A stretch of 64,000 nt of DNA from Ancylonema sp. (taxonomy: Eukaryota): positions 1 to 64,000 of the forward strand of contig JBFLGF010000041.1 of assembly GCA_050230475.1 (NCBI GenBank). Direction: 5' to 3'. A model generated the notes under the pieces. That model did no database searches and was not told where the DNA came from. It saw only the letters and a list, made by a program, of their open reading frames with translations. Positions within the stretch are counted from its first letter, which is position 1; each line of letters begins with the position of its first letter. Positions 1 to 64,000 of the stretch are shown in pieces. The position numbers and the translations under genes were made by a program.

Positions 1-479
1 GTGTTAGAATGAAGAATGTCGCAACATTGATTTGTCGACGGGTTGTCAATTTGTTATTTGTTTTTTTTCATCGATATTGCAATAACTTGTTGTAATGTCG
101 ATAAGTTGCTAAGTAATTTGGTGTGAGAAAATTATACATATGTGTGAGTGTCGGTACCAAGTTAGGGGCTAAGATTCGATAACATCGACAAGCGGTGACG
201 TTTTGAATAGAGCGGACTGATTCTTTAGAGTCTGCCGACGTAGACATCGAGTCATACATGTCATCCTATAGATAGGGTTGGGCACGATTGTGCCGGACAT
301 TGCTCGGAGTATGTAAGCCGACTTCTCGGCTAATATTGAATTAATTTTCACCAAAATTAGTCTCACCAAAATTGCGGCTTTGCAAGTGATCTTTGCTTTG
401 CGTGTATTTGCATGGAGAAGTCTACTATCGTTGTGTTCTAGTTCAGAATATAGTCGATCTACTTCCAGACAATGTCTGG

Positions 480-612
480 AAGTCAACACCTCGATACAAG
501 GACAAAGATTTCAGATTCTGGTAGTAAATGTCGTTATACAGTGTATAACGACACCTCGATATAACGACACTTCCTTGGAAAAAAAAAATGTCGTTATATC
601 GAGGGAGCACTG
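480..612. mobile_element. Tc1/mariner (pogo/Tigger-like) MITE remnant
   Basis: The right end tgtcgttatatcgagggagcactg is followed by TA (613-614). The motif cctcgata(t/c)aa(c/g)gaca recurs at ~489 and ~554, and there is an internal hairpin at 529-553. The left end is degenerate. Confidence 0.5.
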
Positions 613-845
613 TACATTATTTTTGCAAACCGGTCCCAAATGCCAAGCGGTTCAAAATAATATAAAAATTAAAAAACATCAAATCAAAACATACTGATGA
701 TTCGCAATACACGGGATCATAAATTAGCATTCACAATCGCGAAAAATCGAGAGTGTACAATACTCGTATAACCTATGCGGACCTACCATTAATATATTCA
801 GTATTCCATTATATTTTAAGAAACGCCTCATGCTTTTTCATTTCC

Positions 846-1019
846 CTACCGCCGTCCAATTGGTCCAACTGCCAAACAACCGCGGTTCGACGGCGGAATC
901 GCGGCTGGACGGCGGACTCGCGGTGGGGTGGCGGTCGGAGCCGTCGGCGGCGATCGGAGACGGTCGGCGGGCGGCCGACCGCCGACCGCCACCGAGTCTG
1001 GCGGGCGGGTCCCACCCTA
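846..1019. mobile_element. right end of a hAT-like non-autonomous element
   Basis: GC-rich ggcgg/ccgcc subterminal repeats end in cccacccta, the same terminus as the 10401-11404 element. No matching left end or TSD was found. Confidence 0.4.
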
Positions 1020-1405
1020 AATCATTAGCTAGCAACCTGTCTTCATTGATATTTTTCCACTCCGACGTTATGAATTCAGCCAGGTTTTACGTATATTTAG
1101 CAGGTTTTACTATATTGAGGTGTGGTTGTACACTGTCTTTCGTTACCACATGACGTAGTCATTTTGTTCTGACGTATTCACATGACGGAACCGTGTCCGC
1201 GGCGACGACACGTTTGCAGAAGCCGTCTGCGGAGGTTCTCACACCTGATGTGACTCGTTTCCATGGCTAGCGGATCCTAACAAATTTGATCAGACTCTCA
1301 CCAACACTGTGTGTTCGCTATTATAATACCAGCCTCTGTTCGGAAGCTTGGTTGGGGAGGGACGAGTTGGACTCGAAGGAGACCCTCGTGTCATCGCACA
1401 CCTTC

Positions 1406-3499
1406 ATGGCCGCGCATGTACTTATTCGGCCTATAAATTTTCAGAAAATACCTGCGCTTCCCAGCTTTGATAATGGCAAGCGATATCTTGGCAGTCCCGT
1501 GTTGAGTGTGAGACGGATAAGGAGCCCGGGCAAAGTGTTTAAAAACAGTTGGTCAACAACGACTTCAGCAGCTGGAGACACTGATTACAGGCGCAGGATG
1601 GAGGACGCTGCAGAAGCGGCGAAGTCGAACTTCTCGGATGCTGCTAAATCGTTTCAGGAGAAGGCAGCTGAATCATTTAGCGGGGTGAAGAGGGAGGCTC
1701 AGAGATTTGAAAGAGAAAACGATGTGACGGGAAAGGCGAAGCAGGCGTTTGATGTGGCGAATCAGAAGTATGAGGAGTTCAGCGATGATCTTAGACGACA
1801 AGGGGTAAAAATCGATCGAAAGTATAAAGTGACTCAGAAAGCCAAGGAAATTGCTGCAGCAGTGGGTAGTCAAGCGCACGATGTTGACCAGCGTCTTGGG
1901 ATTAGGAAGAGCCTCAGCGCAGCATCAAAAGATTTTCTCGTGAACTTTCCCAAGGTGAATATTATACTCACACCATGTTTAGGAACGAAACAAAGTCTAC
2001 CTTCTGTGCAACTCGTAATATAGAAGGTAGTATACTCCACAGTCCAACTTTTACGGGTATGAAGTCTGTCAATGGACCATCTATGTCGTCAGTATACATC
2101 AGGCCAGTCGGATGAACTGAAAAGCGTCAGTTTATTCTGTGAAGAAGGCGGCTCTAGACAGCGTCAATGGGTATCCTGCCATCTTCTTAGGTGTATGTGG
2201 GTTAGGAGGTAATAGTGCACCTTTTCTATAATATTATGGAATTTCATATTACCTGGAGGCCTGTATGATGCTTGTATCAAAAAATGTCAAAATCATTTAC
2301 ATGGGAAGCTTGGCTAACTCCTTAGTGGAAAATTCGACCATGCCAAGGCAACATACGTGTTAGTATTGTAGTTTTATATGCATCAATGCAGCAGCGCTTG
2401 CGGCTGTTGTTCTCTTTGAAGCAGCAGTAAGGTAAACTTCGCAGCCTTATGGAAAACGGGTCTGCTTTCTTCTGTTTTTCTCGCAGTATCGAAGGCAACT
2501 GGACGCGTTTCTGGCGACTCCAGTCGGCCGCTTCTGCAGTGTACAGTCCACTCACTCTATAAGCACCCCACTCTACTGGCACAATCACTGAGATGTTCGT
2601 GTTACAGTCTCTGACTGATTGCTTCACGCATAGTGTAAGCGGTAGATACAGGGCACAAGGTTTTTGCGGTACTTGCTAACCCCCTTTTTCTGACTAGCAG
2701 CCTGCTGCAAGGTGGTGAACTAGAGCAATATTTCTCCTGGCTGACACTCTCCCCTGATTTCTGGATTTTTTATTTGTCTGCAGTTCATGGTATTTTTCTG
2801 GTTGGCCACTTCCGGTTGGCTTGTTCGTCTCTTCAGCTGGGGCCTGCTTATACTCCCCTTCCTCCCTCTCATTCTACGAAGTGTTGCAAAGCGAACCATT
2901 GTGCAGGTGAATAACCTCTCAAGCTCTTGTGTGGGACAAGCATAACTCAGTGTCATAACTCAGCATATGCTTCGTGATACAGTCTAGCCGACCCAGGTTG
3001 GGTTCTCAGTAACGTTGTCATTGGCGTCAAATGTGGAACGCACCCCATTTTGAAAGCAGGGAGCCTGTGTAGCACTTTGAAGGCGGAAATGCTTGTGTTC
3101 CAGATCATAGGCAACAAATAACTAGGCCGTAGCAAATCATTCACAAAAATATATCTCTGCCAGGTGTCATCTGCCCTGTGCTTCGAAATACTTTTTACAA
3201 TATGTTCCACAATATGCCATACTAAGTTCTAACATTTCAGACCCTCTTGGCTGATTCTAGTTTTAACAAGATTGCCATATTGTGAGGCGATGTCATGAGT
3301 CTGAATTGTAACGAAACACAGTGTAACTTTGTTCTTCCAACTCCGTCTTCTTCAGGGAGTGTGTCCCAACTGCGGTCTGCAGTATGTGGGCGCGAAAAGC
3401 TCGATGCTCACATGCAGAAAATGCCGAGGAATAGTTTGGCAGCCCGGCCAGGATTTCTCCAAGACAGACTCAAACATCATTGATATTGAGGCTGAGTAG
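1406..3499 (+). CDS. plastid-targeted membrane protein with C-terminal CxxC...CxxC motif (Arabidopsis At2g44870-like); exons 1406-1954, 2487-2540, 2784-2906, 3356-3499
   Basis: GT-AG splicing gives ...NFPK|YRRQLDAFLATPVGRFCS|FMVFFWLATSGWL...|GVCPNCGLQYVG...CRKCRGIVWQP...IIDIEAE*, matching the conserved plant family. The N-terminus resembles a transit peptide. Confidence 0.85.
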
Positions 3500-5001
3500 A
3501 CTGCTTCGGGTGTGCAACACACACTTCTTGTATGATAGATGTTTGTATTGTGTTTAATTGTCCTTATGTTTGGGTCAATTGTAGTACTTCTGCCTTTTTT
3601 TGTACATAAAGTTCTGCAACCGTGTCATTTATTGAGCTTGCCGTTCTGCATCCGGACTGCTTTGTTTGGTGTGAATCTGTTTTTGCTTTCCTGTGGATTA
3701 AATTACTAATGCATGAAAATTCACACATCACTTTGTGCTCCACAACAGGAATGCATTGCCAGAATTCAGCGCTGTCTCAAATGAATACCCATCATAGCAT
3801 TTTGTTAGTTTTCCATTTCCCCCCGATCTCTTCAATAGTAGGGTAGTTTGATGCTACAAGTACTAAGGGCGACATCTAATCCACACAACTTTACACCTCT
3901 ACCATTCGTAATTGTGCCAATTATACTTGGCACCTAGGCCCCGAATTTCTCACAAAATGCCAAAATGAAAGCCGGGTAGCAAAGCAAAGTAAAGCGGGTT
4001 TTAAAGGAACCTTACCGGGTTCGCACATACAGCTGTAAGTACCACGCACAGTCCACTCTCGATTCAATGTCCAAACAATGTGGAAACTTTGTTCTGATAA
4101 CATTGTTTTCAGCTGTTCTTTTTACCCCCTTTAAAAGAGGTTCAATGTTGTAGAGTAACCCACGTGAGAGTACCACTAAAAGTCGAGTTTTATCATCAAG
4201 AGGTTACTTCATTAAGAAATTGGTGTGTAAGTTATGTACGCTCATAGTAACGTGTGTACATGACCCGCATCATTTCACATACATGCTATAACTTGTATAC
4301 ATACGAGTGCACGTTTGCACTTGCTCAATCTCGTGTTGACACAAAAGCGGCATGCCATCATCAGAATTCACACGTCTTATTGTCTTTACACGTCCCAAGC
4401 CGTTCTTTTTTGTTAGTATCATTTTTTGGTATGCAGTACATGTTGCTATCTATGGGGAATTTTTGCATTGAATACTCATTACGATAATACTCGTTACGCT
4501 AACAAACTCGCTGCATGAAAGTGTGTTTGTCGCTAGTCAAATGTAACGAGAAAGGTAACCCCCTGATGAGAATTCAATGTGCACATGTTGTGTCTGAAAA
4601 CCCACCCACAGCAAGATTTCGTATCATTATCGAATTCCGACATCCATTGTTGGACTTTGTTTCTACTGACCATGCCAATGAATTTCGTTGAAGTATAAAA
4701 TTGTAATATGATATCAAAAAAGAAAATCATGATAACTTAATGTGTCCACCGCCAGGAAAACGTTCCAAAACAGGTGCGTTCCAAAACAGTTGTCATTCCA
4801 TCTACATGATTCGGAATCTTGAAAGTATACTTCATGATCCCAAAAACATAGTCCATGTCCCACACTCGGACTCCTAGATGTGCACACGGTGTTGGTTGGG
4901 ATTTTAACTGCCCCTCCGTACATCATGATCGGTCGTCCTCCATAAGTAAGACTCACTAATCTTTAATGTGAAGAGATCACAACGTATCACGCAATATCAA
5001 T

Positions 5002-5104
5002 CATAGTTGCGTTCCGGACCGTCCGGGGATCTCCGAACGCGGATTTCCGGCGCCGGACGCGTCTCGGACGCGTCCGCGATCCTCGCGTTCGGGACGCAAT
5101 TATG
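5002..5104. mobile_element. 103-bp hAT-type MITE
   Basis: TIRs catagttgcgttccgga / ttcgggacgcaattatg, with a perfect 8-bp TSD atatcaat (4994-5001, 5105-5112). Confidence 0.9.
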
Positions 5105-5581
5105 ATATCAATATATTCTACTTGCTTTTGTTTGAGGAAATCTAAAATGCTTGACGAAAGTCAAGAGCACTGACTAACTTCTACGGCTGTCTATTACGCA
5201 ACACCTTGACATGCACACATCGCTACTAATCATTAACGATTGCCATTCTTGCATGCAACCATGCTCAAAACTTGACAGTTGAAGCTCGAAACTCGAGGCG
5301 ACTTCATAATTTGTCGATCATTGCTCTACTACCAAATGCCCTATGGCTAGAAAATTCATTGTCACGCTCAAATAGAACGTGATGTCAATCGTGTTGATTA
5401 CTTGAAGATACCAACTACGTTGCAAACCGATTCCACTAAATAGCCCTCCATGATAAATATAGGAACCAAAGTATTAATATTGGCATTGTAACGTAGAGCA
5501 CGTAGTGTGTGAACGACATCCGGAAGACGTCGAATACAAATGCGTACTTTTTGAAACCAAAGCAAGTCAGCCGAGCACTAT

Positions 5582-8500
5582 TCAAGCGGCCTTTTCAAAC
5601 AACCCCGCGACAACGGCTTGTGCCACAGGATGGTACTTGTCCTTAGCTTCTTGAAAATACGTCCACGCCAATTCTCTTTGGCCCGACGCAATGAGGCCCT
5701 TGTATAAGGGGGTCAAAAACTTCATCCTCCCGATTGTATTTAGCGATTTCTCAATGGCATCGTAGCAAGGAGAGTAGGCGGAATTGGCTCCTATGGTTAG
5801 AAAAGCCACCCGTATCTCCGAGTTGGGACTCTGCACAATTAAGATAGAAAATAGAAAAAAACGACATCAAGGGTAGAAAAGAACGCAACCACTTGTCAAT
5901 TGTCAATTCAGACCCATTCTTCATACTCGCATAAAAGAAGCATATAAACTCGATTGGTCAAATATGTTTTGTACGGATGCTCTTCGGACATCCGTCCATC
6001 ATTCCCCCGAATCGAGGAAACACAACAAACAATAGTGAAGTTCCGAGATGACTCATTCACACACTCATCCAAAGGCAGAGACACGATACATACCGTTGAG
6101 AGCGAGAAATCTCGGTCGAGTGTCGCTAGTCTGTTGTGAGGCAGCACGAGGGGAAGGGCTTCCAAATAAATCTGCCAGTCCGCCGCGCTCCAGTTTGCCA
6201 CATCTTTGGCCGCCAAATCGAGCCCACCCTCGAATCCTTCCGCCAACGACTTTACTTTTGTCAACGTCTCCGATTTTGGTTCGATGGCGTCCCGCGGAAT
6301 TCCTTGCCCGTGAACCCACACGTCCAAGTCCACGTCTTTGCCGATTTGAGGAAAGTTCGACGTCAAAAACCCGATGAACGTCTCGGTGGTGATGGACTGG
6401 AAGTTGAATGTCGCGATGTAGTTTTGGATGAACAAATCGAACGCCTCGCGCCCAACCTGCGATGGAAAGCGGGGTTCGGATCGTGGAAAGAAATGGGCGA
6501 AATGGAATCGTTATGTATAAGTCATTAATGATTGTTGCCTACAAGTTGAATGCCACTCGGATATATATAGAATATAAAAGACCAAATGTATGAAATAGAA
6601 ATTAACCATGAGAGTTGAGTGAGAACGACGGACATTTTATGGCACGTTGATGATATAGTGATATGAAAGATTATGATTGACATCCAAAAGGTGGTAAATG
6701 GCAACTGATGTCCGACTAGCCAACGACGCGAAAGATGATAAGGAAAACATGACATGCCATGGAACACACCAACATAAGAAAACATATCGAAGAACGCTTC
6801 AACATTTACACGCTCCTTATGTTCGTCCTTTGACCTTACTTTGATTACGCACTCATAAACCGTCATGTGCTGAAGAAAACCCAAAGAAATACTCTTGTAG
6901 AATCATGGTTTCCAAAAAAGGGGACCATGATCTCCCCGCCATACCCTCGTAGAACCCCCTTATAACAACAAACAACGGGTCCCCCCACCCCCCTCCCCCC
7001 CCCCACCTGCGCCTCCAACCGGCTGACGAATAGGTACCCCTTCTCGTACGGCACCTCGCTGTACACCTGGTCCGGGTCCACCCCCGCCAAATCCATCTTC
7101 AGTTGCGTGTACTGCGGGGAGTCGTTGAATCCCGCCACCGTGCTTTGGAGCGCACTCCATCCGATGCACGCGTCCATCAACATTGCTTCCCTACCGGAGA
7201 GGGCCTCGATGATGCGACGTTGGGCGTAGGTAGTCCATCCCTGCGATAACAGACCGCCCGCGAGTTTGCTTTGGTTCCAACTTCGCCTACAGCAGAGGTG
7301 CTTGTTCACTTTTGTGTGTGGGTGTGTTGAATCAAATATCATCAAACTGAAGCGATAAACGCAATGAGAAAACGCCGTGTGGCGGAAGTGGGATGGAAGG
7401 ATATATGGTGCTGCCCGAAAATCGCGAATTTCCGGCACGGAAACTCGATCGGGTTTCGGGCACATGCACCCGTACAACCCCCCCTTCTGACCTCATTCAG
7501 CCAAAAGTCGTTGGCGGTGGCGTTCGATATGAGGTTCCCCGTCCAGCTGTGCGCCAGCTCATGCGCCACCACCTTCACCAGCGACCGGTCCCCAACCACA
7601 ATGGTGGGGGTCAAGAAGGTCATGCGCGGGTTCTCCATCCCACCGTAGGGGAAGGAGGGGGGCATGACCAACACGTTGAACTTCTCCCATCGGTAGGGGC
7701 CGAAGAGACGCTCCGCGGTTTGTACCATGTCCTCCATGCCCGCGAACTCGTAGGCGGCGGCTTTGAGGGCGGAGGGCTCTGGGGGGAGGGGGAAATGGAC
7801 CCGAGGTGTTGGGTTTGGAGCTTTGGGGAGGTTTGCAAACGTGACATAACTTTTGCGCCGCCTTGCGCCTTGGCTCATGAGTGTAGGTTATTGTGCGTTG
7901 CCGTTTGAGTGGTTGATTTTTTTGTTTTGGTTTTTAATGTGGTTTCTTAACTAATTATTGATTATTGTTGCTATCATTGTTTTTACCACGAGTTCAATTA
8001 TTGATACTGTTATAACATTGTCATTACTTTTATCATGATTGTTGATCACGTGTGTACTATAAATATGGTACTTCAAACCATACTCATCTCTCCCCCCCCC
8101 CTCTTACCTGCGTACACTCGGCACCTGTCGCTGACGTCAGCAAAGGTGATGTCCCCCGCTGCCAGCGCAAACAGGTAGGGGGGAATGGACTGCTCCATCA
8201 CAAAACGCTCCACCGCCACCTCCCCCCTCTCCTCCCGCCCCAAGGGCGCCGCCCCCATCACCACAGCAGCGCTCAGGGGGACCTCCACGGAAGCTGACAG
8301 GAATGGCATCAAGGAACCACAGGGGGGGGGGGGGTCAGTTGAGGTTGGGGGGGGGGGGTAGGAGGGTGGAGGGAGGGGGAGCGCACACCTGTGTACTTGA
8401 TTCGAGACAGGGGGGTGTCCTGCATTCAAACGCACATACAAAACTGGGGAGGAAATGAAAACACACGTTCCCCCACCCACCCCCTTCCTCCCCCCCCTCC

Positions 8501-10013
8501 CGTTCCCCACCCCCTCCACTCCCCCCCCTCCCCGGTGCGTGCGTGTGTGTATGTGTGCGTGCGAAGTGAATGTTTATTGGTTGATCGGTCGTATACCTGG
8601 CATGGCAGTACGGATCTGGCATGGATGGGCTGGCACTGTGTGAACACGTATGGCTGATGACCGCCGGCCGTCTGCTGAGGAGAGAGCCACTGAAGGGCAG
8701 TAGCGGTGGGGGAGGTGTGGTAGGCTGGGGAGGAGGGGGGGGCTTATTCATTATCACCACTGGGACTATGAAACTTGGTTATGGACGGATGGGTGCCAGA
8801 AACATTGATACACATTTGTGACAGCTGGTCCAAGTTCGAGGCACCTTCTGATACATATGACCGACATACCGTAGCTTTGGCTGGAACATTCTGAACCTTG
8901 GCTACTTGGATGTGTATATTGTGGAGAAATAGGTGAAGACAGCTGTCATCGTGTTGATGCGTTTGTGGAGTGTACATGTGGTGATTCTGGTGTAGCACAG
9001 ATGTGATTCGTTTGGTTTCCTACTGACGAGTTCCACCTGTTAGATCACGTAAGATCAAGTCTGGAAGTAGGTGTGCAGTAAAGAAAAACGATTGCAGTTC
9101 CGTACGTGTACATATCTAGGATACGTGGTTCTGAGTTATCACCTCAACTTTTACATAGATATGTCCAAATATACAAGCTTACATTTCTGTATGCATAAAT
9201 GTATATGTTCGTGTATACGTACGCATGTTCAAAAGACTCGAGTCAACCTACATGTGGACCCATCGTATCAGAAAAGCATGTGAAAATGTAAGTTGAACTG
9301 TCACCCAACCATACCCCTGCCGAATTTGAGACGCAGCTACAGAGTGCCTGTCCCAAAAATGATTCTGGAAACTCACTGATGGTCACTTCATCGTCTTCCA
9401 GAGAGAGTTCCAGCAGCGTCCCTTTGATTGCATCCGCTGGCTTGTCGAGACTGAAGCGGACTGCAGCGTACTCAAAACGCCAATACGTTATTGAAAGAGG
9501 TCAGACCATAAAACCGGATGAGAGGCCAATGCTGTAGTAAGCTGATAACCACTAGGAGGAGAGCAGGAATGTTGCATATGAAGACATGCGATAACGGTAC
9601 CAGTTGACATACCTGGTTTTCCGGAACTGTCCCTGGCAGCTTCAATGGTCAAGTCTCGCGTATCCAGATAGAGAATGCCAGCAGCCTGACCAAGAGAGAG
9701 CGACAAGAGAAACAACATGGAAGCCATGAGCCATACCTATTTTTCAAATGATCGGAAGGTAGAGCGATTCAGCAATATTCAGTGGTAAAATAAATAAGGT
9801 GATATTCGACAGTGAAATACAGACGAAGATATTTGCCTCTATTTAGCCAGAATTTCTCTTGTCGGTTCCAGAACGACCTACCTTGAATGCTAACTTCAAC
9901 CTAGCAGTCCCGGAAATAAGTTTGGTTTCAAAGTCGACTTTCAGATGAAGGTCGATGGAAGTCGTTAGGGGATGAGTGCTGTCAGTGTAGGAATGGGGAT
10001 CGATCGGGGCCAT
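5582..10013 (-). CDS. LTA4H: leukotriene A4 hydrolase-like M1 zinc aminopeptidase (multi-exon)
   Basis: Starts [15 protein letters not shown]. Exons carry [40 protein letters not shown]...[13 protein letters not shown] and IGRMKF..PLY; the GT-AG junctions checked keep frame. Confidence 0.95.
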
Positions 10014-10092
10014 TGCGAATCTCAAGAAATATGTAAGGTTTTCCCCAACTGCAGTCGGACGGGACCGCAAGCCGAAACGCATGCAGTGAAAC

Positions 10093-11650
10093 CATTGTTG
10101 GATCCGCCCTGAAAATTTCGCCCCGCTACTCGCCCCGGGCGAGCCCGCCTCGAACGGTGCTTCGGGCTAAAATATTTTCGCCCGGGGCGGCGATATGTGT
10201 TTTTTTTTAGTTTTTTTGGCAAAAGGATCCCAAGACCACGTAGATTCTGTACATACCGGTAGTCGAGATTTTACAACACTAAGAACACCCCTAAGTACGC
10301 CCGCCATCTTTACTCGTGTAATATTATTTTTCATATCTCAATTTTTTGTCCACGCCACGCCACGGAGTCGCACTCATGGGTAAACATTAGATGATGTCGG
10401 TAGGGTGGCGGTAACCCGCATTTATTTTGTCCGGTTTCAGAATAACCCGCACTTACCCTCAAGTAACCCGCAAATACCCTAACGTACCCCTAATTACCCC
10501 CACCCTACCCTCAAAACCCCTTAAATACCCGCAAATATCCCTGAAAACCCTCAAATACCCTGAATTACCCTAGCATATCTTAACATACCCTGAGGGTATT
10601 ACACCTTATCAAAAGCTAGAAAAAAGTCCCATTCAAAATTAAAAAAAACTTCGGATTTCTATCATTTGAATGTTAAGAGAGCCTCTTTGAAAGACACGCA
10701 ATTGTAAAGCCTAGACGTTGTATACACGAGTATTTGACGGTATCGTTGTAAATAAGATGGAGCATGGACCATAGTGGAACATGGAACATAGTGCATGGAC
10801 CATAGTGACTCGCTCATCTTATTCTTCCGAAAGATCCACATTCCGCCGCAAGTGTTCCACACATTTATCATGAGATGGCTCTTCTTCACCAACCAACTCT
10901 TGCGTATCAAGTGACATGTCCATGACGAAAAATGGTTGCTACTGTGTCCGCAAGCCTCAACAAAAAAATGAGCCACCCACCCACATAGCTATCCACGACC
11001 TCTACACAAGTCCGATCCGGGCAGCCTCAAGACTCTCTAAGCCGCCAGCGACAACTTGTCGCGGACAATGGGGATGGGACTCGCGCCGTTCGTAACAAGA
11101 TTTTCGTGGGCCACGGCCAGGCCGCACAAATTCGTAACTAGAAATTTGGCGATAAGAGACCTATAAATGACAAAAAAATCCCGGAAGAACCTACCATAAT
11201 CTACCCTCATGTACCTAGAATACACTCAAATACCCTCATATACCCTCAAATACCCTAAGGTATCCCGGGTATTTTCGGGTACGAGGGTTATTCCGGGTTA
11301 TTGCGGGTTTTTAACCCGGTTTTTGGATGCCGGGTTATTTGCGGGTTAATACCTCAGGGTTACGGGTTAAGGGTTTTCCGGGTTAAGGGTAGACTGCCAC
11401 CCTAGATGTCGGACGTGTGGCGTATGGCGCACACTTTCCAAGAAGTCGGTTATGAACAAAACTGACCATCTCTCCCCATTGAGTTTTTTTTGTTTCTTTG
11501 TTTTTTTATTTTTTTGTGTTTTTGTTTTTTTGTTTTTTTTTGTTTTTGCATTTAGGTCTATGGCTCCGCCCCGCGATTCCGCCCCGCTTTTTGCCCCGGG
11601 CGAGCCCGCCCCGGGCGATTTTTTTTCTTCCCGGGGCGAAGCCAACAATG
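10093..11650 (+). mobile_element. hAT-type MITE family A, copy 1 (carries a nested element)
   Basis: TIRs cattgttgg / ccaacaatg, with a perfect 8-bp TSD agtgaaac (10085-10092, 11651-11658). It has gccccgggcg subterminal repeats, and its internal core is shared with the copies at 35786 and 58359. Confidence 0.9.
10401..11404. mobile_element. nested non-autonomous hAT element (1004 bp)
   Basis: TIRs tagggtggc / gccacccta, with a perfect 8-bp TSD gatgtcgg (10393-10400, 11405-11412) and arrays of (t)accc / gggt(t/a) subterminal motifs. The empty site is visible in the paralogous copy at ~36395. Confidence 0.92.
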
Positions 11651-11704
11651 AGTGAAACCGGGAATGATAACCAACACTTTCCAAATTAATAACCATTCTA
11701 AAAA

Positions 11705-11987
11705 GGGAGAGACTGCGGGCACCCCCCTAAGCGACTGCGGGCACCCCCCTCCGACGGCCCCGCAGTCTCTCCCTTCAAAATAGCCAAGTTAAAAAAATCA
11801 TATATTCTATTTTCTTTGCTATATTCATTTTTTTTTTTGGCGCACTATGGAGGGGACTGCCTAGTTTTTTTTCGTTTTTTTCGTTTTTTTACAATCTACC
11901 AATGTGGAGTTTAAAAAAGGGAGAAACTTCAGGCTGTCCGGAGGGGGGTGCCCGCAGTCGCTTAGGGGGGTGCCCGCATTTTCTCCC
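11705..11987. mobile_element. Mutator (MULE)-type MITE, copy 1
   Basis: ~50-bp G-starting TIRs (gggagagactgcgggcacccccctaagcgactgcgggcacccccctccg), with a perfect 9-bp TSD ttctaaaaa (11696-11704, 11988-11996). Confidence 0.92.
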
Positions 11988-12019
11988 TTCTAAAAATTGT
12001 TTAAATTAATCCTCTCTCA

Positions 12020-12567
12020 TTGATAACCTTTCTAGAACATGTTCAACGAGAACATACCGGCTTTCTTCCGTCCTCCGCTCCGGGCGGTCGTGGAGGGCGA
12101 GTGGATATTGTTATTTCGGATTTGGTGGAGGGGCATATTTTGGTGGATGTGGTCATTGCTGACCCCACGCAACGTGATTTGGTGGATCGCGCGGCTTGTC
12201 GAGGGTTGTTGGCCGCAGCAGATGCGGAACGGCGCAAAAAAACTCACTATCGTGATCGCGCGGCGGGGACCAAGTTAATCCCGTTTGCGTTGGAGACGTA
12301 CGGTGCGTTATCCGATGCAAGCAATCGGTTGTTGGTGGATTGTGCTCACCGTGCGGCGCAGCCGAATGGGCGATCGGGGCAAAATGTTAGTTTGATAGTT
12401 ATTTGGTTTCGGCAGAGAGTTTCTGTTGCGTTACACCGTTCTCTAGCACATACAATCCATGCTAGGACGTTGCGATTGAAGTAGGGTATGGCTCTGTTAC
12501 CCCCCCCCCCCCTCCGCGGATGTCATTGTCGTGAACACAGTTAAGGATTGTTGCTGGGCTGTTTTAG
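12020..12567 (+). mobile_element. 5'-truncated CRE-like non-LTR retrotransposon: restriction-like endonuclease C-terminus
   Basis: The peptide RVDIV...DVVIADP...AAADAERRKKTHY...IPFALETYG...RQRVSVALHR fits the RLE domain pattern (D...DV...AE..K..Y...PF..ET.G...R.S.AL.R). No RT is present upstream. Confidence 0.75.
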
Positions 12568-12879
12568 GGTTGGGTTTGCTTTCCTTCTTCTGTTCCGTTA
12601 GGGTGGTGAATTAACGTTGGTCTTGTACTCATATGGGGTTCCCATCGTGCTTTAATGAAATGCGTCTTCTCTTTCTAGAAATGAATACTTTTTTAAAAAA
12701 ATACCTTCCATAAATAATTTTGTTGGGGGGGAAACGTGTGAGGGAAAATACTTTTTGTCACCATCATCATAATCATCTACATCACCGGCGGCAACAACAA
12801 CATCATCATTATCGTAACTCATTGTAGCACAAGTCATGATGTTGCCATCAACTCGTGTAAAGATACCATACATGGTCCT

Positions 12880-13650
12880 ACTTTTCTACAACATTTGAAC
12901 AGTTCGCGCGCCAATCTTTTCCACTTCATTTATGAATTGTGTGCCAATATCACCTAATTTGTATTGGAAAAATTCCACACATATTTTTTGACTTACGTAC
13001 AAAATCAAATCTACAAATCCTCGATGGAAACATTTGTGGAGGAATTTTTGTGATTGTCGAATTCGCGAGTTGTTCTAAATATGTCATATCCCGTCAAGCG
13101 ACCCTCGACTGTTTAGAATCGATGACTTTCGTGGCGTAGATACTACAACGCACTATTTTTACAACAATTCTTATCGTTAGACGAGCGCGTCAAAGTAGTT
13201 CGTTTCTTACGGATTTTACGCGCGTAAATCGATAATTACTAAGCCCATCTTGAATATCCATTGTAAACCGTAGAAGTCCGTACATCCATTTGATATTTTT
13301 GTTGCGCATAAATAACTTGCAGTGTTCCGAACGTTTAAAATTATTGCAGTTTCGCATTCATCATTTTATTTTAATATTGAGTTATTCCACTTCGTGCTGT
13401 GTTATAGATTTTCGCGATGACGTAATTGTTGACTTACTGGTACTTATTGATTGCTTGCGTGTGCGTGATGCCTTCATCTCAATTTAATGAAAGCCGTGTG
13501 CCTTTTTGCATACGCATTGATGTTGATTTTGTCGTTCTCGTATTGTTATCGTTACCTCTGCAAATTTCGTCATGTTTGCAAGAAGAGGTGTCAACCCCTT
13601 TGGTGACATCGGTAAGAATCGTTTTTTCATGAGGTATCATTAAGGGCGCG
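12880..13650 (-). pseudogene. heavily decayed hAT (DUF659-type) transposase fragment, tentative
   Basis: Minus-strand peptides DIQDGLSN and IGTQFINEVEKIGARTVQ resemble SDGWSN and E.IE.VG..NVVQ. Many stops are present. Confidence 0.3.
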
Positions 13651-14054
13651 CATTACGGTACACAAGAGCCCATTTTTGCATGCGGACTCGACGTAATTTC
13701 ATAATTCGGATCACGTTACCGCCCTTCCTTCTTCTCGTGACGCCTTACAACTTCAAAACACGGCTCGCCTTCGACTACAAAGGACGTTGTCCCAGAGGTC
13801 ACGGGCGCCATGGTTCATGGTTCATGCTCGCGGGTGCCATCCTCGTTATAACGATGGTTTCGTGGAGGCAAGTCGCAACACAAAATATATAGTGGAACGG
13901 GGAAACATTTTTTCATACTTGGGGTTTGATTTGAATAATGATTTGTTAACTTTTTTGGTTTTGGGTGCCTTTGTTGCGTGTGTTGCTAGATTTGAAGCCG
14001 CCTCATGTGCGGCGCGACATTCGCGACAATGTTTTTGGCAAACTATCAAAACTT

Positions 14055-14205
<151 letters not shown>

Positions 14206-14441
14206 CTACTTATGTGCAAGAAACACCCCCAGCATTTTATTGATACACGATGATTTTTTGATGTTTACACATGTTTGCATTGTGCTTGGTTTGTTCGGTC
14301 CATCGGAATACACTTTTCCGTGATTGTCGTGCCACATCCAGAAAACACATCGTATGTTGTGGACCACTTTGTGCCTAGAAGCCAACAGTACGACGACAAA
14401 GGGCTTCTTGCGAGTGGGGAGCTCGCCAATGTCGCGGACTA

Positions 14442-14657
14442 TATAGTTGGATCCCGGACACGCTTGTCCCGGACGTGTCCGGGATGTGTCCGGAGAATTT
14501 CGGACATGTCCGGAGTCAACAACGAAAAAGCGGTACCAGAAAATAATGGGCGTTTCTTGGTCTTTTTCCGTACCTTTTTTTTTTTTTTTTTTGGGGCAAG
14601 GGTGTCTGGGTCCGGGACGTGTCCAGGGATGCCCGTTGACGTCCGGGGCCAACTATG
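14442..14657. mobile_element. hAT-type MITE (catagttgg-type ends)
   Basis: Ends tatagttggatcccggac / gtccggggccaactatg, with gtccgg/ccggac subterminal repeats. The TSD is degenerate. Confidence 0.7.
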
Positions 14658-15877
14658 GTGAAATGAGATATATGGAAGTCCCCGTCGTTGGCAACCCTTC
14701 AAATTTGCGAGGTGATTGCACCTCGCTCCTATCCCACGGATTGAAGGCGGGGAAAAAACATTTCATCCCGGCTTATATGAGGGTGACAATTGGTTGTATA
14801 CTCGCCGAATGTATCGAGATAACGATTTCGTTAATACATGTGAATATTTCTTCCACAAATTCCCGGAACTTGGTTCGTAGAGGACTTGAGTTGCGTGGAG
14901 GGAGGGGGCGGGGTTAAGTAGATGATTATGAATGTAATAAGAGATCATAGCAATCAAATTAGCAAATGTCGATTGACAGATTAAGATCAGGGTAAGCTTA
15001 CCGATGCAAGATATGGGTAAAAGGCTAAGGGTGTGGGTTACCAAATGATTAAAAATCATTCAAGAAATCATTCAAGAAATCAATTTCGGCACGACATCTA
15101 TGAAAGAAAAGGTTGTGCGTTCGATTCAATATCCTAAGGATCCACTTATTTACATGCCTGCACATTGTGACACACATCTCGTGAGTATGTCGTTGGTCCA
15201 TAAAGCTTTACAAATGATATCCATGTCTATCTGGTGTTTCATTTGATAAACAAGACCGATTTCGTTCACGAGGTCCCTCCAATACGTGCATTTTGAACGA
15301 CATCAAAAGAATGTATGCAAGGCACCACAAGAAATTATCACAAACGGTATGACCTCAATGGAAGTGCATATGTTGGATGTCAATCAAAATACCGACTCAT
15401 TACCCACAACCACCACCCATTGCCTTCATTGCAACCCACACAAAAAATCACACACTCGCAAAAAAGTCGTATATATAATTTTCGAGGCGCGCCACAAAAG
15501 AAGGAAGAAGGAAGAAGACAAATGAATGAAGGTGAGGGGTCGGCATCACATGCCCAACGCACTCAAATCCTCTTTACTAGTGTCTATAACCTTGGCATCC
15601 GAATTTTCCCACTAGTGGTGGATACCTAGGTGTGCTTTTATGTACAAGAAGGCGCATCCTATGCCTCAAATATATTCAAAACCAACTCGGCTCCATCACC
15701 AAAATCATGCTGGCCTCATCCCAACCACACAGGGGGAAGGCCAGTCCTTTGTCCTACTATACACAAACCCACGCACGTACCGAATCCCTACAAATTTCTA
15801 AGAAAATCCACGTGCCGCTCCTATAATTGTCTTCCATGCATTTTGAGCCGATGCCTATGCCAAAGCCGCAGCCGAGC

Positions 15878-18800
15878 CTAGATTCCCTCCCCCCCTTCTT
15901 CTCCCAACCCCCCTCCTCCCTCTGCCCCCTTCCTCCGTTTGCTCTCCCTCTCCCCCTCGCTCCCATGGAACTGCGCCGCTGTACGTGCACGCAGCTCCTC
16001 AAGGCCCTCGCCCTCCTTGGCACGCTCCAGAACCTGCGCAGAAACCTCCATTAAACCGGGCCCCCGCGCTGATGACACCAGGTATCAAGCCCCCTTCCCG
16101 GAACCGTCCTCACCAGGTGTCTCCCGTACAGATGCGTGGCATGCAGCGCCTCAAACGCGTTCTGCGCCTCCTGACGCGTGAGGAACTCGATGAAAGCAAA
16201 CCCGCGGTGACTGCCGTCGAACTTCTTCGGCAGCCTCAAGCTCTTAATCTGAACCCGCATCAGGACCCAACCGCAATCGGCCATGAGCCCTAAGCCTTCA
16301 ACCCTGAGCCCTGAACTCTGAGCCCAGAGCCAGGAGCCATTCGTTTTTTAGCCGTGTTCCAACTAACCCCCCCCTCCCCACCTGCCCAAACGGGTTGAAG
16401 AGCTGCTGCAAATCCTTCCGCGTGGCTTCAAAAGCCTGCCCCAATAGCCCACCCACCAAAAAAAAAAAGGCTTGCTACATCTCCACCCAGACCCTTCCCT
16501 TCCCCCACCCCACCCCCCAGTCTCCCCCCCCCCCCCAGCTTACCACATTGCGCACAATCATTTTGGTGGAGCTTGCCTTGGGTCCCCCTGCCGCCTGTTT
16601 CCTGGATGTTGCCTCAGCGCCAGCTGGACGACTCCCGTGGCTGAGCTGGAGCACCAGGGCATGGCCTTCTAGCACAGAACCCTGGAGGAAAATGGGGACA
16701 CTAGAAAAAATAAGTTCCTGTTCCTCATATCCCCCTCCCCCTCCCCCCCCCCCTGCCCCTCCCCCTCCACCTGCAGCTGTTTGCAGGCTGCTTGGGCTGC
16801 TTCCCGGGTGTCCATTTCCACAAACCCGAAACCCGACGACAGCAGCTTGCCGTTCTTGGCGGGACGGGTTTTGATCTGACACCGTACAAAAACAACCCAA
16901 GAGGGGGATAGATAACACAGGGGTAAAACAAACCACCCTCGCCCCCCCCCCCCCTCCCCAAGCTTTCCAGCTATCTCCTGTCCCCTCCTCCCCCCCCACT
17001 GACCAGCACACTCCTGACCCTCCCCCCCGCCACGTTCTTCTTGAAATAGTCCTTGAGTAGTTTCTCCGTGGTGCTGAAGTTGAGGTTCTTCACGAAAATG
17101 GAGTGGGCCTGCCACGTCACCACACCCCCCCCCCCCCCTTACACACATATGAACTCCCCCCAGAATAGGAACGGACTCCCCCCCCCCCGTTTCCTGGCCA
17201 GCAGTCAGCTCCTACCTCCCCCTCCCCCTCCCCCTCCTCCTCCTTGGGCGCCAGCTCCTCCTCCACCTTCGCCTTTGCCAGGGGGTCTACCCCCTTGGCA
17301 GCCCCCGGGGGGGGGGGGGGCAGTTTTCGAGGGGGGCCCTCTTTCAACACCCCTTCGGGAGCCCACTCCAAGTAGAGGGGGGCGTGCCTGGGAAACCAAC
17401 CACCAACCCCCACCCATTCCCCATCCGCACATCTCACTCCCTTGAACCGATATTTGAGGGAAGTGCAGGAAAATAAAACGGGGGAGTGGATCGGAGTGCT
17501 GACTGGAATCGTTTGTAGGCCAGGCTCTTGAAGGCTCTTCGGGCATCCGCAGCGTCAAGAAACTCCACCTGGGGATGCAGAGATACAGTCTAACTTCAGT
17601 ACAGGCACACCCGCTATAAAGGCACCAGAAGTCAGCAAACGGAATTCATAGATCCTACAGAAACTACCGTCTAAGGAAACTCATGTACACTTACACTAAC
17701 TTCTACCCTCCATTAAGACACACGTTCTACCCAGGCACCAAAATAAGCCCGACCAAAAGTGTGCCTAAGGAGGTTTTGACTTGACCCCCCCCCCGTCCCC
17801 CCGTGTTCTGCCAGCTGTCCTTACCAGCGCCAACGTGGCCGTGGACGGCAGAACGACTCTCCCCAACCCCCCGAATTTGCCAAACATGGCAGAAATGTCC
17901 CCCTCGCTGGCGGTGGCCCCCAGGTTCTTCACCAGAACCACCCGGTCGCTCCTCTTCCTCCCCTCCTCCCCCGCCTTCTTCATGGCAAAAGACTCCAGGG
18001 CGACCACGTCCACCCCCAGTTCTGCCAGGCTCTGCTTGGTTTCTGCCACACTGCTGGTTTCTGCCAGGGCCATCCGCACCGCCAGGTCCCCGGCCTCGGG
18101 ATTCAGGAGCTCTCTCTTATCCACGCCGTACTTGGCAGCAGCATGATCTGCCACCTGTGGACACCATTATAAATAATTATTTTAATTATTATTTTAAGAA
18201 AAAAAATATAAAAAAAAGGCCACGCCCCTTCTACCCCACAACTTTCTCCCCCACCCGCTACCCCCCCATCTTACCGCATCACTCCTCATGAACAGGGTGC
18301 TCCAATCCTGCGTCGCCCCCCCCGCCTCCGCTGCCTTCCTCTGCGCCTCCCTCTCACTCTTATACGCGCTCTGGCCTGGACCGGACTTCAAATCCGCACT
18401 GCAGACCCGCATCCATTCACAAACCCTCCCGTTATAACCATCTCCCCCCTTATAACGGGAGCTGCCTAGGAAAGGTCCTCACGTGTCTCCTCTTGGTGGT
18501 GGTGGTCGGTGCGCTGGCAGTATGTGCAGCAGGCGGCCCTGGAAGCTGCTGCGGTCCAAAGACTCCATCGCTCTGGGGGGGGGGAGGAGGAGGGGGGCAA
18601 CATGAGGGCAGGGGGGGATGTGTGTACGGTTGTTGCTATTCAACACTTTCTTTTTTGGGATGTTTGTGGGGTTGCATCACCTGACTGCATCCTCTGGCAG
18701 CATGAAGAGCACGAATGCGTATCCCAGCGGGGTTTTGGTGTCGCGGTTCAGCACCAGGTGCACATCGGAAAGTTCCCCGAAGGCCCCAAAAAGAGCACGC

Positions 18801-20635
18801 AAGTCATCCTCGCTGCCACCGACAGAAAGGAAACAAAAAAAAAAACAAAAAAAAAAAAACAAACAAACAAACAAAGAATCAGACAAACAAAGGAGGAAGT
18901 TAGAAAGAAAGAATGTTGATAAAAGTTGATAACAGTTGAGGGGATACATAAGTGGAGAGGGTAGGCTGAAGTTTCCACCTCCGAAATGCTTTTTCCATCT
19001 GAAGCAGCACCCCATTGGTTCCCCCCATTTCACCTAGCAGTGAACGCCAGATTCCGCACAAACAGTCGCCCGGTTTCTGCCACGCTTTCCTGCTGCTCCC
19101 CATCCACCTCCCGAGGCCCACCCTCCTCCCCAACCACTTTCGCAGGGGGAGGCAGAGGGGGGGGAGGAGGAAGGTCTCCTTCAAACCCCTCCCCTCTTCT
19201 CTCTCCCTCACCTCCCTCTGCACCCTCTTCCTTCTCGTCCTCCTCCTCCTCCTCCTCCTCCTCCTCCACTTCATCGAACGATTTCTTAACTTTGCTCTTC
19301 AAATATTCAAGATCTGACACCCCCTCCTCCACCTGCCCCTCTCCTTCCTCCTCCTCCTCCTCCTCCTCCTCCTCCTCCTCCTCCATGGCCACATCCAAGT
19401 CCTCATACTCATCATCGCTCTCTGCAACTCCCCCCTCTTCCACATTTCCCTCCCCCTCCCCCTCCCTACCCCCCTCCCCCTCCCCTGCCTCCTCCCTCCC
19501 CCCTGCCTCCTCCCTCCCCCCTACAGGCACTGCTCCAGGCACTGCCCTCGCCCCCTTCGACCCAAGAATCCCTGCTGCAATGTCATTGGACCACACTTTC
19601 CTCTTGTGCGCCGGCAACATGGCTTCCAAAAACTCTGCCAGGAGCGGATCGTTCTTCTCCTGGTCCACCTCGGGCTTCGGATTCTTCACACCCTGGCCCG
19701 CCTTCCTCTCATTGGGTTTGGGGTTCAGAACTTGTTCTGCCTCCACCTTCTTCTGGAAAGCGGAACTCCCTTCTGAGTACCGACTCCAAGGGCGGGCTAT
19801 GGCAGCGTCCCCGACCTTGAATGCCACCTGGCAGCCACGTGGCGAAACCCAGTTAGTCGCGGATCTGGCAGCAAGGCAAACCTGGATAAGGTCCGCGGGA
19901 TACCTGACAGCTGAGTTGGCAGGTGCGCAAGTAAGAGCGGTTGAAGTACTTGATGGCAGCTTCTGCCTCCTCTTCAGTCCGGTATCCGACGAATCCAAAC
20001 TGCCGAGACTTCGTCCTATCACTGCATCCGGTCAACGGTCAACGTGTCAGCATATCAAAGTCTGTGTGGGAGGGTCTGAGCATTAAGCCATCGTGCACCA
20101 GGCATGTAGGCGTGAAGGCCTGCAGCCCCAAGAACGGGCTAGTGGCTGGGGGCTTGTGCTGGGGCTGGGAGTTGGGGGCTGGGGGCTGGGGGTGGGCTCC
20201 CCAAAGGAGTTGTGGACCATATTTTATAAACACCATATGGATGTAGTAATCCATTTTTGCGTGGATCACGACTGAGTCACAGTATTTCAGCACAGTTCCC
20301 TACCTTCCCACACAACCTTCCGGCAAATGATACGAAAAAGGAAATCGACGCAATTCCACTGATTGCTTACCTGGTGAGGATAATTTTAGCGTCCGTGACT
20401 TCGCCCTTGGAGGAAAAATGTTCTTTCAGTTCCTCCTCTGTAAGATACTTCGGAATATTTCTGACATAATCTCGCGACCTGCAGAGAGACAGGAAACACG
20501 ATAACTGGAAGGCCCCTGGATCTATTTTATGAAATCTCCTCCATACATTTGCCAAATTTAGAAGAGACTCAGGGGCTGCTTCTAAACAAAGATGTTAGAA
20601 TTTTCCTCAAGGAAATCTGCCACCCTCACTCACAT
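15878..20635 (-). CDS. RBM19: multiple-RRM pre-rRNA processing protein MRD1/RBM19
   Basis: Five RRMs: [11 protein letters not shown]...[34 protein letters not shown]...GFGFVE and KMIVRNV...HRGFAFIEF...THLYGRHL. It also has the AVRMALAET and PLYLEWAP signatures. The start codon is split AT|G by intron 1. Confidence 0.93.
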
Positions 20636-20998
20636 CGTCCGAACGCAGATATACGCGGTTTTAAAGGATCAAAAAATAACAGTTCTGCTCGCAGCTGCTG
20701 GCGCTGTTGATCAACTTACGACCGCCATTCGAGCAGGCTGAATTTGTCAGAGTACACAACAGATACACTTCACTCTTCTGTGCTCCACATACCCCGCGCT
20801 TCAGTCAACTCAAGCCACGGTGCACCAGTTGTCGGCGATTACCCCCGGCCGCCGTATGCTAGAGGACTTGTAAAAAGATTTAGCATCAGCCGACATTTCT
20901 TTGACGGGACTCGCCGCATCATGCGCCACCTTTTCCGCCAATTTGGAACCGCCGTCTGAAGACTTCTGCGAAGTTACCTGAGAAGCCATGAATAAATG

Positions 20999-21213
20999 AG
21001 CCAACTCCCGTTTGGCTTTGGAGGCGGGGGCTTGTTGCAACCCTGTTCCCGCGGGGGGCTACCGATGCCCAGGCAGCCCCCCATTCATTCCCAGCCCCAC
21101 CTATGCGGTTAACTAGCCCGGTTCCGTTATGGAACCTGATCTGTTTCAGGTTCTCCCCATAGGCGGCATCGCCCCGCAAACAGCTGGTCAGGGTTGGATT
21201 GGGTTGGATTTTT
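20999..21213. other. unidentified highly base-paired GC-rich element (possible ncRNA or MITE relic)
   Basis: Multiple nested complementary segments (detailed in findings), ending in a T5 run. No known RNA family was recognised. Confidence 0.35.
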
Positions 21214-22585
21214 AGGCCCCAAAACTGTCGGCAATTATTTGTAGGTTGAAAATAGAATGAGGGATAGCCCTTAATAATAAAGTAATTCCTTGCCCCCCCC
21301 CCCCTTTTTTATTGTGAATTGTGATTTTTTTTGAGGGCCCAATAAATTATGGCCTGATAATGGTGTTCTAATATTTTTTTGGGAATTTTTTCGGAGGTGT
21401 GTTGTGTTAGGCTAACTCAAAACTATCAATAATTAATAGTTCGTGGTTGAATTGTTGATCTTCCGTCAAGACTCCCTACCTCGGGCAACCCTTTCCCGTA
21501 TTTTGCCCAAGGGGGGAATAGTATCCGTTCGACAAAGTACCATATTCTTGTTTCAAAGCTGTAAAATAACTTAATTTCATGGCCTATACCACGAGCACTT
21601 GTAGTTTGATCCAACGCCGATTCGGTAAGACGTTCAAGTTACACTTTGGAGTGAAACTCTACATCACTAGAAAGTGTTGTGTAAAGACAAAGTCACCTGA
21701 GTTTTTGTTTCATGGTAGATGTAGAAGTGTCGAGTTGGTATAAACGAACCAACGTTTTGCGGCACGCAAATGTGGACGAGCATAAATTATCGAGCACGCA
21801 TAATTTTTCCCATCTTTTCGCCTTCTAGCCCTAATTGACGAAATGTGCCCCAAATCATGCCATGACCGAGTTATTATGTGATTCATAGTTACCTAAAGCG
21901 TGTCTAGCCATCCGGCGAGCCCCGCTTCGAACTAGGGTTCGTCCTTTTAAACATATTAAAGACCAGCGTTTGATTCATTTGAAATATTCTCTTTCGCTTA
22001 GTCTTCATGTTGAATTGTCGTGATTGTATTGCACTTGTCTTTAGCATGAAGATGATTGAATATGGCCAGTATGGAACGCTGACACCTTTCTTGCTCCTCC
22101 AAATAATTTGATATCTAGTAAGCTAGTATTGCACACAAGTGTGATCGTTTACATATATAAATTGGTGCGATACGCACATATACGATACGCACAATACGCT
22201 AAGTCAGCATACGCTAAATACGCGTATTGTGCTCCCAACATATTGATACGCTAAAATACGCTTAAAAATACGCTAAATTTCGAACTTGTTTTGATTTTCG
22301 GTATGATATTGCATGTACGAAAGTTTTGACGGAGGCAGACATCATTGCGAGGTCCACGTCGTTTGAAAGTGAAATAGTGAAAGTGAAATTTATTCGATAC
22401 TGCATCGCACAAATAAAATCATATACATGTTGGCTAGTAAATGGCATCCGACCGTCCAAGTTTAAGATGGGATTCTCGCGGGAGAGATGGGACGTGTTAC
22501 TCCATCGCTAGGCCTTGCCATATATCCTATAACCAGCCTCAACTTGCTCATGTAAGCGGAATTGGTGTGTGTACGGTTTCATCCA

Positions 22586-23735
22586 TGTCATGACGCTAGA
22601 GATTGCTAAGGCTAAACCCTTCTAGATTGAACATAAACCCTTCTAGATTAATATTGTGCTATAACGAGAGTATTCGATATAACGATTTTCTAGAATTATT
22701 ACTTTATCAGAAAAATACTGAAGTACGAAATTTGTACGACTTGAAAATAACGCGTGGCGTATTTTCCAAAGTCTAGAATCCAGTAGTCTTCAACAAATAG
22801 CTGCGAGTCGATTTTTGTTAAAATTACAAGTCTCTTTCGAGTTGTCGATAATTCCGGCGATTAAATCCAGCCGTAGAACTAGAGTAATATCTCGCGCCGT
22901 TTTTCATCGGAGCGCCGAGATGAATTGTAATGTTCTAGAAAGCCAGCCTGTCGCTATCTTCGACAATTTAACTCTAGTTAACTATGCCGGTTAGCACCGC
23001 GCAACAACTTTATAAAAGTAAAATCGTACTTTCAGATCTGCCAGCTTCCGCTGTCAGATTGCGCTGTTAAGAAATCTCTTCCAAACAATCTTTTGTGTTA
23101 TCTGAATCCTTTGCAATTCTGTAAATATTGCATCCCTTCGCTTACGCGACTTCGCAACGTGCTCGTCTTCCGACTCAGCTTGACATCCGCCAGCCAGCCG
23201 GTAAGATTGCAAATCATTTTTTGCAATGTGTGTGTGTGTATTTGATCTGATTCATATGAATCTGTTGCTGACGCTCTTCCTAGGCCAGCTTGTTCATCGA
23301 CTGTAATTTCTTACATCGATTCGTTGACGCTCTCTTTGAGCCAGCAAGCGTATGTGTGTGTTTAACATCTGTCGATTTTCCTGCGTTCTCTCCCAATCTC
23401 GCTCCGAACTGGCAATTTCAGTTGTGTGTGTGTGTTTGTTGTCGCTCGCTCCGAGCCAGCATTTGTTGTTTACACCTGTGTGCTGACGCTCTTTCTGAGT
23501 CCGCATCTTTTATCGACGCGCCGTCGATACTTTGCTTTCGCACCGAAAGTAACTCTTACGGTTGTTAACCTTGATAGTCTGCTCCATACTATCTTGTTTG
23601 CTTTCTAGTATTTTCACAAACTTTTGTACTATAAACCATCTGTTAGCTCAAGTAGTTAATTTCACCAGACCGCTGAGACGTGTGATAGATATAATATTGA
23701 TATCTCAGCAGAGACTCAACTACAATACTACTTCA
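22586..23735 (+). repeat. split direct repeat A1
   Basis: Runs tgtcatgacgctagaga...caatactacttca and is colinear with 30028-31186. Confidence 0.95.
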
Positions 23736-24389
23736 ATCCGACCGCGGAAGACCTTGAATTATCAACAATTTAAAGTCAGAAAAGGTAAATTGCCTAAGAA
23801 AAAAAAAAAAAAAAAAAAAAAAAAAAGACAACTTTTCTTCTACTATTTTGTATTCGATGTGCTCGCAAGAGTAGTGCATGCAGTGGTCACGAGATAGTAG
23901 AGGGAGATTAACCAAACTCGTGATAACAAAATCTGCTGAAATTGTCGATCGACCAGCTGCACCAGCTGTCGACAATAACTGTCCACGATCATCGGACATT
24001 GATATAATTAATATCGAATCACCAGCTGCACCAGTTGTTGATAACTATATTCATACTGATATTGACAATTCAGCTGCACTAGCTGTCAATATTTCGGCAT
24101 TCCATTTGCCAACCACTCTTCTCGATAACGATTCTACAACCCAAGTAGAATTAAAAATTGAACCCAACAAATTGACACGTTCTACATCTGAACCATAACA
24201 TTCTTTGGAACGCCTACCTACAGGCTCTATTAACTTGAAACCTGTTCTGATTATTGACACAGACGACCACATCGTCGATACCACAGCACCTGTGGCTGGA
24301 CCATCGACCACTGTTCCCACTACAACGCCACCAACGCTGCAACAACATCCATTTATCGACACAAGATAAAAGGTGGGACAGACTCTACC

Positions 24390-27300
24390 ATGGCAAACCC
24401 AACGCCATTACTAACATATACTGGAGAAATTGGTGTCAAACAAGACGAGTTCATCGATAGTTTGAGACAGTTAGACCGAACTCAACAACGCGCACAACGT
24501 ATGGGGCATGTTACAGTGGGACTTCAAGTACTTGCAGCGGGTCAGTATATGAAAGGAGAAGCTCATCGAGAATGGCAACAGTTTGTACGTGACAACCGTG
24601 GTACTACTACTACGGAAGATATTCTAGATATGTACCGTGAACATAATTCCAATGTCGCATATTATCGTCTGCAAGGTAACAGGATGGACAACATGCACCG
24701 ATCAAACCCACATTATCGGCAGCAGAACCAACAAAACTGGAACTGTTCATCACTACCATTTAAAACCGTTTATAGAACTTCAGCTGCAGAATATGTCACT
24801 CAGATTGAAACATTCTTAGCACGACACAATGTCAGCGTGGCAACGACATTTGCACGTTTTAACGAACCCGCGACAATTGTTAAAGAGGCATGAGCCATGA
24901 CAGAAGAACAATTGGCTAGGAGGTATCTACCACATATTCCTCTACCACTACAACCCTATATCGACGACTGGCATTTTCGTGAAATCAGAGGAAAGTTATT
25001 AAAGAATCCACCGGATCTCCTATCACATGGAAGGAGATTATCGAGAAAGCCAACAAGGCCGAATTACTACGTATGAAACAAACGTGAGAACCGCGCAGCT
25101 GGGATCACAGATCTCCTAAACTACCTTCATATACTCCATCTACTCCATACAATGCTCCTAAACCAACAGGCGTATTGATACCACGACAGGATAACAACAT
25201 GGAATGCTACAACTGTCATCAGACCGGACACCTTTCGCGTGACTGTCCTGCACCAAGGAAACAAAACAACTTCCAGTCATCAGGTTACCAGTCTGAATAA
25301 AAAATCCAAAACCCAACCAATCCTCAGGATCACAGTTTAAGGGAGGTGCGTACGGTACTGAAAACAGACAAACTTTCAAACCACGACTTCGCCAGTTTGA
25401 TGCAAAATAGTACACCGCTGATGCATTCTGTGAATACTGCAAAGGGAAACACCACACCCGAGACCAATGTCAAAAACTTGCCAAGGCACAAAACTTACTA
25501 ACTCTCAGTACACCACCCAGTGCAAATACTCAACCCACACAAACCGGGTGGAAGACTCTTGAGACGCAGACAAGTTACTTGGCTATGCAAGTAGACGACT
25601 TGGCACGCCAACGCGAATTCGAAAACATGTCGCACCAGACAACGGACTCTGAGGTAATATTGACCATACCATTCCGTGTCAATACCTATTGTCCACCAGA
25701 CGTTCACCACGGCTGCAAAAGAGAAGAAGAAACAAGCGGAATCCATAGACAAACTACATTTCATGTTCCTGTGGTCACTCTCAGCTCTGATGCAGCCTCA
25801 CCATCTGAATCCACCACAGATTATCACACTCCAACTATTGATACACCTGTGGCTGAAACGCAAGCACCACTCTTGCCTGAAACTACACCAATTCATTATC
25901 AATCTGATCCTGAACCAAGTAGTTCTACCACTCCATACCCGGAGCCCCATCCAGAGACATTGCTTGAACAACGAACAAGAGAGGGGGAGGATTACGGTCG
26001 CAGATAAGGATACAATACAAAGATGCCAGACTCATTTGTACCTGGTTTTCCTAACATCTTGGAAGCTAACACTAAAAACATGACCCAGTTCCATGATACT
26101 GCTGCTCCTCCACCCATGCCTCTACCACAATCACAAGCTCTTCATGACATGTTTCATGACCATGTCAATGTTTTAAGTGCACAAGTGCAGATCGCGGAAA
26201 AGGCACGAGACAACGCAGCTGCACTTGTCAACTCCATGCAAGAACCTGCAGCCCAATATACCATTGGTCAAGATTTCACCACTTCCTCACCACGCAACTC
26301 TCAGAACACCAAATATGGTATTGCACTCCTTCGCAACAACCGTGGGGTGTTAACAATCATGAATGAGAAACCAAACAAGGTGGTAGTTGACAGAGGTGCC
26401 ATCAAAACCATGATTGGCAGCATCATGGCATCCAAACTTGGAATCACACCAAACATGTTGAAACCTGGGACACCATACATCACCGCATATGGTGCTCAAG
26501 AAATCAGTCTCGGTTCAACCAAGGAAAAATTTCCGATTACCATTGACAGAGGTACACCCAATCCAACCACCATTTATATGGAACTCCACATGTCTCCATC
26601 GAGAGAATTTGACGTCTTACTAGGCAATGAAATTCTTGGACCAATTGGTGGATACTTTGACCCTTGGCAACATCTATTCTTTTATAGGGCAGATTGGGAA
26701 AGGGGTGGGTTATGCCTAGCATCATTACCACTCGCAGTCCGACATCAATCCAACAAACTAGAAGTGTATATGAGAGACAGTGTTTCACCATCTCTGACCC
26801 TCACACCTGAGGATCGTGCTGCAGCTCTCCAACAGAGGGAGAAGAAGGCCAAAGCATAACAATTTGCCAGAGACAGTGAATCTGCACGTGTCAGCCCACG
26901 CCGTTCCATTCAATTCGGCTCCTAACCAAAGGAGGCCGTCTTGCCTACCCTACCACCGGTCAAAGTGGCGGCAGGTGATTATGAGGATAACTATCCCCCT
27001 ACACCTGGCTCCAAATGCATTGACCCTCCACCTGAGTTTACAACGGAGAGTGTGGAATTACAAGCAACTGAGGATACACCTCACCAATTAGTAGCACGCA
27101 ACCGACTGTATGCTGAAATCGAGGACAAAATCAAGCGCAAGTGTATTCCTGCAGCACTAGAACAAGCAAAGTTTATAGATTTCAACCAACCCATCTCATC
27201 TCGCAACAGTGTGTGTCAGACATTCTTACGCGCTGCTGGATTTGAAGAGACTCCTACTCCTATGGAATTAGATACATCAACAATTCCATCCTTAGACATT

Positions 27301-28964
27301 CCAACCAGTCCCACAGCACCTCAACATTCTCTACTTGACACTCAGTTCATTTCAACCATTCCTTTTGATAGAGACCTTTCTCGAGCTGACAGCGACACTT
27401 TCAAACCAGATGAGCTACACGAGCACACGGAGGACGAATTACGAGACCGTTACCACACTATGATCTCCCAGAAACGATTTCAGGCGGTCGCATTCGAAAT
27501 GCCCAAAACAGAGGCCGAGGCAACGATCAAACGCAAAATCACGCAACTCATCAAGGAACAAGAGTCGGTGCTTCTCTGCAAAGATGTGCAAGCTGAACTC
27601 GACATCACGACAGCTCGGGAGGACGAAAAGAGCTGATGGATCCAACGCTATGATCTTCTGACAAACTGCATTCCAAATTGGAAGACAAGATGTAGGACCT
27701 GGTCAAACTTCACGCAACACAACTCCAAGAAGTTCGCCAAGAAGCTGCTCGTCTGGAACAGAGGCTGCATATGGAAATCGGAAAGAATGTGCTGCGAGGA
27801 GAACAGTCAGCAGCAATTCCCCGTTCCTCACCTACCAGCTCTGCACCCTCCACATCCATCAATCCTGCACCTTCTCCTGTTGCAAGCACCCCTACCCAAC
27901 GAGGGGGTGATACCATGGACACATCGGAGGCCATAAAACCTCTTACAATTGCTCCGCGCAAACGAGAGGCATATTCCACTCAACCAATCTCCCCGAGTGA
28001 AGTACGTCCCGCCAACCGGCAGCGCATGCAGTCAGCATCACCAGCCGCGGCAACACATCGAGTAGAGACCTATCTGATGGATAGTCGGCGGTCTACACCT
28101 ACGACTCCCAGCTCTTCATCCCAGCTACCCACGACGGAGGACCAGGGACAACCCACCGTCTAGGAAATGGAGAGGGAGGCTATGAAGAACAAGCCACTCG
28201 GTGCATACGCACACCTGCGCGACCCCAGAGACAAAACCGATGTTGCTCAACGCCTCGCACGCACAAATACGAGTGTGTCAGATTTTACCTTTCGCCAACC
28301 ATTCGGTCGACCGGCTATGGCGCATCTCCTCAACATGGGCGCCATCCCGAAGGCCTTCTCCGGGGCAGATCGCAGCAAGTTGGCAGATTCTATCTACGCG
28401 CCAAATATCCTATATTACGGAGACACGCACTACCAAACCATCACGCGAAATGGTCAAACTTATCTGAGGGAGGCACACCTCAAAATGCAACATGACTACC
28501 AACCAATCCAACCTGTCATCACCTGGGCAGGTCCCATATTTCAAGGTGCATACGCACTTCCTCGTACCATCATCTCCACGCAACCAACTTTTGAGGCTCG
28601 TGGTCTACACATCTACATCCCCTCCGGCAACCTGGAAATTGTGGAGATCTGTCTCGAGGGAGGCTCCATCGTTTCCCACGTCACGCCGAAGACGGACGGC
28701 ATCGACACCAAAAACCGCTACCGCCAAAATCTGCGACAACTCCAACTCCGCTTTCCAGACTAGCTGCCGATGCCGTTCGATGCACCATCTCAGCAGTGCG
28801 TGCCACCTTCTCCATTCGGGATCGAGCAAGCTCTTGGACGATCTGTGGGATACACAGCTCATGGTCGAATAACCGACGCCATGCGCGCCTCCCACCTTGG
28901 CCACATGATGGACGGACGACTCATCATGTTCCCGGCGGAAATCCTCCAGGGCACCAAACCATAG
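24390..28964 (+). pseudogene. degenerate gag / CCHC zinc knuckle / retropepsin protease / unknown-domain polyprotein
   Basis: Gag-like YMKGEAHREWQQF; CEYCKGKHHTRDQC (CX2CX4HX4C, 25429-25470); VVVDRGA...FDVLLGNEIL protease. Segments share frames broken by TAA/TAG stops. No RT, RNase H, integrase or tyrosine recombinase motif was recognised. Confidence 0.8.
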
Positions 28965-29862
28965 GAATCACCCCTCACCTCGGAACAAAGGTATTTACCA
29001 ACCTCGACTCTAGGGGGGAGGGACACTAGATCCTCCGGTCAAAAAAAATCAGCCAATCCTGTCAAACCACCCGGACGGAACAAATCCAAATCCAAAGTCA
29101 ACAGTCAAATCCAAACTACGGACAAACCCATTACAGTCCAAAGCTAACCGACCAATTTATGACCTAACATGGCATCGAAACCCGGTCCACGACCACGGCC
29201 CTCAAATTCAACCAAACCAACCAAAATAAGGCCTTAAAACTCAACGGTCAAACTTGATCTTTTTGGTCCACGACATTCTGGTCTCCGGTCCTTATCTGGT
29301 CAACAGAGTAAAACTCGAAATCAGTCTACAACCATCCCAGACCTACCAAACATCACTTGGATATCAAACACACCAAGACGACAATCTCTACCAACATCTC
29401 ATGCTGCCTCTTACCACACGAGGAAACACCATCAAAAACAACATGAAGATTTCTCTTTCCTCAACCACACTTTTCACTACCAACCATCGGAACCACCTTC
29501 AGTACCACCTGTACAACTACATTTTTCTTTATCACCATATTCTACCTCACTATCCACACTCTCGGATTTTCTCAGCATACCCGATAGTCTACCAAACTTG
29601 CTGGAAGTACCATCTTCCCCAGATTATGAACATACCGTTTATACATATTTGGATGATTCTACCATTCCTACCTATGCACAAGGATCTACACCTGATCCTG
29701 ACGCATTATTCGCATTGTTAAGTACACGATTACCTTATACTAGTGATCCTGTCTTACCTTTACCTTCCAGTTTTGCCAATCAACCACGGCATTCTTTTGT
29801 CATGTTCTTATACAACCTTGTTTGCTGCTATTTCCGAGCTCCTTCACAAGCGTTCCACAACT

Positions 29863-29872
29863 AGGGGGGGGA
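29863..29872 (+). other. polypurine tract
   Basis: a-g8-a immediately precedes the TG that starts repeat B1. Confidence 0.75.
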
Positions 29873-30025
29873 TGTGAGAGCAGCCGGACCACCAAGTCCA
29901 CCTGAGACCCTTCGATCACCTACGAACATCATCGATACCAACCCAGTCAACATCATCACTTCTACACCACGAGCATTACCACATGCATCTTTTTTTCCAG
30001 GCGGCCGACTTCAAACAGCATGTCA
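29873..30025 (+). repeat. split direct repeat B1
   Basis: Runs tgtgagagcagccggacc...agcatgtca; matches 31187-31383 apart from a ~45-bp internal gap. Confidence 0.93.
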
Positions 30026-30027
30026 GC

Positions 30028-31186
30028 TGTCATGACGCTAGAGATCGCTAAGGCGAAACCCTTCTAGATTGAACATAAACCCTTCTAGATTAATACTCTG
30101 CTATTACGAGAGTATTCGATATAACGATTTTCTAGAATTAGTACTTTACTAGAAAAATAGTGAAGTACGAAATTTGTACGACTTGAAAATAACGCGTGGC
30201 GTATTTACCGAAGTCTAGAATCCTGCAGTCTTCAACAAATAGCTGCGTGTCGATTTTGTTAAAATCACAAGTCACTTTCGACTTGTCGATAATCCCGGCG
30301 AACAAATCCAGCCGTAGAAACTAGAGTAATATCTCGCGCCGTTTTTCATCGGAGCGCCGAGATGAATTGTAATATTCTAGAAGCCAGCCTGTCGCTATCT
30401 TCGACAGTTTAACTCTAGTTAACTATGCCAGTTAGCACCGCGCAACAACTTTGTGATAAAAGAGAAAAATTGTACTTCCAGATCTGCCAGCTTCCGCTGT
30501 CAGATTATTGCGTTGTTAAGAAATCTCTTCCAAACAATCTTTTGTGTTATCTGAATCCTTTGCAATTCTGTAAATATTGCATCCCTTCGCTTACGCGACT
30601 TCGCAACGTGCTCGTCTTCCGACTCAGCTTGACATCCGCCAGCCAGCCGGTAAGATTGCAAATCATTTTTTGCAATGTGTGTGTGTGTATTTGATCTGAT
30701 TCATATGAATCTGTTGCTGACGCTCTTCCTAGGCCAGCTTGTTCATCGACTGTAATTTCTTACATCGATTCGTTGACGCTCTCTTCTCTCTGAGCGAGCA
30801 AGCGTGTGTGTGTGTATTAAACATCTGCCGATTTGCCCGCGTTCGCTCCGAACCGGCAATTTCATTTGTGTGTGTGTGTTTGTTGTTGCTCGCTCCGAGC
30901 CAGCATTTGTTGTTTACACCTGTCCGCTGACGCTCTTTCTGAGCCAGCATCTTTTATCGACGCGCCGTCGATACTTTGGCACCGAAAGTAACTCTTACGG
31001 CTGTTAACCTTGATAGTCTGCTCCAGACTCTCTTGTTTGCTTTATAGTATTTTCACACACATTTGTACTATAAACCATCTGTTAGCTCGCCCTCGGCGTT
31101 AAGTAGTGAATTTCACCAGACCGCTGAGACGTGTGATAGATATAATATTGATATCTCAAGAGACTCTCAATCTGCAATACTACTTA
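30028..31186 (+). repeat. split direct repeat A2
   Basis: Second copy of 22586-23735. Confidence 0.95.
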
Positions 31187-31383
31187 GTGAGAGCAGCCGG
31201 ACCGCCAAGTCCACTTGAGACCCTTCGATCACCTACGAACATCATCGATACTAACCCAGTCAACATCATCACTTCTGTACCACGAGCATTACCACATGCA
31301 TCTTTTTGAGAAACATCCGGGAACAAAAGGGAACAAAGTATGAAGAGCATCAGTCCGGGCGGCCGACTCCAAATAGCACGTCA
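31187..31383 (+). repeat. split direct repeat B2
   Basis: Runs gtgagagcagccggacc...agcacgtca and is followed by the TSD tcca. Confidence 0.93.
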
Positions 31384-33039
31384 TCCATCGCCCCATCCGC
31401 AATAGTCTTGATCTCTTACAAGGTGCTAAACTTGTGTACGTGTTCACCGATTTTCGGATCCTTGAAAAGTTCAAGCAGGCAAGTGTATTTTCCTCCGTGG
31501 ATTACAAGCAGGCATTTCCCATGTGGCCCAAAAGCGACAACAAGTACTCTTAAGAAGATGCGTGGAGGCTACTCATGATATACGTTCTCATGTTGACAAG
31601 AGGGAAGAATATTCTTCCCTCTTATATTCCCTCTTTAAAGGAACTCTGAGGAATCCTATTTTATTTTTTGAAGACTTGGTCGAGCGATAGGCTTCGTGAA
31701 GTGTTTATGAAAAACATGCACCAGATAATGGAGTAGGATTCATGTAATTATTATTGTAAAAGATTGTTTGTTAAATTTAAGTCTTGCAGTTGTTAACATC
31801 TTCTAGCATTTCTATTTTTATCACCTTACTTTCTAAGTAAAAACGGAAGTCGCCTTGGAGCCTTTTTTGGAACAAGTTGTAAAGATTGATGAAAATGAAA
31901 GCAAATAAAAAGAAGCTAAGAAGAGTGGGTCTTTCAACGAATGCCCTATTCTCGCACCAGCAAAAAGGAATAAAACATTTGCACATCTAATGGTAAGACA
32001 TGCGCGTGTCATGTATTTCATGGATAAATGCCTCCGGTTGATGCCCAATTTGATAAGGATAGGCACCCGATGTTACTATTCTACTTCCGAAGATGTGTGG
32101 GGTCTAAAACCATGAAAAAACGCATATTTCTTGACAATACGCGTATTTTCTAATCGCGAAATTTTCAATACGAGAAATACGGCGTATTGTGAACCCAGCG
32201 TATTGATAGCGTATTGCGTATTGTGCAACCCTGATATACACCACCTTAAATAACCCCTCTCCCCACTTCCCACTCCTCACTTGTCACTTCCTAAAAATCT
32301 TTACTCACTACGAATAACACACTTCTAAGTACCAACTTATACCAAAATTTTAGCCATTTTGTCAATTTTGAATTTCACCATCTCAATCAATGGACGGTTG
32401 GATATGAACATGCGATTTCATTTTTTTTATTTTTTTTAATATTGCTACAACTTCGCAAGCCACATATGACACATGTATATCACACGTGTGAGGTACATAA
32501 AAAACATGAAGCCCCACGTCCTTTTTCCCCGCGGAAAAATTGCCTTGCAAAAAAACCCGAAAAGTTCCCGGGTCGGACCGAGTCCCGAGTCGGGACCCGG
32601 TCCGTCCGCGATCCGAAAATCCAATGTTGCCGGTCCGTGCAACTAAGATTAAAAATCTAAAATTTACGACGACAAAATATTATTATATTATTTCAAAGAG
32701 AGGGTGTCTGCCCAACGATGAATCAATCCATCACTCCAGTTCGTATCGAAGACAAGGGTGCAATGACTCGGTGATCTATCCTCGTCGTACTCCTTGCTCG
32801 TCGGTTACTGCGTCTTTTAAAACACGGGCGATTCAAGCACCCCTTCGCACATAGGCACCTCAAACTTTATTCGCGTTGCTTCCACAATCTGGGTTGACAA
32901 CCAAAATCAACCCTTATTTTAGTGAGAAGTTAAAATAGTGGATCCAACAACACACACTAGAAACACCATTGCGAGAGGATCAATAACCAAAATGAACTAC
33001 TACCTACCTAGGTCCTCATGAAGAAAATAATGCACTCAC

Positions 33040-35104
33040 CTCGATGTTGTGAGGGTCGTTCCACGTTCCCTCCGCTCCCACCGGACCGTTCCGTCACAAG
33101 TACAGGTCCCGCCAAGAAACGTGGACAACTCACTGCCAACCACGCACGGAACCTTTGAGCATGCGTGCCGCTCTTGTTGTTCTCCACCGATACAGAATTC
33201 CACACACATCTGACTTCGGTACCCTGGGGCCTTCTATTTCTCCCAACAGACTCTATTTAATTGGAGAGGAGACTGAGGAGAGTGGATTGTACCTTGGGTG
33301 GATGATGTCCAACAACTTTGATTTATCGGTGCCACATATCTGCCACACATAGGGAGGCGCAAGAGAGGCTCATGGGACAACGCAATATAGGTTTCCAATT
33401 TGAAATTTATGGGCCGCACATGCCAAGAACAGTCCTTTCTGTCGGGTAAGCAATCAAGGCCGCACACCTGGATCCGGTGGTGAATCTCCTTTGCGTACAA
33501 GGCATGTTTGATCCAAGTCTCGAATACCCGCTGTGTGGGCCCCACATTGACCATGTAGACGTTTCTAAGAATCTGCACAAGTTGAGAAGCCATCCTCGGG
33601 ATCGTCAATTCACTTCCTATACGTCCCCCACGATACATTCAAGGGGTACACCTTCAACCACGTGGCGCTTGGTGAAGGTTGGCATGGTGATGGCATCACG
33701 AGGTGTCCCTCATGTTGCCTTACGAGAGCAATCACACGGCAGCCATGAAACCAAACCCGGAGTGATGCATCCCATGAACAACATTCCTGGTCAACAGCCA
33801 TAAGCCCGTGAGCCCTGAGCCCCGAGTCCGCCCATGATAAGTAGCCTCTTCACCTGAGGAAAGTACGCTTCCACATTCATCAATTGTTTCATGACGTACT
33901 CAGAAGTCCCCCAGTTCTGCACTCAAGGCATAGGTAGGAAGTCCGCTCCAAAATCAGTTTGCCACCGCAACATCATCATTAAAACATACGGTCGGACAGA
34001 GCAATCCAATATCCCTCCTTCGCTTTTCCCTTGAAGAGCCATACTATGATGCCATGCTTCTACGAGGTACAGAATTGTGGTGGTATGATATCGTTAAAAC
34101 AAGGTGCAATAAATACTTTGGAGCTTCCCTCCTCCTCCATTCATCATGCTTCCTTGTCTCCCACCATTCTTACCAAGCCTGAAAAGTCATAGATTCTGGT
34201 GGGCGTGGTGGAAAGGATGCCCAGCAGCCGCAGCGCAAGCAGGAAATTTGACGTTGATCGTATGCTCCAGCTCCTTGACATAATGCCTCATGATCCGATC
34301 CATGGTGGTGTGTTTCAGGAGTTGGCGAGTACTCATTGCGGCCCAACGCACAATTTGCACGGGCTGCCCCTTACGATCCACTCCATGAAAACAGTAGGGG
34401 AGATAGGGGTGCAGCTCAGGCAGCTCCGAAAAGGTAAACTTCTGAAACCCTCCCAAATGCAGAACATTATGAAAAGGTGGGCAGTTGTACAAGTTCTTTG
34501 ATGTCTGGACAGAAGGTATCACAATCTGTCATCGGATTGCACACTCAGATTGAGCGCGAGAGAAGCGTCTCATCGTCAGTAGAGCAGGGGCCAGGAGTAC
34601 CTCCAGGAGGGAGTTTGTTCCGAACTGCTCCCGCCACTGAAGCCATTTGATCCACTTCCTCTTAGACTCGAGTAAGTCTACTTTTCTCGGATTTATGAAC
34701 CTGGATGAGAGACACGAATTTTCTCAAATTATACTGACCGATGACAATCAGCCGCTAGAAGACAAAATTGAAGCCACCGATGCATGCCCACATATTGAGC
34801 CACCCCAAATACCGCACATAGTTTACATAGTTCACAGTCCGGAACAGAACATTGTAGACATCTCATTTCGTAATAGGGGGAAGTACTACGAGTTTGAATG
34901 CTGCTATGTCCAACAGAACCCTGATTACCTAAAAAGAATCCCGTAGTTGTCATGTTTTTCAGGTAAGAGACTCGCATCCTTCAGAATATTCCGAAAACTC
35001 TCCACTGTCTCCACCCACCACTCACGCACGTCAACCTGAGTGGCCAGCAGCTTTTCTTGAGCCCCCAACTGCTGTTGACCTTCCGCGCGACCGAAAGAGT
35101 TCAT
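33040..35104 (-). pseudogene. SEC14/CRAL-TRIO phosphatidylinositol transfer protein (SFH-like) with two apparent frameshifts; 3' end unresolved
   Basis: Exons: VESFRNIL...LLPEKHDNY, W..WLQWREQFG, FHGVDRKGQPV, VKFPACAAAAG, SKLLDII, ELSTFLGGTCTC. Frame breaks occur near 34201 and 33072-33093. Confidence 0.8.
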
Positions 35105-35388
35105 GGCTCAAAAAACCAGATGTTCTCCTCCCCAGCTTTACCCTATACTCAAGATATCCTCTTCCGTTCTCTGCGAGGCTCTCGGAGCTTGTCTGCTCTC
35201 TACGGACTGGCAGCGCGTGCTCGTCTGACAGAGTGCTTGGCTGACACCGCGTGCCTGGTGATATCGCGCGTGCTAGTCTGTTCCTGGGAGATAAATCCGA
35301 AGTCATTATTTCACCGACAGAGAACTACCGGTTTTCCGCGTGACTTGCGCTCAGGTGAATTTTTATCACCAACTCGGGTACTCAAAAC

Positions 35389-35777
35389 CATAGATCTACA
35401 CGCCCGTTAAAATCTCCACCGGGCGGCGCCCGCGGGCGAATTCGCCCGCGAGCGAAATTTGGGCGGGAATATCCCGCCCGCAGTGGGGTATATAGAGCTT
35501 TTTTAGGGTTCTGGTGTTTTCAGTTTGTAAAACTCCACACTGATCGAAATAAAAAAATAAAAAGTGCTAATATCAACAACATAATTTCATCTACATGTTT
35601 TTTTTTTTTTTTTAAGAATCTCATAAAACGTCTAGAAGCTATGCTTCTTTGAACTTGCTGTCTTGAAATCCCGAAATTCAGCGCGCCCGGGATGGACGGC
35701 GGGGCGGCGCCCGCGGGCGGTATCGCCCGCGGGCGAAGGCGGGCGAAAATATCCCCGCCCGCGGGCGGGTATATCTT
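35389..35777. mobile_element. hAT-type MITE family B
   Basis: Ends catagatctacacgcccg / cgggcgggtatatctt, flanked by ctcaaaac (35381-35388, 35778-35785), with gcccgcgggcg subterminal repeats. Confidence 0.75.
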
Positions 35778-35785
35778 CTCAAAAC

Positions 35786-36608
35786 CTACAGATGGCTCCG
35801 CCCCGCAAATTTCGCCCCGGTTTTTCGCCCCGGCCGAGATCGCCCCGGACGGCGCCCCGGGCGAATTTTTTTCGCCTGGGGCGTGGCCATGGAGGTTTTT
35901 TAGTTTGGGAGCGACTGCGGGCACCCCCCTCCGACTGGCCCGCAGTCTTTCTCTTAAAATAAGGTAAGTTCAAAAAACTACAGCTTCCAAACGTTTTGCG
36001 CTATTTAAAATATTTTTTTCTATGTACTGTAGAAGGGACTGCTAACTAAATATTAACATTTTTTTCATATTTGTTTACCGATCAATGTGGAGTAAAAAAA
36101 AATGGAGAGACTTCGGGCTTTTCGGAGGGGGGTGCCCGCAGTCGCTTTGGGGGGTGCCCGCAGTCTCTCCCTTTTAGTGTAAAAGGACCCCAAGACCACG
36201 TAGATCATGTACATCTTTTTAAGAATTGAATCCGATAAGTATTCGAGCTTTTATAACACTAAGTACACCTGCCATCTTTACCCGTGTAATATTCTTTTGT
36301 ATATCTCAAGTGTTTTTTTTTTTTTTTGGTATTTTGTTTTTATCGCATTATACCACGCCACGCCACGGAGTCGGACTCATGGATGACACTAGATGATGTC
36401 AGACGTGTGGCGTATGGCGCACATTGTGCAAGAAGTCGGTTTTGAACAAAACCAACCCTATTTCCACATTGCGGCATTTTTATTTTTGTTTGTATTTTGG
36501 CCTAAGGCTCCGCCCCGAAAATTTTGCCCCGTTTTTCGCCCCAATCGAGCTCGCCCCCGGCGGCGCCCCCGGCGAAAAAAAAAATCGGCCGGGGCGGGGC
36601 CAACTGTG
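35786..36608 (+). mobile_element. hAT-type MITE family A, copy 2 (carries a nested MULE MITE)
   Basis: Ends ctacagatggctccgcccc / ggggcggggccaactgtg, with TSD ctcaaaac / ctccaaac. The core is shared with 10093-11650. Confidence 0.85.
35907..36171. mobile_element. Mutator-type MITE, copy 2
   Basis: Same TIR family as 11705-11987, with 9-bp TSD ttttagttt / ttttagtgt. Confidence 0.88.
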
Positions 36609-36644
36609 CTCCAAACCCCGATGTGAAAAACCGACAATTGTTGG

Positions 36645-36739
36645 CATGGTACTACCCGACGCGGACGTCGCGGACGCGTCCGCCAGCTGACGTCTTCTGG
36701 ATGCGTCCGCAAATTCCCGGTGGACGTCCGGGTACTCTG
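36645..36739. mobile_element. small GC-rich MITE-like palindrome
   Basis: Carries ggacgcgtcc motifs as in 5002-5104 and imperfect catggtac / gtactctg ends. No clear TSD. Confidence 0.4.
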
Positions 36740-37989
36740 AGTGTATAGGAGTCCATGTTTCCTTTGATAAAAGTGTGGTATGGACGGTGAGATCGTGTCT
36801 TCGAGTTGCCCGTTATCCTCTAGGTTGTAGGATCTAAGGACTGAAAGAACACAACTGTCTCTGTCGTCCGACAACTTTTTGATTTGGGAAAATTTATTGT
36901 AATTGCGAATACTTATTTTAGTGTGTACAAAGAACTTCACCGCACTCGGCACCGTAAATGGTTTTCAATTATTTATTGAATCCCGAAATCTATCATTTTT
37001 ATTAGTACCTCAAAGGTCGGATTCATTCAGCAAAAACTATTGACATAAATTCCATTTTTGGTTTTTTTTAATCAATTATGTACATAGATTTCCCGAAATC
37101 GATGCCAAAATCATCAATAATCACTACCGGATTCCCGGAATCATTATCACGAATCAATGAAAAATTCAATTTGTTTTGAAAAATAAATTAATTTGCAACA
37201 ACACTCCTCGGAAAAAAAAACGAATCAACGTTTATTTGACCCATTAAGTATTGAGACTCTCAAAACCTATTTTCTGCGTGACTCTCGATATGAGACAAGA
37301 ACCGTGTTACGTTACGGACAAGAACCGTGTCGCTCAAGACCACAGAGCTGAGAGCTGAGAGCCGACATTGTTGAGTCAGCAAAGCTTTGATATATTTTTT
37401 TTAGTTTTTACTTTGTTTAGTTTTGGCCGCAGGGAACGGCCAAATTTGCTCGATGTTCAAGTGCGTACGGTAATTAAGTTTTTCTTCTTTATCTAACTTT
37501 GTTTGGGCAACGAAATGTCAAGCAAGGATGCAGATCTACATAACTTGATAAGAGCTCAAAGTCTACAATTTTATCAAAGTCTGCAAAGAAGCAATCCATA
37601 TCACACGTTTTTTTTTTTTTTTTTTTTTTTTTTGGTAGTATATATAATGTTATATCCAAGAATTTCCCTCTCTTGATGACGATGTGGAAGAATAAACAAA
37701 AAGAAAGAAAGAAAAAAGCGAATCCTATTGACTTATATTCATAACACGCCCACTTGATATGACAAAATAAAATACCACTTTCAAGATGTACAAATCACAA
37801 AAGGCATGCCAGACTATGCTCACAAACTGCATTCCATCACAGACTACAAATTCAAACGACGGAAAAAACACGCCGAAAAATGTGTGTTTTTTTTTTTTTT
37901 TTTTTTGAGCCGATTCGAAATCTTTACCCCCGTAATTTCCACTCTTGATGTAGACTTTAAAAGCGTAAACAAAAAACAACCGTTAAAGG

Positions 37990-40400
37990 TTCGATGACCA
38001 AAGGCCCTTTCGAAAAACTTGATGAACTAGCGGCTTTTGAGTCACGCCATTGACTACAAGGGCAGCACAAACGATGGTAGTGTTCGAACTTGAATCGTTG
38101 TGCTACTTACTACAAGCAGGATGACAAATCTACGCACGGCTTTTAGAGGTGTGGACAATGCGATACGGTTATACATCAAATTTAGCGAGAGTTATCGACG
38201 ATGACTAGCTACTATGTGCAAGTATGTACTACTTGTCATCTTCACCATAAAACTGCGCGATGATGCACAACATGAGCGAGAGTTGTGACTGCGTCGACGG
38301 ACATAATATAAGTGCGCGCAACACAACTTCTACTATAATATTGAATAGATTATAGTCAACATAATCCCGGAGAGCGTTGTCACGACGTCTAGGATCCTTC
38401 AAATATTACCCCAAATACTTGATAAATCTCTCCCTCATAATAAATCCTATCCGCGCCGCACTCGAGTCTCGGTTCCGCCTCGCTACAACTTCTGCCCCGC
38501 TCGTCGATTTTCCCGAGCTCCAGCCTGCACCCCGAATTATGATTTGAATGATGATATTTGCAGTTTTGATTAGACATGACTTGCCATCAATCCGACGTGT
38601 AACTTTGTAACTAGTGAACTATCTCAATGTGATGACTTGGTTATAATTGTTGGCCGTCGATGAAATTAAACGATCGAGATAAAATATAAGACGTTTGCAC
38701 GCGCGATTATTATTTGAGATTGATTTGGCGATAGACACGAGTCCCGCGTCTTCTCTAGAGTTTTGATAATAAATTGTAACCGGAATCAAAATAAGCTTTC
38801 GCTGAATCAAACGCTAAAGAGACTTGCATTCCATTTTGCCTCTCGTGTATTTTGTACTTTGAATTTCGTATTTGGTAAAATTCTTAATTGTGAAGCTTGT
38901 ATTGTGTTTTGTACGATTGCACTCTTTGTCTTGTCGATAGCAATTGCTTGCACATCCGAGTTGTCGCTCTCCATGCATATTGTGCGCATTGTGCGTATTG
39001 TTGTTGCTTTCGCAATTTGGTATTCTCCCACTTCTACTATACGCAAGTCAGAGCTTTCGCTTGGTGTGCAAACTCAATGTCTTTTTGTTGTGAATTACAA
39101 GGATTTTAGACTTACGCATAAACAGTGGATCGCCCGTTGTTACTGTGATATTATATTGCTTCTTGCACTATAAAATCCCAAGAGCGTCGACATCATTGCC
39201 GAGTGAGAGAGTTGCCGAGTGAAGGCGACGTTCTTACCGTCGTTGCCGTCATCGCTTGCGATCATTGCCGCGAATCAAGCGTGCGAAACTCCTTGCTGAC
39301 CCTTACTACTACAACTTCTAAGATATCGACATTCATCGCTTCATGTCGATTATCATACGACGTATCTTAACATCGACTACCTACGTCATCGATACCGACT
39401 TACTCTATTTATCCAATCCAGTACGTCATAATATCATCGCGCGCGCAATTGTCTCATATCAATTTACAATTGTGTCTCATTTATGGTACACATTGTTGAC
39501 AAGCCATCAACATCGATCGAAGGGACACATCTGACAAATAATAAAGTGACACGTAGGATCGACTACTCAAGATGATAATGAAATCTGATCCGGGGTCCCA
39601 AGTCTACGACGGGAGGTCTGATGAGGTTGAGCGAGAGCGGAAGCGTCGATGCGGCGAAATTATGGATATCGCGGCGCGGAATAGTATTTATGTAGAGGAG
39701 AGTATTATAATTTTAGTAAAGAGGTATTACTCGAGCGATCTCCACACGCATGACATAGAGCATCTACAAATAGTTGATACTCCGGCTGAAAAATATTAAT
39801 TCTAGAGTTGGCCTCGGGAAGCGACCAATTCCATATGGACCCGGTTCAAAAACGGCTCGCGGTTCGTAATCCGGTATCGCGGATTAAATCCTGTCAAGCC
39901 TTATCGCGTGCCAATCGCGATCGGCAAGCCCTACAACATCGGATACAAGTGAATTATCAGGTGTAGTGATACCGATTCACTTCACGTGAACGACCCGAGA
40001 CGAAACATTTCCATCGCACGATCACAACATCTTTGTGCATGAAAGTTGAGTTGTAGATGAGTTGTAGTTCGGATGGTAGAGGAGAAATACACAAGTAATA
40101 ACTTGTAAGAGAAGTCCATCGAGTAATACTCTTTAAAATGATATCTATTTTCGAAAGCGGATGACATATTTGGAAAGAAGTGTGTAGGTGACATCAAGTG
40201 CAAAGCAATATCAATCCAATACTAGTATGCAAACGCATCGAAAAGGACGAGGGGAGATGTGGTATCAGTTGCTACATAATTTTTGACATTAACAAAACAA
40301 TAGCAAAGATTGAAGCAAGGTGCAACTACTCCAACTATATACAAGATAATAAATACATGATGTACGACATTAACTTTCTTGATAACATTGATGAGCTCAT
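37990..40400. mobile_element. mosaic of highly decayed retroelement relics
   Basis: Short broken peptides resemble an integrase zinc finger (RGVDNA...YVQVCTTC, ~38140-38250, +) and a LINE RT thumb (KYLG.IF, ~38400-38430, -). Strong CAG/CTG depletion. Confidence 0.3.
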
Positions 40401-40579
40401 GTAAGGTGTAGGTTAGCACCTCCGACTTCCGCAACCCAAGACTGTTGAAGTTATTCATCAAGATGCGTAAACGCCTGTCAGAGGAGCATATGGTGACACA
40501 TACTTGAATATTAATAGGATGGCCCGCATGCTAATGAAAAAACTAGATGACCACAAGGCCGCAACCGGCGAGTTCAAAC

Positions 40580-42852
40580 CTAGCTTCTCATACTTGGTTG
40601 CAATGTAGTCCGTAACAACAACCTTCGTTGTCTATTTAAAGCGTGGGCCGTAGCGGATGTCTCTTGTAGTTCCAACACAAACCCGCATTTCTCATACAAT
40701 TGCTTTGCTGGAAGATTTTCAGCAACGACATGTACGTACAAGTCTTCAACGCCTGCAAGACAACACACTTGATGGCAGCGTAAATTCCTCATGTCCAGAC
40801 GTGAATGAAAACATTTTCCCCACTGTCGTGTTGTAATTCCAACAAATAACACTCCATTCTTAGCCCAAAGTAGAATACAAACTTAGTCTCATCTCTGATT
40901 ACTATGACATGTTAAGACACTACAACACTTAGCTATTGCGACACGGTTCCAAACTTCAAATTTCTCAAGGGCGTCAAAACTTAACCGACCAACCACACTT
41001 GTGCTTACACACAACTCCCTCGCTCTTGTACAATAGTTGTCCAAAAAACAATCCCACAACTTGTCCAACAACGGGCAAGTCATTGATTGGTCATAGAAAT
41101 CACATATGGCACCTCAGGCTCCGAATCTGTCAACTCCTACTCCCAACCGTAAGTTTCACACATATACCGAAGTCCGCCAAAGTACGAATCGTCATTTGAT
41201 ACTCACCCCAATCCTCTGCCATTTCCATGGCATCCTTGAGCAAGCGAGCAGCCACTCCCCTCCGTTGTGCGCATGTGGCAACGCACACGTTGGACAAGTA
41301 CGCGCGTCTTAGCTCCACATTGGTACCCTCCTACGACATTCACATTGACATCCGCGTTGAAACACAAGGAGAGTGAGCAATCGACTTCACTACAAAAATG
41401 TAAAAGTGAGCGGCCAAGATGTAGCCCAACATTACCACATAGCGTTACGAGATACGAGAATTGTGATTCACTACAAAAACGAAGGGTGAGGGAGTGGGTC
41501 TAGATTCAGATAATTTCTCAATAACCCATTTGTTGTTACCCTCATTTTCACTCCCTATGATAGTGGCTAAAATAGTCTCGAGATATGGACGATATGAGAA
41601 CAAAGCAAATATCATCCTTGCATTCCGAATTGGTAGAAATGTCACCATCTCGGTCTTTGCAAGCCTTGTGCGCACTTGAGTGGGCATTACCTCCTCAACA
41701 TGTGTGGCAATCATACATGTGCTCATAGGCATAACGATACCAGTGGAAGTAATTTGGAGTGCGGTATTGTGTACGCATTGCATGCACATGCCTTCCTTAG
41801 TTGGTGCCAACCTCATGCACATCGTACCTGAGGAAAGAGACCGATAAGTTCCTCCCCCGGCAATCGTATACCCAGATTCAGATCCAAGGTGCCAACCACC
41901 CACTGCTGTTGTCCACCCTCTTCGCCCACCTGCGTTGGTGGCACATTCGAGAGCACAAATAGGCGGTTTACGACTGCAGCTGGGAGTATTGGGCGCAAAG
42001 TATGAAGGAAATCGTAAATCAGTGCGTAAGCGCATTCACTCCGCTGAAATTCAGAGTGAAAGACAGCGCTTCCCAGACCTGGCAATGGCGGGAAAGCTCT
42101 GTGGAGCCCTGGGAAAGGTGCCCGACGTCGCATAGAGCCACCAGACAGGCCACTGGTCTGAATCCAATTTCCTTTCCCATGGACTTCTGTTGCATGGCAC
42201 GGCATTCGTCCTGTATTCGCATGGCACGGTGCCGCTGCGGTTGCAAGGAAGGGATATTAATTCGGGACAGAGAGGGACTTAAACATCATTCATCTCTTTC
42301 GCACGAATGGAAAAGAAAAACAGAAGAGGTGAACAAAATGAGAGACATGAGGGAAAGGACCACAACTTTGAGGGTGCGGTACTGACAGCATGTAAGACCG
42401 ATGAATAGGAAAAGAAATGAAACTGGTTGCGACAATGATGTGCAGGACACGTGGAATGTAGCCTGACATTTACCAAGTCTGCATGTGGTGGCAAGGCACA
42501 TGCAGATGCCGGGAACTTCCATACATCTGTCCCACACGGGTATGTGTTGACCCTTAATCGATCTCATCCCCGTTAGTAGTACCTCAGATGTCGTGGGGGA
42601 CCGGTCCACAGGATAACTATAGAAGGATTGAGATCGGAGGGTGGCAGCCGCCCGAAACAGAGAGGGCGATGTAGCTGTCTCCACATTCAATGAAAGCGTG
42701 GAGGGAACGCTTGCAGGCTCGGCAGCAACAGCGTTGACAAAGAATCTTCCCAGCCTTGATTTCCCATCATGGCTCGGAGCTTTGGAGCAGAGACTGTGGG
42801 AAGGGCAGGTGAAGGAGATGGAATGGTGGTTTACTGCCGCAGGGCTTAGCAT
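40580..42852 (-). CDS. GNAT7: plastid GNAT-family acetyltransferase (At4g28030/GNAT7-like), 5 exons
   Basis: Peptides VVGTLDLN, RAYLSNVCVA...RRGVA and LYVHV..EN.PA..LY.K.GF...LNRQRRLLL; transit-peptide-like N-terminus. Confidence 0.85.
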
Positions 42853-44425
42853 CGTACCCCCACATGCAACCAAACGTTTTCCGTGTCTCGAGAAGTTATC
42901 CACGTTTCCAATGAGTACCAGCAATCCAGGATGCGTATATCTCCTCTGTTTGCAGACGGAGTCACCTCCCAACTTTTAAAAATATCGGGCGAGTAGGCAG
43001 ACGTTTTTTGGAAAGCAGATCGGCACAACACAGTACAATATTGACATCTTTACTCATACCTTGACACTGCAAGTGACAGGGCGTTCTGAGTGGGTTGTTT
43101 ACCGGTATTGTGGCCCTGCTGTACTGTCGGTATGCGGACGGACAGACGTCCGGGGGACGGACGGACGGTCGATACACCGGTCGAGCGAAGCGGGACTACG
43201 AGTACTTCCGAAATTTCTCGAACGCGTTTCAGGTCGCGGATGGGCACCACGAGTGCCGCCCGTCCGCGCTAGCGGAGGGGCTCCAGTTCAGGAATTCAGA
43301 AATCCAATTTCAAAACATCATAACTTCTACATGGTTCATATTTTTTCTCACGTTATTTATTCACATGGTAGAGCAGGGGTTGTTGTTGCTTTTTTTTTTT
43401 CTTTTTTTCATTTCATTTTGATGTTTGTGAAGTCATTAGGTTAGGAAACGCGAGAACATTGGAAAACCTCTACATGCTCGCCTTTCTAGCCGAATTTTCC
43501 AAGCGTTCCTAGCGGAATATTTAACGTTCGTGTACATCCGACTCGGGACTCCCCAATTTTTTATTTTTATTATCTCGACACTCGAACATGGTTACTTTGA
43601 ATTCGTTAAATGGAAGAGGCCCCACGACGGGACAACACATCGTTATTTTTATTAAGTTTTCCCCCCGATGATGCATCTTGGCACGGTATATTCAGTGGAC
43701 GTACGAGCATCTTTGTACGAGCATTCAAAAATCACATATGCCGTTCGGTTTAACTTTGATATATTTGCATTCACCATCACCTTTTTCATCGCATTCAGGA
43801 GTATTATGTGACTTGAAGTTCCAAGTCCTTGTCAGTGAAGTTGAAATTTTCTATATTGTGGCCTCTAAGCTAATGGTCATTGTTTGTGAGTTTTCTTACC
43901 CAAAAAAGCTTAAGTTTCCGCTTTGCGTTGGTTAGAATGTATTATCAACAATCATTTCTCCATTTTTTTCATTGTTTTTGTGTTTTTTCGCACTCCCAAT
44001 AATTATGTTGTCATCCAGTTTTTCGCTCTATATGCACTCCGATTTGGATAATCCTTTTGTTGCTAGTTACGGAGTTCAAAAAACATTGATTGGACAACCA
44101 TTCCCTACTCGTAGCCTTTTATTGCAATGTTCTATCGCACAAATCGCTTCTCCCATTGTCAAGTTATTTTTTGTACATGGTAGCTCGCCCACATCGAGTA
44201 GTACAGTGAGTGACGCTCGAAAATTGCGGACGTGACTATATTTGCTTGCAATTCATATCGTGAATCAAACGAGCGGCCTATTTCAAGTAACATCACTTGA
44301 GCTCCTTTTCCTACTCCTACGACGTTGACACCCTTTGTCGATTTGTGAGCAAGTTCCATGATCGCATCGTCATCGAGTTTTTTAGCCCGACCGACCCAAT
44401 CGAGAATGCCACCCACCCAATTGAG

Positions 44426-44856
44426 TGTGAGTGCTTTCTTCTGCCATCGATGCAAGAATAAAGCACAATTCTCTCAGACAACTCTTGAATCGACAGATCA
44501 CGTCATTACAAACGTTCACACAACAAAAGTGCAACTTTGAAGTAGAAAAGTCTGATTACAGAATTCAGCATACAAGCTCAGACCTAGTACAGTCGATTGT
44601 TACCTGGTCAAAGAATCTACTGGTATTGAAACTACTTCGTCAACTGCCAATCATATCCAAGCATTCTGCCACATCAACTAGTTCTTATCGACACTTGTGC
44701 CAGATGGCCAAGCAATCATTGAAACAAGGACATCGGCCTGCAGCCGGCCTGCAGCCTGCCCCTGCATTTGCTGAATAACGATAAAACTAAAGCTAAATTT
44801 CCGGTATTGCTAAAATCGATATAACGACAAAAGTTCACAGCCCCTGAAAACTAACA
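44426..44856 (-). repeat. copia 3' LTR
   Basis: Direct repeat of 49432-49884 with small indels. Confidence 0.95.
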
Positions 44857-44946
44857 CCCCCTCCCCGGGTACTTTTGTATTCCCCCTCCAAAAACGATAA
44901 CCAAAAACGATATCGATTTTACAAACACAAGTCGACAAATTCTTTT

Positions 44947-47900
44947 TCATACACCAACCCCACCAGATCAAAATTCTTCTTCAACACCTTGACAGACACT
45001 GCTTTAGTCAACGTATCAGCAGCCTGGTCTTCACTCTTGACAACTGTAGACTGATCTTTTTCTTGGACACCCTCTCTCGAATGGAATGATACTTGATCTC
45101 GATGTGTTTGGAGCGCTTGTGGGAAAACAGAGGATTCTCGGCAAGTTTCAAAGAACTCTCATTGTCTCCCAGCAATAGCACACTCCCCCCACCAATACCC
45201 AACTCACTCCTTTTGCATCTGGCTCAAATAAATGGCCTCATTTCCAACAGCACTCATGCCCAAATACTCAACTCTCACAGCTTTGGTGTGTGACTGTCTC
45301 CAGGAGACCACTTTTCCAGCTCACAGCAGCTCCTCCACTAAGAAAGACATAGCCAGTTCTCCCCTTCCTAGTGTCGACGTCGTCACCATGACTAGCATCT
45401 GAGTAGCCGATGACCGGCAAATCACCTCCTTTCTTATACATCAGCCCCAAATTGACAGTTCCCTTGAGATATCGCAAAACTCTCTTTACCCCCTCCCAAT
45501 GCTTGTCCCCTGACTGCTGACTGTATCGACACAAGGAGTTAACAGCGGCTGCCAGATCAGGTCTTGTTCCGAAAGTGAGATACAGCAAACTGCCCATTGC
45601 AGACTTGTAGCCCACACCCTCTATTCCAGCAGATTCAGAAGCAGATCCCCAGTTTGCATAAAATTTTACACCCAGCTCAAGAGGAGAAGCAGCAGAATTG
45701 CAATCTTGCATCCCAAACTTGGTGAGGAGATCTCTGGCATATTTCTTTTGCATCAAAAACACGTGTCCATCAGACTGCCGTCGAATCTCAAGCCCCAGCA
45801 AGAATTTTGCTTCCCCCAGTTCTTTCATGTTATACTTCTTTCCCAATCCTCTTTTCACCCCAAAAATAGTATCCAGCCTGATGCAGAGGAGAAACACATT
45901 ATCCACATAGAGCGCCAAGTAGAGTGCTTCTGGCCCTGCTCCCAGAATATAAAGGTCAAAATCTGAAGCGAGACGATGAAACTGCAAGCTTTTCAGCACG
46001 TCGTCGATGTGCTGATTCCATCCTCTCGGTGCCTGCTTGAGGCCATACAAGCACCTGAGTAGTAGCCACACCAAGTATGCTTCACCAGGCCCACACGTGC
46101 CGTCAGGGGCCTCCATGTACACCTCCTCTTCCAGTGGTGCATAGAGAAAAGCTGTCGTTACATCCATCTGATGCATGTGTAGACCCCTGGAAGCTCCCAT
46201 GGCAACAAGTTGGCGAATGCTCTCAAAACGAACAGTTGGAGAAAAGGTCTGATCGTAGTCCTCTCCCTCTACTTGACTGAACCCCTTAGCCACAACTCTT
46301 GCTTTGTATTTTTCTACAGAACCATCTGCATTGAATTTGATTTTGAACACCCACTTTGACTTCACAACTTTCTTCCCCTTCGGCCTTGACACAAGTCGAT
46401 AGACCTGGTTTTCTTGTAGACTTGTCATTTTTGCAGCCATTGCAGCTTTCCACTCAACTGCTTGCGGGCTGTTAAGAGCTTCCTCGACAGTCGTTGGTGT
46501 CTTTATCTCACTTTCCAAGTTGGCCACAAAAGCAGCAGCAAATCTGTTGGGATGCATTCCTTTGTTCTCCCTTGCAGATCGACGAATAGGCTCGGGATCA
46601 TCGATAGAAGTTTCTGAAAAGTTGTCGTTCATGCACATTGGATTAAGAGGAGTAGCATCATCTGGATACCATTCTGGACCATCTTCGAGATGATATTCGT
46701 CTTCATCGCCTCCACTAGAATCGCTGACAAGTTATGGAAGATCTGCACTCTGAGGAAGAGGAGATCTCGGAAGCTGTGGCAATGGATTTCCCACAGCATC
46801 AGGGATCTCTTCATCGACAAAATTTGGATCGCCATAGGCAGGTTGCCCACCTCCATAAATGCCCCCTCCGAGGCCAACACTACCCCCTCCTGCTCCTTGA
46901 TGAGCTGCATCCAGATCTGGCCATGACATTTTTGTTTCTGCAACTGGCTCATGCACTCTTGCCTTCTTGCCAATTTTATGACCCCTCCACCAGCTTTGCT
47001 TGACAGATTCATCGAAGTCTGCATGACCAGTGCCAACGTTGTGTGCTTTGTTCGTTGCAGGATCCCAGACTCGGTAGCAAGGACTGTCGGGATTCCATCC
47101 AACTAACACACCAAGCCAAGCCAGCGCACTCATTTTCCCAGCCCATCTTGTTTCCCTCCAGTCGCACATAAACTTAGCAGCCGAATGATCGAAGATGATC
47201 GACCTTTGGCACCTCTCCTGACCACATCTCCTCTGGAGTCCTTGGAAGACCGCTGACTTGACATCGATTTCTGAGATATGAAGCTAAGGAGATTGCTTCT
47301 GCCCACAGAGACCAGGAGGAGAAGTTGCATGTGCAAAAGCATAGAGCGAGCCCCCTCTCTTGCAACGTACGATTCGTGCGCTCTGTGATTGCATTGCCTT
47401 GAGGAGTGTTTGGCGGAGTTGTCTCATGTCTGATGCCTCTGTTTTTGAGCCACTTCTACAAATCACCATCGATAAACTCTCCTCCTCGATCTGATCTCAT
47501 TTTTTTAACAGGTTTCCCAGCTCGTCTTTCCGAGATTGCGATCCATTGCTTCAGACGAGGAGCTGCATCATCTTTGCTGCGAAGAATTTCCACCTAGGAT
47601 TTTCGGCTGTATTCATCGACGAGCACCATGTTGTACACTCCTCCCCCTATTGATACTGAATTGAACGGCCCTGCCAAGTCCACCGACACTCTTCCCAGGC
47701 AGACTTGTTCTCCTGCTCCAGCTTCTCGTTGAGGATGAGGTTTGTCGTGTGCCTTCCCCAGCTTGCACCCTTCACAATTTTGCAGAACTCCTGAGATGCC
47801 TCCTTCCAGTCCTCGTACCAAGATGTTGTCGTGCCACATTTTTGAGCACTCTCTCATTTGCCATGCCCAAGTCTTGTGTGCAGGAGGTTGATTTCGGACA

Positions 47901-49402
47901 GTAGCTACAACAACCTTCCCCTTCAGTAAGTTGCTGATGTCGAACCGGTGTGCAGATGAGAGTTTTTCGACGTGTCGATGTTTCTTGCAGAGTGCAGACT
48001 TGTTGTCTTGATTTGCTGTAAATTGGAATGATGCCACCAGCTTTTCCACTGCAAGTGTAAGACCACCCTGCTTCTCTGGCTTTCTGACCGCTGAACAAAT
48101 TAATGCGCATCCTAGGAATGTACAAACATTTCTTGAGTGTTACTCCTCCACACTCTCCCTCAGTATTCAACTCAATTGTTCCCCATTATTTCACTCGCAC
48201 ACTTCCGACCAGATGATGCATGATGACCTCGTGTGGAATGTCTTCGAGGATTTTGAAAAGATTTTTCTGCCCACAGGAATGGTGACTGGAACCATCGTCG
48301 AAAAGGAAATCTTTCTCTGCATCATCATCATCCGCAACATTTCCTTTCACAGATTTCACAATGATAGCTTCTCCATGACCACAGCTCTCCTCCTCATCGA
48401 TTTCGCCAACGAAAGTTGTTTTTCTCTGCGTACCCCCTTTCTTTGCATTCGTGGAGCTTCGTTTTTCTTATCGAAACATGTGAATTCCACATGACCAATG
48501 GCTCCACAATATCTGCATTCTTCGTTTTTCTTGGAGCAGCCTCTCTGCTATAGTGACTTGTCTCTCCACAAGTATAGGAGGAATGTCCTCCACTTGATCC
48601 ACTGCCTCCACCTCTGCCTCCACGACCACCTATGATTCCACGATTATCTGCTGAATACCCCCTGAATGTACCCCTGCCTCCACGATTGTCGATACCACCA
48701 CCTCTGCCTTGGCTTGAAAATTTTTGTTGCGCTGACCACTTAGCATAGTTTGCCTCTACAACTAGTGCCTCAGCATCTTTGACATCTTTTTCTTTCTTGT
48801 CGTCCAGCTCATCCATTCCCATCTGCCCCCAGATCCAGCTGATCCCAGGTGCCTCTTTCTGTCCATAGTAAAGCTTCTTCAACATGCCGTATTTTGTTCT
48901 TGACATGCCAGCAAACAATGCCATCACCTGGTCTTCTGCGCTGACTAGAAATTTTTGATGTACACACTCTCTGATGATCGACAAAAAGGTATTCTTGATT
49001 TCTCTGACTGGCATCTTTTCATCAATCTTGAAAGAGTTCAGCTTTTCTTTTGCAATCTGTCGAAGTTCTGGAGATACCTTGTCATACTCCTCTGTCAGAT
49101 AGTCCCACATCGCCTTTGGATCTCGTTCAAATTGTTCAAGTGATGTCGATGTCGTTACTGACAAGTTGCATAAGTAGCATGACTGCCTTCTTTGATCTTT
49201 TGCGGAAGCTTCTGACATCAAGTGTACACTGCTCCATTTCTGCTTCATTTGTTGGCCAGTGTTCATCACCATATCTGGCTGTAACCTCAGCTGGAATAGT
49301 CTCTGTTCCTTTGCAGATCTCAAGGCACTCAACATCATCAAGAGTAGCTGAGAGTAGCTGAGGCCTTAGATCTCCATGCTTGTAAGGTAACTTTATCTCC
49401 AT
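44947..49402 (-). pseudogene. copia gag-pol (gag, PR, IN, RT, RNase H) with frameshifts and stops
   Basis: CGETSH knuckle; CEGCKLGK...VDLAGP...VDEYSR integrase; QMDVTTAFL, LYGLKQAPRGW and LYVDN (YVDD mutated) RT; YSDAS and RSKHIEIKYH RNase H. Confidence 0.95.
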
Positions 49403-49431
49403 CCAGAATGCAGTAGCTCTGATACCACTGT

Positions 49432-49884
49432 TGTGAGTGCTTTCTACCGCCATCGATGCAAGAATAAAGCACAATTCTCTCAGACAACAACTCTTGAATC
49501 GACAACAGCGACAGATCACGTCATTACATACGTTGACACAACAAAAGTGCAAGTTTGAAGTAGAAAAGTCTGATTACAGATTTCAGCATACAAGCAGACC
49601 TAGTACAGTCGTTTGTTGCCTGGTCAAAGAATCTATTGGTATCGAAACTACTTCGTCAACTGCCAATCATATCTAAGCATTCTGCCACATCAACTAGTTC
49701 TTCTTATCGCGACACTTGTGGCCAGATGGCCAAGTAATCAATTGAAAACAAGGACATCGGCCTGCAAGCCGGCTTGCAGCCTGCTGCCACCTGCATTTGC
49801 TGAATAACGACAAAACTAAAGCTAAATTCCGGTATTGCTAAAATCGATATAACGACAAAAGTTCACAGCCCCTAAAAACTAACA
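49432..49884 (-). repeat. copia 5' LTR
   Basis: Adjacent to the PBS through a 4-nt spacer. Confidence 0.95.
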
Positions 49885-50005
49885 TTGAGCACGTTATACG
49901 TGAGAGTCGAACGTGGATCTCCTCGCGTCAAACAATATAAATATAGAATACCAAACCGCTTGTTATGGGGACGTTGACTAAAAATCGATGGTATATAAAA
50001 CTCTA

Positions 50006-50044
<39 letters not shown>

Positions 50045-50837
50045 CACGGCTCCGCGCTGTGCAAGATTTTCACTGGTTTGACACACCTGCAAATCTACAA
50101 ATTTATCGCACACTTGAGGAACCAAATAGTGTGCGACCAACTAAAATTTTCATGCATTGTTGCTTAGGTAATGCCGTTTTTTGGTATTCTTGAGTCCTAC
50201 ACGAATAAGATACTCAATAAAAGATAGCTACTAATTCCCGTACAATGTGATATAACTCGAATTCGGTGCTTCGTCTTTTAAGGCAAAAAGTCCGGACCAC
50301 ATTTCGAAGCGAGGTGGGTTTGCTAGTCGGGCGGTTAAAATGGTGAGAGGGCACAACATAAAAGTGTCCCTTTCGCGGCAGAAGGCAAAACTTTTGCCAA
50401 CGTGTTACAATGGTTGATAAATCTTTTGTATTATTATCCTATTTTGTGTGCAGTATGGATCTGTTAAAAAAATCACTACTTTTGGCACCTCGAGAAGCCA
50501 TGAGAGCATGTACGAATCACCACCACATTGCACTAATTGGTTTGGGTTTTTTCATCCCAACAATATCTTGTCTCATTATCGGCCATCAACCTCCACATGT
50601 TTGTCTGGGACTCCCAAACCCATACACGCAAACCTCTACTCCATTCCGGGAGTATCCTAGTGGAAGTAACCACCAATGACTAACTTGTATGACCGTTTAT
50701 TTGTTCACTCCCAAAGTGTGGAAAAGCATTGTGCGGCCAAAAAAGGCTCGTGCCCTCGCCCGACTTCGCAAACTAAGGTTGTGTTGTCCACAAGTTGGGG
50801 CACCGCAAAATCGCTACAGCCCTTGGGGGGGTCCTCA

Positions 50838-53800
50838 TTATTTCTTGTGTTTGAACCTCACTTTGAGCAGAAACTGCAACTTGATCTGCGCGCACGCACA
50901 ACAACGAAACGCGGTCACAAAAAAGAGTAGAACAAGTAAATAATCCAAAATCACGCTCACGATTCCCCCTCAATGACGCAAAAAAAAGGGTGCCGCCCAC
51001 TCTCTCCTCCAACTCGACCTAAAATCTTTAATCTCACCGCAACAATCCACGAGCCCAAGAACCTAAGAGCCCGATAGCCCCAAGAGCCCAACCGCCCAAG
51101 CGCTCAAAAGCCCAAAAACCCAAAAGCCCAAAAGCCCAAATGCCCACAAACCCCTTCCCTAAGACCAACTCCCACCCGCCCCCCTCCCCCCCACCCCCCC
51201 AATACCTGTTTCGTGTCATACACAATATATTCGTTATACTGAAGCTCCGTTGCCCTCACTTTCGAAGGCACGGGCCTCCCTACCGGCACCGTCACCTCCC
51301 CCCTCCACTTGCACGTCTCCCTCGGGTCCGGCTCCACCTTCCCCAACCCCTTGGTGGAATGCTTGCCGGAGGGGGGCTGCTCGAGGTACTGCGCCTTGCG
51401 TAACGGGTACACCTCCCCCAGGGCCACCTCGCTGAGGAGCATGAGCCCGACGGGCGCAGACTTGGTCGGGTAGCAGTACTGGGCGCTCTTGCTCACCAAA
51501 TCCGCGAAATAGACGCCCTTCCCACACTGTACAAATTCCATAACCCCCCCCCCACCCCCCCCCTCCCCCCGGTCTCTGTCAGCCAGGGATGAGACGGGAA
51601 TGTGGGTATGTGAAGGGAGGGGATCGGTGTGTTACCATGTAACCCGTAACCGGTGCCTCAGGGGGTGCGATCCGTAACCCCTGGCTCAGAATCCCTGCGT
51701 AGTTAGTGGTTCGTGACCCGTGCCAGAGCAACATGCGGTTACCAATACGGGTATCCGTATCGGACTCCCCGCTGCGATCCACTGAAAACACATCTTCCAC
51801 CTCCAGATCCCACTCCTGCACCCCACAGAGCATGTGGAGAACCATCTCGATCAGGTAGTATCAACAGAAACATATATGCAAAACATGGTCCCAACATATA
51901 GGAATCAGGGATGCAAGTATGAAAGGATGAGGGTGGGAAGGTTCTCGGGTTCGCACTTTGTGCGTGGGTGCGTGTGTTTTTTGCAAATATTGTTCGATCA
52001 ACACGTAGTCTTTGCTGTCTTTGGGCAGCGGCGCCAGGTGGCACTGCAGTCGTCGGTAGTGGGATTCCAGTGGGTCCTCGTCCCCCCCCCCCCCCTCTCC
52101 CCCCTTCATGATGGTGGTCGCGATCTCGATGTCGCGCAAACTCTCCAGCATACGGATCTGAAGGCGGAACCAAGGGGGGACAAAAGGAGGGGTGACGTGC
52201 AACACAAGGAAATCGACACAGGTTCACAACAACGAGTACTGAAGTAATGAAGGAGACCAAAAGTTGAGTACCAAACGAGTCTAGTAGTGCACACTGGTGT
52301 ACACAAACGCGAATGCAGATTCAAAATAGACATGCCAATGACAACACAAAACGCAAACACGAAAGCTGCTTGGTTTGGGGCGAAGACAGCTCTCCAACAC
52401 AACAATTTGCTTCTTCTTTGACAATCTGTGGTTTGCGGTTCCGTTCCCCCCCCCCCCCTCCTTCTACCTTCTGTTTCAATCTCTCCTCGTTGTTGATTGC
52501 AGCGGGGGTCACAGTGGGGATGAGTGTGAAGAAGCGGCTGCTGGCTTCCAGGATCCGCGCATCCAGCACGGCCTTGGGGGCGACGTCGGATTGGAGAAGG
52601 TTCTGGATCTCCGTAAGGACTACGAAACCTGGCAGCAGATAGAAATACATGGTAGACAACGGATGATCGACAATAGTTGATAGATGATAACATGATAGAT
52701 GTAAACATGATAGATGATAATGTGATTGATGATAAAGTGATAGATGTAAACATGATAGATGATAACGTGATAGATGATAACATGATAGATGATAACGTGA
52801 TAGATGATAATGTGATAGATGATAATGTGATAGATGATAACGTGATAGATGATAATGTGATAGATGATAACGTGATAGATGATAATGTGATAGATGATAA
52901 TGTGAAAGATGATAACGTGATAGATGATAATGTGATAGATGATAACGTGACAGATGATCAAAGGGTAAACGATAGATGATAGATGATAGATGATAGATGA
53001 TAGATGACATATGATCGATAATAGCTGATGGATGTCAATAATGGAGGTACTAATTAAGAGGTGGTCCTTGATGAATGTTCCATGATGGACGTTTAAAAAC
53101 AGAGAAGAGGTAATAAATGACAGAAACATCAACGATAAGTAAACGATAGAAAGAGGGAGTAGAGAAAGATAAATGATCAACCACAAATGCTGATCAACAT
53201 TTAGTATTTGGTAGACAACAAAGTTGGATAAGAAAAGACTTATGATTAATGATGAATGATAAACGATAAATGATGAATGACAACTGAGAAATGATAAATG
53301 ATAAATGATAAATGATGAATGATAAATGATAAATGATAAGACAAATGAAACATATCTCAAAGGTGAGGGTAGGGTGGACTGCCTCCCTCCTGTCACCTTT
53401 CTGTATGGCCCCCTTGGTCAGCTTCCCCAACGGCATCTCGTTCACATTGATCTCAAATTCAAGCATAGCCGCCCTGCCACACTCCACAAAACAGCTGTCA
53501 GCACCCCATTCACCCCCACCCCCCCCCCCCCCCCCATCCCTCCCCCTCCCCCGTCCCTCCCTACTTGAACTGTTCCACATCGAACATCATTTTGAGTATG
53601 TCCTGCAGCCTCGCCTCCAGCTTGCAACCACCCCCACCCCCCCCCCCACCCCCACCCCCACCCTTGGTGGTGGGGGGCTGGGCTGACCCACTCCCGTCTT
53701 CCAACCCATAATCCTGAGGGCAGAAAGAGGACATAACCGTGACAGATACTTGTTACTTCGTAAGGCACATTTTTTGGGCAAGGCCAAGGAAAACATATTA

Positions 53801-54458
53801 TTGAAAAAAAGGGAAAGTACATCACGACCCACCCCCTCCTCCTCCCCCCCCCCCCCTTCTACCATCAAACCGTTACTGATTCTCAGCGAAACGAAAACCG
53901 AGAGCCCCCCCCCCCCAAACCAAACAAAATACGGAACTCCATCCCAGAGCCCAACAGTCCCTTTCGCTCACAATATCCAGCGGGAAGAACTTTCCGTGTC
54001 GTTTCCTGAACCCCACCCCCCCCTCCCACGTCTCCCATTGGTTCCCCGTCATCTCCGCGAAAAGGCGCTTGAACTCAGAGATCGCCTCCGCTTTCGGCAT
54101 TTTCGCGATCATGTCTCGCCCAATGGTTGCGTTTCCCACCCTGCCCCACTTTCGGTACAGGTGGCACACCGACTTGTCGTCTTCCTCGATGATCTGGAGG
54201 ACGTAGTAACTGAAGGGAAACACAGAGGAAGGGGGGGGGGTCTTATGAGGAGGGAGTCCCTTTTTAAAGTAGAAGAAGGGACTGGCGTGGCCAAACGGCA
54301 GTAGCATCTTCTAGTTAGATTTACAATCTCAGACTTCTGCTCTTTACTCCCCATTTGTCCTCTCTCCCCCTCTCCTTCTCTTTCTCTCTCTATCTCTTTC
54401 TCTTTCTCTTTCTCTGTCTCTTTCTCTCTCTATCTCTTTCTCTTTCTCTTTCTCTTTC

Positions 54459-54512
<54 letters not shown>

Positions 54513-57500
54513 CCTCTTTCTCTCTCTATCTCTTTCCCTTTCTCTTTCTGTGCCACACACACTCACATGTTGTCTACGATTCCCACACCACCATCTCTGT
54601 CCCTGTCGTCTCCAACCTAACTCCAATGGTGATGCTGATGGTGTGCTTCCTCTACCTACCACCCGCACACAACCTCCCTTTCCCCTTCCCTCCTTCTCCC
54701 CACCTGTTCGCCCCCGACGCCAGATCCGCCAGATTCAGCGTTGCGTTATACAGGCTGCCCCCCGTGTCCAGAACGTGACCACTCTCCTGTAGCCCCGAGT
54801 CGCGGTGCACGGCCCCCCTACCCTTCACCTTCACCTTGGCGGACCCCCCCACCCCCCCCACCTCCAGCAGGTACTTCCCCCCCATCCCTAACCGCATCCT
54901 CTGCTCCAAGCAGTCCTCCAGGTACGACTCGCGGAGGATGGGGATGGACAGATCCCTGAGAGACACGTGGCACGTGCGGAACCACACACGAGAGGGGAAG
55001 AGAAAGGGCGGGGTTTGGTAAACGTGTTGTGGAAATTCAGGTTTCATACGAATGGAAGTTTTTGTGGTTTATATCTTCTGATGCAGTAATACATTTCACG
55101 GTCTTGCCAAGATACATGCTGTTTGAAACAAAATTGGTGATATAGATTTTGGAAAATCATTGATTTCTGTCCAGGTTACTGATAACCGTTTTCCTAAACA
55201 AATTGATACACAACACACCATTTCAATTTTTCATTACAGAATAGAAATGAAAGAAGAGCAGGAAAAAAGAAACAGGGGGGGGGAGACAACCAATTGCCCA
55301 CCTTGCTTTCTTCAACTTGGCACTCTCCCCTCCGCTCTCCAGACTCTCCTGCGCGCTGATGACGCAGTTGGTGTCTGACAAAAAAAGCCAGGAAACACAT
55401 CCCCTCTATCATGCCTCCCCCCCCACAGAGCAATCCTCCCACCCCCCCCCCCCCCCCAGCCCCCCCCACTTACTGGTGGACACGGCCCCCACCAGCCTTC
55501 CCCCAGCTGCGTCAATCTTCTCCTTCCATTCGTTCTGGACACCCACCCACAGCCCCCTCTCAATCTAGGACGACCCCGCTCAAACCAGCATCCCATGACC
55601 CATAACCCATTCCCACCATAACCGATAACCACAATACTCCTCATACTCCATAACCATTACAACCCATACCCATCATAACCCATGACCAACATTGACTCAT
55701 ACCCACCATAACCCATAACCATCATAATCCATAACCATTACAACCCATAACCACCATGATCCATAACCAACATTGACTCATAACCATCATAACCCATACC
55801 CCCCACACCCCACCCCCACCCTCCCCCAGCCCCGTCCTGCCCCTCACCTGCGCCCTGGACAGTTTCCCCACGATGACCACCACCACCCCCTTGAGCGGCA
55901 CGTCAGACACCACCCCCTCCGCAGGAAGAGGCTTTGAGGAGGGGGCCGCTTCCAGCTTCGGCTTGGGAGCGGTAGGGTCCACCGCGGGGGGCAGCAGACG
56001 GGTCGGCAAACACGCTTTCTTCTTGGATTTGGCCAACAACTCCTTTTTCAGTTTCTGGCACCCCCAACCCCACCCCCACCCCCACCCCCACCCCCCCGCC
56101 CCCAGGCTGGATATGAGATTCATCCCCCTGGTCTCTACTCCCACCCTCCACCTGGCCTGCAGCATGCAGCTGTAGCTATCTATCTATCTGTCTATCCATC
56201 TACCTGCAGGTACTCGTTCTCCGTGTCTTCCGGAACCTTCCAGCACCCCCCCTCCCGTATCCCCTCCCTTGTAGAGAAGACGCACTTGGCCCATTCCGAC
56301 ACAAACCCCCTGCAGCGATACGCTGCGTCCCCGTACTCCATCTTCCCCTTGCACACGGGGCACCTCCCCAGGGGTCCGAACAGGATGCCGTCCGCACACC
56401 TGTCCCTCAGCTCCGCCTCGGGCCCCCTGTTGTCCTGACCATTCTCCTCCAGCATGTCCCGCAGGTCTTGAAGGGAGACGAGGTTCTTGAGGCGGTCTTT
56501 CAGGGCCCAGATGTCGCGGCTCTGGACCTCAAGCTGGGTTGCCAAGGTGGCGTCGAGGACGGCGCCCCCCTTTTTGGATGGCGCCCTCTTCTCCTTCTCC
56601 TTCTCCTTCGCCTTCCCCTCGTCGGATTTGCGCCCCTTTTTGGGCTTGGGTCCCCCACCCCCAACCGCATCCCCAACCGCATCCCCGGCCGGAGTTCCGG
56701 CCGGATTCCCGGCCTCGGGCCCAGCCTCCACCTTCCGCTTTTGGCCCCCCCCGCCACTGGCCTTCCCCTCCTGCAGAAGCCTGGTCCGGTCGTCCACGTT
56801 CAATGTATCCCAACCCGGCAGCTTCTGCAGCGGGTCCGTCCACCACCCCATCTTCATCATGCAGGTGGCGTGGCGCCAGGCGGGGGTGGGGCGACCTTGG
56901 GGACCGGGGAGCAGGCGGGCGATACGGACCTGGAATTCAAATCCACACCCTCTGTTTCGGACTCGGAAGTCAAGGAGAGAAAGTCAAGGAGAGGAATATG
57001 TGTGACGGAAGTGAAACATTCTCGGGGAACAGCGAATGAAGTCAAGGACCGACCAGCGTTATCCAACCGACCAATCAGATAAGCTACCAAGTAGGTAAAC
57101 AACCCGTCAGTGTTGTTCACAAATAAATGTAGGGGGAAGGATCGGTTCATTGTAGCGGTTAACCGTAGTTGACACTGTGGCTCACCTCACCCTGGTCGAT
57201 TTTCGCGTCGCACCCTCGGCAAGTGGAGCGGGTGCTCTTGGCGTAGTCAACCACAAACTCCCCCCCTTCCCCCTCCCCACCCTCGTCGTCCCCGCCCTCG
57301 TCCTCGAACGGCTGCGACTCCCCTTGAACGTATTTACGAATCTTCTGCTGGTCGTCCCAGCGAAGAGAATCCAGGCCCTCGATGTCGCCCAGGCTTAGGG
57401 ATGGGGGGCAGAAAGACATGTTACATGTCGATGTCATTTTCGTTTTGTCGGTTCTTTTGGGGGACGGTGGGAAGAGGCAAATGTGGAAGTGGTGTGGACG

Positions 57501-58118
57501 GTTGTAACGAGTCTTGAGGAGATCTGATGGAACGGGCTCGAGTCGGGTATGATGTGAATGATCGAGGAGGAGGGCATGATGTGATGCTAAGGATGCCCTT
57601 TGAATACCTTTTGATGACACCGGCCTTCTTCATTATGCAGCGGGGATGGAACCAGTTCTGCATTCAAAAAATAAGGGGAAACTGTTATATGAAGGTCCGT
57701 CATGATTATTCGGTCGTGTATGAGCCTCTCCAGCAATCGGCAGTTTTTTTTTTTTTTTGGCCAATGCGAAAACGATTTGCAGATCAGATGTGAATTATTT
57801 GAAACCAAGATTTTGAAGTGCATAGCAGAATCAGTTTACTGACGACAAGGAAGCGCCTGGAACATGGAATATGGCGTCGGCTGTAACAGTGACTTCAATT
57901 TCTGGTATCACACGTCACGTCCTGCATGGGGAATGCACACGCATCGAAAAATAACCCTCCCAATTACTCACCGTCATGTATCCATCGAAAAGATTGGACT
58001 GCGTGACAAGTGCAATCCGTAGCACATCCTTGGATATCAAACTCCGACATTTTTTGCAAGAAGCTCTCCCACTCTTTGAATACTCCACCTTATACGGCTG
58101 TGGAGCAGCGCCTTCCAT
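50838..58118 (-). CDS. PARP1: poly(ADP-ribose) polymerase 1 (two zf-PARP, PADR1, BRCT, WGR, regulatory and catalytic domains)
   Basis: Peptides [34 protein letters not shown]...[30 protein letters not shown]...[25 protein letters not shown], and last exon [15 protein letters not shown]. Confidence 0.97.
52678..53007. repeat. intronic minisatellite (16-bp unit gatagatgataa(c/t)gt, then gatagat)
   Basis: Tandem units with no unique spacers. Confidence 0.95.
54360..54550. repeat. intronic CT-rich microsatellite (tctctt)n
   Basis: Pyrimidine-only tandem tract. Confidence 0.9.
55595..55800. repeat. intronic ccataac-type degenerate tandem repeat
   Basis: Recurrent (c)ccataac units. Confidence 0.8.
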
Positions 58119-58358
58119 TCGAAGGGCTTGATTTTCAGCTCTCTATGTTTATCTTTCCGGGGAGGAGAATTCTAACATTTTTTTGTAGATTTGTGCACAA
58201 CTCGAGACAGAGCGGGAATTTAACAAGCTTCTACACTTGAATTTCGGTCTCTTGTCAATCAATACACTCACCACGAGTCACAGGGCGTGTACAGAAGCCG
58301 TGTTTGAGCACAACACCCGAAGAGGGGGCGCGCTGTGTGTTCGTGTCAAAGTTGGCCC

Positions 58359-58874
58359 CATTGTTAAATTTTAACCCGGGGCGCCGTCCGAGGCGTTTTC
58401 GCCCGGAGCGAAAAAACCGGGGCGAGATTTTCGGGGCGGGGCCATAGGCCAAAATACCCAAAAAAAACAAAACTGCCGCAATGCGGAGATATGATTGGTT
58501 TTGCGAAAATTGACTTTTTGCACAATGTGCACCATACGCCGCAAGTCGGACATCATCTAATGTCACCCATACTCACCTACTCCGTGGCGTAGTGTGGTAT
58601 AATTCGAGAAAAATAAAAATAAAAAAAATAAAACTTGAGATACACAAAAGAATATTACACGGGTTAAGATGGAAGGCGTACTTAGTGTTATAAAATTTTA
58701 TCTACTTGTTGGATTTGACTTTTAAAAAGATGTACATGATCTACGTGATCTTGGGGTCCTTCTGCAGAAAACCTAAAAAACCTCTATAGATCCGCCCCGG
58801 GCGAGATTTTTTTTGGTCGGGGCGCCGCTCGGGGCGAAAATCGGGGCGAAATTTTCGGGGCGGGGCCAACTATG
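58359..58874 (-). mobile_element. hAT-type MITE family A, copy 3 (inverted, no nested insert)
   Basis: Reverse complement of the family A core (e.g. atgtacatgatctacgtgatcttggggtcct). Ends cattgtt / ggggccaactatg; the TSD is not recognisable. Confidence 0.85.
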
Positions 58875-59174
58875 GTCCGCGACTGTGCTCCCAATTCCCT
58901 CGGCTACCCCAAAGAACTGATGTCAGACCCGTTGTAGCGTGCTAATACCTGGCATTCCTCGATATAACGGTTCTGGCGTCCGACTCGTCCGCGTACTTGC
59001 ATCGCGTCGTACCGAGGCAACGTGTCGGAATTTCCGAGTCGTCCTTCACCCCCCAAGTTCCCGCTCCGCGAGTTCGAATTCTACAGAGCAGCTCTGGCAG
59101 AGAGAGGTGCATACTTCTTGTAATCTACGTACTCCTGTCAGAGGCCGCCAACGGATCTTATTAGATCACAGACC

Positions 59175-60462
59175 ATGACGAGCGTCTCTCAGGAGAGCTT
59201 CGAAGAAACGTCAAATCTCATGACCGACCTCATGAAAGTATTCCAGGTGCAAGACGATAGTGATGCTATCTTAGCGCTTCAGGCCAAGCACAATGACGTT
59301 CTCAGGCTTTGCGAAGAGCGAGAAGAGAAGATGGACGCCTTGTTGGAGGGTGAGTGAAAACCGTACCTTGAACTACTGTCATGACATTCGTTGGCACCAT
59401 GACGAGGACTTGCCGTCGTCCGCTCTCACCAGCGTCCGTGAGGTCCATAATTTACATTGCCACATCTGGGATGTGGGCAGATTTGGTGAAGAAAGTGAAT
59501 GAAGCGAAGAGGAAAGCGGCTCCAGCTGTGCCTGAAAAGTCGCACAGGCAGGAGGTGCTGGAAGCAGATCAGAACAAGGAACGCACTGCTCAACAAATAG
59601 ACGACATGGCGGCCGAAGCAAAATATCCTCCTATACTCCTGAAGTTCACTCTTGTCTGTACAACATAAGTAAACTTTATATTTACCACAACATTCTCATG
59701 GTCCTCCTGTGTCGGCCGTGGTTTTTGTCTACCCCCTAGGATATGCTAGCAGCCAAGCAATGCCTTTGTTGAATTGCTATAAAGCGCTCCCAAGATTGCC
59801 CGTGTGTTAGAAAAACCACGCTTTGTTGTACCGTTGCTTATGGCGTTATCTTGCTGAAGCCAGCTTTCCTTAACCCTCTTATGCACAAGATTGGAGGCAT
59901 ATCAGGAGGATCTTCAAGATAGTGCAAACGCTCTCCAGCGAAGACGAGTTCAACTCGAGAACCTCGCCCGTCAGGAGCTGCCTCGTGTTGTGTGAGCGGT
60001 TCTCATTCGCAGTACCTTTGATTCTTGGATGCAGCTCCGCCTTCTGGATGTGTTTCAGTTAAGCATGCGTGGAATGGCCCAAGTGTATAGCACCAAGTGC
60101 TCAACTGTAAATAATCTAATGGGCTTGCTTGTGCTCTTTGCAGGTACGAACTCAGCTTGTATGCCAACATTTCTGGCATTGCTTGGGATCTCAATACTCC
60201 AAATGAAGTGAAAGGCAGTATCCTTACAAGCCGAACTGATTGACTTCTGAGGACGATTGTTGTTGTCTTTGTGTACAAATCCTTCAAAGTTGTACTGACT
60301 CAGATTGCCATTAACTTGTTTGAAGCACTTCCGATCTGCTATCCTTAACTTTGTTCTCCCTCAGACATAACCAGGAGGCGGGAAGGCGACGTTCAACCAT
60401 TCATTATCAAGGAGGCATCTGAGTTCGAACTGTCAAACAGGTTGTGGGAGCTTATTTCATAA
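59175..60462 (+). CDS. SPC24: kinetochore NDC80-complex subunit SPC24; exons 59175-59349, 59481-59622, 59887-59991, 60144-60217, 60365-60462
   Basis: Coiled-coil N-terminus, then ELSLYANISGIAWD...VKG...FELSNRLWELIS*. The frame is continuous only when the two U12-type introns are used. Confidence 0.85.
59623..59886 (+). other. U12-type AT-AC intron
   Basis: 5' ATATCCTC, branch TTCCTTAAC (59866-59874), 3' CAC. Confidence 0.92.
60218..60364 (+). other. U12-type GT-AG intron
   Basis: 5' GTATCCTT, branch TCCTTAAC (60342-60349), 3' CAG. Confidence 0.92.
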
Positions 60463-61729
60463 GGCGTGACGTGTCAATGGAGCAAGAAATCTGTAAATAT
60501 GGGAATATAAAGCTGCATTCTCGAGCAATTCTTGTACAGTATTAGCGCAATGCAGAATGAAGGTTTTCGGGTATTGCTTGCCCTAGTGTTATATGCTCAT
60601 GGAGATAATATCCAAGGACCTGCGGCAGCAGTGTACTAAAATTATCCAAACTGCGTGCCTACACTTGTAAATATATTTCATATGGAAGTGTAAACCAACT
60701 TGGAGCTGGTGGCTACGACTTCATTCTATATTAATTTGAGATGTGAGGGGTAATTCGATTTGACACGTTCACATTCCCATAGTGTCTTTCACCAAGTGGA
60801 AACTTATGAGCGATTATTATATTTTCCCTCCTGAACGAAATTGTATATGCAATGCTATTGCTGTTGCTAGAACTTCTAATCATCATTCAGCCTGATCTTT
60901 CAGCTCCGACTACAGTCTCATAGTTGCTTTTTCTCATAGTTGCCACAATCTACACCAATTAAGAATCATAAACGAATAAAAATGGTTTTATTCAATGGCA
61001 CTGTACCATAGTGGAACTGTACCATATACTGTACCATAATATCCCGTGGTAATATCTCGTGACCCACATTATAGAATGACCCACTTTTCACAAAAAGCGA
61101 ATATTTTACTTGACCCAATTCACCCTTTTCATACTTATGTTAGGGTCATTATGTGGGTTAGTGGCCAGTACAGTATATGCACTGCTCTTGCTGCAACTCT
61201 ATTCCAAATGACTGAAATATTGAATCCATTATTTGCAAACACCCTTCATTACAATATACTTCTGGTCCACCCTTCTGGTCCACTACATTGGCTACTTCCT
61301 AGCTACCTAATGAAGTGCTAAGTTAATGAACGTACACTTTACCTCCTTTGTTACTTGCCTATTTTTACAAAGTGCATGTCCATGTACGGCTTTGCTACAC
61401 ATAATTCCTGTTTTTGCAAACAAGTCTCATTGTAGACCGACACAACACAACATCACATCATTTACATATATCACAATGCACTGTTTGGGGATAGGACAGA
61501 GCCAGAACAAAAATTAAGCGAAAAACCCAAAGCATGTTTTCTTTACATGTTGTATTCAATTGTTGGCCTAACCTTCCTTGCTTCAACAAAAATAGTATGT
61601 ATCTAAAAGGATTTGAAAAGACAAAGAACATTTACGCTACATTCGAGTGAACCAACAACTCCAAAGAAGATTTATTCTCACACCAAAATCCAGCAATTAT
61701 GTGCTGCAAAAAATCCCATGAGGCATGTC

Positions 61730-64000
61730 CTACAAACTAGATGACCTAGCAGTCCAGGAAATGTTTATGTCCTCACCAAGCGGCACTTCGATGAGATGCA
61801 AAACAAACCCTGCTGCAAGCTTACGTGTGGAGTACCTTGGGCCATACGACTTTCCATTCACCATCAGCGTGCCCAGCTTTCGAGGCCCTCCCAACACCGT
61901 CAGCTTATTCAACACCCACCCCTGCTGCTTGGCAAACGAGGGATACACCACTGAACTCCCCACCGACCCCCCTCCATTTGCATGCAGCGTGGCAGAAAAC
62001 TTGATGTGCGTCGACACTCCTGGCACCAACTTCATCTTCAGACTCTCTCCACTATCCAAAAACAGCTCCCCTCTCGCTGTCTGGTCCATTGAGCTCTTCG
62101 CCCCAAACGTGACGAGCAGCGAAAAGGGGGTCTTCCTCGCGGCTGCCGTGGTCAACGCCCCCCCTTGCATGGGAAGGACCGACCCCTCATACGCGTGCAC
62201 CGGAATCGTCGCCAGAGGAGCCTTCAGAGTCGCCACCACTCCCTCGGTGCTCTGCACCTGGTCGTAATTGAAGATGTTCCACCACCTCCCAGCAGGGAAA
62301 TACGCGTCCACAGTCACCGCTCCCTGAGTGAGCACAGGCGAAACCAGCAGACTCCTCCCAACCATAAACTGCAGATGCACGTCGAGCGTGTTTGCGTCAT
62401 TGGGGAAGGAGAAGAAGAGGGGGCGGGCCATGGGAGCTCCCGTTCTGTGGGAGTCATAGCTGAGCGTGTACCAGTACGGCAGGAGACGGTAGCGCATCCC
62501 CAGAGCCGTTCTGGCTGCAGTGGTGACCGACGGCCAGTTGTAAGGCTCTTGGGGGGAACTGAAGTGGACCGCATGGTTTCGCGCAAAGGGGTAGAACGCG
62601 CCCACGGACGTCCACCGATTGCATAGCTCTTCTGTGGTAGATCCGTAGAAGCCGCCTGGAAAGCAACCACGAGGATGGGGCTATATGAGGTACGGGCATA
62701 TACTTCACAGGCACATAACACAGGGAGGTGTAAATTATGGGGGGGAGCGAATTCGTGAGCATAACAAAGGGATTGAGAAGGAAGGTACACAGAGCAGAAA
62801 TGAAGTGGAGTGAGGATGGGAGCAGCTCACAGATATCAGCCCCGACCATCGGAATTCCCAGGATCCCAAAGTTCTGGATCTGCGTGATGCTGTACTGCAG
62901 ATCCTGCCACCTGGCAGCGTTATCCCCCGACCAATGCGCGGCGTACGACCCCGCCCCCGGAAACGTCGACCGGGACAGAATAAAGGGCCTCTTCTGCGTG
63001 ATCTTCACCAACGAGGCGTGCGTCACCTTGCCCTCCGACAGCCCGTACAGGCTGTGCGCGTCGTACTCCCTCACCCCCCCGTGATGCGTGGCGCTCATGG
63101 CGACCGTGCTGTTCCCAAGGGACGAGTGCTCCCCCCGGTTATTGATCTTGTAGGGCGGGTGGTCCCACCGGGTCGCCAGCGCGTCGCTGCAGGAGAGGCA
63201 GCAGGTGAGCTGGGCGGTTGCGTTCGGGGGACAGGTGGCGGAGGGGACGTCGCAGGTGACGCCGGAGCAGAAGTTGGACACCTCGTTCATGTCGATCCAC
63301 AGCCCGTCGAAATTCAGCGTCTGGTGGAAAGCGGAGAGCTCTGCGTCCCAGTAGGTACCGATGGACGGGTGCAAGAAGTCGGGGTATGCGGTTATCCCGG
63401 GCCACACCTGGCCCAGATACGTCTTCCCTCTCACGTCTTTCAGGAAGATGTCGGCTAGGATGCCCTGGCTGTATGCACCGTAACTAGGCTCCACTTTGAT
63501 ACCTGCCCACCCCACCATCTTGAAGCAGTAAGGTACTCATCGTTTTTACTCGTTTTAATTTGATGCTAGCTTCATAGGCTCAGATTCTTTCTTCAAGCAA
63601 CCAACTTATCGGACTAGAAATAAAGGAGGATAGCGTTTGAACTGAATAACTTTGCAGGGCACCCACTCTGCACTCAAATCAGGAGACACAAATCCAACTC
63701 CGACCACTTCCACACCTCCACTGCACTATTTTTCAGCCACTCTCAATCACATCCAATCCTCCATGCCATTCCTATCTTGCCTGACAGACAAAAACGATAC
63801 AAGCAGCGCCCCCTACCTCCGCCTCCCGTCCTCCGTACCTGGATCCACAATGACCACGTAGTGCAGCTGCTGCTTGTGCAGTTGGGCCACAAACTCCTGC
63901 AGCTGCGGCAGGGGGAAGGCCACAGGGTCGACCGTGAAGTCTCTCCACCCGTTCATGAAGTCGATGTCACTCCAGAGGGTGTCCAGAGGGATCTTGGCTG
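61730..64000 (-). CDS. GH31 alpha-glucosidase/alpha-xylosidase, 3' part (5' end outside the window)
   Basis: Peptides WSDIDFM, GQVWPG...PDF, DGLWIDMNEVSNF (nucleophile), RPFILSRSTF, HWSGDN (acid/base), PMVGADIC|GF and GAFYPFARNH. Confidence 0.95.

Follow-up and report, generated by a model that had tools for sequence, protein, structure and literature searches.

The element at positions 22586–31383 of the window (the whole 64,000-nt stretch of Ancylonema sp. contig JBFLGF010000041.1 that was analysed) is probably a decayed copy of a split-repeat Ty3/Gypsy lineage that combines LTR-type copying and end joining with a helper DDE integrase cutting at an LTR-internal palindrome. The evidence leans, by a little, towards the wider proposition that in a widespread green-lineage Ty3/Gypsy clade the integrase sites no longer lie at the cDNA ends but at a pre-formed CA-GC-TG palindrome inside the LTR, which would make the 2-LTR circle, almost a dead end in retroviruses, the obligate integration substrate. 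An earlier note on this DNA had presented the arrangement as a new architecture, but a split layout with Gypsy domains is already published for KnitGypsy-Dnmt3 of Klebsormidium nitens, whose A-coding-B-A-B order is given in a figure legend (de Mendoza et al., 2018; PMC5890265, Fig. 4c legend). For the palindrome-based integration mechanism, no published description was found in a search of open-access journal papers.

Layout, ends and coding content of the copy

Repeat alignment bore out the A1-internal-B1-GC-A2-B2 order claimed by the earlier note, with the GC dinucleotide at 30026–30027, and the claimed TG...CA genomic ends, TCCA on both flanks and polypurine tract (PPT), which is G-rich, are all present (Table 1). 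A1 had been extended to 23735; its end was corrected to 23733, as the following CA is the start of the likely PBS. A1 and A2 match at 91.5% (BLAST) with 47 substitutions and 15 indels, while B1 and B2, aligned from 29874–30025 to 31187–31383, differ by nine substitutions and B2 is approximately 45 nt longer. A 272-bp stretch that is identical in A1 and A2 had been overlooked. Around this block the A and B copies are 5–6% different, and a gap of at least 279 nt arose in none of 100,000 simulations. The block is likely R, homogenised after insertion, and the promoter, R and U5 are likely located in A1.

Table 1. Features of the split-repeat copy and its flanks (window coordinates).
Feature	Position	Strand	Remark
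Left target-site duplication	22582..22585	+	TCCA
A1 repeat	22586..23733	+	Opens with right half of joint palindrome, TGTCATG
TATA-like TATAAA	23011..23016	+	Putative; ~35 nt 5′ of likely transcript start
Likely first 12 nt of RNA and self-primer	23050..23061	+	Complementarity
272-bp block	23065..23336	+	Identical to 30514–30785
Likely self-priming PBS	23734..23745	+	Directly behind A1
Decayed gag-like frame	24390..25300	+	CCHC zinc knuckle ~25202–25249
Retropepsin-like protease	26359..26637	+	Pfam gag-asp_proteas
Decayed reading frames, no assigned function	26860..28640	+	No Pfam match
Dnmt3-like relic	28641..28949	+	N-terminal match weak, C-terminal match clear
Polypurine tract A-G8-A	29863..29872	+	
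B1 repeat	29872..30025	+	PPT to left joint half CATGTCA
Palindromic B/A joint	30019..30034	none	CATGTCA-GC-TGTCATG
A2 repeat	30028..31185	+	
A2/B2 junction	31180..31192	+	PBS-defined end meets PPT-defined end
B2 repeat	31186..31383	+	Terminates CACGTCA
Right target-site duplication	31384..31387	+	TCCA

The copy has a PPT, TG...CA termini and a target-site duplication (TSD) in the 4–6 bp class, all canonical Ty3/Gypsy end features. Its ends, however, lie at the B/A joint instead of at those of whole LTRs, with a 3′ LTR after the PPT and the TSD outside. The 8-mer TCATCCAT is common to both junctions, so that the duplication can be read as 4 to 8 nt; TG...CA ends are obtained only under the 4-nt reading, and at least four extra matching bases are found in 1.8% of random placements. 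Target and joint match at 3 + 1 nt (TCA + T; P ~0.02). The spacer GC is kept inside the copy and is missing from both genomic ends. The joint is likely a pair of integrase sites spaced 2 bp apart. A2/B2 is likely the 2-LTR junction and falls one base short of a perfect join. Two other readings of the repeats were rejected: A alone is not the LTR, as A2 is not preceded by a PPT and no TSD stands behind it, and the internal part is not foreign DNA inserted into an AB-AB dimer, as it starts with a PBS-like 12-mer and finishes with a PPT. Read across the empty site, the flanks resemble what is presumably a remnant of a hAT-like transposase. Pfam searches of each flank half gave no match to such a protein, and open-frame length across the empty site did not distinguish one TSD copy from two.

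No PBS of the type starting with TGG that pairs with a tRNA was found behind A1, and the window contains no tRNA. The best complement within A1 to the 12 nt behind it is the putative RNA start (10/12), a match equalled by 85 of 1,967 control 12-mers, and the self-priming pair did not form in the folded RNA of the window. Among the related loci, the complement at the A end is exact in L034 (11/11 nt) and in L105 (13 nt), and pairs of 15–17 nt occur in four others; self-priming pairs exceeded all 60 shuffles in only five of 14 loci. A TG immediately follows the G tract in only three of 19 loci. The ends predicted from reverse transcription (the PPT and the Tf1-like self-priming site) show no TG/CA conservation, and they meet at A2/B2.

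The claimed gag and retropepsin content holds, with zf-CCHC above the Pfam cut-off (E 7e-6) and gag-asp_proteas below it (E 4e-5). The active-site triplet of the protease is DRG in the copy and DSG in four near-identical fragments. Also overlooked was a Dnmt3-like relic, whose C-terminal 58 aa match at E 1e-6 (16.7 bits, against a best of 5.3 in 2000 shuffles) and which has lost approximately 210 profile positions, the catalytic motif among them. An Atlas match of the 28164–28760 frame to capsid clusters (0.88) was dismissed on account of low recognition. Neither reverse transcriptase (RT), RNase H, integrase nor recombinase was detected in the copy by Pfam in six frames or by family profiles. 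It also carries approximately ten stops, which indicate age, and is classed as a dead, enzyme-less, non-autonomous derivative, and not as a full member of the KnitGypsy-Dnmt3 type.

Relatives and the conserved joint

As judged by sequence comparison, the protease kin of the copy belong to Ty3/Gypsy, carry Dnmt3 and encode an integrase of the rve type. The kinship is based on the protease, at approximately 25–35% identity, on the DNMT relic and on the joint. The family DNMT is present in 10 of 104 protease matches, including K. nitens GAQ93292.1. Against a small database, loci L060 and L061 matched with E-values of 4e-13 and 4e-14. Among 41 polyproteins reached via one DNMT-carrying protease match, rve is listed in 30 and Phage_integrase in none, and none of 23 ORFs of related loci matched a recombinase. 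These results agree with the earlier note in assigning the copy to a DDE-integrase lineage with ends derived from the B/A joint rather than from PPT/PBS-defined ends; the hybrid with tyrosine-recombinase elements that it proposed found no recombinase to support it, in the copy or the scanned kin. A word-index search gave no longer proteins containing the protease, and there was no match for it in the PDB. Searches of viral contigs with the protease or pol alignment yielded no relatives, and the DNMT alignment gave weak methylase matches only, which served as a control. The A-start pattern was absent from the metagenome contigs.

Among 21 family loci of at least 2,300 nt, 18 have a GACA-GC-TGTC palindrome, matching the B1/A2 joint, 3′ of the PPT and integrase; the length cut-off was picked after inspection of the data, and several loci are near-duplicates. 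The palindrome was found in five of 31 shorter family loci and in none of 30 outgroup loci. Two of the three joint-less loci, L024 and L035, seemingly end before the repeat; the third is the partial locus L039. L090 is a doubtful case. Related loci totalling 492,590 nt contain the strict form, GACAGCTGTC, 19 times (mean of 0.57 over 30 shuffles), whereas 317 kb of phage loci contain none. Locus L093, decayed and interrupted, lacks the joint and is uninformative.

Most relatives are short-read contigs in which repeats are collapsed, and both ends with their duplication are seen in the window copy only. At the left end of L032, upstream of pol, non-B sequence directly precedes TGTCATG, and its downstream side reads PPT-B-CGACA-GC-TGTCATG. 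In L106, the order PPT-B-GC-A-B-CACGACA is followed by non-A sequence, with a flank of only 21 nt. A is joined exactly to B in L031 and L034, and across three families 0–2 nt are lost at the A|B junction. A half-site scan for further genomic ends was dropped owing to its low specificity.

Proposed integration cycle and rival explanations

In the cycle we favour, RNA would run from approximately 23050 in A1 through into A2, and its first ~12 nt, complementary to the sequence just behind A1, would prime the minus strand there, as in Tf1. Plus-strand synthesis from the PPT would then give a linear [B-GC-A]-internal-[B-GC-A] molecule, the ends of which would be joined to form the A|B junction observed in the three families. 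Integrase would then cut each strand of CA-GC-TG just behind its CA and join the resulting CA-3′ ends to target positions 4 bp from each other, with loss of GC and duplication of TCCA, the scar seen in the window copy. The A-internal-B-GC-A-B product would still have a promoter, an A downstream of it and an undamaged joint, and so would be able to re-enter the cycle. Inserted copies that begin and end at a palindrome shared across this little-studied group likely mean that its integrase inserts a DNA circle instead of the usual linear copy. This explanation predicts repeats that are identical at insertion, and the observed 5–6% differences around an identical 272-bp block would require later conversion.

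Those differences could instead reflect a composite copy, in which recombination through the R region brought a 1-LTR circle from one subfamily into another subfamily's solo A-B unit. Such an origin accounts for divergent outer A and B around an identical middle and for transition:transversion counts of 24:23 in A against 9:0 in B, and diverse copies do exist (68–91% protein identity). The PBS, however, pairs better with A1 (10/12) than with A2 (9/12), as fits one element decaying in place, and the stops argue for age. We regard it as unlikely, though worth keeping in mind; as it concerns the history of the window copy only, a family-level mechanism would still be needed. Slightly less likely again is a route with the same integrase sites and no free circle. 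Here the linear copy would be cut by integrase at the joint of its 5′ LTR, both halves would be held and inserted, and host repair would link the loose end of A with the start of B in the chromosome. Its final layout and scar would be identical, the 0–2 nt losses at A|B fit end joining, and the circle of our favoured cycle is itself inferred; yet every insertion would presumably leave a chromosome break, and the circle route has a precedent in HIV integrase, which reportedly cleaves 2-LTR circles at a palindromic junction and integrates them (PMC4372172).

An element of DIRS order (PAT, Ngaro or VIPER type), or a passenger of a tyrosine recombinase acting in trans with the palindrome as crossover site, would have the same A1-B1-A2-B2 layout (PMC4157794, PMC8547959, PMC6681497), and a palindromic joint with short target homology would suit a recombinase. 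It is nevertheless very improbable, given the failure to find a recombinase in six frames, the 41 kin polyproteins or the 23 ORFs and the intact rve of the kin. Moreover, DIRS-order elements would have no TSD and a crossover core at the joint and both ends, whereas here TCCA is doubled and GC is missing at the ends; the cited DIRS-order sources describe tyrosine-recombinase elements as lacking TSDs. The least probable account is a one-off: either host repair captured a broken, stray 2-LTR circle that came from an ordinary [B-A] LTR element, or the order is misassembled. The short TCA + T homology and the uneven repeat divergence would fit capture. The break nonetheless falls on one of only two such palindromes in the 1.3-kb repeat, the clade-conserved one, and K. 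nitens shows the same layout (PMC5890265, figure legend). The one-off origin from ordinary LTR elements that the earlier note had named as its own alternative also fails because rve-carrying relatives share the joint, L032 starting at A and L106 ending at B. Copies of A and B that are 5–6% apart are no assembly duplicate.

If the clade-level proposition is correct, circle integration by any enzyme would yield split direct repeats, which would then have a simple origin and be no hallmark of tyrosine recombinases. Retrovirology has long asked whether 2-LTR circles can be genuine precursors of integration, and in the present case an entire clade that encodes integrase seems built for it, with a 10-bp site. 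Split-repeat Gypsy elements risk being misfiled as DIRS, or may escape LTR finders that depend on a matching repeat at each end. An integrase site that lies internally and works on circles might, in addition, be useful as a tool. The window copy is dead, and its interest lies in the family to which it points.

Comparison with known systems

At the circle or dimer junctions of IS3/IS30/IS21-type elements, two DDE ends abut across a 2–3 bp spacer that is lost on insertion; these are bacterial DNA transposons with no RNA step, unlike the window family. The Ty3/Gypsy elements Tf1 and Tj1 integrate at their LTR ends, whereas the integration ends of the window copy lie inside the LTR. Tf1/Tj1 self-priming, as outlined in PMC4600332, combines a PPT with a PBS that pairs with the 5′ terminus of the element's RNA, as is proposed for the window copy.

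The 2-LTR circles cut by retroviral integrase have a palindromic CA...TG junction resembling the window joint (PMC4372172; see also PMC1180852 and PMC1905944 on junction cleavage). Such cutting is a side route at a true LTR-LTR junction, while the window family has a fixed LTR-internal joint that is apparently its only integrase site. PAT, Ngaro, VIPER and TATE share the split A1...B1A2B2 repeats and integration from a joined B/A site; as described in PMC4157794, PMC8547959 and PMC6681497, they use a tyrosine recombinase and lack a TSD, whereas the window kin carry rve and the window copy has a PPT, a TSD and TG...CA ends. Gypsy-7a_cRei of Chlamydomonas reinhardtii, which is active in laboratory strains (86 insertions), can be likened by description only: it is a Gypsy element with a PHD finger, LTR ends that are unequal and “LTR subparts”, and DNMT is missing from its listed domains (PMC9940879 and preprint).

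KnitGypsy-Dnmt3 has the layout of the window copy, with A-coding-B-A-B repeats and Gypsy rather than DIRS domains, and the two share a related protease (GAQ93292.1) and Dnmt3-like sequence 3′ of it. The passages compared, from PMC5890265, are silent on termini, TSD, joint palindrome, priming and mechanism. Unlike KnitGypsy-Dnmt3 as described there, the window copy lacks RT, RNase H, integrase and PHD and retains only a relic of the DNMT.

Layout and surroundings of the window copy

The element is ordered A1-internal-B1-GC-A2-B2 with TCCA at both flanks, a layout claimed in the earlier note and borne out by the repeat alignments and the flank reading. A1 and A2 agree at 91.5% in alignment, and B1 and B2 differ by nine transitions and about 45 nt in length. 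The 8-mer TCATCCAT is common to both element junctions, so any target-site duplication from 4 to 8 nt long is compatible with them; a length of 4 is the sole reading that gives TG...CA ends. At the GC spacer between B1 and A2, the inner joint CATGTCA-GC-TGTCATG forms an inverted pair (6/7 matching), and is one of two joint-type sites in the 1.3-kb B-A unit. An A-G8-A tract lies directly ahead of B1. A second tract resembling a polypurine tract (PPT), at 29012-29023 and 850 nt ahead of the main PPT, may be the leftover of a pol-removing deletion. The 64-kb window holds no further copy of the element.

Coordinates of the element, its repeats and neighbouring features
Feature	Position	Strand	Remarks
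Whole element	22586-31383		
A1	22586-23733		
A2	30028-31185		
B1	29874-30025		
B2	31187-31383		
Ordinary Copia element	44426-49884	-	LTRs 90% alike; RVT_2 and gag matches
Broken CRAL/TRIO (SEC14)-like fragment	34200-34450	-	Pfam E 0.04
MITE-like family	10091-12010, 35421-36597, 58369-58876		GC-rich inverted repeats, 63-90% alike

A decayed DNA-transposon-like unit (22120-22585 and 31384-32250) surrounds the element, with ATACGC/GCGTAT motifs clustered either side. The frame spanning the empty site presumably resembles a hAT dimerisation motif; Pfam returned no match for either half. The host appears to be a green plant or alga with introns; one peptidase shares 50% identity with a fern protein.

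Coding content and kinship

A single decayed frame, which begins at 24390 and is broken by some 10 stops and several frameshifts, contains a gag-like part, a CCHC knuckle and a retropepsin. A profile built from 42 Dnmt3-type methyltransferase (DNMT) domains of the family detected a relic in the region of 28640-28950, scoring 16.7 bits where the best of 2000 shuffles reached 5.3. RT, RNase H, integrase, PHD and recombinase are absent from the copy by Pfam and by profiles built from relatives. The copy is a non-autonomous derivative and needs a helper.

The window protease retrieved 104 protein matches. Nine are fragments 68-90% identical, and the five looked up all lie on short contigs, which indicates that the family has multiple copies in this species or a close one. 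Ten of the 104 carry a C5 methyltransferase of the family, including K. nitens GAQ93292.1, and a second search seeded with one methyltransferase-bearing match gave 41 polyproteins. The integrase affiliation that the earlier note read from the ends has its counterpart in these kin (rve listed for 30/41, Phage_integrase for 0/41) and none in the copy itself. The window copy belongs to the KnitGypsy-Dnmt3 lineage of Ty3/Gypsy elements. The layout is not the new architecture first proposed, as one figure legend already notes a DIRS-like repeat arrangement with Gypsy domains for KnitGypsy-Dnmt3 (PMC5890265, section 9); the portions of that paper's text and the three supplements searched make no mention of its ends or mechanism. 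Our literature search found no account of the joint palindrome, self-priming or a circle route in this clade.

Among related loci, the DNMT lies before RT or between RNase H and integrase (L060/L061 vs. L043/L041), and five (L024, L026, L031, L035, L038) have additional frames between integrase/PHD and PPT, 380-760 aa long and not assignable to any known family. Eukaryotic retrotransposon contigs of the clade (L101-L106) are filed under prokaryote MAGs, a placement due to bin contamination.

The conserved joint and the origin of the ends

Comparison loci were the best 80 of 175 metagenome loci and a further 39 taken from genome contigs. Related loci totalling 492,590 nt hold 19 occurrences of GACAGCTGTC, against 0.57 in shuffles and 0 in phage controls. 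Among 52 family loci with integrase, the joint is present in 18 of the 21 with at least 2,300 nt downstream of the integrase (a cut-off picked post hoc) and in 5/31 with less. Outgroup loci have it in 0/30. Carriers are scattered across the DNMT/PHD clade of a midpoint-rooted FastTree integrase tree (70 sequences, deep nodes weakly supported). The GxCA-G(C/T)-TGxC core is nearly invariant in 24 aligned joints from loci chosen by motif; bases just 3′ of the G tract are unconserved (TG in 3/19 loci). Judged by sequence comparison, the joint is a trait of the family.

L032 has an rve-coding frame; upstream of it, unique sequence abuts TGTCATG, and the downstream side reads PPT, 200 nt of B, then CGACA-GC-TGTCATG. 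In L106, of the group nearest to the protease of the window copy, the order is PPT-B(106)-GC-A(360)-B(106), followed by 21 nt of non-A sequence. L031 and L034 contain an exact A-to-B join, and elsewhere in them A runs into the internal part. No locus shows host DNA adjoining the start of B or the end of A, which is weak evidence because most repeats are collapsed in short-read contigs. The assemblies of L026, L087, L105 and L049/L050 are circular, each made up of a single B-A unit and the internal part, and represent either collapsed repeats or real 1-LTR circles.

Primer-binding site and PPT would set a normal linear copy with B-GC-A as LTR. The ends of that copy are unconserved as integrase sites and are seen joined at A2|B2 with 0-2 nt missing; conservation lies at the internal palindrome, whose halves minus GC form the chromosomal ends. 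A 2-LTR circle opened at the 5′ LTR joint would yield A-internal-B-GC-A-B, the single product that would retain promoter, downstream A and joint, and cuts after CA on both strands with insertion 4 bp apart would leave exactly the observed scar. Layout, scar, conservation of the joint, complementarity and the rve of the kin are observed, and transcript ends, priming, end joining, the circle and cleavage are inferred. The main rival is a circle-free route in which the ends are joined after insertion, which yields the identical product.

Repeat copies would be expected to match fully when inserted. Their divergence is 5-6%, apart from 272 identical bp that begin a few bases past the likely primer. 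Possible explanations are age together with conversion, in which strong-stop cDNA may have acted, and recombination of two subfamilies.

Candidate self-priming

In the window, the 12 nt behind A1 pair with 23050-61 at 10/12, equalled by 4.3% of control 12-mers; this site lies about 35 nt downstream of a TATA-like box, and the pair did not form in the RNA fold. A 26-nt A run (23799-23824) follows a GT donor-like site in the leader, and the L105 leader likewise has an A run. In L034, 11 nt behind the A end are exactly complementary to a site within A. A 13-nt pair of L105 falls where the A of L106 ends, and L022, L043, L049 and L087 have pairs of 15-17 nt; pairs were better than all 60 shuffles in 5/14 loci. 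This complementarity near the A end is consistent with self-priming of the type described for the Ty3/Gypsy element Tf1 (PMC4600332).

Follow-up and report, generated by a model that had tools for sequence, protein, structure and literature searches.

A near-palindromic internal junction in a split-repeat, Gypsy-like element of Ancylonema sp. as a candidate site of integrase cutting

Layout of the element and its surroundings

The window (the whole 64,000-nucleotide stretch of DNA analysed here, positions 1 to 64,000 of contig JBFLGF010000041.1, Ancylonema sp. assembly GCA_050230475.1) carries an element of 8,798 bp at positions 22586-31383, which starts with TG and finishes with CA and whose features lie on the forward strand. 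Comparison of the window with itself gave the order A1–gag–protease–PPT–B1–GC–A2–B2 (PPT, polypurine tract), that is, split direct repeats as in Ngaro and PAT elements. Repeat A1 (22586-23733; 1,148 bp) forms the left end and opens with TG, and the left end of the family lies at the equivalent base. Repeat B1 (29873-30025; 153 bp) closes with CA, repeat A2 (30028-31185; 1,158 bp) opens with TG and repeat B2 (31186-31383; 198 bp) closes with CA at the right end of the element. B1 is 45 bp shorter than B2, owing to a 45-bp deletion in this copy.

The two flanks both carry TCCA (22582-22585 and 31384-31387), an agreement with a chance of 0.0044 for a 4-mer. The duplicated word on the left can be read out to 8 nt (22579-22586), and because the flank resembles the element ends the length of the duplication is ambiguous, at 4 to 7 bp; the value of 4 bp holds only with the CA as the element's right end. 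The 8-nt word common to 22579-22586 and 31381-31388 makes the target resemble the element ends on both sides, either by chance or through a target preference.

A broken gag-like region follows A1 (24390-25500, the right limit being approximate); it is interrupted by stops and frame changes, and a zinc knuckle is in frame at 25088-25297 (zf-CCHC, E 2.4e-7). The next open reading frame, at 26023-26859, was assigned as a retropepsin (aspartic protease) of the kind found in LTR retroelements; its active-site motif is altered in this copy. A further coding region of about 2 kb, at 26926-28964, contains stops and a frame change here. The breaks at 26857 and 28161 are read through in other copies. 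The last reading frame has one close homolog and received no Pfam, atlas or fold assignment (structure model pLDDT 37). Directly 3' of it lies a first polypurine-like tract (29009-29022), and a second polypurine tract (29861-29872) adjoins B1. The DNA between the two tracts, which are 850 bp apart, resembles neither A nor B.

Pfam scans of the reading frames and motif searches found no reverse transcriptase (RT), RNase H, integrase, recombinase or methylase in this copy; for tyrosine recombinase, the scanned frames gave no Pfam match and only scattered 4-residue motif matches were seen. No primer-binding site (PBS) or self-primer complement was found after A1, nor was a CA end or a TGG-type PBS present there, and the TG of the internal junction lies 155 bp past the polypurine tract. 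The window contains no tRNA gene, and Rfam gave no match of weight.

A1 and A2 differ by 54 substitutions in 1,129 aligned columns, and thus this copy is old. Two segments of the repeats, 23065-23336 in A1 and 30514-30785 in A2, are identical over 272 nt, with the repeats 6% apart elsewhere (p about 2e-8). Within this tract A1 and A2 share 7 of 7 non-majority letters among the contig positions listed; outside it, from 30105 on, all 13 listed positions have the majority letter in A1. This pattern suggests either gene conversion between the repeats or polishing of the assembly.

Other mobile elements are present in the window. A separate copia-type element occupies 44426-49884 on the minus strand (RVT_2, E 1.6e-69; gag, E 1.1e-9; repeats 90% alike), and it was judged not plausible as an enzyme partner. 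A reading frame at 12005-12484, which had no Pfam match, looks by eye like the part of a non-LTR retrotransposon that carries its endonuclease. Segments at 9800-12000, 35400-36600 and 58370-58880 belong to a dispersed repeat family that includes inverted parts and may consist of miniature DNA transposons.

The internal junction and the ends of family copies

Between B1 and A2, at 30019-30034, lies the 16-mer CATGTCAGCTGTCATG, a candidate integrase attachment site to which no strand was assigned. It consists of the final 7 bases of B1, a GC spacer of 2 bp (30026-30027) and the opening 7 bases of A2. A recount agreed with the earlier note that it matches its own reverse complement at 14 of 16 positions. 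The window holds 49 palindromes of this quality outside one TA run, so the palindrome by itself is at chance level; its position is not random, as it falls exactly where B1 ends and A2 starts (chance 3.8e-4 for one given position). The correspondence of its halves to the element ends, also claimed earlier, was found at 7 of 7 bases on the right (the first 7 bases of the element at 22586) and at 6 of 7 on the left (the last 7 bases, CACGTCA, at 31377-31383). The near-palindrome amounts to no more than a pair of short, imperfect terminal inverted repeats that face each other with 2 bp between them. The central GC is indeed missing from both genomic termini, where the bases just outside the element are CA and TC.

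Family copies were sought in contig sets of sequencing runs (named X1, X2 and so on), of which X1 may be the window's own sample, and the junction was recovered in sets from three studies. Part of the stretch is contained in 13 of the 14 sequencing runs listed, none of the listed runs containing it being an RNA run. To region 29750-31450 alone, 20,883 X1 contigs align, showing that the family is high-copy. No contig of X8 aligned to 29985-30075. Searches with DNA patterns gave no match in metagenome_contigs or viral_contigs; three matches in genome_contigs were dismissed as chance, since 4.3 were expected and they had no similarity beyond the pattern.

The earlier note had asked whether other insertions terminate at the junction, and many that start at its TG were found. 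Contigs with unrelated flanks stop exactly at 30028 in X1 (38 of 1,255 aligned to 29985-30075), X3 (4 of 105) and X7 (2 of 6), 44 in total from three studies, and the flank agreement among the 38 from X1 is 0.37. A further 15 X1 contigs stop at 30027, a number compatible with flanks that happen to end in C (p 0.24). None of the X1 loose-end rows listed (15 of 53) stops at 30026, and retention of the GC at left ends is therefore not common. The right end is less sharply defined: apart from this copy, it is exact to the base in a single X1 contig, which departs at 30025, none of the 15 of 53 rows listed for 29985-30075 having a loose end behind that base. Otherwise it appears as a fall in X1 depth from 295,978 to 790 between 31346-31402 and 31403-31450, with a similar drop in X2-X4.

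Variation of the spacer was also looked for, as the earlier note had proposed, and at 30026-30027 the listing at 1% or more contains neither an indel nor a substitution. The comparison of contigs over 29985-30075 lists a change at 30029 alone (2.3%); a change at 30062 that is listed in the wider-region comparison is absent from this one. At least 18 aligned letters on each side of the spacer were present in 14 of the 22 pieces listed (1,344 more being unlisted), and 13 of these 14 cross it without a gap; three further crossing pieces, with 8 letters or fewer on the left side, were set aside. Only one listed piece satisfied a 31-letter bridging rule, because B1 of this copy has its 45-bp deletion, and depth is dominated by the common variants; with the missing change at 30062, this falls short of proof that the spacer is invariant.

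The other boundaries of the repeats were followed in the same contigs. B starts right after the polypurine tract, and in most contigs its first letters are those of B2 and not TG; joins between the tract and B are present in many contigs. The A2/B2 join (31176-31198) connects the precise point where A1 gives way to the internal region with the B start that follows the tract, and may represent ligated cDNA ends. Its variation in the listed data is small, with one contig having one extra base.

Relatives of the protease

Among 1.84 billion representative proteins, 102 relatives of the protease were found. Of the 20 looked up, four had a named organism: Klebsormidium nitens, Closterium (two) and Coleochaete. 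The K. nitens protein matched the protease with 31% identity (E 5e-13), and its end runs into a methylase-like stretch in a profile comparison (E 1e-23). A C5 DNA methylase follows the protease in 5 of 32 relatives scanned, all five being among the nine longest, and a word resembling methylase motif I occurs in 8 of the 102. No relative scanned had a Pfam match to RT or integrase, and a word-index search returned no longer relatives. Protein-led searches for loci gave no usable relative, only one weak match of 33 residues (L004) and 79 loci that match the methylase part alone. In the element itself, a profile built from eight relatives matched only the protease, and gag weakly, in six frames, with no Dnmt3-like methylase.

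The proteins P0057, P0063, P0100, P0105, P0042 and P0112 join Gag, protease and DNA methylase, and some of them are from Closterium; with them, retroelements that bear a methylase are no longer confined to Klebsormidium. Neither P0057 nor P0112 has a match to RT before its end. P0113 has a zinc knuckle, a protease and a C-terminal PHD finger, again with no RT match, and is possibly another internally deleted element. The kinship of the element here suggests an affiliation with the KnitGypsy-Dnmt3 group, a link that rests on a 31% identical protease.

A possible integration route and its comparison with known systems

DDE-type integration of this element is supported by its TG..CA ends, the flank duplication, the retropepsin and the Gypsy-like kin. 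In the standard LTR scheme the position of the polypurine tract sets one end of the repeat that is built by reverse transcription. As the tract here precedes B, the TG and CA that integrase would use come to lie inside such a repeat. The reading that we favour, with a probability of roughly 0.6, is that the 16-mer is an internal B/GC/A join that is likely to be cut after CA on both strands by a Gypsy-type integrase acting in trans, with the GC being dropped and 4 bp of the target duplicated. The integrase itself is putative: none was found in this copy, nor by Pfam in the protease relatives scanned.

Under this proposal, reverse transcription primed at the polypurine tract would build a linear DNA flanked by two copies of B-GC-A. 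Joining of its blunt ends, either before insertion (as a two-LTR circle) or by later repair, would produce the A2/B2 join; one of these cDNA ends is deduced from repeat boundaries only, no primer site having been found after A1, and the small listed variation at A2/B2 would also fit a join that is inherited. Integrase would then open the upstream junction at CA^GCTG with a stagger of 2 nt, leaving recessed CA-3' ends and 5' overhangs of 2 nt, the same as in normal 3' processing, and strand transfer and repair would remove the GC. Opening of the upstream junction would yield A-internal-B-GC-A-B, the layout seen, with the internal junction serving as inherited template for both ends and as the cut site of the next cycle. 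The earlier note had proposed that staggered nicking of CAGCTG, 3' of the CA on each strand, would generate the observed termini, and the predicted geometry fits exactly. As a whole that proposal is borne out in part: the geometry and the DDE-type signs speak for it, but no integrase was found and the right end is exact to the base only here and in one contig.

Cutting of closed junctions has precedents. The integrase of foamy virus is described as cutting a palindromic circle junction in vitro after CA on both strands, to leave a 5'-protruding 2-mer (PMC1180852), and HIV-1 integrase as cleaving its own circle junction (PMC1905944).

A rival explanation is that the junction acts solely as a copying template: extra template jumps, of the sort proposed for elements of the DIRS order, would place the linear DNA ends at the junction, integrase would trim them by 3' processing with no internal cut, and the A/B join would simply be inherited. 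It accounts no less well for the TG..CA ends, the duplication and the loss of GC, it is compatible with the little listed variation at A2/B2 and with the failure to find a primer site after A1, and DIRS-1 is described as needing its internal junction as a template and as making linear single-stranded cDNA (PMC7192593). However, the polypurine tract stands before B and not before A, so that a plus strand primed there would have its DNA end where B starts, and A2/B2 is exactly the join expected from cDNA ends at the B start and the A end. We consider this explanation unlikely, though clearly ahead of the remaining two.

That the element is a non-autonomous one of Ngaro/PAT type, inserted by a tyrosine recombinase through a crossover in the junction, is disfavoured as very improbable. 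Such elements share the A1..B1A2B2 layout (PMC4157794, PMC8547959, PMC9210276), and the target here resembles the junction on both sides with its shared 8-nt word; but insertion of this kind is described as keeping the junction core without duplicating the target (PMC3266345, PMC7192593), whereas here GC is lost and TCCA doubled. The left flanks are also heterogeneous, with no GC-retaining row among the X1 rows listed, and a polypurine tract and retropepsin are present where the recombinase was not found. Least probable of all is a one-off event, whether a head-to-tail double insertion, a scrambling in this copy of an ordinary LTR element whose LTR is A+B, or a mistake of assembly. A2+B2 alone does read TG..CA, like a solo LTR, and the identical 272-nt tract of A1 and A2 points to later exchange or polishing. 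Against this, the B-GC-A join recurs in contigs of three studies, joins of the polypurine tract to B are found in many contigs, and a double insertion would leave target bases between the units rather than a fixed GC.

The junction is a real feature and the mechanism proposed for it lends itself to direct testing, but the copy seen here is dead and lacks the enzymes. A broader idea, to which we give even odds, is that in one Gypsy lineage of streptophytes integrase no longer uses the ends that reverse transcription makes, that every insertion there passes through a restriction-like cut in a palindrome inherited inside the LTR, so that integration from a circle junction has become obligate, and that protease-only parasites such as this family were amplified to high copy by that route. 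Whether integrase uses a closed end-to-end junction for real insertion is an old and disputed question in retrovirology, with support mainly from cleavage in vitro, and insertion from a circle junction is, to our knowledge, not a normal route of LTR retrotransposons. A high-copy family whose ends arise only from such a junction would be a genetic test case with a defined substrate of 16 bp. The element also shows that split direct repeats occur outside the recombinase elements, and such families would escape LTR finders that expect two full LTRs.

Among known systems, the earlier note had turned to the circle junctions of the IS3 family, in which a short spacer lies between the two ends and disappears when the DDE enzyme inserts the element. 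IS3 elements are prokaryotic DNA transposons, and their spacer comes from flanking DNA. The loss of the spacer on insertion is common to both, but the IS3 junction does not persist within the element once inserted, whereas the spacer here is a fixed, inherited part of it, and the analogy fits less well than that with retroviral circle junctions.

With Ty3/Gypsy (Metaviridae) the element shares a Gag with zinc knuckle followed by a retropepsin, TG..CA ends and the 4-6 bp duplication of that group, the duplication being known from one copy with an ambiguous length (4-7) and the left end from 44 contigs. It differs in that RT-RNase H-integrase is absent, as it would be from a non-autonomous element, and no partner was found. 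Ty3/Gypsy elements also have two complete terminal LTRs, with the polypurine tract by the TG of the 3' LTR and the PBS by the CA of the 5' LTR, whereas here the repeats are split.

A split-repeat layout on a Gypsy body is already in print, in one figure legend of 2018 that gives no mechanism: KnitGypsy-Dnmt3 of K. nitens is described as having DIRS-type repeats with Gypsy domains (Fig. 4c legend, de Mendoza et al. 2018; PMC5890265). Both share A-coding-B-A-B repeats on an LTR/Gypsy-type body (PMC5890265), and the protease here is related, at about 30% identity, to the protease-methylase polyproteins of streptophyte algae; the element here is without methylase, RT and integrase. The discussion, search methods and supplement text of PMC5890265 do not give termini, duplication, junction or mechanism, and beyond that legend no account of the junction or integration route was found in the literature searched, which included few subscription papers and no Repbase.

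Ngaro, PAT/TOC/kangaroo and VIPER have the same A1-ORFs-B1-A2-B2 order, with an internal junction that holds both ends, and solo AB units are reported for Ngaro (PMC4157794, PMC8547959, PMC6681497, PMC9210276, PMC3266345). As described there, those elements carry a tyrosine recombinase gene, in contrast to the TG..CA ends, duplication, lost spacer, polypurine tract and protease seen here. DIRS1-like elements are described as integrating with the junction core kept and no duplication (PMC3266345, PMC7192593), unlike the loss of GC and doubling of TCCA here. Troyka, with CG..CG ends and a 3-bp duplication (PMC12440569), is ruled out by the TG..CA ends.

The nearest parallel for the junction itself is provided by the two-LTR circles of foamy virus and HIV-1, where integrase cleaves the palindromic junction 3' of the CA in each strand (PMC1180852, PMC1905944), the foamy virus product, with its 5' overhang of 2 nt, having the geometry predicted here (PMC1180852). 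In those viruses the junction arises from joined cDNA ends and is a side route, whereas in the element here it is inherited inside the repeat, apart from the presumed cDNA ends.
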